Assembly (NCBI GenBank): GCA_963695855.1
Contig: CAVOHZ010000006.1
Coordinates: forward strand, 1 to 64,000
Source of the DNA: an uncultured Nitrososphaerales archaeon
GTDB lineage: Archaea > Thermoproteota > Nitrososphaeria > Nitrososphaerales > Nitrososphaeraceae
Direction of reading: 5' to 3'
DNA length: 64,000 bases
Both the position numbers and the translations under genes were made by a program. Each line of letters opens with the position of its first letter. Positions within the stretch are counted from its first letter, which is position 1. Shown piece after piece: positions 1 through 64,000 of the stretch. The notes under the pieces are model-generated. The model was given only the letters and a program-made list of their open reading frames with translations, was not told where the DNA came from and made no database searches.

Positions 1-115
1 TGGAATCCTCCATGTAATAAGGTTCAACTACCATGTATTTAGATTTTATTGTTAGAAATTTATTATTGTTGATTTTACAGCTAAATTATAAATAAACCGG
101 AGAATCAAACAAATA

Positions 116-769
116 TTGAATTTGGTAGTTTTCAGGGAGCTTAATTACTATGACAATAAATTATTGAAACAAAGTTTAGATATTTGTTTGACTTATTTTC
201 CTCTTCAAGAAACAAGACCCTTGGAAAAAACTATTTCGATGATACAAAAAGATAACAATTATCGTATTCTTGTAGCATTACAACATGAAACAGTAATAGG
301 CATTTCTTTATTTTATATATTTCCAGCATTAAAATTTGGATTATTGGATTCTATGGCAATTATAAAGGAATTTCAAGGTAAAGGAATAGGAAGAAAACTT
401 TTTAATTTTACATTTGACATATTTAGTTCAAGAATTTCTGATGGGATTGGACTTTTGATGGAAATCCAAAAAGATAATGTCCAAAACATTGAAGAAAATA
501 ATATTCGAAAAAACAGAATTAAATTTTATATAAATTTGGATTGTAAATTTCTTCATGGTATTAACTATTTAGCTCCATCGCAAATTGGCGGACAACCAGA
601 AGAGATGTATTTAATGATTAAACCTATTAAAAATATAAAATCATTATCAAAATACGATGTTTTCAAAATTGTAAATGCTATTTATTCAAAAATTTACGAT
701 CATAAAAGAGATAATTTGATTGATAAAGTATTTTATAACTCACCGGATATAATTTATATTAAAGATTAA
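116..769 (+). CDS. GNAT family N-acetyltransferase
   Basis: 217-aa ORF with acetyl-CoA motif A (IIKEFQGKGIGRKL) and downstream RIKFY motif. Confidence 0.8.
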   Translation: MNLVVFRELNYYDNKLLKQSLDICLTYFPLQETRPLEKTISMIQKDNNYRILVALQHETVIGISLFYIFPALKFGLLDSMAIIKEFQGKGIGRKLFNFTFDIFSSRISDGIGLLMEIQKDNVQNIEENNIRKNRIKFYINLDCKFLHGINYLAPSQIGGQPEEMYLMIKPIKNIKSLSKYDVFKIVNAIYSKIYDHKRDNLIDKVFYNSPDIIYIKD

Positions 770-775
770 ATAAAA

Positions 776-907
776 ATGGAAGATATTGCTGATTATATAG
801 CTATTGCAGTAGCTTCTTTGGCTATATTTGTATCTTTATACACTTTTAATAAAACTTCTGGTTTTAATAAATATCAAGAATTAGATGAAATGGCCCTGTT
901 AACCTAA
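776..907 (+). pseudogene. Small membrane-protein gene 5' end, cut by MITE
   Basis: MEDIADYIAIAVASLAIFVSLYTF.. hydrophobic helix runs directly into the MITE at 892. Confidence 0.35.
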
Positions 908-1010
908 GGGTAAAATAATAGTCATATTATATAATTCTATTATGTTCTGTGCTCACTTTTCCAAAATTTTTTCAATTCTATCCATCTATTTTCCTTAACT
1001 TAACAGGACC
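892..1010. mobile_element. 119-bp MITE with IS6-like terminal inverted repeats
   Basis: Ends ggccctgttaacctaagg / ccttaacttaacaggacc. Internal ttatgttctgtgctcacttttccaaaattttttcaatt recurs near 4826-4863. Ends resemble those of the IS6 at 6938-7661. Confidence 0.75.
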
Positions 1011-1152
1011 AATCCAACTATATCAAATGTAATTTTAATCATCAATATATGTCAATAATATGGATACCAAAAAAAGACAAATATAAACAAAACATAGGAA
1101 TTGAGTGTTTTTTACAAAGTATGACCAAAAAAACAAACAGAAGTTCCATAAT

Positions 1153-2508
1153 TTAGTTTCTGCTCTTGACAATTACTTTTATAGGATATTTTGGTTTAGT
1201 GAATCCAGCCAATCTTTTTGGTTCAAAACTTATACCTTCTTCTGTTGGCAATACTTTCCATCTTTGAAAAATAGTTGCCAGAGCAAGTGTTCCTTCTTGA
1301 ACTGCAAAGGTTTCCCCAATACAAGATCTAATTCCCCCACCAAATGGGAAATAGGCAAATCGTGGTAACTTGAATAAGAAATCTTTCGTCCATCTATCAG
1401 GAATAAATTTATCTGGATCTGCATAGTATTTTGGACTATTATGCATTGCATATTGACTCATAAAAATAACTGAATTGTTTGGTATTACATATTCTCCGAT
1501 TTTGTATTCTTCATTTGTCAATCTTGATAATGCCCATACTGACGGTCTTATTCTGAGAGTCTCTTTGAAAATTTTTTCACTGTATTCTAACTTGGGTAAA
1601 TCCTCGCCGTTTGGTATTCTTCCTTCAAGTACAGAATCTAATTCTTTCTGTAGTTTATCCTGGATTTCCTGATTTGCTGCAAGATAAGCCAAGGACCATG
1701 TTAGCGCAGTTGATGTAGTATCGTGAGCAGCGAATAGAAATACCATTGTTTCATCTCTAATCTGTTGTTCAGGTAACCCAACTTCACCACTGTCAGGATC
1801 TTTTGCTTTCATCAGATGAGAAATTAGGTTTGGTTTTTCAGGATTGGTCTTTTTAATATGATCCATCAGAGCATAAATTTTTTGATTTAAATAATCAAGA
1901 GAATCTTGGAACTTGTTTTGTTTTTCATCTTCAGTTGTTGCTTCTTCGACGAGAATATTCTCGACTGGCTCATGTACTTGAGTAAATGTTTCTAATATAT
2001 TTGTAAATGCATCACCAATTTTCGAAAATGTATCCCTATCCCTAAAATTGATTCCAAACAAAGATTCAGCCATTACACCCATGGCCAACATAGTCATCTC
2101 TTGTAATACATTGATTGTACTATTTTCTTCCCAATTATCAGATATGTGTTTTATATTGTCTACCATGATATCACTATAGGACTTGATCGAGTTAGGTAAA
2201 AATAATGGTTGTATAATTTTCCTATGTTGTCTATGAGATTCTCCTTCATTTAACAATAGACCGTTGCCCAAGAAAGGTCTTAATTCTGCAGCTCTTGTTT
2301 TGGAAAATAATTTGTAATCTCTGGTGAAAATTTGTTCAATGTAATCAGGATTACTTAAAATATAAACATCCTTTTGTAACTTCATATAAATAATATCTCC
2401 ATATTTTTGTATTATATCCATTAGAAAATCGAAAGGATTTTCATTAACGTTGGTCATAAATTCCGAAATAGAAATTTGAGGTCCTGGAGGATGTCTGTTA
2501 TTTGCCAA
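1153..2508 (-). CDS. Cytochrome P450
   Basis: I-helix AAHDTT, K-helix ETLR, PDRW meander, heme ligand FPFGGGIRSCIG. Confidence 0.95.
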   Translation of the reverse strand: MANNRHPPGPQISISEFMTNVNENPFDFLMDIIQKYGDIIYMKLQKDVYILSNPDYIEQIFTRDYKLFSKTRAAELRPFLGNGLLLNEGESHRQHRKIIQPLFLPNSIKSYSDIMVDNIKHISDNWEENSTINVLQEMTMLAMGVMAESLFGINFRDRDTFSKIGDAFTNILETFTQVHEPVENILVEEATTEDEKQNKFQDSLDYLNQKIYALMDHIKKTNPEKPNLISHLMKAKDPDSGEVGLPEQQIRDETMVFLFAAHDTTSTALTWSLAYLAANQEIQDKLQKELDSVLEGRIPNGEDLPKLEYSEKIFKETLRIRPSVWALSRLTNEEYKIGEYVIPNNSVIFMSQYAMHNSPKYYADPDKFIPDRWTKDFLFKLPRFAYFPFGGGIRSCIGETFAVQEGTLALATIFQRWKVLPTEEGISFEPKRLAGFTKPKYPIKVIVKSRN

Positions 2509-2776
2509 TAAAACTAAAATTGTATATTACTTTATAAAAATTACTTTATTAAAAATAAATTTGTTTATATAATTCTTATTTTTTATACTTGCCAGCCCCA
2601 ATAACGTGTCATACTTGAAACCTTCACAGGTTTGAATTTTAGTTATCAAATCTATTTATTCAATGGAACCAAGCAGATATGAATCCTATTACATTAAGAA
2701 TTTCACTTTCAAGTTAAAAAAATGCATTACAGATGAAATTAACATATATGTAAAATAAAATATATCATCAATAATA

Positions 2777-3103
2777 TTGAGCGATACAAATTCAGAATAC
2801 ATAAAACACAACAGAGTTAGACTCAAGGAAGGCTCACAAAAACAGGTTACTGAAATTTTCAAACAATTTTTTGAAGATATAAAGGGAACTGTCAAAGGTT
2901 TGAATGGATATGCAATTTTGGAAAACATAGAAAATGATAGAGAAACAATTGTTCTAACATTTTGGGAGACTAGAGAAGATATGGAAAATTACTATTCTAA
3001 AGATAACAATATTTTATCTGATCTAGTGGAAAAAGTCAAGCCAATGTTTGAGCAAATGCCAGAAAGATCAGATTATAAAATAGTATTATTTGAAATAGAT
3101 TAA
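2777..3103 (+). CDS. ABM (antibiotic biosynthesis monooxygenase)-like dimeric alpha/beta barrel protein
   Basis: 108 aa with pattern KGLNGY..IVLTFWETREDMENY. Confidence 0.7.
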   Translation: MSDTNSEYIKHNRVRLKEGSQKQVTEIFKQFFEDIKGTVKGLNGYAILENIENDRETIVLTFWETREDMENYYSKDNNILSDLVEKVKPMFEQMPERSDYKIVLFEID

Positions 3104-3119
3104 TTTTTGTATCTAATTT

Positions 3120-3578
3120 ATTAGCAAAAATTATTTGATATCCATCTTCTTGCAATCAATATATCATTTTCAATCGGATTGTGAGCTGATGATTGAAACT
3201 TTAATATTATGTTTGCATTAGTTTTTTGAAATAATCTAAAAATATTTTTGGTTTCAGTTCTGAAGACTATAGGATCATTTAATCTTCAAGTTAATAATAT
3301 CTTTTTTTGGAGATCTTTTTTAAAGGATTAGATATTAAGGAAACCATTGTTCTCGAAAGAATTGCGCTTTGAAATCTATCTGCACGAAGAAGAGCTATGC
3401 TGGAAGCAATATTAGCCCCGTTTGAAAATCCTGCTGCTATTTTTTGTTTTAAATTAAATTTATAATGTAATGAACAGATTTGGATCAAGTCTGCAAGCTC
3501 ATATCTTCTAAATTTAAGATCTTCAATATCAAAAACTCCCTTAGATAATGTTCTAAAGAAACGAGGCATACCATTTTC
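3120..3578 (-). pseudogene. Carboxylesterase/phospholipase (MhqD-like) remnant
   Basis: ENGMPRFFR..GVFDIEDL and GFSNGAN nucleophile motif. 5' half is lost at the MITE end (3579) and there is a frameshift near 3290. Confidence 0.75.
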
Positions 3579-4896
3579 GGCTGTGTTAACAGTTATGTAA
3601 ACACGTCAATAGTTGTTTCTTGTAAAATATTTATGATTGCTCTACCATGCTTTTTGTTATAGTTTTTGGTCCATTCTGTTACAGATTTACCTATCTCACA
3701 TTCATCTTCAAATGTAGAATTGTTTATCATCTGTCTTTGCATCCACATCCACCTAACTTCTATTTGGTTTAGTTCTGGTGATCTGGTTGGTAAAAATACC
3801 AAGTTTATTCTTGGATAGTGTTTTTGTATTGTTTCTTGTACTTTTTTGGATCTGTGTATAGATATGTTATCCAATACTAGAAATATTTGTTTTATTTGTG
3901 AATCGTATTTTCTGTCTATCCTTTTGATAAAATCTAGAAACTGTTTTCCTGTTTTGTTTTTGTAAGAGTGTGTATACATTTGATCATTTGTATGATCATA
4001 TACTCCAAATATGTTCAAAATACCATTGATTTTCTGTGCTCTTTCAACCTTGGATTGTACTTGAGACCATGATGTTCCTCCATATGTTTTTGCTGCAATT
4101 GGTCCTTTTTCATCTTGGTACAACAAGATTGATTTTGGAGGTATGTAATATCTCAGTTGTTCTATGTACTTTTTTTATATTGTATGCTGGATCCTTACTA
4201 TGTCCCAATACCATTTTTGCTTGTCTCCATCTGATTCCATGTTTTAATAGGATGTTTCTAATCTCTGTATGACTGATGCTATCTACCAGTTTCATCTCTT
4301 TCATTATAAATCCAGCCAACACACGCACGCAATGACCATGTAGAAAATGGCAATCCATAATGTTTTCGTGGATTTCTGGTTGCTATTTCTACAATCTATC
4401 TGTTTTTCTACCGGATCTGTAAACTTAATTGATTTATGTTTATGTATTTTAGATATTATCCCATCCATACCTTTTTCATTGAATCTGTGAATCCATTTTC
4501 TGATGTTGTTGTCATGATGGTTTGTAATCTTTCGTATTTCTGGCACGGTATAGCCATCATCTTTTAGTAGAATGATTTTAGCTCGATATCCAGATTCTGG
4601 ATCATCTTCTATATATCAACAAATGATGAAGAATGTTTCTCTCCTTTGTTGTTATGTTTCTGGGGTATGTATTCCTCACAAATGAGCTAACACGTAGTAA
4701 GCTAAAGCTGTTGTTATAAAGGTAATTTGTTTAAATAATCATAATTAATTTACAATAGTAATTAGGCAATCTATTACATAACTGTTAAGATAAGAATATA
4801 GTTGCGGATATTTTCTACTTATTTATTATGTTCTGTGCTCACTTTTTCCAGATTTTTTCAATTTAATTTGTGAATTTTTCTTAACTTAACAGAGCG
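3579..4896. mobile_element. Second 119-bp IS6-type MITE, split by an IS630 insertion
   Basis: 3579-3589 (ggctgtgttaa) + 4789-4896 (..cttaacttaacagagcg) rejoin to 119 bp and match the 892-1010 element. Confidence 0.7.
3590..4784 (-). mobile_element. IS630-family element, transposase frameshifted (ORF pieces 4304-4546, 4110-4358, 3593-4126)
   Basis: TIR cagttatgtaa/ttacataactg flanked by ttaa. HTH plus DDE motifs (YQDE, LDNISIH, LPTRSPELNQIE). Confidence 0.9.
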
Positions 4897-5200
4897 CCAC
4901 AGGCTTTCAGTATCTTTCTGTTGTAGGATAGATCCATTGCAAGATACACATGTAATTCTTTATCGGAATCTAAACGAAACCATACACGTACTACAAAACA
5001 TCTCAGGATAACAGTAGGGGAATAGACATATGTTCTTCCAAGTCGTGGCTTATTATTATGTGGCCAATGAATCAAATTAACCAAAAACAAAATACTATAA
5101 TAATTAGAATAGATGTGGATCTATTTTGTACTGCTAGTTTGTTGGTTTGGATGATCGTTTCACCAAAACATCATACACCAATAAACTAGCTTTATTCGTT
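4897..5200 (-). pseudogene. Transposase 5' remnant (IS5/ISNCY-like)
   Basis: KPRLGRTYVYSPTVILRCFVVRVWFRLDS resembles transposase N-termini; truncated at the MITE. Confidence 0.5.
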
Positions 5201-5447
5201 ATGAAAATGGAATAATAATTATGACCCAGCTCAATTATCTATAATATCAAATCCAAGCATAATTTCTCCACGCTTAACAAGAGATTGATTATATTTTCTC
5301 CAGTTTATCACATAATATGACTATAACAGGTTAGCTAAATATACTAGCAGTAGTGAATCATGCAACAAACCTAAAATATTTAATAATAATTTTTATTTTG
5401 ATATGAATAAATATGTAAAATAATAAATCAATAAAAAACAAAAAAAT

Positions 5448-5957
5448 TTATGTATCTTCTTTATTTGTAGAATCCTCTTCACTGGTGTTTGGTTCCACAT
5501 TATTAAATTGTTGCATCACTTGAGGATTTGCCACTGAAGCTTTGAATATTTGATTCTCTGCATTTAATACAGTAACTTGAATTCTAGTAAGAATATCCAA
5601 TGATTTATCAATGTCTGAACTAGCTATGGCATTGATAGCTTTATGTAAAACTTTTATAAATTTAGTAGGTAAAGGTTCTATTTGTAACAATTGTGCTTCA
5701 ACATCTCTAACACCTGTTAGTGCTTCTTTGAGATTTCCATCAACTATTGCTAATTTTGCTTTCATCAAATTATCCTTTAATTCAAAGATATCTACTTTCA
5801 TTAATGCCTGAACAGTCAGATTCATGTTTTGATTTTGTTGTTGTGATGCTGTTAGGTTGGTTGAATTAGTCTGAGCTTGTACGTTTTCTAGCAATGACGG
5901 AATCGATAAGAGACCAAGTGGAATTACCAAATAGACAATAATATTTTGATATTTCAT
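5448..5957 (-). CDS. Secreted/exported hypothetical protein
   Basis: Signal peptide ending VQA-Q, N/T/Q-rich linker, helical repeat body. Confidence 0.7.
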   Translation of the reverse strand: MKYQNIIVYLVIPLGLLSIPSLLENVQAQTNSTNLTASQQQNQNMNLTVQALMKVDIFELKDNLMKAKLAIVDGNLKEALTGVRDVEAQLLQIEPLPTKFIKVLHKAINAIASSDIDKSLDILTRIQVTVLNAENQIFKASVANPQVMQQFNNVEPNTSEEDSTNKEDT

Positions 5958-6504
5958 TTTAATAATATAGTAAGAGATTATTTATATGAGTTATGAATAA
6001 AATCTCACATAGAAGAACAAATAGAATTTTCTGAAAGTTTCTTATTATACTGTTTGAAATTATTTATTTATTACTACAATTGGAGATAACAATCCACAAC
6101 ATTTTTCTGAAGATGAATCTCTAAATAATTAGTAAGTAAAATAAAAACAATGAATATATATTTTGTAGAGGTCTATATACATAACTATAGACAAATTATA
6201 AATTATCAAAATTTACTCAAAAATAAGAACATATATAGTATCTTTGTTGTTGAGTTATATTCTGTGTGATTAACTATATCAGGACGGGTCAAATTATAAT
6301 AGTAACCTTTGAAATACCTGTAACTACCGCCAACACAATAATAAAATTGAATAATTGTAGTTTAATTAATTGATTAAAATATGTGTAATCAGTATTGAAA
6401 ATTTTAAATACTAAAATTTAGTTTTTTGTATAAAAGAATTTATACAAAGTACCATATAAAATTTAAGTAAGAATGTTGCACAGTCGTTCCCGAATCAAAC
6501 TTCA

Positions 6505-6937
6505 AAATTTATCTTTTCATTATTATTATTTGCTTTATCCATCTTTGAAACTGTAAATTGATCTATTATTATGTTATTTTGAGTTACATGGTGATAGTGT
6601 GGGAGTTCACTTTCATTTGCATAGAAAGTGCCTTTCAAAGTCTTATTATCAATATCTATATTTAGAAATCCAAAATGTTGATCATCTTCGTTAGCAACAA
6701 ATGGGGCTTGTTCTTCAATATCATAAAGAGATCTTCCTCCAGTTCCAATTATTAGGTAAATGACTCCATTATCATTATTATCATTATCATCATAATTATT
6801 TTGATTCTCATCTGCTATGATAGGAGAATTAGAACTATCTCCTCCGCCTTCGCTATTATATTTTAATGGAAAAGTCCTCTGATAATTGTGATTGTCACTA
6901 GTAAATACTAGGTAAACACCATACTTATCAAAAAGAG
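6505..6937 (-). pseudogene. Metallophosphoesterase (purple acid phosphatase-like) 3' fragment
   Basis: Reverse translation LFDKYGVYLVFTSDNHNYQRTFPL..YLIIGTGGRSLY..HFGFLNIDI matches the C-terminal half of 11414/20465; cut by IS6. Confidence 0.8.
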
Positions 6938-7661
6938 GGCTGTGTTAATTTAAGATAATATTCACCTCCTTTAACCAAAAATAATTCTTATTATTTGCTA
7001 TAGTATCATTATACATGGATACGAAGAATTGTATCCAGTTATGTACATGAAATAGATTACATTCATTTTCTTTTTGTATGCATGGATAGTAGTCATCAAA
7101 ACTTTCTATTCTGTCTTTCAAATACTGATTGACCCGTTCCATTAGACTTTTCTGAAATGGTGAGTGTAGATAATGTTTTAATTCAATTATGTTGCATGCT
7201 TCATCATACCATGTACCACCATCTGTATACACGGTATGTTTTCCATATTTTGATACAAGAGATCGAATGAACTTTTCAGCAATCAGCATATTTCTATCTT
7301 CTGAGAGATAGATTCCAAGGACAGAACTGTGGACTGGTTCAATACAAAACCATAACCAGAAGTGCTGGTTACCAATCTGAATAATGGTCTCATCTATAAT
7401 AAAAGCAGTTACTCTTTTTCTTTTATAGATCTGACAGGATCCAAATCTTTGAATCCAATTCCAAACAGAAACATAACTCCTATTTTGATCTTTAAATGGC
7501 CTCAATGCTTTAGACGTATTTCGTAGACTAAGACCAAGAAAGTACAAATAAAGAGAATACATTACAATAAAAGAAGATGTTTTATTTCTTTCAAATTTAA
7601 TTTTCATGGTATATTTAGAACATTCTCAGCTATAGCTTTTGCTGCTTATCTGAACAGAGCC
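6938..7661 (-). mobile_element. IS6-family element (transposase 6945-7607)
   Basis: TIRs ggctgtgttaa / tgaacagagcc. DDE motifs IDET, YTDGGTWY, MERVNQ; HTH GLSLRNTS..VWNWIQRF. Confidence 0.9.
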
Positions 7662-7789
7662 CAAAAATCTTAAATAAGAATCGTAAGAACAAATAAATAA
7701 TATAAAAAAATCTATTTTCTACCCTGATCTGAATATAGGCCTATTTTGTTCAATATTATATATACTATCGAAACGATCATCATAGGAAT

Positions 7790-8030
7790 GAAACAAATCT
7801 GATTCTCTCCATTCCCGAATCCTCGTATGATGTGTTCAACCCAAGCCATATTCCTTGGGTAACATTTTCCCCTGACAATTTGCTCTCAGAATTTACATCA
7901 TTACATCAAACATCTTTCTATATGGAATAATGGAACGACCTATTTTGTTCTCTGTTTCTAAATTATGTAAAATATTTTTAATTTTATTCCATAAATGATC
8001 TGGAATATGAGTAATTGTTCCAATATAATT
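7790..8030 (-). pseudogene. IS5-family (DUF4096-type) transposase remnant
   Basis: Degraded IPDHLWNKIK..IGRSIIPYRK..CQGKMLPKEYG..IREW with stops. Confidence 0.6.
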
Positions 8031-8260
8031 TTTATTCTTAAAGATTACAAGATATGACATGAAACCAAGGAGCTACTGTATATTTTGGGTAGGTTAAGTT
8101 CTGATCATCTCATTAAAAACGGAAATACTAACAAAAATATTTTACATATTAATAATATCATCTATTTCTTCAGAAATTTATTCAAGGTATTATCTTATTA
8201 CAATCCGTAACTTCAAATGAAAAAAATAAAGAAAATAACCAATACCGCAGTAACAATAAT

Positions 8261-8701
8261 TTATTTTCTTATAGAATCTACATCCATTGTTACCCTGAAA
8301 GGTTGTGAGTCTGACTTGAATTTATCTTCAAGACACGATATTTGTCCATCACCATTTTTGAATTCTATACAGGTAGTGATTGCTGTTCCAACTGTTATGC
8401 CAGGAGGAAAAAAGTCGGCATTGTCAAATTTAAATGTGTGTTTAATTTGTGCAGGAGTCTCCGAAATAGGGTCAGGAGAGCCTTCAATTTTTTCTTCCAT
8501 ATATTGGAACATATTTTGGTCAAATATAAGAGATGCATTAACGTATACTGTAACTTCTATATCCTTCTTTTTGACATTATCTAACGTAACTATAGCCTCT
8601 CTAACATCTTCATCCTTGAGTGCGTATATGCTATTCAATGAGAAAATATTCATTAGTATAACGCCCAGCGCCATGGATATTGCAAGAACCTTCATATTCA
8701 A
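8261..8701 (-). CDS. Secreted two-Cys protein, paralog 1 of 3
   Basis: Signal peptide MNMKVLAISMALGV..; KIEGSP, IKHTFKFDN and C-x9-C shared with 17340 and 29944. Confidence 0.8.
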   Translation of the reverse strand: MNMKVLAISMALGVILMNIFSLNSIYALKDEDVREAIVTLDNVKKKDIEVTVYVNASLIFDQNMFQYMEEKIEGSPDPISETPAQIKHTFKFDNADFFPPGITVGTAITTCIEFKNGDGQISCLEDKFKSDSQPFRVTMDVDSIRK

Positions 8702-10077
8702 TGTTTTATTACTAAAAAATGGATTTATATAGTGCGTAGAATTATTATTGAAAATGTATATATAAAAATCGGTGAGATATAAATAATAAATATATATTTT
8801 ACAGAGATCTATTTCTGACTATGTACAAATTTATATATTATCAGAACCTACTCGATAAGGCACCAGGATATAATATCTCTCTTGTTTGAAGATATTTCGC
8901 ATGACTAACTATATTGAAAATATCATGTCCCTATATGAAATTTTTGTATATAGGGTTTTCTAAAATACTATAATATATATGTACTCCTCATGATTCAATT
9001 TATAAATTTTAAATCTACGGAGGAAGCAGAATCGAACGCAAGACTTACTCCGTACTTTAAAAGACCAACACATGCATGTCTCTATATTTGTTTCATATTC
9101 TAATTTATTTAGATTGATAACAGTTTTTATTATCATCTATATTCATCTATACTAATTAGCATAACTATACCATTATTACCGTTATTGAAGTCATAATCCA
9201 TGTAATTGCGTCATTGAACTTTTGCTAAGTGGTATAGTTATTTTCATTAGTTGGCAAATTATATTAGAAAATATTGAACATATTTCTCTTTAGGTAATTA
9301 TTCTAGTAGAAATGTAGAGATGTGTTATTGGCATAATCACCTGGTCTTATCAGTGTGTCGTGAAGGCAATACTGCTATCTTTTGGTTATTCATATGGAAT
9401 ATTTTCTTTGGTCAGCGCAAGTTCTATGCTATGATTAGAATATGTATTAAAAACTAATTTGTATTTTTGTTGTTAGGCGTTGATTTTGTGTGAATATATT
9501 GATATGCCAGCTTGGAAACAAGTTTTACTACCTTATTGATTTCGGAAATAACTCACGTATCAGAGTTTTAGAATGAATCTGTTCTCTTGAAAGTAAATAA
9601 TAATAAAAGAGAATACGTCGAAGTTCTTTATTTGCAATCACTTTCAAAAACTTGTGTAAGAATGGTAGACCCAATCTAAAATTGATTTCAAATAAACAAC
9701 TTCTAAAAAATGTTGAAGCACTGAATCCATTACTAAAGAAATCATTATGAATTAGCAATTTCAAGCTGTATCTTAAAGTATAATATTCGAAACATTGTAA
9801 AAGAGAAAAGTTTCAAGATGAAATACTCTTCGTTTCTTTGTAGCGAGTTGTTTTAAAGTCATGAAAAAGTAAATACATGTATTATTTGAGAATTTAGTTA
9901 AAAAATTAAATTCTTTTGCTATCGTCTTGGTTTAATCAAGAAATTATACCTATTATTATAAATATGTTATTGAATTTCTAAATAATTCTTTTGATAATGT
10001 ACTGGATAGTTTACATTTGAATATCGATTGACCGATAAATATGTGACCTAAAAAAAAGGCATATAAGATTGCATTTA

Positions 10078-11145
10078 TATACTGACTAACTAAACTTCGT
10101 AGATATACTTTTAGCTAACTGTTATCTATAGACATTCAATAATTGAGAACGTCTAAACTAGATGTAGCATATAATAGAGAAAAAGATGCAGATGTAAAGG
10201 AAAGAATACTGCTTATTAGACGTATATTAGAAGACAAAAAGTACATAGAAGACGTAGCAAAAGAATTGCATAGATCCAGAGCATGGGCTTACAAGTGGTA
10301 CAAAAGATATAACGAAAATGGATTAGATGGATTGAAAGATAAGGAAAGAAGTGGTAGACCTCCAGATGTACCAAAAGAGATAATGGTAAAGATACAAAAA
10401 GAACTAACAGATAGTAATACAGGATGGGATTTCAGACAGGTAATGGATTTAATATACAACAGAACTGGAGTCAGATATCATGAGGTACATATTTATCGTC
10501 TATTACACAAATGGGGTTTCAAATCTAAAGTACCGCAGAAAAGGTTTGTAAATACTGCCTCAGCAAAGGACAAAATGAAATTCAAAAAAGAGTAAAACAG
10601 ATTCTAGCCAATTTAAAATCAGATTGGACTGTACTTGTACAGGATGAATCCATCTTTGTATATGATTATCTGATAAGAAGAAAGAAATGGATTTCTGCAG
10701 GAAAAAGACCGATAGTTACAGTTACTGGTTCTCGTAAGAAAACTATTGTTTTTGGCAGTCTATCTTTCGATGGTAAACAGTTAGTCAAACAATATGATAA
10801 ATTTAACAGCAATACATTTGTTGATTATCTAAAACATGTACAGAAAAGATTTGGTAAATACATCATATTTGTTGATAGAGCTACACCTCACTGTTCAAAG
10901 ATTACAAGAAGATTTCTTGATACTAATAAGGATACCATCAGACTGGAATATTTTCCTGTTGGTTCTCCTGAATTTAATGCAGTAGAAGAATGCTGGAGAC
11001 AAGGTAAGTATTACATTCTATCTAATTACTACTCCAATTTCAAGAATCTCAAATATACAATAACAAGGTATTATAGAACCAAAAGATTCCAACTAGACAT
11101 AACAAAATATCTCTTAAGGTCTACGAACTAATGTTATTGAGTATA
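10078..11145 (+). mobile_element. IS630-family element, orfA 10143-10595 plus orfB to ~11131 via a probable -1 frameshift
   Basis: TIRs tatactgactaac..ttcgtaga / tctacgaa..ttgagtata. AAAAAAG slippery site near 10584. orfB has QDES, VDRATPH, SPEFNAVEE. Confidence 0.9.
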
Positions 11146-11413
11146 GTAATCATAGATGCTATATGTATCTATAGTCTATTTAGACTTTAATACTAAGCCT
11201 AAGATTTCAATTAATAATAAATTCATTTAGTATATCTAATATTTATCAATATCAATTATATTAAATCACTAATGGTACGATAGCTTTATTTCATAAATAT
11301 TTTATAGATGTATATATTACTTTATATCTATACATAATATAGAGTTCTTATATTTCTAATCCATCTAAAATCAATTCGCTTTTTATCTTCCAAGTGGCTA
11401 TAATAAGTAATAT

Positions 11414-12460
11414 ATGACTAATGTAATGCTAAATAAAGGATCAACAACAACTATAGTATTATGTTCTATAATAATAACTAGTATATTAGTTACCTTCTGT
11501 CCAAAATTTTCATATTCAGAGGACGAGATCAGTGATTCTTTTGGTTCGAAGAATTCTGCTAATATAGAGCAAAAAAATAATCATGATCATAGTGATCTCG
11601 GTAAACACGATTTCACTTTTGCAGCAGTTGGAGATTGGAGTTGTAATAAAGAAGCAATAAAGACTGCTAGTAATATTCTGAATAGGAATCCAGAAATAAT
11701 ATTGGGATTAGGCGATTATTCCTACCAGGACAATATGAAATGTTGGAAGGATATTGTTGAAGGAATAGATCCTCAAATACTCAAAATAGCTTTTGGTAAT
11801 CACGAATTCGAAAGCAAATCATTAGCAAAACAGTATATGGATTATACTAATCTTGATAAACAGTATTATTCTTTTAATCATAACAACGTCCATTTTATAG
11901 CAATGTCTACAGAAGCACCTTATGAAGAGGGGTCAAAACAATTCAAATTTGTTCAGGATGATTTAATAAAAACAAAAGCTGATTCATCTATTGACTGGAT
12001 AATCGTATACTTCCATCAGGCAATGTATACTACCAAAAGTAATCACGAGGGATTAGAATCCTTTAGGGATACCTATCACAGTCTTTTTGAAAAATTTGGT
12101 GTTGATTTGGTATTACAAGGACATCTTCATAATTATCAAAGAACTTATCCACTATTATACAATGATGAGAATCCAGCAAAGCCTACCATCAGTCAAGCAG
12201 CAGTTTTAGGAGAAGGGTCGGGGGGAGAAGATTTGTATGTTGATTCCCAAGGTACAATTTTTGCAATAGTGGGTACTGGAGGAGCAGAATTTCACGAACT
12301 GGAAGATGAATCTTATTTTAATGCGAAGCAATTCGAAGAGTATGGATTTTTGGATATAAAAGTAGTAGACAATGGAAAGCGACTTGATGCGAAATTTTAT
12401 GGAAATGACGGCGAAATTAAAGACAAATTTAGTATAGAAAAATCTGCTTACGATAAGTGA
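11414..12460 (+). CDS. Secreted calcineurin-like metallophosphoesterase (purple acid phosphatase-like)
   Basis: GDW, GDYSY, GNHE, YFH, GHLHNYQR motifs; N-terminal signal/TM. Confidence 0.9.
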   Translation: MTNVMLNKGSTTTIVLCSIIITSILVTFCPKFSYSEDEISDSFGSKNSANIEQKNNHDHSDLGKHDFTFAAVGDWSCNKEAIKTASNILNRNPEIILGLGDYSYQDNMKCWKDIVEGIDPQILKIAFGNHEFESKSLAKQYMDYTNLDKQYYSFNHNNVHFIAMSTEAPYEEGSKQFKFVQDDLIKTKADSSIDWIIVYFHQAMYTTKSNHEGLESFRDTYHSLFEKFGVDLVLQGHLHNYQRTYPLLYNDENPAKPTISQAAVLGEGSGGEDLYVDSQGTIFAIVGTGGAEFHELEDESYFNAKQFEEYGFLDIKVVDNGKRLDAKFYGNDGEIKDKFSIEKSAYDK

Positions 12461-12772
12461 TAATCATAACCTCTGTCTTTACACACTCGAAGAAATTGGA
12501 TCCTAATAACGTTTTTCAAACATATTGGGTTTTTATTCTCTCGCTTTCTATCCTTTTTTTTTATGTTAATATTATTTCTAACCATAATAAAGCTATGCAA
12601 GAAACTACGAAGATATGTTATATATCTGGTGCCCACATATACAATATCTAGTACATGTCCCATTGAACAGCAAAACCTTATTTTATTAGATAGAAAGATG
12701 ATAAGCAAAAGAGCTTCGCTAGTCATATAAGAGAATAGATAACAGGAAAAACCTACTGTATTAATAAGGGCT

Positions 12773-13465
12773 TTATTCTTCCATACATAAACGTTTTGAA
12801 TCGTTGGACGAAATATTCTTGTCATATAAAGTCGTATTATTTCTTTTAATAATGTATATGGGATACAAATTGTCTTCTGTTATTTTATATTCTCGATGAT
12901 ATGAGAAACTATAATTAGTACTAAAAGTAGCAGCAGACTGAGATGTTAAAAATCTATAAAAGTTCAGTCCAATTGTAATTTCATTATAAACAGACAGCGA
13001 AGAATTTATTTTTGCACATATGTTCACTATTGGTCCAAACAAATCTATTTGATTGTAATCTCCTACTCTTGCCAAATCCACAATACCATAATCCATACTT
13101 ATTCTGTAGTCAAATGGTCGAATGCTATCTTTATAGAGTTCCTTATTAATTTCATGTCGTATATCAAGAATCTCAAATCCACAATCTAGTGCTTGATTAA
13201 ATGCTAATACACTGCTTTTATCATCATCAGATGTATTTGGAAAATAAAAAAATAAGGAATCGCCCATGTTCTTGATGATAATACCAGAATTCCTTTTGAC
13301 TATATCAGATACAGCGTTTATAAACATTGAATAATATTTTCGCATTTGTTCTAAATTGATCATTCTAAGTACTGATCCTGTCGAATTGACCAGGTCAATA
13401 AAACATATACAACATTTTTTTGAGTTATTGATAAATCTTATTTCGTTTGTAGGAATATGCTTCAT
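12773..13465 (-). CDS. Class III adenylate/guanylate cyclase domain protein
   Basis: FIDLVNST, IKNMGDSL, RISMDYG, DLFGPIVNICAKI. Confidence 0.85.
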   Translation of the reverse strand: MKHIPTNEIRFINNSKKCCICFIDLVNSTGSVLRMINLEQMRKYYSMFINAVSDIVKRNSGIIIKNMGDSLFFYFPNTSDDDKSSVLAFNQALDCGFEILDIRHEINKELYKDSIRPFDYRISMDYGIVDLARVGDYNQIDLFGPIVNICAKINSSLSVYNEITIGLNFYRFLTSQSAATFSTNYSFSYHREYKITEDNLYPIYIIKRNNTTLYDKNISSNDSKRLCMEE

Positions 13466-14529
13466 CTATCTTTTCTGATTTTCATATTACAACTAAACTA
13501 TTTAGGAAATTGCACTATTTTATAATAACATCAATATAGATTTATAAAATTCCTAGATAATTGCAATCATAATGTAGTAAAGGTTTGCCAACCTGGAAAA
13601 AATTATTGCAAGCACAGATTTTTACACTGTTTCAATACAAGTGCAAAACCAATAATGGATTTTACCAAATTTAGATGAAACTTTCATCAATTATGAGTTC
13701 AACAAATCTTCTGTGATACATGTTTTGTTCCTGCACTTTGAACTTTAAATCCTGTGGGAGCATACTTCTTGAAAAAACCTTCAGCAATTTGACATCTTCC
13801 CGCATGTCTATATATACAAACATACCTATTTTATCCTCTACTTTATTGCTACGTCCTATTTTAGATTTTGCCAAAAATGTGATGATTTCCTACCACCAAT
13901 TTGTTACTCTGCTTTTATTTGTTCTTTTTGCCAATTTATGTATATAGAGAAGGTCATTTAAATTAATATTGTTTTCATATGAATATCTTTTTTTTTACAG
14001 TTATAACAATGATTCATATTGGACTTATCTATTAAAATGGTAGCAAACCAACAACATGATTCACAAAACGCAAATTTACAATTGTATTTGTCATAGTAAT
14101 TTTTAGTTATAGTGACGGTTTGCTTATCAGACATTTTTCAATGACCCTTACCATCTAAATATGCTCTGAACTACGTTAACCTATCGGCTATATTTAATAT
14201 AGACTATATAAAATTAGGGTCTAGTAAAAGATAATTTTTTGATTTGTCAAGTACTAATCAATTATTTTCATTCTTCAATGGTAGCCATTATATATGATTC
14301 ATTCCAGATATATCAGCTTTTAACAAAATATAGTTAATGCTATTTACGATATTTTTACTATTTTCATTGTTAGAGTTGAAATTAGCGTCTTTTTTTAACT
14401 CATCTGGAATACTATTCAAACCATTCAAAAAAATTCTTTTTCTTCTGGTTTTCATCTGTGTACTATTCTTTGTTAAGCAGAACTTTAAAATTGATTGTTA
14501 TAAAACTTGTACGAGCATTGTAATATTCC

Positions 14530-15695
14530 ATCTAGTTATTCTTGTAAAATGATAATGATTAGTTTGACAAATCAATTTTATAACAACAGCTTTAGCTAAC
14601 CATCACGTCGTACATATTGTGAGTAATACCTATCTTAGAGAAATAAGTACAAAGGAAATGGATCACCTTCACTGGTTGCTCGATAACGATCCAGAATCAG
14701 GTTATCAAGCCAAAATGATCTTGCTTAGAGATGAAGGATACACAGTACCTGAGATACGAAGAATTACAAACCATCATGATAACAACATACGTAAATGGAT
14801 CCACAGATTCAATGGAAAAGGTATTGATGGTATTATATCTAGAAAACATGTACGTAATGCTCAAAAGATTACAGAAGATATAGAAAACAAGATTGTAGAG
14901 ATAGCATCTAACGATCCTCGGAGAAAGTACAAACTGAAATTCTCTACATGGTCATTACGTGTACTTGCAGGATACATAATGAAAGAAAAGAAGTTGGTAG
15001 AGAGTATCAGTCATACTGAAGTAAAGAATGTGCTGGTAAAACATGGTATTGAATGGAGGAATTCAAAGACAGTAATGGGTAAAAGCAGAGACCCTGAGTA
15101 TGAATTGAAAAAAAGAGAATTGAAGAACTAAGGTACAGTACACCTTCTGATTCCATCTTGCTATATGAGGATGAGAAAGGTTCTATTGCAGCAAAGACAT
15201 ATGGCGGTCCATCATGGTGTTCCACACAAGCCAAGGTAGAAAAGGCACAGAAGATAAAAGGTATTCTGAATGTATTTGGTATCTATGATCATACCAACGA
15301 TACAATGTTTACTCACTGTTATAAAACTAAGACCAGTGACCAGTTTATAGATTTTATAAAAAGAGTTGATTCCAGATATGATTCCAGTATAAAAACAATA
15401 TTTGTTGTATTAGATAACACATCTATACACAGGTCAAAAAAGACAAGAAATGCAATAACACGTTATCATCCCAGAATAGTTCCTGTATTCCTGCCAACCA
15501 GATCTCCAGAACTGAACCTGATAGAGGTAAGATGGATGTGGTTACAGAGACAGGCCATAAACAATTCTACATTTAGAAATGAATCTGATATTGGAAAAGC
15601 AGTATCTAATTGGACATGTAACTATAACACTAATCATAGAAATACAACTAGAAACAGTTTACATAATGAACTCATCTATTTATTCACATAACTTA
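14530..15695 (+). mobile_element. IS630-family element (orfA 14619-15131, orfB 15158-15691)
   Basis: Homologous to 3590-4784. A-run frameshift site near 15107-15116, right end cacataact. Left boundary approximate. Confidence 0.88.
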
Positions 15696-15773
15696 CGTCA
15701 ATAGCGATTTTCTTTGGTATTTAGACTATATGATTGTTAATTTTTTTAATCATTGTGGCAAATTATTTTCTCA

Positions 15774-16162
15774 TTATTCCACACATATTCCTGGAACATG
15801 GACCTTCCTGAATAAATGTGGCGAGACTACTAAACTATCATCATCATATTTTAAAGTAACGATTGTGTTTCAGAACTAAACAATATTTTGTTGATCGCTT
15901 CCTTATAATGCTCTATAGATTCCCAAACTGCATAATTGATTAATACACTACTTTTTTCAATCCCTTTGTGCAGTTGTGTAGAAATAAATCCTGGTTGCTG
16001 TTTAAAGTTAGCAGTATCCTCTGTCCAATCCTTTAAAAACTGTTCAACCTTGTGTGGTTGTACATTGAAATTGTTTATCAGAATTGCTGAGCCCTTTATT
16101 TCTTTTTCTTCAATCTGATCCTTAAATTTTACTCTCTCGTCAATTTCTACAAATTTTGCCAT
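15774..16162 (-). pseudogene. ABM monooxygenase with 3' frameshift
   Basis: FKQQPGFISTQLHKG..INYAVWES. The conserved-looking tail SPHLFRKVHVPGICVE* lies in another frame at 15774-15850. Confidence 0.7.
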
Positions 16163-16689
16163 AGTAATACAATATAGTAGTAACTAATAGAATAAAGGAT
16201 TTCTTTTCTTACTACAATAACAGAAACCCTATTTAGGTGGGTATTTAAGGTCAAAGCAGAGAAGTAGTTAAGAAAAAGTTTACCTTTGTCAGAAATGAAT
16301 GATAGAAAGAAAAAGTTTGTGAAAGATAATCAATTGTAAAGAGGCTATAATTTAATTATAATTTAGGAATAGTATAATGTTCTATTCTAAAACCTGTCTC
16401 TATATACATTAACTTATTTCAATATAAGGCGCAGTGTACTATGTACTACAAGAGTAAATAGCAGAATGTTACTAAAAAATTATAACAATGTATGTAGAAA
16501 AAACTAAAATCAAAAGTTATGGTACATTCATAATGATGACATTGATTATAGTGTTTATTTCAGCATTAGCAATAATATCAATGTACGATCTTTTTGTTTA
16601 TGATATTACAAATAATCTTAGTGAACTATGTACACGGTATAGCTTCCTTGTATCTCCAGGCTGTTAATATTGTTTTGTCTAATATTAAA

Positions 16690-17250
16690 GCCAATGATAA
16701 TAATGATGGATCAAGTAACTGCAAGTTGATTCATACAGACTTCACGGAAAAGGAGAAGGATTATAGATGATAATTCTATGTACCTCATTCTGACTGACCA
16801 CCCCTCATAGGCTTGAGCTTGACGAACTTGCCATTTATGACGGGCTGTGAATGTTAGCTGATAGAGTATTGAAACAAGATAGTAGTCTTGTCTTTTTTTG
16901 TAGATCATCTAATTCTGGATAAAGTTATACGGCTTTGATGATAATAATGATAATCTGAAATATTGGTCGGTTTTTTGCGGTAAGTATACGGAAATCCTTA
17001 CAAGGTATATCGAAGACACGTTTATGCAGAATGGAATCCAATGTCAGGGTATGTAAAAGGAGAAAGAGCAAATAACTTTACATTATCTAATACAATTGGA
17101 GTCCATATTTATTGAGGCTAAACCTTCACCTAAAACATTTCAGGACTGGGAACAGTCTTCGGTTGAACCAGAATATATTATAAAAAATCTCACAATAGAA
17201 AATCAGAAGGTATTGGACCCCGATGATAAGATCAGGCACTTATTTTAGCA
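16690..17250 (+). pseudogene. Degraded N6/N4 DNA methyltransferase
   Basis: Fragments IDDNSMYLILTDHP (cf. DLILTDPPY), DRVLKQDSSLVFF, WEQSSVEPEYIIKNLTIENQKVLDP (cf. VLDPxxGSG), with stops and frameshifts. Confidence 0.65.
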
Positions 17251-17339
17251 TTAGTTAATCTAATATTTTATCATTTGATGTGTAAAAAATTTCCTATTGA
17301 TCGAAAAAAATATCAAAAAAATGAAAATGAAAAGCTAAT

Positions 17340-17771
17340 TTAATCATCCCTTATGTAGTCTGCATCCAGTGTTATTCTGCTTGGTTGGCTTTCAGACTTA
17401 AAGGTGTCTGTCCAACACGATTCTTCTCCAGCTCCACTCTTGAACTCCATACAGACAATGAACTGCGTTCCTGCCTTTACACTACCATCTACGTCAACAT
17501 CGTCATTATCAAATTTAAATGTGTGTTTAACTTGTGCAGCTGTTTCATCAATAGGACCAGGACTGCCTTCAATTTTTTTATCCTTATCCTCATGAGCACC
17601 TGGGTTTGGTATATATGCTGTAAGTTCTATATCTCTACTTTTGACATTTTCTACTGTTACTATAATATATCTGCCATCTTCATCCTTGAGCGCGTGTACG
17701 TTACCCAATGGAAAAATATTCATTACTATAACGCCCAGAGCTATGGATATTGCCAAAGCCTTCATATTCAT
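17340..17771 (-). CDS. Secreted two-Cys protein, paralog 2 of 3
   Basis: Close to 29944 (DGRYIIVT.ENVKSRDIELT, CxEFKSGAGExSCWTDT, LDADYIRDD). Confidence 0.85.
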   Translation of the reverse strand: MNMKALAISIALGVIVMNIFPLGNVHALKDEDGRYIIVTVENVKSRDIELTAYIPNPGAHEDKDKKIEGSPGPIDETAAQVKHTFKFDNDDVDVDGSVKAGTQFIVCMEFKSGAGEESCWTDTFKSESQPSRITLDADYIRDD

Positions 17772-18963
17772 TGGTATATATTACCTTAAAGTAGATATAT
17801 AAATAATTCGTAGCATTTTTCAGAAAAATCTGTCTCTAATAATTGGTTAAATATAAATAATGAATATATATTTCGTGCATGTCTATTTATGACTCTGTAA
17901 AAAATTATAAATTATCAGGACCTACTTCATCAAACAGGAAAACATAGTATCTATATTGTTTGATTACATTTTCTGTGATTAACTATATAGAAATATCATG
18001 TGTTAAAGAAATTCTTTACAAGGTTTCTAAAATATTGCCATATATCAACAAAGATTCTTGTGATTCGATTTATAAATTTTAAATATACAGAGAAAGCAGA
18101 ATCCAAGGCAAGACTTACTCCGTACTTTAGAAGGTCAAGACAATGCATGTCTCTATATTTGTTTCATATCCTAATTTATTTAGATTGATAATAGTTTTTA
18201 TTATCATCTGTATCCATCTAGTTATTTTCAAAGTGCACGCACGCAGTATAATTCAGAAAATATTACACATATTTTGCTTTAGGTAATTATTCTAGTAGAT
18301 ATGTTAGATTATGTCCTACAAGTATCGTTATCTCGTCTTGTTCGTATGTCTCACAAAAGTTGCCTATCACTTGATTTGTACCTTGGATAAAAATGCCTAT
18401 CAAATCCTAATTTGTGTTGCTAGTCTTTAATTTTCTCTTAAAATAATGATATGCCATATAAATTTGCATTTGGATTAAAATAGAATATGAAACAAGTTTT
18501 ACTACCTTATTGACTTTGGAAATAACTCGTTTTTCAGAACGAAATTATTCCAGTGAAAAAAAGTAATCATAATAAATGACGGTACTTTTAAATGCTCTAG
18601 TTACAATAATCTGCCAAAACCTGTGCAATTATGGTACATCCTAGCTAAAATTGCTTTCGAGTAAGCAACTTCTAAAAATAGAACCAATGAATCAGTTACT
18701 CAGGAAATCATTATGAATTAGCAATTTTCTGAAATTATTTATTTTAAAGTATATAATTCGAAACATAAAAACGAAAAGCTTCGAGATAAGATATTCTTCA
18801 GTTTCCTTGAGGGAAGTTATTCTAAAGTGACGGAAAGTAAATATATGTGCTATTTGACAATTTGGAAAAAAATTCTTTTGCTATGGTCTTGGTTTAATCA
18901 AGAAATTATACCTATTATTATAAATATGAAATTGCATTTCTAAATATTCTTTTAATAGTCTAC

Positions 18964-20095
18964 TATACCAATTAAGATAAATATGCTTACTCACCTCCAA
19001 CCAGGTAATTTCTCATATTCAGATTGAATCTTTTTGTTCTAAAATATGTAGATATTTTAATTATGAAATCTGTAAATGACCGATAGTATTGTAGGACAAG
19101 CAGATGGTTTTTGGCTATATTCCAGCATTCTTCCAGTACCATAAATTCTGGAGATGCTGTTGGAAGATATACTGGAATCAGATCCTTTTTGTGTTTGTCA
19201 AAATATTGCAGTACCTTTTTTGATTTATAGTGTTGTTTTGCTTTATCCAGAAATATATAACATTTTGGAAATTTCCTGTGTATCTGTTTTAGATAATTAA
19301 GAAATGTATTTTCATCAAACCAGTCATATTGCCTGAACAGTTGTTTTCCTTCTAAACTTGTGGCACCAAATAGAACTGACGCCTGATGAGATCCATTAAT
19401 TCTCACTACTGGTCTTTCATCTTTTCTTATCCAGACTCTTCTTACAAGAGAGTCAAAGAAAAAGAATGATTCATCAGTAGATACTACTGTAAATCCTTCT
19501 TGGAGATTATCCAGTATCTTTCTTGCTCTTTTTTAAAACCTTCTTTCTCTTCTTTTGGTGCAGTGTTTACATGTACTTTTCTAGGTACTTTCTGTTTGAA
19601 TCCCCATCTGCGAAGTAAGGTGTAGATGTAAATATGATGGTAGTGTATACCGCTATCTCTGACTATGATATCATAAACCTGTTTTGTAGTCCATCCCTGT
19701 TTGCTAGACGACAGTTTATTTTTTATCTTGTATACTGTCTCTTCTGGTATATCTGGTGGTCTACCACTTTTTGATCTGTTTTTTAATCCTTCTATACCTT
19801 CTTCCCTGTACCTCTTTAACCAATCAGAAGCCCATGTTCTGCTTCTGTGGAGATCTCTTGCAACCTGTGCAGGAATATGTTTGTCATATACTACGTTTAA
19901 CACAAGCAACATTCTTTCCTTTACACCTGCATCAGATTCTCGTTTATACAGTTGCTCAAATCTTGTTCTAGAAAGATTGTTGCTCTCAATCAAATGATAA
20001 ACTGTATGCTTCCTTTCTTAGCTAAATCTATTATTGTCTAAAGTGTATGACCATGATGTTAAATTAATGTCAGCATAATTATATTAATTGGTATA
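18964..20095 (-). mobile_element. IS630-family element (orfA 19484-19993, orfB 18987-~19530)
   Basis: TIRs tataccaatta / taattggtata; STDES, LDKAKQH, PTASPEFMVLEE. Confidence 0.92.
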
Positions 20096-20464
20096 GATAG
20101 CCTATAGTTGAATATAGATTGAAGTATATATGTTATTTTAAAGTAGATTATAATTTTTCATTTTTAGCAATCATAGATAATATAAGTCTGTATGGTCTCT
20201 ATAGACTTACTTTAATACCAAGCATAAAATATTAGCTTGATGGTAAATCCAGTTATTTTATGATATATTGTTTAGTAATACTTGTATTAAATTAATTATA
20301 TTAAATTAAATAACATAATATTATACTTTTTTTCCTAAATATTTTATGTTACATATATTTCTATATACAAATACGGAATATTATAGCTCTATATACATGT
20401 AAGTCATCTATGATCATTTCTCTTTTATGATCCGTAGGGCTATACTAGGCTCCATGCTATTAAT

Positions 20465-21502
20465 ATGAATGTAAATAAAAGAACAATATCTCTTCCAATA
20501 TTATGTTTTATAATGTTAATGAGTTTGTCAATTAATTTCTTCTCCGTAACATCTTATTCGGAAGAGACAGTTCGCGACTCTATTAACGTAAAGAAGTCTG
20601 ATAATTTAGAGAATGGAAAGCATTATGATGTTATCGATAAGCATAAACACGATTTCACTTTTGCAGCAGTTGGAGATTGGAGTTGTAATAAAGAAGCAAT
20701 AAAGACTGCTAGTAATATTCTGAATAGGAATCCAGAAATAATATTGGGATTAGGCGATTATTCCTACCAGGACAATATGAAATGTTGGAAGGATATTGTT
20801 GAAGGAATAGATCCTCAAATACTCAAAATAGCTTTTGGTAATCACGAATTCGAAAGCAAATCATTAGCAAAACAGTATATGGATTATACTAATCTTGATA
20901 AACAGTATTATTCTTTTAATCATAACAACGTCCATTTTATAGCAATGTCTACAGAAGCACCTTATGAAGAGGGGTCAAAACAATTCAAATTTGTTCAGGA
21001 TGATTTAATAAAAACAAAAGCTGATTCATCTATTGACTGGATAATCGTATACTTCCATCAGGCAATGTATACTACCAAAAGTAATCACGAGGGACTAGAA
21101 TCCTTTAGGGATACCTATCACAGTCTTTTTGAAAAATTTGGTGTTGATTTGGTATTACAAGGACATCTTCATAATTATCAAAGAACTTATCCACTATTAT
21201 ACAATGATGAGAATCCAGCAAAGCCTACCATCAGTCAAGCAGCAGTTTTAGGAGAAGGGTCGGGGGGAGAAGATTTGTATGTTGATTCCCAAGGTACAAT
21301 TTTTGCAATAGTGGGTACTGGAGGAGCAGAATTTCACGAACTGGAAGATGAATCTTATTTTAATGCGAAGCAATTCGAAGAGTATGGATTTTTGGATATA
21401 AAAGTAGTAGACAATGGAAAGCGACTTGATGCGAAATTTTATGGAAATGACGGCGAAATTAAAGACAAATTTAGTATAGAAAAATCTGCTTACGATAAGT
21501 GA
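20465..21502 (+). CDS. Secreted metallophosphoesterase, second copy
   Basis: Protein identical to 11414-12460 from HDFTFAAVGD to the end; different N-terminus. Confidence 0.9.
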   Translation: MNVNKRTISLPILCFIMLMSLSINFFSVTSYSEETVRDSINVKKSDNLENGKHYDVIDKHKHDFTFAAVGDWSCNKEAIKTASNILNRNPEIILGLGDYSYQDNMKCWKDIVEGIDPQILKIAFGNHEFESKSLAKQYMDYTNLDKQYYSFNHNNVHFIAMSTEAPYEEGSKQFKFVQDDLIKTKADSSIDWIIVYFHQAMYTTKSNHEGLESFRDTYHSLFEKFGVDLVLQGHLHNYQRTYPLLYNDENPAKPTISQAAVLGEGSGGEDLYVDSQGTIFAIVGTGGAEFHELEDESYFNAKQFEEYGFLDIKVVDNGKRLDAKFYGNDGEIKDKFSIEKSAYDK

Positions 21503-21877
21503 TAATCATAACCTCAGTCTTTACACACTCGAATAAATTGGATCCTAATAACGTTTTTCAAACAATTTGGGTTTTTATTCTGGAGCCAAGAACATTTTGT
21601 ATAGCTTGAATATTATGAATTTGAATTAAATTGGATCGGTTAGATCTATGATACTAGTTATAAGTCATTTCAATAATACTGCATGTAGGTTTCTTGTCAA
21701 AAAATTGTTTCTTATTGTTGAACTTGAAAGTTAAACATTTACTCTGATTATCTTATATTTTCTAATTATCGAATTAAGCAAGCAAATAGTTTCTCATATT
21801 TATATTGAATTATTGTGTCCTAAAATAAACGATATTATCTTTTTAAAATTGTAAAAGATGAATTATAGTATATAACA

Positions 21878-21952
21878 AGCAGATCGTTTTTAGCTATATG
21901 CCAAATTTCTTCCAATACCATAAATTCAGGAGATGCTGATGAAGGTATACAT
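21878..21952 (-). mobile_element. Short IS630 internal fragment
   Basis: agcagatcgtttttagctatatgcca..ccataaattcaggagatgctg matches 51265-51325 and 19100-19160. Confidence 0.7.
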
Positions 21953-22214
21953 CTATTTGAGATGGTTATACTTTGTAATTCAGCAGGGAAAATTAACTGG
22001 AAATACGACTAGTAAAATCGTGGGATTTGGACATTATCTTGCACCTCTCTATTTCCTTCATAATTTCTATAGGTCTTTCTATAGTAAGGTTGAGCTTCCC
22101 TCAGTAAACCGGTCCTGTGTTATCGTCTAATGCAATATAGTATGCCTCTACTGTTTGTGAATGTGCCATAATAGGAGATATATTTATTGTCTTTGTGGGT
22201 ATTAGTAATGTAAT

Positions 22215-22685
22215 TCATTTTTTCTTTATGGCTTTTCTCTCAATCTCAATCTCAATCTCAATCTTATTTAAAGATCTGTTGATATACTTTTTTACATCTT
22301 GCAATAATTCTACCAGTATTTTTTCCTTTGAGACACTATTTTTATTGGTTTCCAATTCACTATTATAATATTTCATCCATGAATATGTTCTTTGAATATT
22401 TTGGAACAATTCAAATGAAAGAAGTGAATGTTTACCAGATAGAATTATAGCATCCCACATATCAGTAAAAAAAGGTTTATAATCTTTGTAATTAATTGAT
22501 TCCTCTATAAAACGTAATCTTTGTTCAAGGTCGTTTTTGATAAATAGGAAAATATTACTTCTAGTCTTTTTATCCTCTTGTTGTTGAGTCCTTTTATATG
22601 CCCAATGTTCTATGTATACTGCAAACCAAATTATTGCTGCAAGAAGTATCATTTCTACTACTAAGCTATCCCATTCTATTGCCAA
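22215..22685 (-). CDS. Hypothetical single-TM membrane protein
   Basis: N-terminal TM helix, clean 156-aa ORF. Confidence 0.7.
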   Translation of the reverse strand: MAIEWDSLVVEMILLAAIIWFAVYIEHWAYKRTQQQEDKKTRSNIFLFIKNDLEQRLRFIEESINYKDYKPFFTDMWDAIILSGKHSLLSFELFQNIQRTYSWMKYYNSELETNKNSVSKEKILVELLQDVKKYINRSLNKIEIEIEIERKAIKKK

Positions 22686-22888
22686 ATTTTCTTACTAGAT
22701 AGGTATTTTGTATATAAAAGATAAAGATTATTATATAGAAATCTTTTAAATTTTTATTTTTTAGATATTAGATTTTTTAAAAAAATTAACAGTAAAACAA
22801 TTCAAGATATTCTATGAAGTTACTAAATAGTAAGTAATGTTTAATACCTAGAATAAAGGAAAATAAATTATTATTACAGTCGCATCTA

Positions 22889-23719
22889 TTATTTCATAAA
22901 GCTCTTGATTCTTATGAGAAAAGAATCTTTTGTTAGGTGTAAACGTCTTTTAGAAAAGTTCAGAAATTCTCCATATTTCAATCTTCTGTTTTCTGTTTCA
23001 GTATTTATGATTTCTTGAATTTCCCTATTTGGTTCTAGTGATTGTAAATAATTTATGGTTATATCAAAATCGTGGATACAGCCAAGATGATCCTGAATTT
23101 TTTCAAAAATCTTTAGTAATTCTATTGCTTCTGTATTTTCTTCAGGTAATAATTCTAACATATATCTCATTTTTTTACAGTCTTTTCTTAGTTGATGTAA
23201 TTCTTCTATTTTTAGAGCATTAGTTATAACAATAGGAAAGTTTAACTCTATATTTGAAATGAAGCTTGATAGAACTTTATTATATCGTTTCTGCAATTCT
23301 TTTTCTGTAATATTCATTTTATCTATAACTTTATTAGAACCGAGATCCTTTAGCGAGATTGCCATCGTTTCTGCTATTTCTAAATTTGATTGTCTATCTT
23401 TTTTAATAGAATCTATAACTACGTCCCTTTGGCTGCTTTGCGGATAATTATTTAATTTCTGAAAAATAATGTCGTAATCTCTGATTTTACTATTAACTTT
23501 AAAAAATTTATTTGCAATTTGATTATATTCTGATAGTAATATTGGTCCGGCTCTGTATTTTTTAGGTAATGACAAAAACGTGGAGTTGAATCTTCGAACC
23601 GAAGTTCTTACATCGTGGATGTGTTTATCATTAGGATTTTTGATATATGCTTTAGTTCTACTATTTAATCTTTCAATGCTCTCATGTAGCTTCGTTAAAA
23701 ATGGTAATAGAGTGAGCAA
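22889..23719 (-). CDS. CHAD domain protein (polyphosphate-binding)
   Basis: IHDVRTSVRR, IRDYDI, LHQLRKDCKKMRY, QDHLGCIHDFD. Confidence 0.92.
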   Translation of the reverse strand: MLTLLPFLTKLHESIERLNSRTKAYIKNPNDKHIHDVRTSVRRFNSTFLSLPKKYRAGPILLSEYNQIANKFFKVNSKIRDYDIIFQKLNNYPQSSQRDVVIDSIKKDRQSNLEIAETMAISLKDLGSNKVIDKMNITEKELQKRYNKVLSSFISNIELNFPIVITNALKIEELHQLRKDCKKMRYMLELLPEENTEAIELLKIFEKIQDHLGCIHDFDITINYLQSLEPNREIQEIINTETENRRLKYGEFLNFSKRRLHLTKDSFLIRIKSFMK

Positions 23720-24977
23720 TTTTGCTAATATCTACTACGTTTATTGTTATTAATATTTTTAATAAATGTACTATACATAGGATTGTATAATTCATTAACG
23801 AAAATGCACTCTTTTACTTGATAAAAACGAGGATTGTTATCCCGTTTTTGGTATATAGAGATCTAGAAAAGAAGATCCTGTATTCGACAGAAAATAGGCG
23901 GGTCGAAGGAGACCGACATATGTAAAGATATGGGTCTGTTTCGAATCACTTTTTACCTATACCGGAAACGGTATACAATGTAGGAGTTGAAAGGACTGGC
24001 ACGTTATAAAATACCAAATACAATCGTTAAAATTCATAAAAAGTTTGAGAAAATATTTTACACGAAAAAAACAATATGACCACGTTATTTGGGAAATAAA
24101 ATTGATTTTGTAAACCAATTACAATACGATGATGAGAGATAATCCAGTCTACAGTGTCTTGAGACGAATTCATTAAACAACTACCGATACTTTGAATCGG
24201 GAGAAATATATCAGCTTTGATCCTGGAAACACAAGGGAATTCAGGCATATTGGTCTAAAAGTTGTAGATATTCATAGTACACAAAGAAGATGATATCAAT
24301 AATAAAGAATTACAGGACCTGAACTTTATTCTTAGGAATATTTTATCAGGCAATCTTAGACAGAATCCTAGACTATTGAATATTGCAGTTAGCAAATACA
24401 GAAAAACCATTACAGATTATATGAATAATAAAAAAAATTTCATAATATATACATAAAACCACAATTTTAGGTATTCTGCATAGTAGATTGAATAAAACGT
24501 CTTGGAGATGGATTTAGAAAACTTGCAACTCGAAAAGATTTAGATAGGATAATAAATAATACAAAATACTAGTTCAAAAGACATAGGCATTTTATCATAT
24601 ATTATAATGACAATAAAGTACATATCTCATTAAACTAAAAGACTGCCAACGAGGACTATAGGGCTGGAAGATCTATTGGTGGTTAATACGATACCTATGA
24701 TGATCTAAATAATTTTGATGAAATAAGACTAAATAAATTAGTTTCCAATAGATATACAAAAGAAATGAAGAAAAATAAACGTATGGATATAAAAAAAAGA
24801 ACTGAATGCGTACCTTCTACAGATAAAGAAATACGAATACAAGATCGTGAAGGCAACAATATTGTTATAGCGTTAGTAGACAGGAGGTAAAGCTAAAAAG
24901 AACATTAATGAATTTTATAAAACTACGGAAAGTTTTTTAATACATATGTATTTTAACCGTTTTATACTGAAATACAA

Positions 24978-27014
24978 ATGAATTTCCCGAAAAATGATGA
25001 TTATAAAGATGATATTCAACCAATTTCCCTCACTGATGAACAAAGAAAGCTAGGAAGGGATCTATATTTATTATATAATGATATAATCAATGAGGCTGAA
25101 AAAATAAAAGAATATTTCAAGATAAATGACAGCAATTTTCAATCGAAGAATAAATGTTGTGACAACCTATTGTGTTATCTTGTTCTAAGAAAAAGAAACA
25201 TAGAACAACTTCAACTAAGATTGGCTAAGGACGGTCTTTCTTCTTTAGGAAGATTAGAAGATCATGTACTAATTAGTATAGAACAAATTTTGAAACATTA
25301 TGGATACACTATCAATTCTAATACAACTCTTGAGAAAATAAATCAAGCTGATGCTCAGACAATAATTGCAAACCGTAGTCGATTATTATTAGGACGCCCC
25401 CGAGATAATAGAACAACTCGTATAATGGTAACTGTAGATGCTAACATATCTCACCAGCCGCAATTGGTAGAGGAGTTGCTTAAGAACGGGATGGATATTG
25501 CAAGAATAAACTGTGCTTACGATAAAGAACAAAATTGGAAAATGATAATAGATTCTATCAGAAACGCTGAGGATAGGTTGATTCAGAGCGGTCGTGATGT
25601 TGGTAGAAAATGTAGAATAGTTATGGACTTAGCCGGACCGAAAATCAGAATAAAACAGACGAGTTTGGGCAAAGGTCCTTTAAAAATTACTGTTGCAAAA
25701 GACACACATGGCAAATGCGTTAAATTGGTCGAGGGATTTTTGGATTGTGAGGCCGAATATACAGAAAAAACAAATTTAACAGGTGTTCCTGAAAGCTTCG
25801 TAATTTCTGTATCAGATGGAAAGCAAGAATTAAGTGACCTTGAGGTAGGAGAAAGATTATTGTTTTATGATTCCCGGGGAAAATATCGAGGGATGACTGT
25901 TCTCGAAAAGGTTAGTAAAACCCGAATACGTGTTGGAATCGATAAATCAGTATATCTAGATGAGGGTTTAATTATATATAGAGAGAAAAATTTTATCAAG
26001 AAATTTTACATCAAAAACAAGGAAGAGAAAACTAATCTGTGCCCGTATCCTAGAGAAATTGCACGAGAGATTGTTATTGGTGCAATTAAACCACATCCGA
26101 TCGATCTTGAAGTAAAGACAGGTGATAAAATTTTGATCAATAAGAAAGAAATTGACAAAAACGCTGATCTTTTTGAAGGCTATGGTAGAATTAGTTGTAC
26201 AATGCCCGAAGTTTTAAGCAAAGTAGAGATAGGTGATAGAGTATTAATCGATGATGGAAAAATTGATGCTACAGTGGTATCCACCAACGATGAATATTTA
26301 GAATTAGAAATAACATATCCATCAGATAAGACTGCAAAGATTCAATCAGATAAGGGATTGAATTTTCCAGATTCAAATTTAGACATGCCTGCTATAACAC
26401 CCCAAGATATTAAAGATCTAAAATTTATTGTGAAAAAAGCAACTGCAGTAGGAATATCCTTTGCTCATTCTCCTGAGGACGTAAAAAATTTGTATGATGA
26501 GTTGGTAAAACTAGGAAATCCTGATTTTGGAGTAATCGCAAAAATAGAAAGTCGAAATGCTGTACACAATTTAGGAAAAATTCTTTTAACAGGTCTTTCT
26601 TTACCTAAATTTGGTATATTAATTGCGAGAGGGGATCTTGCTGTAGAAATTGGATTTGAAAATTTATCTCTAATTCAAGAGGATATCTTGTGTTTATGTG
26701 AGGCTGCACATGTTCCTGTTATTTTGGCTACACAAATTCTTGAAACACTAGCTAAGAGTGGTCTGCCTACAAGGGCTGAAATAACTGATGCCGCAAGAGG
26801 TCATAGGGCTGAATGCGTAATGCTAAACAAAGGCAACTTTATAGTCGAAGCGGTAAAGATATTATCATTATTATTAAAAACTGAACAACAGCATAATATA
26901 AAGAAAAGACAAATATTTAGGGAATTTACCTGGCAGAATGGCATATTTGATTTTGATAACAACGTTAAAAACAATGTCACTCATGGTCAAAGATATGCCA
27001 AGGTTCCGGCATAA
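24978..27014 (+). CDS. pyk: Pyruvate kinase, long form with N-terminal extension
   Basis: TRIMVT, GMDIARINC, MDLAGPKIR, IDDGKI, KGLNFP, AKIES, ARGDLAVE, ATQILE, PTRAEITD, CVMLN. Confidence 0.9.
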   Translation: MNFPKNDDYKDDIQPISLTDEQRKLGRDLYLLYNDIINEAEKIKEYFKINDSNFQSKNKCCDNLLCYLVLRKRNIEQLQLRLAKDGLSSLGRLEDHVLISIEQILKHYGYTINSNTTLEKINQADAQTIIANRSRLLLGRPRDNRTTRIMVTVDANISHQPQLVEELLKNGMDIARINCAYDKEQNWKMIIDSIRNAEDRLIQSGRDVGRKCRIVMDLAGPKIRIKQTSLGKGPLKITVAKDTHGKCVKLVEGFLDCEAEYTEKTNLTGVPESFVISVSDGKQELSDLEVGERLLFYDSRGKYRGMTVLEKVSKTRIRVGIDKSVYLDEGLIIYREKNFIKKFYIKNKEEKTNLCPYPREIAREIVIGAIKPHPIDLEVKTGDKILINKKEIDKNADLFEGYGRISCTMPEVLSKVEIGDRVLIDDGKIDATVVSTNDEYLELEITYPSDKTAKIQSDKGLNFPDSNLDMPAITPQDIKDLKFIVKKATAVGISFAHSPEDVKNLYDELVKLGNPDFGVIAKIESRNAVHNLGKILLTGLSLPKFGILIARGDLAVEIGFENLSLIQEDILCLCEAAHVPVILATQILETLAKSGLPTRAEITDAARGHRAECVMLNKGNFIVEAVKILSLLLKTEQQHNIKKRQIFREFTWQNGIFDFDNNVKNNVTHGQRYAKVPA

Positions 27015-27241
27015 CAGGTAACTTTGAAGTACGCTACTATTTCTGCAATTTTATATATATTATAGATAAAATAGTGAATAAACGATCGAAAATTAGGTCT
27101 TGGTTCTTTTGTTGGTTTCTTGTATTCGTGTCGTAGTTTTTACTACGAAAAGATAGATTAAGAAATAGAGTATTTTAATAAAGCTAATAGTTTCTATATT
27201 ATACTCACGCTATTTTTATCCACCTGTATTATATTTTAATC

Positions 27242-27907
27242 ATGCCTTGGGAACTTAGATGGTTTGAGAACGATATGACTAATCACAAATTAGCTTTGGA
27301 TTGGTTTAAAGGAATTGACAAAATATTTACCAGAGAGAATCTTCGAGAAGACAGATATATCTTTCTAGCAAATTGCGAAGATATTGGTATCAAGTTAAGG
27401 CCCTTTAATGATGAAACAACAAATAAACTGAGATTCAGACTTGAAATAAAATTGAGAAAAGATATAAAATCTGATTTTTCGGTAACAGGCAGACAGATAT
27501 ATGGTAATATGGAAGATTGGACAAAGTGGGGGTGGATTTTGGAGGACCTACCGGTATCAACAGATAGTATGGTTGACCCTTTTCGTGGTACAAATAATGC
27601 ACCTATATTAAAGTTGGAAAAATTGAGGTTTCTAAGAAGGTATCTTTTTGAAGAGAATGCATGTAAATCAGTGGAATGGATAAACATCGATAGGGATGAA
27701 GGATTACAATGCGAAATAACTCAAATTGTGAAAGGAAATGCTCCTGCATGGTGGACAATAGGATTTGAGAGTATCGGAAAGAAGAACAACGAGATCGAAT
27801 TTCGTAATGCAGTTCAAAACATCTTGAAAGATTTTGCGATAAAACTTGAAAGAAAGAATTCAAGTGGATACCCAGAATGGATCAAGTTGAATCAAAGTTC
27901 TTCTTAG
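27242..27907 (+). CDS. CYTH-like (triphosphate tunnel) protein
   Basis: N-terminal ELRWF, REDRY, GIKLR, LEIKLR, K.RFLR, EIT, GFE, GYPEW: Arg/Lys/Glu pattern of the TTM fold. Confidence 0.5.
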   Translation: MPWELRWFENDMTNHKLALDWFKGIDKIFTRENLREDRYIFLANCEDIGIKLRPFNDETTNKLRFRLEIKLRKDIKSDFSVTGRQIYGNMEDWTKWGWILEDLPVSTDSMVDPFRGTNNAPILKLEKLRFLRRYLFEENACKSVEWINIDRDEGLQCEITQIVKGNAPAWWTIGFESIGKKNNEIEFRNAVQNILKDFAIKLERKNSSGYPEWIKLNQSSS

Positions 27908-28018
27908 ATAAAAATTTTAGGCAGAAATTTCAAGAAATCTTTGACTGGTATGATATAGAAATCTACCATTTAAGCACCTATGGGATATATTGAAGAGATT
28001 CTGATATATTGAAGCATT

Positions 28019-28579
28019 TCATAGTGATTTGATATTCTTCTCATAATTCTTTATTCCGTCCAAAATTATTATTTTTGCTCTTTCTTTGTGTCCAATTTGT
28101 TTAATTTTAACAAATTTATTCTTTTCTAGATCCTTGTGATGTTCAATAAAGTGTATTAATTTTTTCAGGATATGTGAATTTATATCTTCTATGTCATTTA
28201 ACAACTCGTTGTCTTGTTCATCTGTTTTTGACGATGGTCTTGCAATTATTTTTGAGTCTGGTCCGTCTTGATCTTCAGTTAAGATTACTCCAATAGGGAC
28301 GCAGTTAACAACACTTTTCGGTTGTAACGAATCGATTCCGATAACAAAGACGTCTAAATTATCTTTGTAATTAGGTTTATCTGAATTTTCAAGAGTCTTT
28401 GGAATAAATCCATAATTAAAAGGATAGACCATTTCAACTGACAGTATTCTATCTACATACAAAATACCATCAGCAGGATCTAATTCATATTTTATGTTAC
28501 TACCCCTTGGAATCTCTATGACTACATTAATATCTTCTGGAGGATTTTTTCCGGAATGTAGAGTACTTGTAAAAGACAT
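28019..28579 (-). CDS. ppa: Family I inorganic pyrophosphatase
   Basis: VIEIPRGSNIKYE, VDRIL, YPFNYGFIPKTL, DNLDV, DQDGPDSKII, HKDLE. Confidence 0.93.
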   Translation of the reverse strand: MSFTSTLHSGKNPPEDINVVIEIPRGSNIKYELDPADGILYVDRILSVEMVYPFNYGFIPKTLENSDKPNYKDNLDVFVIGIDSLQPKSVVNCVPIGVILTEDQDGPDSKIIARPSSKTDEQDNELLNDIEDINSHILKKLIHFIEHHKDLEKNKFVKIKQIGHKERAKIIILDGIKNYEKNIKSL

Positions 28580-28899
28580 ATCTGAATAGATGGAATTATA
28601 AAATATAAAATATTTCTTTTGAATTTAGTCTTTGCTCCATAGAATTTCTTGTTAAAAAAATACTTGTTTCAATTTATTTTTTTTGAATATTACGCGACAC
28701 ATTTGGCTACATCATTTTATTTCCTTTACTAAATTTTGGTGGTTATTTAATATCTTGGACAGCATCATATTATCTAATATATCCAATTACCATATATTTT
28801 CTAACCAGACCTTATCATTAACATATCGGATAAACAGAAAGAGCCTTCTGTCATCATCTTTATTTCGGGTAATGTCATTACTATGAACTATTCCAAGAA

Positions 28900-29680
28900 G
28901 GCCACCAGACACAGGAGAAAGCAAGAGAATGATCATTAGTCAAACAGGAATGAACTACAAGACAGATAGAAGATATAATTGATAGAGTGCAATCAGATAC
29001 CATTAAACCCACATTTATAGAATCATGCACAAGTGGGGATTCAAACAGAAGGTACCAAGAAGAATACATGTAAATACAGCATCCAAAGAAGAGAAACAAT
29101 ATTTTAAAAAAGAGCAAGAAAGATACTGGATAATGACCAAGAAGGATTTACAGTAGTATCACTTGATGAATCATTCTTCTATGATTCTCTTGTCAGGAAA
29201 GTATGGATACGAAAAGAGGAAAGAGTAGTAGTAAGAATAACTGGTTCTCATCAGGAATCCGTTCTATTTGGTGCCACAAGTTTAGAAGGAAAACAGATGT
29301 TCAGGTAATATGACTGGATTGATGAAAACACCTTTTTAGATTATCTAAAACAGAAACACAGGAAATTTTCAAAATGTTAATTCTTTCTGGATAAAGCAAA
29401 ACAGGATCACAGATCAAAAAAGCTACTGGAATATTTTGATAAACACAAAAAGGATCTAATTCCAGTATATCTTCCAACAACATCTCCTGAATTTATGGTA
29501 CTGGAAAAGATATGACATTTAGTCAAAAACGACCTGCTTGTCTTACGATACTATCCGTCCTTTACAGATTTTACCAATAAAATATGTACACATTTTTTAA
29601 AATAAAGAGATTCAACCTGGATATGAGAAACTATCTACTTGCTAAAATTAATAATTAGAAGACATAACCTAGTTGGTATA
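28900..29680 (+). mobile_element. Degraded IS630 copy (same group as 18964 and 51132)
   Basis: DNA similar to the reverse complement of 18987-19720 with many stops; right end agttggtata. Confidence 0.85.
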
Positions 29681-29910
29681 GAAAATCTAGTATACAAAAA
29701 TTTTTTACAGCGACCTCATATTTTCAATATATTTAATCACACAAAATATAGGCATACAACAGAGATATTATACCTTCCTATTTTATGCTGTAGGTTATGA
29801 CAATTTATAATTTTGTTCATAGTGAAATATAGATCTCTATAAAACATATTTTCATTATTTATATTTTAATGGTTTTTTAGCCATGAATTTTCACAAAAAT
29901 GGTGCACATT

Positions 29911-29920
29911 CTTTATATAT
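29911..29920 (+). promoter_or_regulatory. Probable archaeal TATA box for 29944
   Basis: ctttatatat ~25-30 bp upstream of the ATG; equivalent sequence upstream of the 17771 start. Confidence 0.5.
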
Positions 29921-29943
29921 CTACTTTAAGGTAATATATACCA

Positions 29944-30357
29944 ATGAATATGAAGGCTTTTGCAATATCTATGGCGCTGTGCGTTATAGTAATGAATATT
30001 TTCTCATTGGGTAACATATACGCACTCTTGGATGACGATGGCAGATATATTATAGTAACAATAGAAAATGTCAAAAGCAGAGATATAGAACTTACAGGAT
30101 ATATATATGACGAAGATAAGGATAAAAAAATTGAAGGCAGTCCTCAACCTATTGAGAAAACTGCTTCACAAATTAAACACACATTTAAATTTGATAATGA
30201 CGATCTTAAAGTAGATGCAGGCCCAGGAACACAGTTCATTCTCTGTCTAGAGTTCAAGAGTGGAGCAGGAGAACCATCATGTTGGACAGACACCCTCAAG
30301 TCTGTAAGCCAACCAAACAGAGTAACACTGGATGCAGACTATATAAGGGATGATTAA
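29944..30357 (+). CDS. Secreted two-Cys protein, paralog 3 of 3
   Basis: Same signal peptide and motifs as 17340 and 8261. Confidence 0.85.
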   Translation: MNMKAFAISMALCVIVMNIFSLGNIYALLDDDGRYIIVTIENVKSRDIELTGYIYDEDKDKKIEGSPQPIEKTASQIKHTFKFDNDDLKVDAGPGTQFILCLEFKSGAGEPSCWTDTLKSVSQPNRVTLDADYIRDD

Positions 30358-30499
30358 ATCAGCTTTTCATTTTTATTTTTTTTTGAGATATAATTAATTA
30401 TATCCTATCTGAATCATCGTTTAATGCATCTCTTATGAATGAACAAACCTGATTCACATTATCCAATCTATATTTAATTCTCTCGCATTGAATAATCTG

Positions 30500-30965
30500 A
30501 GGTTATGGTGAAATCAGGAAACGAGGGCTGAAATTATGGACTGAGGGAGATGTATTTTGCAAGGATCATCTGCCAATGATTACCTGATTTCATAAAGGAA
30601 GGAATAGAGGAATAATAATCTTGATATTCCTGTACAAGAGAAGTCATTGCTTCATATTGTAGGTAGGAAAGTAAAATATGGTTCCACTACATTTACGGAT
30701 AAATATAGTAGAAAATATGACCAAGTGCAAGAACAGGTTTTCATAGACAAATGTGCAAGTCACTTACAAAAAGAAAGAGCATGCAAATGGTACAGTTCAT
30801 GTGAATAACTATGGATGTAAAAGCGACACCTACCAGCTATGGATGAAAGAGATCGTGGCACTAAAAAAAACAAAATTTATGAACATATTCCAAACGTGCC
30901 AGTTTATCCATAACAATAGAACCAAGACAACAGGACAAAGATTCACGGAAATTCTTTGTAATTAG
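30500..30965 (+). pseudogene. IS1595-family transposase remnant
   Basis: KGRNRG.., FTDKY, EHANGTVHVNN..YQLWM fragments with frameshifts. Confidence 0.6.
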
Positions 30966-31231
30966 CAGATGGAAGATTCAGAAATAAGAGCAAATGGATT
31001 TTTTCTGAACTATTTACAAATGCGTTAATTATGTACATATGAGTTCTTGAAGGAACGAACACAAAAAAATGATGTAACAAAATAAGTAGATTATTTGTTG
31101 GTTATCTAGTTCCTTATTTTCACGACGAATATGTATAATAGAAAAGAAAGTGTAATAGATGTGATGGTGGCACAATACATCTATTTTTACAAATCTTCTT
31201 TTATCTATGACAAACACAGTCTGATTGATAT

Positions 31232-32674
31232 ATGGAAAAATTTGATCTTATAGTTATCGGTTCAGGCGCAGGACTCGACGTGGCCAAAGCAGGGGCCGAG
31301 AAAGGACTAAAAGTTGCCATTATTGAAAAATCCAAATTAGGAGGAACCTGTCTAAACGTAGGAGGGATACCTTCAAAATTACTTATTTATAGCGCCGACA
31401 TAATTGAAATAATTAAGAAGGCAGAAACTTTCGGCATTAATGTTGATAAATATTCCATTGATTTTGAAAAGATGATAAGTAGGGTTATTAAAATTATCGA
31501 CACTGCAGCAAACGAGATTAAAAAAGAATTACAAGAAAGCAATAATCCTCGTCTTTTCTTACAAGATTGTAAATTCATAGGAAACAAGAAAATTTCAATA
31601 GCAAATGAGGTTATAACTGCAGATAAAATTCTCATTGCATCAGGAACAAGACCAAATATTCCAAAAATCAATGGCTTAGAAAATGTAAATTATATAACTA
31701 GTACTGAAGCATTATGTCTAAAATATCAACCAAAAACTCTTACTATAATAGGTGGTGGCTATATTGCCTGCGAATTCGCTCATTTCTTTGGTGCGTTGGG
31801 AACTAAAATAAATATAATACAAAGGAATGATTTATTGATCCCAAATGAAGATATAGATGTTTCACGGAAATTTACAGAGATATTTTCAAAAAAATACAAT
31901 GTATATTTAGGATGTAATACGGAAACGGTTCGTTATAATTATCACAATACAAATAATCAAGAGACATTTAATGTAATAATTAAGGACAAATTTGGAAAGT
32001 GCATGGAAATCTATTCGGAACAGTTACTAATTGCAACAGGTCGAACACCAAATTCGGATTTATTAGATATCGAAAAAAGCGGTATTAAAAGAAATGAGAA
32101 AGGTTTCATACTTGTTGATGAATATTTGGAGACAAATATAAAAGGAATTTTTGCAGTAGGAGATGTTGTTGGAAAATTTCAATTCAAACATAATGCCAAC
32201 AACGAAGCACGCTATGCATACAATAATATACTTTATCCTGATAACAAATTACCTGTAAATTATAATGCAATCCCTCATGCTATTTTTACGAGTCCACAAA
32301 TTGCAGGTGTAGGATATACAGAACAACAACTAAAGAAAGAAAAGATAGAATATGTTAGGTCTATATACCCTTATATTCAAACAGCAATGGGAAAAGCAAT
32401 AGAAGATAAAGACGGATTTGTAAAATTTCTTATCGATAAAAAAAATAAATATATTCTTGGGTGTCACATCATGGGAACAGATGCGTCGATTTTGATTCAT
32501 GAAGTATTAGTTGCAATGACAACGGGAGAAGGAAAGATAGATAACATAACTAATACTATTCACATTCATCCAGCGTTATCGGAAGTAGTAGGTAGAGCTG
32601 CTTCTGTTCATAATCTTGACATAGTTGTTCCCCTTGGTACTTGTATAACTCCATACCTCTTCCTTCACCTTTAA
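31232..32674 (+). CDS. Class I pyridine nucleotide-disulfide oxidoreductase (Lpd/MerA/mycothione-reductase-like) with altered redox motif
   Basis: VIGSGAG, GGTCLNVGGIPSK, IIGGGYIACE, ATGRTPN, AVGDV, HIHPALSE. Confidence 0.9.
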   Translation: MEKFDLIVIGSGAGLDVAKAGAEKGLKVAIIEKSKLGGTCLNVGGIPSKLLIYSADIIEIIKKAETFGINVDKYSIDFEKMISRVIKIIDTAANEIKKELQESNNPRLFLQDCKFIGNKKISIANEVITADKILIASGTRPNIPKINGLENVNYITSTEALCLKYQPKTLTIIGGGYIACEFAHFFGALGTKINIIQRNDLLIPNEDIDVSRKFTEIFSKKYNVYLGCNTETVRYNYHNTNNQETFNVIIKDKFGKCMEIYSEQLLIATGRTPNSDLLDIEKSGIKRNEKGFILVDEYLETNIKGIFAVGDVVGKFQFKHNANNEARYAYNNILYPDNKLPVNYNAIPHAIFTSPQIAGVGYTEQQLKKEKIEYVRSIYPYIQTAMGKAIEDKDGFVKFLIDKKNKYILGCHIMGTDASILIHEVLVAMTTGEGKIDNITNTIHIHPALSEVVGRAASVHNLDIVVPLGTCITPYLFLHL

Positions 32675-32772
32675 AAGTTATTTTTATTTTAGAAGGCGAT
32701 TGAGAATACCAACTCTTCCAAGTCGTACAAGCAGAATTATTAACTACAAATGCAATTAGTAAAATCTTGGGA

Positions 32773-34386
32773 TTAAGACATTTTCTTCCAGCTCTCTATT
32801 TCCTTGATAATCGCTATGGGTCTTTCTGTAATTAGGGGGAGCTTACCTCCATAAACCGATCCAGTGGTACCATCTAATGTAATGTAGTCTCCCTCGTTGA
32901 GAATATCCTTGTTAATAATACATGTCCGTTCTTTAAGATCTATCAATATTTCGCGACAGCCCACAATACACACTTTATCCATTTGTCTTGCAACTACTGC
33001 TGCATGAGATGTTCTTCCACCCTGATTCGTAACTAGCCCAGAGCATACGGCTATACCTGCAATATCATCAGTGGATATATCTTGACGAACTAGTACAAGT
33101 TGCCCGCCTTCGCTAGTCTTGCCAGTAGCTCTCTCTGAATCTAGCACGATTTTGCCCACTGCCACTCCACGATTTGCAGATATTCCTTTACATAATACCT
33201 TTAAATTAGAAGATGAAGATAAACTCGTTCTCGATATCTTATTTAAATCATATTTTTTAACTCTCTCCAACCCAGTAGCAAAATCTATCAATCCTTCATT
33301 CACTAGGTCCACAGCAATTTGAATAGCGGCCCAAGACGTTCGTTTACCAGTCCTTGACTGCAGAATAAAGAGCTTTCCTTCCTGAATTGTGAATTCAAAG
33401 TCCTGCATATCTTTGAACTCTGTTTCCAAACGCAACTTTATGTTCTGTATTTTCTTATATACTTGGGGCATTATCTTCTTTAGCTTTTCTGCATTCCTAA
33501 CTGCATGTCGGCCGGATACTATGTCCTCTCCTTGTGAATTGAAGAGGAAATCTATGTACAGACTATCTTCGCCTGTAGCGGGATCCCTAGTAAAAGCTAC
33601 GCCTGAACCCGATGTGGCTCCCATATTTCCAAAAACCATAGCTTGGATTATGGCCGCAGTTCCTATCAGATCCCTGATATCATGAAGCCTACGATATTCA
33701 ATCGCCCTTGGACTGTTCCAGGATCTAAAGACTGCTCCAATCGCTTCCCTCAGCTGAACGAGAGGCAGTTGGGGAAATGGAACATGTACATGTTCCTCAA
33801 ATATTTTCATGTAGATTCTTGACAAACTCTTGAGTTCTTCCGCACTGAGCTCTCTGACGTCCCTTAATCCTTTATTGATAATATCCTCTTTCAATATACT
33901 TTCAAAAAAATTTGGAGGACAACCATACACAACTTTAGCATATGTTTCAATCAATCGTCTATACGAATCCCAGACAAATTTTGGGTTTCCAGTCATTCTG
34001 ATCAACCCATCTATTGTAGAATCACAGAGACCGACATTCAATATTGATTCCAACATCCCCGGCATAGAAACTGCTGCGCCAGAACGGACGGATAAAAGTA
34101 AAGGCCTTCGTGAGCCTCCAAAAGTAAGACGGCTTGTATCTTCAATTTTCTTGATAAAGAATTCCACGGTATCTTCAAAATTCGGTGGAAGAATTTGATT
34201 ATTCCTCAGATACCTATCGCAAATTGATGTGCTTATCACAAATCCAGGGGGAACAGGGAGCATGATTTTGTCCATTCTCATTAGGTACATCGCCTTAGAA
34301 CCTACTTCAAATCCGCTAGGAAAGTGTGCATGAGAATTGGATGATCCGAAGAAATAGATATTTCCTTGATCTGTTTTGGTGGTCAT
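32773..34386 (-). CDS. Pyruvate phosphate dikinase-like protein lacking the C-terminal PEP/pyruvate domain
   Basis: GSKA, PVPPGFVI, LLSVRSGAAVSMPGM, QAMVFGN, TRDPATGE, QGEDIVSG, LQSRTGKR, GGRTSHAAVVAR. Ends after LDGTTGSVY. Start placed at MTTK (537 aa). Confidence 0.9.
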   Translation of the reverse strand: MTTKTDQGNIYFFGSSNSHAHFPSGFEVGSKAMYLMRMDKIMLPVPPGFVISTSICDRYLRNNQILPPNFEDTVEFFIKKIEDTSRLTFGGSRRPLLLSVRSGAAVSMPGMLESILNVGLCDSTIDGLIRMTGNPKFVWDSYRRLIETYAKVVYGCPPNFFESILKEDIINKGLRDVRELSAEELKSLSRIYMKIFEEHVHVPFPQLPLVQLREAIGAVFRSWNSPRAIEYRRLHDIRDLIGTAAIIQAMVFGNMGATSGSGVAFTRDPATGEDSLYIDFLFNSQGEDIVSGRHAVRNAEKLKKIMPQVYKKIQNIKLRLETEFKDMQDFEFTIQEGKLFILQSRTGKRTSWAAIQIAVDLVNEGLIDFATGLERVKKYDLNKISRTSLSSSSNLKVLCKGISANRGVAVGKIVLDSERATGKTSEGGQLVLVRQDISTDDIAGIAVCSGLVTNQGGRTSHAAVVARQMDKVCIVGCREILIDLKERTCIINKDILNEGDYITLDGTTGSVYGGKLPLITERPIAIIKEIESWKKMS

Positions 34387-34474
34387 ATCTAATTGCAAGC
34401 AACACTTGATGTTATGTTGGTTAATTGTAGGAAGTTGCCAAGACAATTCTCTGCTTTGAAATATGATAAGTAGA

Positions 34475-36484
34475 TCAAATTGCAAGAACCTCATTGGCAT
34501 AGTCTCTTAATATCACAGCAGATTTAGTGAGTGAGTCGGTCCCCTCCTCTATATTCTTTGAGATTTCAGATAATATATGTAATTGCTTAAAATTATTTGA
34601 CTCATTCATTATAGCGGCGTTCACCTTACGGGTTACATCATCTGCTTGGTGTTCTAATGTAATGATTTTATCTATAGTTTCAAGAAAATCATCAATTTCT
34701 TCACGGGTACTCCATTTGTCTATAATTTTTACGTTTTCAATTGCCTTGAGGTACTCCATTGAACTATGCACAGCTAATTCTGCAAGGTCTAGTAGAGGTT
34801 CATAAAAATCTCCTATGATTTCTTCTTTAGAAACCAATGTCAATAAGAAAAGGGTTTCCTCCATGGAATCGGCAGCATCATCCGCATTACTCACGAAGTT
34901 CTCAAATACAATAGAGGCATTTGACCGCTTAAGTATAACACGAATATTATTCAACAAAGCGTCAGCATTTTTCTCCCAGACTTTCACTCTTTCGGCATTT
35001 CTCGTAATAAATTCTTGGTCGTCACTCTCTATCTGAACCAGGCCGTCCCTTACTATTGTACTAATTTCAACTACCAAAGATGCATGATTTGCAGCTATGT
35101 TTAGAAGGCTTTCATCAATACTGCGAAAATTTTTGGCGAGTTCAACTCTCACTTCATCACGTATTAGAAATTCCGATTTGCCTTCTATCAATCCTTCAGC
35201 ACAAGTTTGGAGAACAAATTTTAGGAATTCAATCGCCTTTTCTCTACTAAGAACATCCTCGAATTTATCCCCGAAATGAAGAGGGGACTTTGCAGTTTTT
35301 TTTATAGCATCGAAAATTAATTGTTCTCCGCCCATCTTCAGAAATCCCATATGACCCAAATCATTATCTGCAGCCCATTTCAATATGCTGAAGACATCCT
35401 CTTTCTTTACGAATATACCCAGACGTTTTCTTGCACGATTCCAATCAATTAGAAATACTATACGTGACGCCAAGAAAGAAAGATAGACTTCTAGATCCAT
35501 AGGATTTTTTGCGACATAAGTTCCGATGGAGATATGATACAGTCCAGAACCTTTAAATTTTTCACTTTGCCTTGATGTTGTGTTTTCCCACTTTACGTCA
35601 AATCTGTCAAGCATTGAATGAAAAAAAATTAGTCTTTGAATGTGTATATCAGAACAAGTTACTGAAACTGTCATTTCCTTAATTTTAATAACAAGTACGT
35701 GCGCATCAGTAGTTCCTATATCATTTTGGATTAATAACATATCTGCTGAACGGGTGGCTGTTGTATCCAGTCCAGGATGTTCAAACTTTAATTTTTTTGA
35801 TTTATTAATTCCCTTCATGAATGCTCGTACTAGTACCTTGTCATTGTCCGTTATCCCATAGACTTTCGCTCCATCGATGGATTCGTGATATATTAGAGAC
35901 TGTAGTCTGTTAAGCTCCTTATGAATTCCCATAACAAGAAGATGAAAACTGTCTCGATTTTTTGGTTCACCAGAAATAATATTGTCTATAATCAAATCTG
36001 AAATAATATCTTCATCTATTCTGGGGATTGTTGCCAATAGATCCTTGAATCTATTACGAAGACTATCATAATCTGCTATTTGGAACAGTTTTGAATTGGT
36101 AACTAAATTCGAGTCGTGTATTCTTTTTTGATCAGTTGGTTCGAAAAAAGTTTGTAAAGGAAGAATCATTTGCTTAATATTTTCGATTATATTGGCAATT
36201 ATAGGATTTACGTTGGGTATGTAATAGTAATTTTCAAGATCCGGCGTTTTGACGCTGTATTCTACTACTCTATCAAGATTAGTGTCTTGAATACCGCATT
36301 CTTCACGCTCGTTCCTAAGGTTTGAAAGTTCAATTTGAGGATTATCAGCGTGATGTTTTGCCATCTGAAGTAGTGAAAAAAAATACTTTACTCTGTCATT
36401 AGCATCGAACGCATCTGAAATCAGCTTTGGAAGTAAAAGTTCTCTAATTCCTAATTCTCGTATTATTTCTGCTTTCTCTGTCAA
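34475..36484 (-). CDS. Large DUF47/PhoU-like phosphate transport regulator domain protein
   Basis: C-terminal helical repeats WEKNADAL..DDAADSMEE and LEHQADDV..IEEGTD. N-terminal domain with HPGLDTTATR and IQNDIGTTDAHVL. Confidence 0.75.
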   Translation of the reverse strand: MTEKAEIIRELGIRELLLPKLISDAFDANDRVKYFFSLLQMAKHHADNPQIELSNLRNEREECGIQDTNLDRVVEYSVKTPDLENYYYIPNVNPIIANIIENIKQMILPLQTFFEPTDQKRIHDSNLVTNSKLFQIADYDSLRNRFKDLLATIPRIDEDIISDLIIDNIISGEPKNRDSFHLLVMGIHKELNRLQSLIYHESIDGAKVYGITDNDKVLVRAFMKGINKSKKLKFEHPGLDTTATRSADMLLIQNDIGTTDAHVLVIKIKEMTVSVTCSDIHIQRLIFFHSMLDRFDVKWENTTSRQSEKFKGSGLYHISIGTYVAKNPMDLEVYLSFLASRIVFLIDWNRARKRLGIFVKKEDVFSILKWAADNDLGHMGFLKMGGEQLIFDAIKKTAKSPLHFGDKFEDVLSREKAIEFLKFVLQTCAEGLIEGKSEFLIRDEVRVELAKNFRSIDESLLNIAANHASLVVEISTIVRDGLVQIESDDQEFITRNAERVKVWEKNADALLNNIRVILKRSNASIVFENFVSNADDAADSMEETLFLLTLVSKEEIIGDFYEPLLDLAELAVHSSMEYLKAIENVKIIDKWSTREEIDDFLETIDKIITLEHQADDVTRKVNAAIMNESNNFKQLHILSEISKNIEEGTDSLTKSAVILRDYANEVLAI

Positions 36485-36989
36485 CTAATCTGCCACGGAA
36501 TAAATATTATGCATATGATATATTCATATAAATAGATTGTATATATAGTCCATAGAGCAACGTGCATATATCGTTTATTCTTTGGAGACAATGGTAAAAT
36601 TGTCCTTTATTTAATAGCACTAAAGAATAGATAGTTGAAAAATCTATTATTTTTCGAGGATGTTGATATGCCTTTACTTGTTGTGAAAGTGGCCATAACA
36701 AGAGTTATATCCATTGCCTTTGTACAAACCTCACAATTCTTTATCTCTTTTTTTTTGAAATATCAGAACGGACTCAATATGCTCAATTAACAGTAATTTC
36801 ATTTCTATTTAGAATTTCTTTTACTTTTCATGTTTATAGTATTTTTGATTCGTACAATAGTAATTGTTATTCTTATTGTATATACCGTGTCCAATAGAGC
36901 GGCCTATAACTGTCTATGTAGATGAAAGAGATCTAAATGATCAATGTTAAGAATTACTATATAGCTACATTGATTATTTTAAAATCTTC

Positions 36990-38348
36990 ATGAATCCGCA
37001 TCGAGAAAATTTGTTTCAGGATGAATTATATTTACTTGATTTTATGGACGCATCCGTTAATTGGACAAAATTAAATCTAGAATATATATCTGTATATATA
37101 GACACATATTTTAGCACCTCCCAGGATGTTCTAAAACTTGGACAATGGGACACATTCTACGATAGATGGTTATCAAATATCGACAGAGAATTAGAATGCG
37201 AGTTAGGCTCCAGGCAATTTACTAGTAATTTGAAAGATTGGATGAAGTCTACCATTAAATTACGATCAACTTATCGTACATTAGGATTTCCTATCGAACA
37301 TTACGACGAACTACTTTATTCAATCAAGAAGTTTATGATGAGTCTTTATGTTTTTCCTTTGATGCAAGAATTTGGATACTCTACTCCTTCAGAAGTGGTC
37401 TATACACTAGGAAAGGTTACTCTCCGTCACTATAAAAACAGTCAAAGTAAGCTTACCGCTGTTGGACTTCCTGTACTTATTGTATATGCACAGATTAATA
37501 GATTCAACATACTAGATATAAGCTCTGACAGAAGTGTGGTGAGGAATCTAACATCAAACGGTTTGGATGTGTACGTTCTGGATTGGGGGTACTCTGGAAG
37601 TCAAGATGATAACAGATCTGTTGAGGATTACGTGAAAATACTACACAGTGTTATGGATATCATCACTTCAAGGCACAAAAAAAATGATAAAATATCGATT
37701 CTAGGATATTGCTGGGGAGGATTAATTTCAATTATTTTCACAGCGCTTCATCCAGACAGAGTAAACGCTCTAGCTCTACTGGCTTCACCTGTTGATTCTA
37801 GCAAGGATAACAGTTTGCTAGCTGTTTGGGCACGCTCTATCGATGCTGATATGATAATACAAGAATTTGGTCATATGGATGGACAGATTCTTGACCTTGC
37901 TTTTATTATGAGGAATCCACCAAGAAACCTTTGTGACAAATATTTGAAATTGTTCAAAAACTTCAACGATAAACATTTTGTGAATTCTTTTTTAGCAGTT
38001 GAAAACTGGCTCTTTCGCACTCCTCCGATACCTGGTGTATTGTACCGTCAAATTATAAACGACCTGTACAAGAGAAATCTCTTGATTAGAAATGATATCA
38101 AGATAAACGGCAAAGCGGTTGACTTGAAGAAGATAGATGTTCCATTGTTAAATATAGTCGCTGAAAATGATGATTTGGTATCACCAGCTTCTTCCCTGGC
38201 TGTAAACGAATACGTATCAAGCGTAGATAAGAAGTCGATTAAAATACCAGGAGGCCATGTAGGTTTGTTAATTAGCAAGAGGGCGCATGAGAAACTGTGG
38301 CCTGAAGTCGCAGACTGGATACTGCTGTCTAGGACAAGAAGAAAATAA
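36990..38348 (+). CDS. phaC: Class III PHA synthase with N-terminal extension
   Basis: TPSEVVY, LIVYAQINRFNILD, DVYVLDWG, lipase box GYCWGG, catalytic Asp (ENDDLV) and His (GGHVGL). Confidence 0.88.
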   Translation: MNPHRENLFQDELYLLDFMDASVNWTKLNLEYISVYIDTYFSTSQDVLKLGQWDTFYDRWLSNIDRELECELGSRQFTSNLKDWMKSTIKLRSTYRTLGFPIEHYDELLYSIKKFMMSLYVFPLMQEFGYSTPSEVVYTLGKVTLRHYKNSQSKLTAVGLPVLIVYAQINRFNILDISSDRSVVRNLTSNGLDVYVLDWGYSGSQDDNRSVEDYVKILHSVMDIITSRHKKNDKISILGYCWGGLISIIFTALHPDRVNALALLASPVDSSKDNSLLAVWARSIDADMIIQEFGHMDGQILDLAFIMRNPPRNLCDKYLKLFKNFNDKHFVNSFLAVENWLFRTPPIPGVLYRQIINDLYKRNLLIRNDIKINGKAVDLKKIDVPLLNIVAENDDLVSPASSLAVNEYVSSVDKKSIKIPGGHVGLLISKRAHEKLWPEVADWILLSRTRRK

Positions 38349-38399
38349 CAATATGTTCCGGTTTCAATCTAATTACTGTTATGGATTTTCTCAATGTTT

Positions 38400-38510
38400 T
38401 GCTTCTTTGTTTACCTTCCTTTCCTGGTTTGGTAAGTGGTCACGCATGATCTGTAAGATCAGGAACATTCAAGCTGGATTTGCCATGAGGTAAAAGTAAT
38501 ATTTTTTCAT
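38400..38510 (-). pseudogene. SixA 5' remnant (copy of the 49988 gene)
   Basis: HGKSSLNVPDLTDHA*PLTKPGKEG vs HGKSSWDNPDTADHERPLTNRGKEG; upstream DNA also matches 49800-49987. Confidence 0.75.
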
Positions 38511-39479
38511 TTTGGAGACAGATTATTTATATTTATATTAATTCTTAGACCTTTATCATAAGTGGAAAAAACTTAAGGAACAAATAATTAAATTTGATAA
38601 AATTTTAACTGTGCAATTCAACTTTTAGGTATCAATACAAAAATGAGCAGTGAATGGTTCTGATAGTATTTTTGGCCCTTGAACCTGTAAATTATCTCCA
38701 TGTATTTTTACATTGATACTTATTAAGAATCATAAAATAAAGAAAATTTTGAGATGTATTACATATTCTTCTTAAATCAATTGACACAAACTATCATTTT
38801 CACAAAGGGTTCGGATCATATTTAGAAGTATAATCGGTAATTATACAATTTCATAGTTGGTAGTATTCTTGTATTCAATAGTCTCTTGATTTCTCCTTTG
38901 GTCTTTGAGTGGAATGCAGTGACAGGAAGTTAGAAAGTCCAAATTTTCAGGATAAGGAATGATGTAAAGCATCATTGCATGAATTGCCAATATTATTTTA
39001 TTTGTGATTCTACTATGACAGGACTCATGCCCTGTTATAATCAGATAAGATTTGAATTTCAATTTGAACAGAATTTTAAAAAATAGGAATCTTTCTTCCT
39101 CTGCTTTTAAATGATAGGATATTTACAATATATTTTAGGGATTTTTAACCATCTCCTTCTTTTTGATATCCGTTCAGATATCTGTAGGAAACTGGCTCTG
39201 GAAATGTGGGGGATGTTTATAGCTACAAGTTACTCTCCGTCAATCGCGTTTGCGTCCAAGATACCATAGTCTAGTCTTGATCTTTTTCATATCGCACATA
39301 ATCTCACACTGCTTAATCCGAACGATCAAAAAATGTCCAAATGCTATAGCATGATAGAAATTATATAATCACATGCGAGTTTAAATTCCAATATTGTTTT
39401 AGAATTACTTCTCATTCCTTTTAACTTGAATGCGAATAATTCATCATGTATCTCATAGATTTCCAGACAACACGTCTTT

Positions 39480-39749
39480 TGCCAGATGTAGTTTTATTAA
39501 TTATAATTATAAGATTATTTTTTATTTGTTTATTTTATTCTTCCTTTCGTGTTTATTTTTATTATTATATTTTGATGTATTTATTGTCTCTATATCACTA
39601 CCAATTTTTTTTACTTCAGATTGTAGTCTAGAGATTTGAGATCCTTTGTTTTCGAATGGCGTTGGAATGGATTTTCTTCTACTGCAAATAATTGACCTAT
39701 ATTAAAGATAAAACAATTGAAGTTTTTGAGAAGGCATCTTTTTGAAGAA
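39480..39749 (-). pseudogene. Remnant paralog of the 47711-48343 gene, cut by IS5
   Basis: 39570-39642 closely matches 48003-48075. Confidence 0.65.
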
Positions 39750-40820
39750 TAGATCTTTTGCGTAATAGATAAGCTTACAGCTATATTCCTCTTTTTTAGC
39801 AGTTATATTTCGTAGATTTGCTAAATTACGATAGATTATCCAGAAAACTACAAATGTTCAGGTCATTTACAGAATTGGAATTAACAGAATTTGATTCAAT
39901 TTACAAGGAAATTGAATCCAGATATAATGAATACGAGGTAAAACGTCTCTCTAAAAGAAAGAAGAGAAGAATAAGACCTGTAGGTATGGGAGGTAGACAC
40001 TTCAAACATCCAGTAAGAGATAGATTTCTTATGCTTTTGGTGTACTACAGATTATACATAACACATACACTTTCTGGTTTTCTGTTTGACTTGGACCAGA
40101 GCAATGTGTACAGGGATATAAGATACATAGAACCTTTAGTCAAAAAATGTATTCCATTACCAGAAAAACTGTACAATAGTACAAGACGGTTGAGATCTGT
40201 AGAAGAGGTAGAAAAGTACTTTCCTGAATTTAAGGCATTTATAGATGCAACCGAACAGGAGATACAAAGACCAAAAAACAAAAGAAAGAGGAGAAACTAC
40301 TATTCGGGCAAGAAGAAAAGACATACCGTAAAGACGCAGTACATGGTAAACAAAGAAGGAAAGATATTACATAAATCAGACCACAGAAAAGGAAGACAGC
40401 ATGACTATTCTGTTTACAAGGATCAACATCCTGCTACACCATCACAAGTAGAAAACTATTTTGATCTTGGATACCAAGGAATAAAAAATGATTTTCCAGA
40501 TCTGAAAGTAGCATTGCCAGCAGTAAAGAAGAAACGTAATATTGATCTTACCAAACAGGAGAAAAGGTACAATAGAAAACAGCGTAAACAGCGAACAATA
40601 GTAGAACATACAATCTGCAGGATAAAAAAATTTGGTATTATGAGTACCAGATACAGGAACAGACTGAAAAGATATGATACAGTATCAGATATTGTATCGG
40701 GTCTTGTTAATTACAGAATCATAAAGAAGAGTAATAATCTATCGCTACTATAGAACAAGAATACAGACAGAGAAGAGTAATAGGAGATTACAAAAATTGT
40801 TCAATTACGCAAGACATCTA
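39750..40820 (+). mobile_element. IS5-family (ISL2/IS1381-like) element, intact transposase 39818-40753
   Basis: TIRs tagatcttttgcgtaa / ttacgcaagacatcta; IDATEQ, YSGKKKRHTVK, DLGYQG, RTIVEH. Confidence 0.92.
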
Positions 40821-40904
40821 ATATACATATAGATAAATAGATGCATAAATATCGATAAAAATGATGAGTTACAATGTAAAATAAGGAAAATTACGAGAAA
40901 ATGC

Positions 40905-41100
40905 TTCTGCATGCTTGACAATAGAATTTGAGAGTATCGAAAAGAAGAACAACAAGATCGGATTTGGTAATGCAGTTCGAAACATCTTGAAAGATTTCAC
41001 AATAAAACTTGAAAGAATTCAATTGGATACCCAGAATGGGGCAAGTTGAATCATAAAAGTTCCTCTTGGATAAAAGGCTCGTCCAAAAATTCAAAGCAAT
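40905..41100 (+). pseudogene. 3' remnant of the CYTH-like gene (copy of 27745-27930)
   Basis: gacaatagaatttgagagtatcgaaaagaagaacaac..ggatacccagaatgg closely matches 27750-27885. Confidence 0.8.
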
Positions 41101-41352
41101 TTTTTGTGGGATTCTAAATATTCTTGTTAGATTGTAATTTTCCACAGCAAATAATCGTAAAATTCTAATGGGTCAACCATTTAAGGGTTTAGAATATTAT
41201 TCATAATTTTGTCACGCTGAATTATTGTTAATGTATATCATCCTTGTAAAATAATCCGTATATTGAAGTCAATGGTAATCTTGTATAAGAATAAAAGTTA
41301 TTTTATAATTCAATTTTTTGTGTAATAATATAAATATTTCTGTTAGTAAATT

Positions 41353-41901
41353 TTGTACAAATTGGATCTATATATTATGAGGCATGGTGACGCTGGAAAA
41401 CGTCTTTCCGATTCTATACAAGACCGGTCAAGATCGTTAACACAACAAGGTCTGAAAGAAGTCAGAACGATTTCAAAATCTTTAAAGCTTCTAGATGTTA
41501 AATTCGATACAATATTTTCTAGTCCTCTCCCAAGAGCATTACAAACAGCTATTATTGTTGCTAATCAGTATAAATTAAAAAATAAAATAGAAAAATATGA
41601 TGAATTAATTTCTCAACAAGACAGGTTCATATTCTATGATATATTGGCTAATTATAATCGAATGTCTTCGATTCTAATTGTTGGACATGAACCATATCTC
41701 AGTACCATGATTAGTGACATCATATCAAATAGTGACGATAAAAATAAGACTAATAATGACATAAAATCAAATAGTAATATTATCCTAAAAAAGGCAGGTC
41801 TATCAAAAATTAGAATAACTTCTACTGTACCTACTTTACAAGGAGAATTAAGATGGTTACTTACACCAAATATTTTAAAAGAAGTCAAAGATACGTCATA
41901 A
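41353..41901 (+). CDS. sixA: Phosphohistidine phosphatase SixA
   Basis: MRHGDA, RSLT, SSPLPRALQTA, VGHEP. Confidence 0.9.
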   Translation: MYKLDLYIMRHGDAGKRLSDSIQDRSRSLTQQGLKEVRTISKSLKLLDVKFDTIFSSPLPRALQTAIIVANQYKLKNKIEKYDELISQQDRFIFYDILANYNRMSSILIVGHEPYLSTMISDIISNSDDKNKTNNDIKSNSNIILKKAGLSKIRITSTVPTLQGELRWLLTPNILKEVKDTS

Positions 41902-42047
41902 CTTTACTGCCTGATATATCTTGTATTAAATTTTCATATCCTTGCAGATAATTTTCTATTGTCTACTAAATTTACTATGATATACTATATTGAATACATA
42001 TGTAAAACTAAAATTTCTTGTTCCTATATAACTATTGAATCAATATC

Positions 42048-42575
42048 TTGGAACTCTATATACTTAGACACGGAGAGACATCTAAAAAACTGTACTCCTC
42101 TGTAGATTCCAATCACTCTCTCACATTTTCAGGAAAATCTGAAATTGAAGAAATAGGCAATTCAATTAAAAAATTAAGAATCAAGATCGACTTAATATTA
42201 ACAAGTACTATCTCTTCAAGTCTAGAAACTGCGGATATAATAAATAATTTATTTAACAAAAAAATAAAAATCTTAAAATGCGAAGATCTACAACCAGAAG
42301 GAAACATATTAAATGTTTACAAAATTATATCTGAATTTGATCAAATGTCTTCGATTCTAATTGTTGGACATGAACCATATCTCAGTACCATGATTAGTGA
42401 CATCATATCAAATAGTGACGATAAAAATAAGACTAATAATGACATAAAATCAAATAGTAATATTATCCTAAAAAAGGCAGGTCTATCAAAAATTAGAATA
42501 ACTTCTACTGTACCTACTTTACAAGGAGAATTAAGATGGTTACTTACACCGAGACTATTAAAGAGTATTATCTAG
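42048..42575 (+). CDS. sixA: SixA paralog with degenerate active-site arginines
   Basis: LRHGET and VGHEP kept; HSLT and SSLETA replace RxLT and RAxQTA. Confidence 0.8.
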   Translation: MELYILRHGETSKKLYSSVDSNHSLTFSGKSEIEEIGNSIKKLRIKIDLILTSTISSSLETADIINNLFNKKIKILKCEDLQPEGNILNVYKIISEFDQMSSILIVGHEPYLSTMISDIISNSDDKNKTNNDIKSNSNIILKKAGLSKIRITSTVPTLQGELRWLLTPRLLKSII

Positions 42576-44164
42576 ATAATACCATAAAGAAAGTGACTTA
42601 TGGAAAACCTTCATTCCGTAAAGTATCAGTAATAGATTTGGGATATAATTCCCTAAAATTAGTTCATTATATTACATCCTCTAATAAATATTATAAAAAA
42701 TACTATGAGAAAACTATTAGGGTGAGACTTGGAGAAGGTCTAAACAAAACAGGACTACTTAGAACAGAGGCTATCAATAGAACTATTGAATCTCTAAAAT
42801 ATTTTCGTGATCTTATTAATTCTGAATCCATTGAATTTACAATACCATTTGCTACTAGCGCAGTACGTGAGGCGGAAAATAAGAAATTGTTCCTGAGAAA
42901 AGTAGAAGAAGAAACAGGATTTAAATTCAAATTATTATCAGCTAATGAAGAAGCTGCATATTCATATCTTGGTGCGTTGAACTCACTATGTGTTTCAAAT
43001 TGCTTGTTTTTTGATCTGGGCGGCGGAACGATAGAATTAGTAAGTTCTAGAGATTATAAAATTAGGAGAGTAATGTCCCTTCCCTTGGGAACATTGAAGC
43101 TAACCCAGAAATTTTTTTCAAACAATGAAGATAAAAATACAACCACTAGTAAAAAATCTAAAAAGATTTATAATATTTTAGGAGGACATATTATGAATCA
43201 ATTACCCAATCCACAAGAATTAGACATAAATAGTGAATCTACTGTACTAATAGGTGCTGGGGGTACTCTTAGAACGATTGCAAGATATGATCAATTGATG
43301 AAAGAATATCCAATCACAAGATTACATAACTACAAACTAAATTTTCGTGCTGTATCAACCATCAAAGATGATCTATCTAAAATGAATAAAGAAGAGTTAT
43401 CTAATATAGATGTAATAGGACCAAATAGGGCAGAAACAATCAAGACAGGATTAAATGTAATCTACTTCCTTATGTCAAAATTCGGTCTTAAGAATATTAT
43501 TGTTAGTACAAAAGGATTACGAGAAGGAATGGTCTTAAATTTTCTTGAATCCTATCATTTAGATAATAGAACTGATTTGGATAGATATCTACTAAATAAC
43601 TGTAACAACAAAGACAAATGCAATTCAAGCTTAGCAAAGAAATTCCTATCTAACGGAATTATAACAGAAAATGAATACACTATTATTAATCAATCAATAT
43701 TATATATGTGCAAGATTCTGGCTAATGATAATATTGGTCAATTTTATGTTCTCCTCAATGAGGATATCAAAAATCTGGATCATCATCAACATGTTATATT
43801 AGCATTATCCCTTCTGGCAATCAATAAGCCAAAAATAGCTCTTGAACTATCTGAAAATTACAGAAATCTATTATATTATTATTATGATAAAAAAATGATC
43901 AAAAACATTATCGAAAGAATATCAACCTTCTTACGATTTTTAAATTTTGTGAAAAATAACAAATTAATAATTGAAATCAAAGAATTTACAAAAATAACAA
44001 ACAAGCTTTTACTGGAAATCATAATACAAAGTGATAAAAATAAAGACATCATTTCCTTTCCAGAAATTTTATTTAAAGAGATAATATCAGATTTTAAGTC
44101 TTCATTTGATCTTTCGATACAATATACATTAATTGTCCAAGATAAAAAAAAGGAGTACAATTAG
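42536..44164 (+). CDS. ppx: Ppx/GppA exopolyphosphatase
   Basis: IDLGYNSLKL, VRLGEG, ATSAVREAEN, EEA, DLGGGTIE, GAGGTLR, GLREG. Divergent C-terminus; exact start uncertain. Confidence 0.92.
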   Translation: MVTYTETIKEYYLDNTIKKVTYGKPSFRKVSVIDLGYNSLKLVHYITSSNKYYKKYYEKTIRVRLGEGLNKTGLLRTEAINRTIESLKYFRDLINSESIEFTIPFATSAVREAENKKLFLRKVEEETGFKFKLLSANEEAAYSYLGALNSLCVSNCLFFDLGGGTIELVSSRDYKIRRVMSLPLGTLKLTQKFFSNNEDKNTTTSKKSKKIYNILGGHIMNQLPNPQELDINSESTVLIGAGGTLRTIARYDQLMKEYPITRLHNYKLNFRAVSTIKDDLSKMNKEELSNIDVIGPNRAETIKTGLNVIYFLMSKFGLKNIIVSTKGLREGMVLNFLESYHLDNRTDLDRYLLNNCNNKDKCNSSLAKKFLSNGIITENEYTIINQSILYMCKILANDNIGQFYVLLNEDIKNLDHHQHVILALSLLAINKPKIALELSENYRNLLYYYYDKKMIKNIIERISTFLRFLNFVKNNKLIIEIKEFTKITNKLLLEIIIQSDKNKDIISFPEILFKEIISDFKSSFDLSIQYTLIVQDKKKEYN

Positions 44165-44167
44165 TAA

Positions 44168-44887
44168 ATGACACAGGTAAAGATAAAAGGATCTAGTAAT
44201 ACAATAACTAATACGACAACTAAAAAAAATAAGGACAATTTAAAAGGTAAATTAATTATAGTTGAAGGAATTGATGGATCAGGAAAATCGACACAAATTC
44301 ATCTTCTTGATAAATGGCTTAAATTTAAGAATCTACAATCTTTTTTATCAGAGTGGAATTCATCTGAAATTGTAAAAAATGTAACCTCTAGAGGTAAGAA
44401 AAAAGAACAACTTACACCTACAACATTTTCGTTGCTGCACTCAACTGATTTTGCAGATCGGTACGAAAGGAATATTTTTCCGTTATTAAGGGCTGGTTAC
44501 ATAGTGTTGGCAGATAGATATATCTATACAGCATATGCACGAGATATAGTAAGGGGATGTGATCCACAATGGGTCAAAAAAGTATATGATTTTGCTTTAA
44601 AACCTGATATCACATTTTATTTCAGAGTTCCGGTGGATATAGCTGCAGGACGAATATTATCTGGAAGACCCAAGTTGAAATATTACGAGGCGGGAATGGA
44701 TCAAAATTTAAGTAATGATATTTATGAAAGTTATCGTATTTTTCAAAGTAGAATAATAGAACAATATGACAAAATGGTAATACCTGAAAATTTCGCTGTT
44801 ATAGATGGAACACTAAATATAGAAGAACAACAAAATATGGTTAGAGAAAAATTTAACAATACTATTCCTGCAGAGATGTTAAAATGA
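44168..44887 (+). CDS. Thymidylate kinase-like protein A (probable PPK3 subunit)
   Basis: P-loop EGIDGSGKST, ADRYIYT, KPD, YYEAGMD. Confidence 0.85.
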   Translation: MTQVKIKGSSNTITNTTTKKNKDNLKGKLIIVEGIDGSGKSTQIHLLDKWLKFKNLQSFLSEWNSSEIVKNVTSRGKKKEQLTPTTFSLLHSTDFADRYERNIFPLLRAGYIVLADRYIYTAYARDIVRGCDPQWVKKVYDFALKPDITFYFRVPVDIAAGRILSGRPKLKYYEAGMDQNLSNDIYESYRIFQSRIIEQYDKMVIPENFAVIDGTLNIEEQQNMVREKFNNTIPAEMLK

Positions 44888-45663
44888 GTAATTCAAATAA
44901 GGTGAAGAAAATGGAAAAATCTAATATTATTAAATATTATGGTCATGGAATTCCTTATTTGAAAAATATAGAATTAAAAGGTAAGTTGATCGTATTAGAA
45001 GGACCAGATTCATCAGGAAGAAGTACACAAATCTCATTATTGGATAATTACCTTGAAGCAAATGGTCATGCAGTTCTTAATTCAGGCCTTAGAAGATCTG
45101 AACTGATAAGTGATGGAATACTGGAGGCAAAAGAAAGACATTTATTAAGAAAAAGGACCATGAGTTTATTTTATGCTGCAGATTTTGCAGACCAGCTCGA
45201 GAATAAAATAATCCCAGCTTTGAGAGCAGGATATATAGTATTAGCAGATAGGTATATCTATACACTTATGGCTAGGGATGCTGTAAGAAACATTAATAGA
45301 ATATGGTCATCTAATTTATATGGTTTTGCAATTAAACCCGATCTTGTTTTTTATTTAGATGTAGACCCAAAGGAACTTATACGAAGGGCTTTTCAAAAAT
45401 CTACAGAGGAACTCTTGAAAGGAATTTTTGATAAAGATAATTTTCTTGATTACTATGAATCTGGAGAAGATATGGGTTTTTCGGATGATCTCTTAGAATC
45501 TTTTATTCTCTATCAAAAGAAAATGAAGCGAGAATTTATTAGAATACAAAACAAATATGGAATTATTAAAGTTAATGGAAATCGAACAGTAGAAGAAGTG
45601 CATAACGAGTTAAAACAAAAAATAGATCAATTTTTAAAAGTTCCATTCAATACATCAAAATAA
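44884..45663 (+). CDS. Thymidylate kinase-like protein B (probable PPK3 subunit)
   Basis: Variant P-loop EGPDSSGRST, ADRYIYT, YYESGED; ATGA overlap with gene A. Confidence 0.85.
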   Translation: MSNSNKVKKMEKSNIIKYYGHGIPYLKNIELKGKLIVLEGPDSSGRSTQISLLDNYLEANGHAVLNSGLRRSELISDGILEAKERHLLRKRTMSLFYAADFADQLENKIIPALRAGYIVLADRYIYTLMARDAVRNINRIWSSNLYGFAIKPDLVFYLDVDPKELIRRAFQKSTEELLKGIFDKDNFLDYYESGEDMGFSDDLLESFILYQKKMKREFIRIQNKYGIIKVNGNRTVEEVHNELKQKIDQFLKVPFNTSK

Positions 45664-45715
45664 ATTAAATTAAATTATCTGTGAAAAAACTATTTCATTG
45701 TTGAATTAAGCGCAT

Positions 45716-46156
45716 CTATAGTATAATCATATAGATTATTACATGTTTCGCAATTAATTTTGCCGTCTGATCTGTTATTTTTGTACAAGAAATTCTATCT
45801 TGCAGCTGAAGGCCCAGAACCGTTTTCATAAAAACAAGAAAAGTATTCTTTTTTATCCCAAAATTAGAAAATAACTTAATATTCTGTTTATTGAACTGTT
45901 TTATACCATTTTTTGTTGTATCACTCCAATGAAATTGCATTAATTCTGTGTTTATAGACCCTGCAATATGTCCCAAAACATATCTCTCATCTTGCAACAT
46001 TCTTAATTTTTCTGAAATCTTGAAACTATTTTTTGATAAGCTAATACCTTTGTTGTAAGAATCAATGGCATCTATAAAAGATTTTTCTGCAAGACGTACC
46101 ATGTCATCTAATATCTTATTTATCCTATCAATACCTGAATCTAAGAGCCTTGTCAT
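45716..46156 (-). pseudogene. phoU: PhoU homolog, apparently disrupted after ~60 aa
   Basis: MTRLLDSGIDRINKILDDMVRLAEKS..SEKLRMLQDE is PhoU-like; the remainder is not; lies directly downstream of pstB. Confidence 0.55.
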
Positions 46157-46293
46157 CTTATTTCAAACTTTTATTGACTAGATACTAAATGTTTTCTCGT
46201 AAGTATAAAATAATTGATAAACGTAACTGGTCGAACTAATAATGTAAATCATATTGTTCCGTTGTTCTATATAATATAATGACGCTTAAATTA

Positions 46294-46974
46294 TTATCCA
46301 AATTTTCCACATATATATTTTTCAGTCATTTCTTCCCTAGGGTTTTCGAAAATTTGTTTTGTATCTCCAAATTCAATTAATTCGCCTAAAAACATAAAAG
46401 CAGTGTAATCTGATACCCTCGCAGCCTGTTGCATGTTATGTGTAACTATTACTATAGTCAAATATTTTTTTAGTTCATGAACTAAATCTTCTATCTTGGA
46501 TGATGCTATTGGATCCAATGCTGAAGTAGGTTCGTCCATTAGTAATACTTCGGGGTGCATGGCTAGAGCTCGTGCAATACAAAGTCTTTGTTGTTGACCT
46601 CCCGACAAACTCATTCCGGGTTTATTTAATTCATTCTTTACCTCTTCCCATAATGCAGCATTTTCAAGACTCTCTTTCACTATTTGTGAAATCAACTTCT
46701 TATCTCTTACCCCATTTAGTTTTAAGCCTGATGCAACATTGTCAAAAATAGTCATCGTAGGAAAGGGATTTGGTTTTTGAAATACCATTCCTATTCTTCT
46801 CTTTATAATAACCGGATTGATCTTTGGATCGTAAATATTAATATTATCTAAATTTACTTCACCCTTAACAAAAGCCCCGTTCGTCATTTCATGCATTCTG
46901 TTAAGACATCTTATTAATGTCGTTTTACCACATCCGGAAGGACCAATGAACGCCGTTACCTTTTTTTCTTTCAT
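46294..46974 (-). CDS. pstB: Phosphate ABC transporter ATPase
   Basis: [52 protein letters not shown]. The reading frame extends upstream to ~47148. Confidence 0.93.
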
Positions 46975-47289
46975 ATTTAGATTGATTTTTTTTAAAATTT
47001 GTTTTTTATGAAATCCTGCATTTAATTCTCTTACGTTTAGTTTTGCAGAAGTTTCAGGAAACCTGGTTTCGGTAATGTCAATAGGTTTCTCGATTTTCAG
47101 TGAAGGTTCCGGTTTATTATCTGTGTCAGTCTTCGTTGTCGTCTTTGATCAATTTATAAATGTCAGATAATGACAAATAAACAGTTTCTCTATAGTTTTC
47201 GTAGTAATAAATAGACCTATGTTTATTGGATCGATCGATTATCGAGTGCGTTCAATAACAAAAATACAAAATTGATTAATTCTATTCTA

Positions 47290-47445
47290 TTAGAAACCAC
47301 TTAAATTATTCTCAATTGGTAGACTCATATCGTTCCCCCATTCATTCCATGATCCAAGATATAATTTCGGCTTTTTAAACCCAAGTTCGCTTAATATAAC
47401 AAATGTATTTGCTGCTCTATATCCGCCCTGACAATATGTAACTGT
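47290..47445 (-). pseudogene. Rhodanese/thiosulfate sulfurtransferase 3' fragment
   Basis: VTYCQGGYRAANTFVILSELGFKKPKLYLGSWNEWGNDMSLP. Confidence 0.8.
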
Positions 47446-47710
47446 CCACATATCATGATTATTACTTTTTTACAAATTCTTAACTTATTTCTTGAAATAT
47501 TGGAATTCATTCGAGCGTGTGAGAACAAGGAAAATCTCGTTAGAAGATTATATAATTTGGGAGGCGAATTTAAATATGAATATTGTTTAGTAATAATTTC
47601 TATCTTTTTTTAAATTTAACTATAATTAACCACGGACCCCATACCGATTTTTGTATGAGATCCATGTCTTACAAAATATAATTCCAAATACAGTTTTATC
47701 AATTATACCA

Positions 47711-48343
47711 TTACTTTTTCATTTGCTTATTCTGCTTATTCTTCTGCTTCTCTTCTTTTTTCATTTGCTTATTCTTCTGCTTCTCTTCTTTTTTCATTTG
47801 CTTATTCTTCTGCTTCTCTTCTTTTTTCATTTGCTTATTCTTCTGCTTCTCTTCTTTTTTCATTTGCTTATTCTTCTGCTTCTCTTCTTTTTTCATTTGC
47901 TTATTCTTCTGCTTCTCTTCTTTTTTCATTTGCTTATTCTTCTGCTTCTCTTCTTTTTTCATTTGCTTATTCTTCTTTTCATCTTGCTTTTTATTGTTGT
48001 TTTTTGATACATTTATTGTATCTATATTACTACCAATCTTTTTTACCTCAGATTGTAGCCTGGATATTTGAGATTTGATCTGTCCCAGTGATTCCAATTC
48101 CTTTGTGTAGCTAGGATTCTTAGTTAATTTAACGGCATTTTTTACATCGCCCAAAATTTTCTCTAATTTTGAATAATGATCATTTTCCTGCTCTAATTTT
48201 TTTAGAATTGTTTTCTGTATATTAGTATTAATTTTCAGCTGATCTTGCATATTTTTCAGGTCAAGAATTTCTTCAAAATCTCTAGGTGTTTCCTTTGTCG
48301 TATTTTCTACCACAGGTAAATTTAGATTCTTTATATTTGACAT
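47711..48343 (-). CDS. Coiled-coil protein with Lys-rich tandem-repeat tail
   Basis: 210-aa ORF ending in about 7 copies of KNKQMKKEEKQ. Confidence 0.7.
   Translation of the reverse strand: MSNIKNLNLPVVENTTKETPRDFEEILDLKNMQDQLKINTNIQKTILKKLEQENDHYSKLEKILGDVKNAVKLTKNPSYTKELESLGQIKSQISRLQSEVKKIGSNIDTINVSKNNNKKQDEKKNKQMKKEEKQKNKQMKKEEKQKNKQMKKEEKQKNKQMKKEEKQKNKQMKKEEKQKNKQMKKEEKQKNKQMKKEEKQKNKQNKQMKK
47733..47976. repeat. 33-bp perfect tandem repeat, ~7 copies
   Basis: Unit tgcttattcttctgcttctcttcttttttcatt with no spacers. Confidence 0.95.
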
Positions 48344-49987
48344 TGTATTTTATTTAAATCACTATTATATATTTATTATACTACTATATACAGCATATAG
48401 ATTCCTTAATGACTCTGTTGATCCGATATATTATGCATGGTCAATATTTTAGATATATTTTCAGTTGGATAATAGTCAGCGTACATTACTAAAATAAGTG
48501 ACCTTAACTACAGATTCTAATATCAATGACCAATATTCCAATGTATCCTAGGTTTGTCATCTTTTTTTTGAGTCTGGTCGTAGTACTTCATTCTTTTTCT
48601 ATAAAAAATCGTGTAATAGAGATACGAATAGAAATATAATAACTAAAATAAACGATATAGATTATTAGATGATGATTTTTCAATTAAAAATATACGGTAA
48701 ATTCCTGCGATACCAATATGACTTCTATGATTATGAGCAGGCACGTGAGATTAAAGGTTGAAAATCGCTATTGATATTCCAACACATCTTAAAGAGAACA
48801 ATGATCGACTTATTACAATTGAAGATGGAATAATAAAGAGTATTTGGAAGGAACTGTATGAAGATAGTGTTTCATTTCATATAAAGAAATTTCCCTCCAT
48901 GTCTGATCGGACAATCAGAATGATATCCAGATAATAAAAATGGTATCTGACTATAGAGAAAATTGACGGGTTTTAAATGATTGCAATCACAAGACCAATT
49001 TATAGAATGTTGCGAAAGAAAGAGAACACGCATGTACAGATTCTACACATGGTGTGCGAAGAGAAAGGTTGTTGGATTTATAGGCAAAAGTCACATAACA
49101 CTACTGGGAGCCGAAAAGATATTTACAGCATTAGAAGTGTAGTGAGATAGGACAAATACCGTTGGACTATCTATTTAGATGAATATACTAGCAAGTATTT
49201 CCTATTGTAAATAAAGATAAACAACTTGAGCTAATTACAATTACCATAGACTTACAAATTGGCACCTCCCTAACAACAAGTCGTTCATTTCCGGAAAGAA
49301 GAAAGTGACATTTTTTTGGCTCTTTCTACTCCGGAATTATTGAAAATTCTGATTTTATATTCTAAATATCGATAAAGGATGTAATAGATTAATTATTTAA
49401 CAAAAGGAGAAATAAAGAAAGGTATAGATTTCTTCTGTAATCAGATGATGTATGGTTTTACTAGAAAAGAACAAATCCATACTTTAAGAAATTTTGATGC
49501 ATGATTGGATAATTTTCTAAGGTATTTTCAACGTAGGATTTGATGTATTCTGTAAAAAAAAATAGAATAAAACACATCTCGGATCGAACTAGAAAACATA
49601 GTTTTCAAAAAGATAGAAAGAGTATGTCATACTATAATGCGGCAACACTACAATCTAAAAACATAAAAGTTTATCAATAGTTTTTTTATGTTATACTTTT
49701 GTAATTAAACCATTTGACAAAAATAGGTGTAAAGTAGACGTAAGACTATAATGTCATAAAACATTTTTTATTGTATACTTTATTACAAGCTTGAAACTCA
49801 GGGATCAATTGCAAATTAAGGGGTCAATAAAATCTATCAGAATTATTTCTTGCATTTTTTTGGATTATTATCTAGATCTTAAATTTGAGATTCAAATTTT
49901 ATTGAATTTAATTATTTGCTCCTTACGTTTTTTTCAGATAGGATAAAGGTTTAAGAATTATTATAAATTAAGATAATTTGTCCACAA

Positions 49988-50488
49988 ATGAAAAAACTTT
50001 TACTTGTACGTCATGGCAAATCCAGCTGGGATAATCCTGATACTGCAGATCATGAAAGACCGCTTACCAATCGAGGAAAAGAAGGTGCATCTATTATAGG
50101 CAAATTTTTAAAAAAAGAAAATCTTATTCCTGATCTAATTATTAGTTCCACTGCAAAAAGAGCAAATAAGACTGCAGATATAATTGGTAAAAAATCTGGT
50201 TATAACAAAAAGATTCTTGAATCAGAAGCATTGTATAGTGGTTCTTCAGAAGATTATACAAACATCATTCATGAAATCGCTGATAAAAATAAGACAGTCC
50301 TGTTAGTTGGACATAATCCTGTGATAGAAGATGTAGTAGAAAGAATTACTGCCGAAAAACGGCTCATGAAAACATGTTCCTTAGCACATATTGATTTGTC
50401 AATCGATTCTTGGAAAAATTTTCATTATAGAAAAAAATATAAACTCGTTGATTTGATCAATGTGAGAGAATTAGATATAGATGGATGA
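49988..50488 (+). CDS. sixA: SixA-like histidine phosphatase (third copy, distinct type)
   Basis: LVRHGKSSW, DHERPLT.RG, SSTAKRA..TA, VGHNP. Confidence 0.9.
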   Translation: MKKLLLVRHGKSSWDNPDTADHERPLTNRGKEGASIIGKFLKKENLIPDLIISSTAKRANKTADIIGKKSGYNKKILESEALYSGSSEDYTNIIHEIADKNKTVLLVGHNPVIEDVVERITAEKRLMKTCSLAHIDLSIDSWKNFHYRKKYKLVDLINVRELDIDG

Positions 50489-51131
50489 TAAGGTTCAAGT
50501 TTCTGCAATCATGAGATATGGATTGAAAATGTCTTTTTATTTGGATGATTATTCTAGCAGATATTTAATCTCTTTTTGAATCAACACATCACCATCTTGT
50601 TAAGATGTTATCATCACTAAAGCCCCTTATCTTTTTACTATTCAATTAGATATCAATTCGGCATTCGATGTTTACTATTATATTCAATTCGATAATTTTA
50701 TTAAATTTATATCATAGACAAAAATTTTATAAAAAAATTTAGTAAATCATTTTACGTATTAGAAAACCAAATTCTTATATCTCTTTCTCTGCATATTATT
50801 TGCAGGTAATGAGAAATCATTACCAGATGATATACGATGGAGGAAACTCGGTCGTATATCTTCGTTTATGTTATGAAACATATATTTGGATTTTATAATG
50901 ATTTTTATTTAATTTAGAGTATTTTGTATTTGTAATATCCATCTCAAAATTTATGTTTAGGAATGATTCGTTTCTGTTATCGGTATCGATATATTCTATT
51001 GCAATATTAAAGATGCGTTTTCCTTGTATGGTTATATATTTCTAGTTATTTTCAACCAAATCACCTCAATCATTTCGATCGTTTGTCCTTACGCATTTAT
51101 GCATAAGCTTACTCCACCTATAATCAGCAGC

Positions 51132-52266
51132 TATACCACTTAGCATATGTTAGCTGACACCATCAACCAGATAGTTTCTCATATCAAGATGAAATCTTTT
51201 TGTTCTAAAATATAATGATATTTTATTTTTAAAATCAGTAAATGACGAATAATATTGTAGAACAAGCAGATCGTTTTTGGCTATATGCCATATCTGTTCC
51301 AGTACCATAAATTCAGGAGATGCTGTTGGAAGATAAACTGGAATCAAACTATCTCTATTGTCACCAAAATATTTCAGTACCTTTTTCGATCTGTAATGTT
51401 GTTTTGCCTTATCTAGGAACAAGTAACATTTTGGAAATTTTCTATGTATCTGTTTTAGGTAATCTAAAAAGGTATTTTCATCAAACCAGTCATACTGCCT
51501 GAATAACTGATTTCCTTCTAAACTTGTAGCACCAAATAAGACGGATTCCTGATGGGACCCTGTAATTCTTACAACTGGTCTTTCATACTTGCTTATCCAT
51601 ACTTTCCTGACGAGTGAATCATAGAAGAAAAATGATTCATCTGTAGATACTACCGTGAATCCTTCGTCGTGGAGAGTATCCAGAATCGTTCTGGCTGTTT
51701 TTTAAAATTTTCTTTCTCTTCTTTTGATGCTGTATTAACATATATCTTTCTTGGTACCTTCTGCTTGAATCCCCACTTGTGCATGAGTCTGTATATGTGG
51801 GTGTAATGGTATCTTATTCCACCACTCTTTTTCACAATCAGATCTTCTACCTGTTTTGTAGTCCAACCTTGTTTGCTGGATGATAATTCCTTTATTATTT
51901 CATATATTGTATCTTCTGATAGATCTGGATGTCTTCCACTCTTTGTTCTGTTTTTTAATCCTTCTATTCCTTCTTCTCTGTATCTCTTTAACCAGTCAGA
52001 TGCCCATGTCTTGCTTCTGTGAAGATCTCTTGCTACCTGTGCAGGAACCTGTTTATCATATACTACATTTAAAATGAGTAGCATTCTTTCCTTTACATTA
52101 GTATCGTGTTCAGATCTGTATAGTCTTTCAAATCTTGTTTTTGATATTTCTGTAGTAATCAATAAGATGTATCATGTTAATAATAATAGTAGCTAATAGC
52201 TATTCTGCTCTAAAATGTATGATACAATAGTAAAATAAAGTCAGTATACTTATGCTAATTGGTATA
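51132..52266 (-). mobile_element. IS630-family element (orfA 51650-52162, orfB to 51150)
   Basis: TIRs tataccacttagcata / tatgctaattggtata; homologous to 18964-20095. Confidence 0.92.
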
Positions 52267-52563
52267 GAATATCAATCATTAATGATACAGGGAAATGGTT
52301 AATAGAAGTTCAAGATAAGGTACATCTAAAACTAAAAAAGTAAATCGAGACCTTGACCGGCAAAACCCTCGCATAGCTAATAGAAATTATAAATACCCTA
52401 AGATAACGTGATCATCATACCGAGAAGATAATTAAGGTTGTTGAAATATTGATTATAAACATTATATGTTTCTAGTAGTTATCACAATTCTTTTCACAGC
52501 GTCAATGGACACTCAAACCAAACCAAATTATTTGTGTGTTGTTTATATATTAAAAATTTCATA

Positions 52564-52860
52564 TCACCTACGTACCATTTTTTTCTTCACATTATAATAT
52601 GATTCAATATTTCTTTCCATATAGTTGGAAATAAAATATAAAACTCCATACTTATCACCTATTTTAGTTATCAAATTATTTTTTTCTAAAACATGAATAT
52701 GATGTTGAATAGTTTTATAATCTAATCTTAATTCTTCGGAGATTTTATTGATATTTAAGGGTTTTTCTATTAATATGTCAAGGATTCTAATACGATTGTC
52801 ACCTCCTCTTGTTCCAGCAAAAAGAAACCATAACAATCGTATTACATCCGGATCAGACAT
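52564..52860 (-). CDS. ArsR-like winged-helix transcription regulator
   Basis: GTRGGDNRIRIL..PLNINKISEELRLDYKTIQHHIHVL..YG. Confidence 0.85.
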   Translation of the reverse strand: MSDPDVIRLLWFLFAGTRGGDNRIRILDILIEKPLNINKISEELRLDYKTIQHHIHVLEKNNLITKIGDKYGVLYFISNYMERNIESYYNVKKKMVRR

Positions 52861-53013
52861 CGAATATTATCAAAATAACTATGAGATGATAAAAAGCGTT
52901 TACTTCTATAACATCTTGATTTTTAAAATTAACCGTTTTAGTACAAGAGCTTTTGGACAGAAAAGAATTTCTTACAATATTTTTATACAATTTTTTTATA
53001 CCCTTTACATTAT

Positions 53014-53295
53014 TCAAAGAGTAATCTTCAAAAGACCTGCAACTCCTGCAAGCTCAGCTATGTGGATCAGAAAAAAAAATGACAATAAACCTTCAGCATA
53101 TAGTGGTGTCATAGCAAAATACGCATAGACAACAATCAAATTTTGTATAACAAGCATACTTGCAAAAAACATTAAACCTATCGTGAATGCAGCCCTAGTT
53201 TTTAAATATATTTTTGTATACAGGTATAACAAAACGCTCAGAATAATTATAGTCGCTATACTTAAGATAGCATTTATCTCCATTAGAGTTTCCAT
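53014..53295 (-). CDS. Small three-TM membrane protein
   Basis: 93 aa, three hydrophobic helices. Confidence 0.75.
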   Translation of the reverse strand: METLMEINAILSIATIIILSVLLYLYTKIYLKTRAAFTIGLMFFASMLVIQNLIVVYAYFAMTPLYAEGLLSFFFLIHIAELAGVAGLLKITL

Positions 53296-53314
53296 AGTGA
53301 TATCCTCCTGTCAT

Positions 53315-54472
53315 TTAACCAAATGTAAATGTGTAGATTTGTAATCCTTCTCCCTTAGCATCAATTACTATTGTGTGTTCTCCATAGTTTTTATTTGTTA
53401 CAAGATTATATAACCTCTGTTCATCTACCAGAACTTTGCCATCACTATCTGAATCTTTGCTTAAATCATTTGTAATCAGTTTTCCATCTTGTGTTACTGT
53501 AAAGTTCCCTTTTGCACCTGCTACTATGTTTACAGATTTTGAATTATATTTTAATAATATACTTCCGTTATTGCTCTGTAATTCCATGTGATCTGGATTA
53601 TTTTTCCATTTCCCTTCCAGATATATCACGTTAGGTTTAATTTCAGAATCTTCTGGTAGACTATAGAACAGACTCTGGTTAGGTTTAAAGCCTTCTATAT
53701 TGCCTAAAGGTTCTCTTGCGAATTCATATCCAAAGTAAAGCTCTGGAGATTTTATTTTTGCAAAATTAATATCCTCAGATTCTAACCTGGCGTCAGTGTC
53801 AATATTTTGCGAAGTATTAAGATTTATGTTTTTTAATCCCAAATGTGCTGCTCTTTCAGTCAAAAGACTTTGAATTACTTTTTCAGTTTCATTGTAAGCT
53901 CCTTCTCCTATGTGATCATATCTTATATATCCTTCATCATCCACCAAATATTTTCTTGGCCAATATCTATTATCATATTCATTCCATGTCTCTTTATCAT
54001 TGTCCTGTAAAACTGGATATTTTATTCCAAATTTTTGAACTGCCGATTTAACATTTTCACTATTTTTTTCAAATTCAAATTCAGGAGTATGTATGCCGAC
54101 TATGACTAATCCTTTATCGGAATATTTATCATACCATTCATTGAGATATGGAATGGTTCTTATACAGTTAATACAACTATACGTCCAAAAGTCTACTAGC
54201 ACAACTTTATCTCTCAGATCATAAAGGGATATTGGTTTTGTATTAATATATTCTGAGATTTTAGAAAAGTCTTTTGCTTTTTTGAATTGCGATTTGTCAA
54301 TATCGATCATTTTTCCATCTTTATCATCTTGTCCGGTTAATGCTATAAATCCAGCAGAAGTAGATTTGGTCGAAATATTTGATTCTTGAGTATTAAAATA
54401 AATTGCAAATCCAGCTATCACAGCTACTACTGCAATTGCCATAAGAACTGCACTGATATTATCTCTATTCAT
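53315..54472 (-). CDS. Membrane-anchored DipZ-like redoxin
   Basis: VDFWTYSCINC, GIHTPEFEFEK, NRYWP, HIGEG, PELYFG, RLYNLV, YTFTFG. Confidence 0.9.
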   Translation of the reverse strand: MNRDNISAVLMAIAVVAVIAGFAIYFNTQESNISTKSTSAGFIALTGQDDKDGKMIDIDKSQFKKAKDFSKISEYINTKPISLYDLRDKVVLVDFWTYSCINCIRTIPYLNEWYDKYSDKGLVIVGIHTPEFEFEKNSENVKSAVQKFGIKYPVLQDNDKETWNEYDNRYWPRKYLVDDEGYIRYDHIGEGAYNETEKVIQSLLTERAAHLGLKNINLNTSQNIDTDARLESEDINFAKIKSPELYFGYEFAREPLGNIEGFKPNQSLFYSLPEDSEIKPNVIYLEGKWKNNPDHMELQSNNGSILLKYNSKSVNIVAGAKGNFTVTQDGKLITNDLSKDSDSDGKVLVDEQRLYNLVTNKNYGEHTIVIDAKGEGLQIYTFTFG

Positions 54473-54475
54473 AGT

Positions 54476-55291
54476 TCATATACCTCTTTCTAGATTGATG
54501 ATCTCATTTGCAAGTGGAAAATTACCCAGAATATTTAACTGATTTGTGAATATCAGTATTCCTAATATTATTAAAAAAGTTCCCATTGCAGTATTAAAAT
54601 ATTTCAAATATTTTACCATCTTCTTTATCAATCCAGTCGCCCTTGAAAAAAAAGCAGCTGTTATCAAGAAAGGAGTTCCTAGTCCCAAGGAGTATGCTAA
54701 TAGTAAGTTATATGCCTCTGCAGGAGACGTCGCTGCTAAAGTAAATGTACTTCCAAGAATTGGACCTACACATGGAGTCCAGCCTGCAGCAAAGGCAATT
54801 CCAAATACAAATGAAGTAATATAACTAGTTTTAAATTTAGGAACTCTAGTAAATTTCCTCTCAAAGTTTAAGTTGTTTATCTTTGACGATAAAATAAGAA
54901 ATACTCCAAAAGATATAATCACAATTCCACCAATTATTTGAAGAGTGTTTTGAAAAGTAGTACCTATATTTACCAAAACACTGTTGAGAGCAACTCCCAA
55001 AACGGCGAAAATTACTGAAAATCCTAGTACAAAATAAACTGTATTTAAGAATATATTCACTCTAGTAGATTTCTGTAGAGATATAGATTTTTTATTGCTG
55101 TTGATAGTGTTGATATTTGACTCAACATTCTCATTATCAACAGAAGTCTTTGTTCTATTTATGTTACTAATTTCATGAAGAGTTGAGCCTGATAAATAGG
55201 AAATAAAAGCAGGTAGGATAGGTAATATACAAGGTGAGAAAAATGATGCCATTCCAGCGATAGCTGAAACCACTATATTAATTTCTGCCAT
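54476..55291 (-). CDS. ccdA: CcdA/DsbD-type electron transporter
   Basis: SFFSPCILP and AGWTPCVGPILG; six TMs. Confidence 0.92.
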   Translation of the reverse strand: MAEINIVVSAIAGMASFFSPCILPILPAFISYLSGSTLHEISNINRTKTSVDNENVESNINTINSNKKSISLQKSTRVNIFLNTVYFVLGFSVIFAVLGVALNSVLVNIGTTFQNTLQIIGGIVIISFGVFLILSSKINNLNFERKFTRVPKFKTSYITSFVFGIAFAAGWTPCVGPILGSTFTLAATSPAEAYNLLLAYSLGLGTPFLITAAFFSRATGLIKKMVKYLKYFNTAMGTFLIILGILIFTNQLNILGNFPLANEIINLERGI

Positions 55292-55686
55292 GTATACAAT
55301 TTACTAATTCTTAATAAAAAAGGATATTCCCAAATTAGACCCATAACCTACCCAATTTGATACCAACAGATCATGAACTTTAATTTATGAATTGCAGATT
55401 CAAATGGGTAGCTAAGGCTACAAGTAAAAAACTAATTATCAATATTTATTAATCAAAACAGAATATATGAACTTTATCTATAATAGATTATTGTTGTAAT
55501 ACTATGATTAAATTACTGATAGAAATTATGATCATAAAGGAAAATTATAAGAATCAACAATTCTTAGCAAATATAGTCATACTAATTATGATATATATTA
55601 TTGCTAATAGGTTAATAAATTAGTTAGAATTTGCTCGTTAAATCAAAATTAAAAAAAGGTTGGAGAAAGAAGAGAGAGAGAGTGTG

Positions 55687-56760
55687 TTATGCTTCAACAA
55701 ATGGACAATTAACTACTACTCCCGCAATTTCAGTCTTTAGATGATCTTGTTTTGCATGTTCTGTTATTTCTTTAAATGAAGTAAGAAATTGTGATTGTAC
55801 AGGATCTTTCCATGTTACACCTTGAATTCTCCATAGTGGACTATATGCTTCATCGCCTACATTAGTAGATGCAATACTTGCCTGGAATCCCATAGGGCCC
55901 GTTCCCTTTATTCCGTTTGTAAATACATAGAGATCTGACGAAGAGCCTGATTTTAGAGTTGCACCAGTTTTATTGACAAATACAACTCCTAGATCATCTG
56001 CAACTTTCTTGACAGAAGCGTCAGTTGCTATATAATATATGGTGGAGCCATCTGGAGCAAATCCTCTGTGTGCTACAAAAGTAACCTGCATCTTTTTTGT
56101 ATCAATGTTAAGAACTTGTCCTCCACCATATGGCGATTCATCAGTTAATGTCTTATTTTCTCTAACTTTTAGAGAACCATCTTTCCATTGTACAAATGGA
56201 CAGTTTACGATTATATCTGTTGGTTTAATTGTTAACTCTTTTTTCTCTAATGCGCTGATTATATCTACTTCAGATGTCAATTCTCGTGGCGTTATGCCAC
56301 TATTCCATGTTACAAGATTAACTTTCCATAATGGTGAATAATTATTATCTCCAGGTTGTGAGTCTGCAACATTTGGCTGAAATCCTTCCGGACCACTTCC
56401 TTTAATGCCATTAGTAAATTCATATATGTTTGAAAGTGATTGTGCTGGAGCATATTTTAATGCTGGAGTGTATACAACTCTAGAATTAGTTAGATTAGAA
56501 AGATAATTTGCCAGATTCTTATCTGATACTTCTGTTGTAATATAGAAAACTTCATTACCGTCTGCAAAACCTCTAACTAGGGGAAGAACCTTTGGAATAT
56601 TTGTTTCCGTAAGATTTTGTATTTTCTCACTCTGTGCATAGGAATTTACTAGTTGCGAAGACATAGAAGACAATAGAGACACTGAAAAAACCAATGTAAC
56701 TAATCCTGCTCCTAAAATCCATATTCCATATCTTTCACTTGATTTATATCTGATTGTCAT
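55687..56760 (-). CDS. Secreted protein with two internal repeats
   Basis: Duplicated YITT/IATD..FTNGIKG.GP.GFQ..YSPLW..W..VNCPFV module. Confidence 0.85.
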   Translation of the reverse strand: MTIRYKSSERYGIWILGAGLVTLVFSVSLLSSMSSQLVNSYAQSEKIQNLTETNIPKVLPLVRGFADGNEVFYITTEVSDKNLANYLSNLTNSRVVYTPALKYAPAQSLSNIYEFTNGIKGSGPEGFQPNVADSQPGDNNYSPLWKVNLVTWNSGITPRELTSEVDIISALEKKELTIKPTDIIVNCPFVQWKDGSLKVRENKTLTDESPYGGGQVLNIDTKKMQVTFVAHRGFAPDGSTIYYIATDASVKKVADDLGVVFVNKTGATLKSGSSSDLYVFTNGIKGTGPMGFQASIASTNVGDEAYSPLWRIQGVTWKDPVQSQFLTSFKEITEHAKQDHLKTEIAGVVVNCPFVEA

Positions 56761-56995
56761 TAAATTTCATTCTGTGATTAGATTTAAAAACTATTTCTCC
56801 ATATTGAATCCAATTTATACCCAAATTAATTCCAGATTCTATGGTAAATATCTCTAGCATATTCTATAAAATTTATAACCAAATACAATATCTTTATTTT
56901 GATAATACCATTATGCTGAATTAATAAGGTTAAAAAAATAGAATATTTTAAAATAATAATTTGTATTTAAAAGAATCATATTATATTATTATTAA

Positions 56996-58300
56996 ATGTA
57001 TAATATCATGCATAAAGAACCAAATTCATATCTATCCATTAGAACAGCATTTAGCAAATTAAGAAAAAATATTGTTGTTCAGCCGGTATCTGAAGAAGTA
57101 AATACTAGAGATTCATTAGGTCGTGTTTTATATAATGACATTCTTTCATCCATTGATGTTCCAATACATGATTATTCACATATGGATGGTTTTGCTGTTC
57201 TCTATGACAATATAATTGGTGCTTCACGTTTGAGTCCAGTGACACTGAAAGTAATAAACGATATCAAACTTGGAAATACTAAAATTGAACCTTTACAACC
57301 AAGCCAAGCTTGTAGAATTCCAACAGGCGGATATCTACCTAGAAATTCTGATACAGTTATTCCTATTGAATATGTAAAATATAACGAAAACGATAAATCA
57401 GTAAAGATCTTTTCTGAATTTCCGAAAGGATCATTTGTATCTCCTGCAGGAAAGGATATTTCTAAAAATAAATTATTATTTAAAAAAGGACATTTAATTC
57501 GAACTCAAGATATATCTTTGTTGAACTTAGTTGGGATTAAAAAAGTAAGTATATTTAAAAAACCGAAAGTTGCAATAATTGCAACCGGAAATGAGCTAAC
57601 CAATAATATTGAAGAGGTTACTCAAGGAAAGGTTCTCAATACTAATGGTCCAATTATTTCCACCCTGGTGGAAGCATCTGGAGGAATATCTGTTGATCTA
57701 GGAATAACAACTGATAATATTAAAGATATCCAGAACAAGATAAAATTCGCATTATCTCAAAGTGATATCCTTCTTACAATAGGAGGATCTTCAGTTGGAC
57801 ATAAGGATCTCCTTGCAGAATCTATCAATTCTATGGGACAGCCTGGAATTTTAGCTGGGGGAATTAAATTGGATAGAGGAAGAGTAACTAAAATTGCTGC
57901 ATTAAAACATAAGCCAATTATTATATTACCTGGACCTATCCAAGGCGCTGTTAATGCTTTCATTGTATTGGCTATCCCACTAATTAGATCTTTTATTGGA
58001 TTATCTCATAATAACAAAGCTATATTAAATGCTCATATTACTGACAATTGGAATGCGAGAAAGCAATTTCAAAATTTTGTAAAAATTATATATGTGCATT
58101 TATCATCGTCAAACACAAATAATCGTATAAGGGCCAAACCAATCACTGGAGAAACCTCAAATATGACAATTATGACTAGAGCAAATGGTTATGTGATAGT
58201 ACCTGAAAAAATAACAAATATTGAAAAGGAGAATGAGGTTCAAGTAAATTTGCTTTCTGGATTTTCTTTTCCCTGTTGCAACCCCATAGATTTGGTGTGA
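56996..58300 (+). CDS. moeA: Molybdopterin molybdotransferase
   Basis: SHMDGFAV, PTGG, ATGNEL, GGSSVG, LPGP. Confidence 0.93.
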   Translation: MYNIMHKEPNSYLSIRTAFSKLRKNIVVQPVSEEVNTRDSLGRVLYNDILSSIDVPIHDYSHMDGFAVLYDNIIGASRLSPVTLKVINDIKLGNTKIEPLQPSQACRIPTGGYLPRNSDTVIPIEYVKYNENDKSVKIFSEFPKGSFVSPAGKDISKNKLLFKKGHLIRTQDISLLNLVGIKKVSIFKKPKVAIIATGNELTNNIEEVTQGKVLNTNGPIISTLVEASGGISVDLGITTDNIKDIQNKIKFALSQSDILLTIGGSSVGHKDLLAESINSMGQPGILAGGIKLDRGRVTKIAALKHKPIIILPGPIQGAVNAFIVLAIPLIRSFIGLSHNNKAILNAHITDNWNARKQFQNFVKIIYVHLSSSNTNNRIRAKPITGETSNMTIMTRANGYVIVPEKITNIEKENEVQVNLLSGFSFPCCNPIDLV

Positions 58301-58721
58301 ATATTATTTGAATAAATTTGTAGCAAGGTTGATTGATGGTTGCTAAAGCTGAAGCAGAAAAAAGGGATATGACAAAAATGAAGCTTAATATTTTTTAGGG
58401 CGAAACTATAGAACTTCCAATAAATCTAGGTGTTTGATTAATCTGCTCCTTATTGTTAAAATATTTGTAATTAATAAAAATCCATATCCTTCTTTAATGA
58501 ACATCAGGAAGAAAAGTAGGCTATGGCCTGGGACATTTTAATAGAGGCAGGTAGTTGATTGAATTCCATGCTATTGTTATGCTATTAAAAATATTAAAAT
58601 TTACTAGATTAGTTAATAATCTCATAATAGTAAACTATAGCCTTCATTATTCAAATTATCTTGCAAATTGCTTTAAAAATAGATTTACTTATACATAGCA
58701 TAGAATAAAGAATATTTTTGT

Positions 58722-59735
58722 ATGTTTATCAATAATTCTAATATTCATTCAAAACCTATAATTCTATCTACAATCTTTTTCGCGATTATCTTTTTAATAT
58801 TGTTTTCATTTAGCATAAAGGAATTAAATGCAACCACGATAACAGATAAAGATGTATCAGTATTATATGCAGGTTCTTTAATCAACATATTTGAAAATGA
58901 GATTAAATCAACATTTCAGAATTTAACAGAATATAATTTTATAGGGGAGGGAAAAGGGTCTGTACAGATTTCTAACATGATCTTGGATGGATTCCGAAAG
59001 CCAGATGTATTTGTTAGTGCGGGTACGACTCCTATTGAAAGATTGATAAATCATAGTCTTCCATTAGCCAATTGGCTTGTAAAATTTGCATCTGCTGAAC
59101 TTGTAATTGCATATAATCCACAAAGTCCCTTTGCTTCAGATCTGTTAAAGGCTAGCAAGGATGAGATACCATGGTATAAGGTTGTTCAGAAAGAAGGGTT
59201 AAAATTTGGAAGAACTGATCCTGAACTAGATCCTAAAGGATATTATACAGTTATTGCTGCAAAACTAGCGAACATTTACTATAACGATTCCACAATTAAG
59301 GATAATATTTTAGGTGAAGATAGAAACAAAAAGCAGATTTTTCCTGAAGAAGTCTTAAAGTCTATTCTGGACTCTGGACAAATAGATGCAACTGCTGCCT
59401 ATATGCATGAAGCAATGGCAAAAGGTCTTCCTTATATTAAACTTCCAGATCAAATTAACCTGAGTAATCCTAATTACACAAATTTTTATAATAAAATATC
59501 GTACAAGTTGGAAACAGGTGAAACTATTTATGGTAATCCAATATTTTTTTCATTTACCATGCCAAACACCGTTGAAAATATAGCAGGTGCAATGTCTTTT
59601 GCCAAATTTCTGTTATCAGAGGACGGAAAAAGAATTTTAGAACAAGTTGGATTAAGTCCTATAAAACCACTTTTACAAGGCGATACACATCAACTGGAAC
59701 CCGAAATTTTATCCCTCGTCCAAGAACATAACTAG
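58722..59735 (+). CDS. wtpA: Tungstate/molybdate ABC substrate-binding protein (WtpA-like)
   Basis: YAGSL, GSV, DVFVSA, RTDPELDPKGY, LPDQINLS. Confidence 0.8.
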   Translation: MFINNSNIHSKPIILSTIFFAIIFLILFSFSIKELNATTITDKDVSVLYAGSLINIFENEIKSTFQNLTEYNFIGEGKGSVQISNMILDGFRKPDVFVSAGTTPIERLINHSLPLANWLVKFASAELVIAYNPQSPFASDLLKASKDEIPWYKVVQKEGLKFGRTDPELDPKGYYTVIAAKLANIYYNDSTIKDNILGEDRNKKQIFPEEVLKSILDSGQIDATAAYMHEAMAKGLPYIKLPDQINLSNPNYTNFYNKISYKLETGETIYGNPIFFSFTMPNTVENIAGAMSFAKFLLSEDGKRILEQVGLSPIKPLLQGDTHQLEPEILSLVQEHN

Positions 59736-59830
59736 TATTTCCTAAGGATAATGATGGTGAGATTGTTATAGTTAATTACACTTTAAGAAAACCAGACATA
59801 TCTGGATTTAATATTGTCATTTCTGTTCTT

Positions 59831-60571
59831 GTGCTAATTCTTGTATTATATATTATATACCCATTTTTTGGATTGCTATTTGTAATAGAACCGGCTAACT
59901 TGATAGAGTCGCTGAAACGAACTGAAATACTAGATTCTTTTATATTGAGTTTGACTACAGCGACTATTTCAACTATACTAGTTTCTATATTTGGAATCCC
60001 ATTAGCCTTTGTCTTGGCACGATTTCAATTTAAGGCTAAATTTCTATTACGAATAATTGTTATACTTCCATTAGTTCTTCCTCCACTTGCTAGTGGAACA
60101 ATGCTTTTGGGGGGCTTTGGTCCTTATTCATTTCTTGGAAAATTGATTCCAATAGATTTTACACAATCAGTTCTTGGAATCGTTATAGCCCAAACTTATG
60201 TTGCTTCACCTTTCCTGATTCTTCCAACACAGGCTGCTTTTGAATCCATTCCTGAAAGATATGAGATCGTGGCAAGAACCTTAGGAAAAAAGAAATGGCA
60301 AGTTTTTTTAAGTATATCTCTTCCATTAGCGAAGATAGGGATACTTATTGGTTTGTTAATGGCATGGATTAGATCTATTGGTGAGCTCGGTGCAACAATT
60401 ATGATGGCATACAATCCCCACACTATCTCTATTCAAATCTTTGAAGACAGTGCTATTGGTGGAATAAGAAATTCTGTTGCCGGAATCATCTTGGTCATTA
60501 TAATAGCACTTGTTGCTTTAACAATATTTGTACTAATAAGAAGACGACAGGTTCTGAAATTTGGCTGGTGA
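59831..60571 (+). CDS. Molybdate/tungstate ABC permease (ModB/WtpB)
   Basis: LPLVLPP, YVASPF, ARTLG, RSIGELGA. Confidence 0.88.
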   Translation: MLILVLYIIYPFFGLLFVIEPANLIESLKRTEILDSFILSLTTATISTILVSIFGIPLAFVLARFQFKAKFLLRIIVILPLVLPPLASGTMLLGGFGPYSFLGKLIPIDFTQSVLGIVIAQTYVASPFLILPTQAAFESIPERYEIVARTLGKKKWQVFLSISLPLAKIGILIGLLMAWIRSIGELGATIMMAYNPHTISIQIFEDSAIGGIRNSVAGIILVIIIALVALTIFVLIRRRQVLKFGW

Positions 60572-61659
60572 CAAGATACCATATGGTATTAGAAGTAATT
60601 AACGTTACAAAAAATTTTGGGAAATTTCGATTGGGGCCTGTAAATCTTACTATAAATAATGATGATGTCATGGTTATATTAGGTCCTACAGGAAGTGGAA
60701 AAACTACTCTTATCAACTTGATTGCCGGAATTTTAAGACCTGACAATGGTAAAATTATCTTAAATAGTATAGAGATCACAAAGCAACCTATAGAGGAACG
60801 AAAAGTTGGATACGTTTTTCAAGACCCATCACTGTTTCCTCATTTAAATGTCTATAATAACATTCTTTTTGGATTAAGAAGAAGGGAGCGAGAATCTAAA
60901 GAGACGATTTCCACTATAAAAAATATTATTACGGACCTAAATATTGAACATTTGCTAAATAGACGTGCGTATGATCTTAGTGGAGGAGAAAAACAAAAAG
61001 TTTCATTAGCAAGAATTCTTGTCTTAAATCCAAATTTAATACTGATGGATGAACCACTTTCTCATATTGATTTATTAGCAAAAGATAGGTTGAGAATAGA
61101 ATTGAGACGGATATTACGGAAGCAAAAAATCCCAACTATTTATGTAACTCATTTTGAAGAAGATATTTATGCATTAGCAGATTCAATTGCATTTCTCGAT
61201 AGGGGAAGGATAGAAGAAAGTGGAACTCTTGAAGAAATACTCAATTTGTACACTAGATCATCCTCACCATTTTTTAACAAAATAATATCTGCAGGTAATT
61301 ATTTAACTGGGGAGGTAACGAAATGTGAAAATGATCTAACCGAATTTAAAGTCGGTTTGAATATGTTATATACTGTTGGAAGATTCAAACCTAAATCTAA
61401 AATTGGAGTCATCGTCAAACGTGAAGATATTATACTTTCTAAAGAAAAAATAAAAACTAGTGCAAGAAATATGGTTTTTGCCAAGATAATGGATATGATT
61501 AAAGCAGATAACATGATTGATGTGTATCTAAAATCTGGTAATATGAATATAGTTTCAAGAATAACCAGATCTGCTTCGGAAGATCTAGGAATTGTTATAG
61601 GCAATCATATATATGCAGTTTTTAAGGCTTCTACACCACATTTGATTAGGGAGGAATAA
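60568..61659 (+). CDS. Molybdate/tungstate ABC ATPase with TOBE domains (ModC/WtpC)
   Basis: GPTGSGKT, LSGGEKQ, DEP, TSARN, ITRSASEDLG..VFKA. Confidence 0.9.
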   Translation: MTRYHMVLEVINVTKNFGKFRLGPVNLTINNDDVMVILGPTGSGKTTLINLIAGILRPDNGKIILNSIEITKQPIEERKVGYVFQDPSLFPHLNVYNNILFGLRRRERESKETISTIKNIITDLNIEHLLNRRAYDLSGGEKQKVSLARILVLNPNLILMDEPLSHIDLLAKDRLRIELRRILRKQKIPTIYVTHFEEDIYALADSIAFLDRGRIEESGTLEEILNLYTRSSSPFFNKIISAGNYLTGEVTKCENDLTEFKVGLNMLYTVGRFKPKSKIGVIVKREDIILSKEKIKTSARNMVFAKIMDMIKADNMIDVYLKSGNMNIVSRITRSASEDLGIVIGNHIYAVFKASTPHLIREE

Positions 61660-61935
61660 ATTAATAAAATTGAAAGATTACAAAATGATACTGATTACAA
61701 ACCATTGTATTAATGGTAAATCTCTGATCTAGCGTTCATTACTTATTCTTTGGTACATATCTGTAAAGTATATATCTATACAATTTATCCAATTAGTAAA
61801 GATTAGATCAAAGCCCAGGATTAAAAAATATATTATATAGTCAAACTAATCTATCTGATCAAATTGTTAGATAAGCGAAAGAGTTTGGATCTATATTATT
61901 CAACAAATATTATAATGACTATTATATACGGTATT

Positions 61936-62215
61936 TTATACCTCCTTTCTAAATGCAAAAGGTACTGAAATTAAAAGAGGAATCGATAATCCTAAGGACG
62001 GATGTCCTGCTCTTAGATAATTAAAAAGAGCAGATGAAGACACAATAATATTTAGTGCTAGGGAGATTGGAAGAACTGTATACAAATTGACTCCAACAAG
62101 AACGAGGATAGCGATATAACTACTTCCCTCAGCAAATCCTACAGAAGAATAAAAAAAACTTACTATAAAGAAGATAGGAGTAAGTACTAAAATAAGAATA
62201 ATATCATTAATGACC
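61936..62215 (-). pseudogene. TauE/SafE (TSUP) exporter, truncated
   Basis: FFYSSVGFAEGSSYIAIL..SLALNIIVS covers only the first third of a TSUP protein. Confidence 0.7.
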
Positions 62216-63154
62216 CTTCCCTCCCAACATATTAAATACATGAAAAATGCTAGGGAAAAGAAGATCTAACGATTCTGATACACCTTTAGTACTTCCAGGT
62301 AGATTTACAATCAGAGTTTTATCTCTAATACCAGATATTCCTCTTGAAAGCATTGATAATGGTGTTCTCCTTTGACCATATGATCTGATAGCTTCGGAAA
62401 TTCCTATTGCCTCTCTATCAACAACCATTTTAGTTGCATCTGGAGTAACATCTCTTTTACTAAAACCAGTACCTCCGGTGGTTATTATTAGATCTACTTT
62501 TTTATCATCAGAATATTTGATAAGATGAGTCTTAATTTTGTCTATATCGTCAGGTAATATTTCATAACCGACAATCTCAGTAGTAGTAGCATAAGTATTT
62601 TTTAGTATATCAGAGATCAATTTACCTGATTTATCAACTCTAGTTCCATTAAAAGTAGAATCACTTATAACAAAGATAACAACATTAATTTTTTTATCAG
62701 GAGTTTCAATAAAATCTCTTTTCCCTCCACTTTTTTCTAACAGTTTTATTGACTCTATTGATAAATCTTCATCTATTGGCTTGAGCATATCGTATACTGC
62801 AAGAGCAGCGGTACTACAACCAGTTAATGCTTCCATTTCTACTCCTGTTTTCCAGACACTTTTAACATTCACTTTAATTTCTATAGATGATTGGTGTAAC
62901 AGCACTTGTGTAGAAATATGATCTATTGGAATGGGATGACAGTAAGGTATCAATTCCCATGTTTTTTTTGCTCCAAGTGTAGCTGAAATTTTTGCGGCTT
63001 CAATGATATCTCCCTTTGGTGTCCTCTCATTTTTTATAAGATCAATACTTTCAGGATTTACTTTGATTATTGCTTGTGCAGTAGCAGACCTTAATGTATC
63101 TGTTTTTTTGGAAACATCAAACATTCCTCTGTAAGAATTTCTTTCATTCATCAC
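62207..63154 (-). CDS. moaC: MoaC-MoaB/MogA fusion
   Basis: MFDVSKK, KGD, LIPYCHPI, TGVEMEALT, YDMLK, KSGGK; then SDS, DKSG, TTGGTG..RDVTP, NLPGS. Confidence 0.93.
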   Translation of the reverse strand: MMNERNSYRGMFDVSKKTDTLRSATAQAIIKVNPESIDLIKNERTPKGDIIEAAKISATLGAKKTWELIPYCHPIPIDHISTQVLLHQSSIEIKVNVKSVWKTGVEMEALTGCSTAALAVYDMLKPIDEDLSIESIKLLEKSGGKRDFIETPDKKINVVIFVISDSTFNGTRVDKSGKLISDILKNTYATTTEIVGYEILPDDIDKIKTHLIKYSDDKKVDLIITTGGTGFSKRDVTPDATKMVVDREAIGISEAIRSYGQRRTPLSMLSRGISGIRDKTLIVNLPGSTKGVSESLDLLFPSIFHVFNMLGGKGH

Positions 63155-63569
63155 TTATCATAACGCCTTCTACCCATTCAGAATTGCCAGATTGCATTTT
63201 TTCCTTCTTCCAGATTGGACATCTTTTCTTAATATTATCAATTCCATAGTTACAGGCTTCAAAAGCATCTTTTCTATGTTCTGATGAAACTCCAACTATC
63301 ACACTGATTTCTCCAACTTTAAGGTATCCCGTTCTATGTGTGGCAATAAATTTTTTAACACTCCAATTCTCAAAGATCTCCTTTTCAATTTTTTTTAATA
63401 TTTCTTCAACCATTTCTTCATAAGCTTCATAAAAAATACCCTCCACTATTCCATTAGAGCTATGATTCCTAACGGAACCTTTAAACAAAACTAATGCACC
63501 AGATGAATCGTCTTTAATTTGTTCTAAAATTTTTAGTTGATCGATTACATCTTTTGTTATAGAAATCAT
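63144..63569 (-). CDS. moaE: Molybdopterin synthase large subunit
   Basis: GALVLFKGSVRN, YEAY, HRTG, HRKDAF, PIWKKE. Confidence 0.93.
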   Translation of the reverse strand: MISITKDVIDQLKILEQIKDDSSGALVLFKGSVRNHSSNGIVEGIFYEAYEEMVEEILKKIEKEIFENWSVKKFIATHRTGYLKVGEISVIVGVSSEHRKDAFEACNYGIDNIKKRCPIWKKEKMQSGNSEWVEGVMISDE

Positions 63570-63590
63570 ATTATCAGCTCCTACCTATCT

Positions 63591-63875
63591 TTATCCCCCA
63601 CTTATAGGTGGTATTATGGCAATTTCATCATGTGGAGTTACTTTGACATTCTCATTCCGTATCACTTTATTAACGGCAAAAACAAAGTTTATCCCATCCA
63701 TAAAGAGAGAAGGATATAATTCTTCAAGATTTTTTCGGAGTTCTTTCAATGAAATTGGATTATCATTTATAGGAATAATCAGATTATTACTTTTCAATTT
63801 CTCTCTTAAAATTCCAAATAATTTTATCCTTAAAATTCTTTCTTCAGTGAAGTTTTTCATGTTCACTCCGGTCAA
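63591..63875 (-). CDS. moaD: Molybdopterin synthase sulfur carrier
   Basis: LFGILRE, FAVN, DEIAIIPPISGG C-terminus. Confidence 0.92.
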   Translation of the reverse strand: MTGVNMKNFTEERILRIKLFGILREKLKSNNLIIPINDNPISLKELRKNLEELYPSLFMDGINFVFAVNKVIRNENVKVTPHDEIAIIPPISGG

Positions 63876-64000
63876 TCACCAATTGTCTGCATAAAATTCA
63901 AGGTTCGTCTGGGTTCTAAATATATACATATATTTTATTTACTTTAATTTTGTTAGTTTTTCCATAAAATAGTTGCGCCACCCATCTGGAAGATCTTTAA
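63873..64000 (-). pseudogene. Possible degraded moaA 3' end
   Basis: ..TLNFMQTIGD* resembles the MoaA MxxIGG terminus and overlaps the moaD start; in-frame stop just upstream. Confidence 0.3.

What the first reader, a model, noticed from the sequence alone, without database searches (positions are those of the whole stretch)
32773..36484. Headless PPDK + giant DUF47/PhoU protein: candidate Pi-sensing phosphohistidine relay
Seen: a PPDK with an intact ATP-grasp domain and phospho-His domain (GGRTSHAAVVAR) that stops cleanly at ~537 aa, with no PEP/pyruvate TIM barrel in the gene or elsewhere in the window. It is co-oriented just downstream of a 669-aa protein with PhoU/DUF47 helical bundles and an unexplained N-terminal domain carrying His/Asp motifs (HPGLDTTATR, QNDIGTTDAHVL, DIHIQRL). 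Known: the first PPDK half-reaction is ATP + Pi -> AMP + PPi + E-His-P, so it strictly needs Pi; SixA proteins remove phosphohistidine. Inference: this protein cannot make PEP and may instead be a Pi-dependent autokinase that phosphorylates the DUF47 protein. The neighbouring PPase (28019) could pull the reaction and the SixA proteins could reset it, linking phosphate status to polyP/PHA storage. I recall similar pairs in bacterial genomes but know of no functional characterisation.
Basis: partly seen in the sequence, partly recalled or inferred. Interest (0 to 1): 0.85.

Follow-up and report, generated by a model that had tools for sequence, protein, structure and literature searches.

The report
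Barrel-less PPDK with conserved DUF47 partner
These two genes encode a widespread, uncharacterised two-part enzyme: a pyruvate phosphate dikinase lacking its pyruvate-binding part, always paired or fused with a large new protein and repeatedly found beside polyphosphate genes, so it probably moves phosphate onto something other than pyruvate.

Summary
Window 32773-34386(-) encodes a 537-aa PPDK-type ATP-grasp plus phospho-His domain that ends where the PEP/pyruvate barrel should begin. The whole 99.9%-complete genome has no PEP-utilizers_C barrel. Window 34475-36484(-) encodes a 669-aa protein with a 437-aa domain matching no family or fold I could search, followed by one DUF47/PhoU-like bundle.

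This is not a recent truncation. The partner gene sits directly downstream of the big gene in 72 of 80 related loci from archaea and bacteria; 4 of the 8 misses are contig ends. All 74 longer homologs are natural fusions of the two proteins. The barrel-less forms separate cleanly from full-length PPDKs in a tree.

Polyphosphate genes recur nearby: PPX in 10 of 80 loci and CHAD in 9 of 80. Two bacterial loci carry a tight TMK-TMK-CHAD-PPX-P1-P2 operon, and some P1 homologs have N-terminal CHAD fusions.

Here they arise from a ~12-kb IS-flanked insertion into a known sixA-ppx-ppk3 operon.

Best reading: one phosphohistidine-swivel enzyme whose acceptor module is the new protein, working in polyphosphate or phosphate metabolism. 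Substrate and phosphotransfer are inferred, not shown. I found no paper on the pair.

The parts
34475..36484 (-). P1 gene: 669-aa protein, TTG start
   Evidence: ORF. More than 4000 homologs, most 640-680 aa. Start position agrees with homologs in alignment A1.
35174..36484 (-). P1 N-terminal domain, residues 1-437: new alpha/beta domain rich in invariant His, Arg and Lys
   Evidence: No Pfam or NCBIfam match. AF2 model pLDDT 89.9, pTM 0.84. Foldseek against the PDB gave no hit at E<=1e-3 and all listed TM-scores were below 0.3. Invariant in 41 sequences: H181, H188, H236, H262, H281, H378, R60, R145, R284, R341, R352, K353, D347, W348, N349. 1358 cluster representatives match at E<=1e-3.
34478..35173 (-). 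P1 C-terminal domain, residues 438-669: DUF47/PhoU-like six-helix bundle
   Evidence: PF01865 scores 37.4 bits against a cut-off of 24.4. Foldseek hit 3l39, E 4e-4, TM 0.84 on the target. Invariant acidic motifs D535/D539/E542 and E611/D615/R619.
32773..34386 (-). P2 gene: 537-aa barrel-less PPDK. Start M39 is inferred; the first ATG of the ORF is at 34500.
33235..34386 (-). P2 residues 1-384: PPDK-type ATP-grasp nucleotide-binding domain plus linker (approximate limits)
   Evidence: PF01326. Aligns with solved PPDKs. Invariant K31, R101, G110, R144, E331, Q343, R345 in 37 sequences.
32842..33198 (-). P2 residues 397-515: phosphohistidine swivel domain
   Evidence: PF00391. Aligns with the isolated PPDK central domain 2fm4 over query 397-515.
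33004..33006 (-). Codon of His461, the predicted phospho-carrier in GGRTSHAAVVAR
   Evidence: T459 and H461 are invariant in 37 sequences.
34387..34474 (-). 88-nt spacer between the P1 stop and the inferred P2 start
   Evidence: In other loci the two genes overlap or lie up to about 130 nt apart.
36990..38348 (+). Divergent PhaC-like alpha/beta-hydrolase paralog, probably co-acquired with the pair
   Evidence: TIGR01836 scores 322 bits, below the 365 cut-off. A canonical PhaC lies elsewhere in the genome at 436 bits. Same arrangement in L024 and L025. GC is 0.367, like the pair's 0.377 and above the window's 0.309.
28802..40994 (.). About 12.2-kb block that carries the pair and lies between PPase and sixA, which abut in genus relatives
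   Evidence: DNA search in 24 other genus genomes. In G019:C24, window 27056-28801 abuts window 40995-41867. In G014:C78, window 27056-28799 abuts window 41936-45676. No listed match covers window 32773-36484. Multi-copy repeats sit at 28941-29684 and 39818-40753.

Best explanation
P1 and P2 are the two halves of one conserved phosphohistidine-swivel enzyme.

**P2.** P2 keeps the first two PPDK partial reactions. ATP pyrophosphorylates His461 on the swivel domain, and Pi removes the outer phosphate as PPi, leaving His~P. The reverse would start from AMP and PPi.

**P1.** P1 takes the place of the missing PEP/pyruvate barrel. Its new 437-aa His/Arg/Lys-rich domain, backed by a PhoU-like Pi- or metal-binding bundle, is where His~P is discharged or charged.

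**Acceptor.** The acceptor is not pyruvate. The most likely candidate is an inorganic phosphate species, probably a polyphosphate chain end: ATP + Pi + polyP(n) <-> AMP + PPi + polyP(n+1). That would place the unit alongside PPX, CHAD and PPK3.

**Shown:** domain content, absence of any barrel, strict pairing, natural fusions, a separate clade, and recurrent polyP neighbours and CHAD fusions.

**Inferred:** contact between P1 and P2, phosphotransfer, Pi dependence and the substrate.

The confidence below is for one functional unit, with P1 as acceptor module, working in polyP or phosphate metabolism. For polyP as the actual substrate I would give about 0.2-0.25.
For: **Domain content.**
- P2 aligns along its whole length with PPDK residues 5-516 (E 5e-125).
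- The catalytic Thr/His motif and the residues aligned with the PPDK ATP site are invariant in 37 sequences. The PPDK residue numbering is recalled.

**No barrel.**
- 0 matches to PF02896 in the genome.
- None of the 66 complete partner ORFs has room for a barrel, with at most 42 aa beyond the alignment. The exception is L050, whose extension is an amine-oxidase domain.

**Pairing.**
- P2 lies directly downstream on the same strand in 72 of 80 loci. Four of the 8 misses are contig ends.
- The loci span Nitrososphaerota, Methanomicrobiales, Planctomycetota, Pseudomonadota, Actinomycetota and others.

**Fusions.**
- All 74 homologs of 1183-1243 aa are P1-then-P2 single chains with a median linker of 34 aa.

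**Separate clade.**
- 53 barrel-less sequences are split from 7 full-length PPDKs by a branch with SH-aLRT 100.
- Two of the full-length PPDKs come from genomes that also carry the pair.

**P1 N-domain.**
- 48 invariant columns in 41 sequences, 14 of them His, Arg or Lys.

**PolyP link.**
- PPX lies within the fetched flanks in 10 of 80 loci and CHAD in 9 of 80; the union is 13 of 80. PPase and pyruvate kinase are each found in 0 of 80 (ten of the PPX, CHAD and TMK-like calls checked by Pfam).
- L055 and L064 carry TMK-TMK-CHAD-PPX-P1-P2 on one strand. In L055 the CHAD/PPX and PPX/P1 ORFs overlap by 4 nt; in L064 CHAD/PPX do.
- CHAD is fused N-terminally to P1 homologs in P0100, P0121 and the L044 ORF.

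**Precedent.**
- VadK shows that a barrel-less PPDK autophosphorylates on the catalytic His.
Against: - No experiment and no structural evidence of a P1-P2 interface exists.
- 67 of 80 loci show no polyP gene in the fetched flanks. Many flanks are short.
- The enrichment estimate has no matched random-locus control, and related genomes are not independent.
- In this genome the polyP neighbourhood is secondary, created by an IS-flanked insertion.
- The genome already has PPK3-like genes, a PPK2 and PPX, so no polyP enzyme is obviously missing.
- Four Stellaceae/Rhodospirillales genomes carry P1 without any barrel-less P2; only full-length PPDK-like ORFs were found there.
- PhoU-type domains are usually regulators, which favours the relay reading.
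- VadK, the one characterised barrel-less PPDK, is described as a regulatory kinase and not a metabolic enzyme.
Confidence: 0.5

Rival explanations
1. Regulatory phosphorelay. P2 is a sensor autokinase whose His~P level reports ATP*Pi / AMP*PPi. It phosphorylates a conserved His on P1, for example H262 or H236. P1's PhoU-like bundle then controls polyP or Pi homeostasis proteins.
For: - Pairing and fusions.
- Six invariant His in the N-domain.
- The PhoU-like fold is typical of regulators of phosphate uptake.
- VadK is reported as a regulatory His kinase.
- The polyP operon context fits a regulator as well as an enzyme.
Against: - No acceptor His has been identified.
- The N-domain has about 48 invariant columns, many of them charged. 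That looks more like an active or ligand-binding site than a simple phospho-acceptor.
- No conserved output partner accompanies the pair: no transporter, DNA-binding domain or Pit gene is among the top neighbour families.
- The proposed reset (SixA) and pull (PPase) genes are not conserved neighbours, at 3 of 80 and 0 of 80 loci.
Confidence: 0.27
2. P1 is only a regulatory or scaffolding subunit of P2. The real target of P2~P is an unlinked protein or organic metabolite, as with VadK and the methylcitrate enzymes.
For: - VadK precedent.
- Variable wider neighbourhoods.
- A disulfide-oxidoreductase-type flavoprotein lies convergently downstream in 7 of 129 downstream neighbours and in the window.
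- One P2 is fused to an amine-oxidase-like flavoprotein (L050).
Against: - The flavoprotein neighbours are not clear orthologs, at 24% identity.
- No other target family recurs as often as PPX and CHAD.
- A mere regulator would not be expected to be as conserved as the catalytic partner: mean column identity is 55-56% for P1 and 57% for P2.
- A mere regulator would also not be expected to be fused in a fixed order in all 74 longer homologs.
Confidence: 0.12
3. P2 is a recently truncated, decaying PPDK, or a PPDK that still makes PEP with a barrel encoded elsewhere.
For: It is annotated as pyruvate, phosphate dikinase in public sources.
Against: - The best 120 homologs are all 324-582 aa and carry only PF01326 and PF00391.
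- There are 66 complete barrel-less partner ORFs across phyla.
- The barrel-less forms are a separate clade.
- No barrel exists in this genome.
- Genomes G076 and G059 hold both the pair and a separate full-length PPDK.
Confidence: 0.02

Closest known systems
Pyruvate, phosphate dikinase (PPDK; TIGR01828; solved structures such as 5jvn and 1kbl)
   Same: ATP-grasp nucleotide domain and central phospho-His swivel domain, collinear with PPDK residues 5-516. Identity to the seven full-length PPDK-like ORFs fetched is 36-41%. Same GGxTSHAA motif.
   Different: - No PEP/pyruvate TIM barrel.
- Scores 575.6 bits against the 843.45 cut-off.
- Forms its own clade.
- Always paired or fused with P1.
- Coexists with true PPDK in some genomes.
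VadK (Rv1127c), a PPDK-derived barrel-less histidine autokinase (PMC13400623)
   Same: Barrel-less architecture of ATP-binding plus phospho-His domains. The catalytic His is shown to autophosphorylate with ATP and Mg in VadK (section 8).
   Different: - VadK is reported to interact with methylcitrate-cycle enzymes and to occur in mycobacteria and other actinomycetes (abstract and section 17).
- No DUF47 partner is mentioned in the parts I read.
- Orthology with P2 was not tested, because NF004531 does not separate barrel-less from full-length forms.
Other His-swivel dikinases with non-pyruvate acceptor modules: rifampin phosphotransferase, glucan water dikinase, split phenylphosphate synthase (recalled, not tested here)
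   Same: Same logic: an ATP-grasp domain and a swivelling His~P carrier deliver phosphate to a separate substrate-binding module, sometimes on another subunit.
   Different: The acceptor module here is a new fold plus a PhoU-like bundle. P2 scores only weakly against those families (36-51 bits).
DUF47 / PhoU_div (PF01865) and PhoU proteins
   Same: The C-terminal 230 aa have the six-helix PhoU-like fold and acidic motifs.
   Different: - The solved family members matched are 207-225 residues; this protein is 669 aa with a 437-aa unrelated N-domain.
- It partners a dikinase.
- No transporter recurs among the nearest neighbours. The standalone family's association with phosphate transporters is recalled.
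Polyphosphate operon sixA-ppx-PPK3-CHAD (PMC12995831)
   Same: The pair lies next to or inside such operons in the window, L024, L055 and L064.
   Different: - PPK3 is a P-loop thymidylate-kinase-like enzyme.
- The paper's main text has no occurrence of PhoU, DUF47 or dikinase.
- Its supplementary neighbourhood tables could not be seen.

Membership tests
Pyruvate, phosphate dikinase (EC 2.7.9.1, TIGR01828) | ATP-grasp nucleotide-binding domain (PF01326) | tested here: met
   E 3e-40; aligned to solved PPDKs.
Pyruvate, phosphate dikinase (EC 2.7.9.1, TIGR01828) | Central phospho-His swivel domain with the TSH motif (PF00391) | tested here: met
   E 5e-21; T459 and H461 invariant.
Pyruvate, phosphate dikinase (EC 2.7.9.1, TIGR01828) | C-terminal PEP/pyruvate TIM barrel (PF02896) | tested here: not met
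   The protein ends at the linker. 0 PF02896 matches in the genome.
Pyruvate, phosphate dikinase (EC 2.7.9.1, TIGR01828) | Score above the curated equivalog cut-off | tested here: not met
   575.6 bits against 843.45.
VadK-type barrel-less PPDK kinase | Barrel-less two-domain architecture with the catalytic His | tested here: met
VadK-type barrel-less PPDK kinase | Autophosphorylation on the catalytic His with ATP and Mg | not testable with these tools
   Shown for VadK only.
VadK-type barrel-less PPDK kinase | Orthology, or functional association with methylcitrate-cycle enzymes | tested here: inconclusive
   No methylcitrate genes appear among the 25 commonest neighbour families. No VadK sequence was fetched for a tree. 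NF004531 does not discriminate.
DUF47 / PhoU_div (PF01865) | Pfam match above the gathering score | tested here: met
   37.4 bits against 24.4, residues 465-650.
DUF47 / PhoU_div (PF01865) | Six-helix PhoU-like fold | tested here: met
   Foldseek 3l39, E 4e-4, TM 0.84 on the target.
DUF47 / PhoU_div (PF01865) | Small standalone protein next to a phosphate transporter (recalled as typical) | tested here: not met
   669 aa with an extra 437-aa domain. No transporter recurs among the top neighbour families.
Two-component histidine kinase phosphorelay | HisKA/HATPase_c or Hpt domains | tested here: not met
   None in P1 or P2.
Known polyphosphate kinases (PPK1, PPK2, PPK3) | PP_kinase, PPK2 or thymidylate-kinase-like catalytic domain | tested here: not met
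   No such Pfam domain in P1 or P2. The genome's PPK2 and PPK3-like genes are separate.
Anti-phage defence systems (PADLOC) | Match to any PADLOC model | tested here: not met
   0 families for both proteins.

The most novel reading that the evidence does not exclude
The P1-P2 unit, or its 1200-aa fused form, is a fourth, mechanistically distinct kind of polyphosphate kinase: a phosphohistidine polyphosphate, phosphate dikinase. It would catalyse ATP + Pi + polyP(n) <-> AMP + PPi + polyP(n+1). Cells could then rebuild ATP directly from AMP using polyP and PPi. The 437-aa N-domain would be a new phosphoryl-acceptor and polyP-binding fold.
Probability: 0.2. Interest if true: 0.9.

Novelty: new variant of a known kind. 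Interest (0 to 1): 0.72.

Why it matters
- **Misannotation.** Public sources name many of these genes pyruvate, phosphate dikinase although they cannot bind pyruvate or PEP. Metabolic reconstructions that use them for gluconeogenesis, for ammonia-oxidising archaea, methanogens or phosphate-accumulating bacteria, are likely to be wrong.
- **Scale and novelty.** The partner protein carries a large, strongly conserved domain with no family model and no fold match. It is found in more than 1000 sequence clusters across both prokaryotic domains.
- **Testability.** The strict pairing and natural fusions make this a clean target. One purification of a fused form and a few 32P or 31P-NMR assays would show what accepts the phosphate.
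- **If the acceptor is polyphosphate or PPi.** That would add a new enzyme class to polyphosphate energy metabolism, an area where the archaeal kinase PPK3 was identified only in 2024-2026.

Tried and rejected
- **Complex prediction.** I gave full P1 (alignment A1) plus P2 residues 385-537 (alignment A3). The tool returned 'no answer' (ipSAE 0.00 and 0.01), which is no evidence either way. The full pair (1206 residues) exceeds the 1000-residue limit.
- **RNA evidence.** No RNA holder was listed.
- **Fold of the N-domain.** Foldseek against the PDB found nothing at E<=1e-3. The pdb_via_wide and pdb_via libraries were not on the machine. The ESM Atlas gave only a 0.81 hit to an unnamed cluster. 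A PDB sequence search with A1 found only the PhoU-like entry 3l39.
- **Internal homology.** The N-domain is not related to the DUF47 domain (probability 0.1%) or to any P2 domain (probability 0.3%).
- **First locus scan.** The search for related loci with the single protein found no relative. The alignment-based scan then worked.
- **Flavoprotein partner.** Considered because of the Pyr_redox_2 neighbours and the L050 fusion. The window and Methanoregula proteins are only 24% identical, so I rejected it as a conserved partner.
- **Pyruvate-kinase barrel at 24978-27014 as a barrel in trans.** Rejected: 0 of 80 loci.
- **NF004531 as a marker for barrel-less forms.** Rejected: full-length PPDKs pass its cut-off.
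- **Defence system.** Rejected: no PADLOC hit.
- **Literature.** Searches found no paper on the pair. The DUF47 search mostly matched DUF47xx names. PMC7244524 (passages) was irrelevant. Supplements are closed, so the PPK3 paper's neighbourhood tables S2 and S3 may list these genes without my seeing it.
- **Tree.** This is the quick tree; the careful search did not finish. It used 37 A3 rows, 3 more split forms, 13 of the 74 fusions and 7 full-length PPDKs. No VadK sequence was included.
- **Neighbour census.** It used naive greedy ORF calls and only the two nearest genes on each side. The Pfam tool lists only the 25 commonest families.

Full report
**What is there**

Two co-oriented minus-strand ORFs fill the reported interval.

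P1 (34475-36484) is 669 aa with a TTG start.
- Its only family match is PF01865 (DUF47/PhoU_div) at residues 465-650, scoring 37.4 bits against a cut-off of 24.4.
- NCBIfam gives nothing.

P2 is an ORF of 575 aa (32773-34500).
- Homology to PPDK begins at ORF residue 48, covering TIGR01828 positions 4-514 of 865.
- Close homologs are 536-548 aa.
- The start is therefore most likely M39 at 34386. That gives 537 aa and an 88-nt spacer after P1.
- P2 has PF01326 and PF00391 only.
- It aligns collinearly with residues 5-516 of an 875-aa solved PPDK (E 5e-125) and ends at the linker that leads into the PEP/pyruvate barrel.

The predicted carrier is His461, codon 33004-33006.

**No barrel anywhere**

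- The assembly is 3.55 Mb in 11 contigs and 99.87% complete. It has 0 matches to PF02896, while all 14 control genomes ring.
- P2 is the genome's only PPDK_N and mobile-domain gene.
- In the same taxonomic family, 18 of 61 genomes carry a barrel, so its absence here is not unusual.
- Two of the barrel-carrying genomes, G076 and G059, also carry the P1-P2 pair at another locus. The pair is therefore not a substitute for PPDK.

**Not a recent truncation, and strictly paired**

- P1 has more than 4000 homologs at E<=1e-3 among 8000 scored candidates, mostly 640-680 aa.
- A pattern scan of one genome per prokaryotic species with alignment A1 gave 554 tblastn-confirmed stretches out of 598.
- In the best 80 loci (L024-L103), a P2 homolog lies immediately downstream on the same strand in 72.
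- Of the 8 loci without P2, four end at a contig edge (L040, L044, L059, L065). Four are real exceptions in Stellaceae/Rhodospirillales (L079, L080, L090, L091).
- Those four genomes contain only full-length PPDK-like ORFs.
- Of the 72 partners, 4 are cut by contig ends and 2 are broken into pieces (L053, L075).
- The other 66 partners end at most 42 aa after the alignment. The exception is L050, whose extra 470 aa are an amine-oxidase-like flavoprotein domain.
- The best 120 homologs of P2 are all 324-582 aa with only the two PPDK domains, although lengths up to 940 aa were searched.

**Natural fusions**

- A search among longer proteins returned 74 homologs of 1183-1243 aa.
- In every one, P1 is N-terminal and P2 C-terminal, with a median linker of 34 aa and no barrel. 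GGxTSHAA is intact in 65 of 74.
- This is the strongest computational evidence that the two proteins work as one unit.

**Separate clade**

- A quick maximum-likelihood tree of 60 sequences placed 7 full-length PPDKs from Nitrososphaeraceae, Actinomycetota and Alphaproteobacteria on one side of a branch with SH-aLRT 100. All 53 barrel-less forms (40 split, 13 fused) fell on the other side.
- P2 is 42-55% identical to the barrel-less homologs in alignment A3.
- It is 36-41% identical to the seven full-length PPDKs, including those from genomes that also hold the pair.
- Fusion arose at least twice.
- The root is a midpoint root only, and the careful tree search did not finish.

**The new domain**

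- AF2 models are confident. Whole P1 has pLDDT 86.3. Residues 1-437 with 41 sequences give pLDDT 89.9 and pTM 0.84.
- The C-terminal six helices match PhoU-like structures (3l39, E 4e-4, TM 0.84 on the target).
- The N-domain is a helical region around a beta meander at about residues 241-324. It has no Foldseek match at E<=1e-3, and all listed TM-scores are below 0.3.
- It is unrelated to the DUF47 part and to P2.
- It has 48 invariant columns in 41 sequences. These include H181, H188, H236, H262, H281, H378, five Arg, three Lys and D347-W348-N349.
- A profile search of 1.84 billion cluster representatives found 1358 at E<=1e-3. The best 150 all show the same architecture, fragments of it, or fusions.

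**Link to polyphosphate**

In this genome:
- The only CHAD gene (22889-23719) and the only Ppx-GppA gene (42536-44164) both lie in the window.
- PPX is preceded by two SixA-like genes and followed by two thymidylate-kinase-like genes.
- That is the published sixA-ppx-PPK3 arrangement, which is reported mainly from Nitrososphaeraceae and Sulfolobaceae (PMC12995831, passages read).
- This adjacency is secondary. In genus relatives PPase directly abuts sixA-ppx-ppk3 (G019:C24 and G014:C78). None of the 24 other genus genomes has P1, and no listed DNA match covers window 32773-36484.
- The pair sits in a ~12.2-kb block (about 28.8-41.0 kb) bounded by multi-copy repeats.
- GC is 0.377 for the pair and 0.367 for the neighbouring PhaC-like gene, against 0.309 for the window.

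In other lineages the link recurs independently:
- HMM searches of the 80 loci found PPX in 10 and CHAD in 9, a union of 13. The same approach found PPase in 0, pyruvate kinase in 0 and SixA in 3. Ten of the PPX, CHAD and TMK-like calls were checked with Pfam.
- L055 (Geobacteraceae) and L064 (Dongiaceae) have TMK-TMK-CHAD-PPX-P1-P2 on one strand. In L055 the CHAD/PPX and PPX/P1 ORFs overlap by 4 nt; in L064 CHAD/PPX do.
- L024, another thaumarchaeon, has ppx, sixA and two TMK-like genes about 7 kb upstream.
- CHAD is fused to the N-terminus of P1 homologs in P0100, P0121 and the L044 ORF.
- Among the two nearest upstream genes of each locus (138 proteins), Ppx-GppA_III (5 proteins) is the commonest family.
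- I estimate chance expectation for PPX at well under one locus in 80. This is an estimate, not a measured control, and related genomes are not independent.

**How it most likely works**

From established PPDK chemistry (recalled), ATP pyrophosphorylates the swivel His, Pi removes the outer phosphate as PPi, and His~P then swings to the barrel.
- P2 retains everything needed for the first two steps.
- P1, always present and often covalently attached, is the obvious replacement for the third site.
- The basic, His-rich conserved surface, the PhoU-like bundle, the CHAD fusions and the PPX/CHAD/PPK3 operons all point to an inorganic phosphate species, most plausibly polyP, as the acceptor or donor.
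VadK shows that a barrel-less PPDK can autophosphorylate and act as a regulator (PMC13400623).
- Nothing here shows contact or transfer between P1 and P2.

**What is not supported**

- PPase pulling the reaction and SixA resetting it both rest on an insertion-created neighbourhood. Neither gene is a conserved neighbour.
- The PHA link rests on a divergent PhaC-like paralog, scoring 322 bits against a 365 cut-off. The genome has a canonical PhaC elsewhere at 436 bits. The paralog sits beside the pair in three thaumarchaeal loci only: the window, L024 and L025.

**Novelty**

- Seven literature searches found no paper on the pair.
- The PPK3 paper's main text does not mention PhoU, DUF47 or dikinase. 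I could not see its supplements.
- The general idea, a barrel-less PPDK acting as a His kinase or a swivel dikinase with another acceptor module, is known.
- What appears undescribed is the obligate partner with a new fold, the fused form, and the polyphosphate association.
- I rate it a new variant of a known kind, with interest 0.72.

Noticed in passing
window 41353-45663 (+): sixA-like, sixA-like, ppx and two thymidylate-kinase-like genes in a row. This matches the published archaeal polyP operon with heteromeric PPK3. The genome has no PPK1 and one PPK2 elsewhere, at C10:1246875-1247534.
   Followed up: partly
window 20465-21502 (+) and 22889-23719 (-): A calcineurin-like phosphoesterase lies near the genome's only CHAD gene. 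In L048 (Methanoculleus) CHAD and a Metallophos domain are fused in one 668-aa protein next to PPX and the pair.
   Followed up: no
window 24978-27014 (+): A 678-aa long-form pyruvate kinase, with the PK barrel at residues 364-621 and about 360 extra N-terminal residues. It scores 604 bits against NF011314, just under the 642 cut-off.
   Followed up: partly
window 28941-29684, 19003-19703, 51169-51889 and 39818-40753: Two multi-copy IS-like elements. One is a ~0.7-kb repeat with copies on several contigs. The other is a DDE_Tnp_4 transposase gene with many copies in this genome and in genus relatives G010 and G012. They bracket the 12-kb block that holds the pair.
   Followed up: partly
window 27242-27907 (+): A 221-aa ORF with no Pfam or NCBIfam match. 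It is conserved at 84-86% DNA identity next to the PPase gene in genus relatives G019 and G014.
   Followed up: no
L050:4322-7276: In one Methanoregula MAG the barrel-less PPDK is fused C-terminally to an amine-oxidase-like flavoprotein (984 aa). In 7 other Methanomicrobiales loci a Pyr_redox_2 flavoprotein lies convergently downstream, as does a 24%-identical one in the window at 31232-32674.
   Followed up: partly
L075 (Solemya gill symbiont) and L053: P1 and P2 are broken into several ORFs in L075, and P2 is broken into two in L053. These may be pseudogenes or assembly errors.
   Followed up: no
L063 and L064 (two contigs of one Dongiaceae MAG); G108 contigs C598, C96, C527: Some genomes carry two or three copies of the pair. 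In the Dongiaceae MAG each copy lies near its own PPX/CHAD set.
   Followed up: no
L079, L080, L090, L091 (genomes G217-G220): Stellaceae/Rhodospirillales genomes have P1 without any barrel-less partner. Only full-length PPDK-like ORFs of 874-928 aa were found, plus one 466-aa ORF at a contig edge. P1 may work with a full-length PPDK there, or be a relic.
   Followed up: partly
NCBIfam NF004531 (PRK05878.1): This 534-position model, named pyruvate, phosphate dikinase, is passed by full-length PPDKs (491-493 bits) and by 5 of 14 control genomes. It does not separate barrel-less from complete enzymes.
   Followed up: yes
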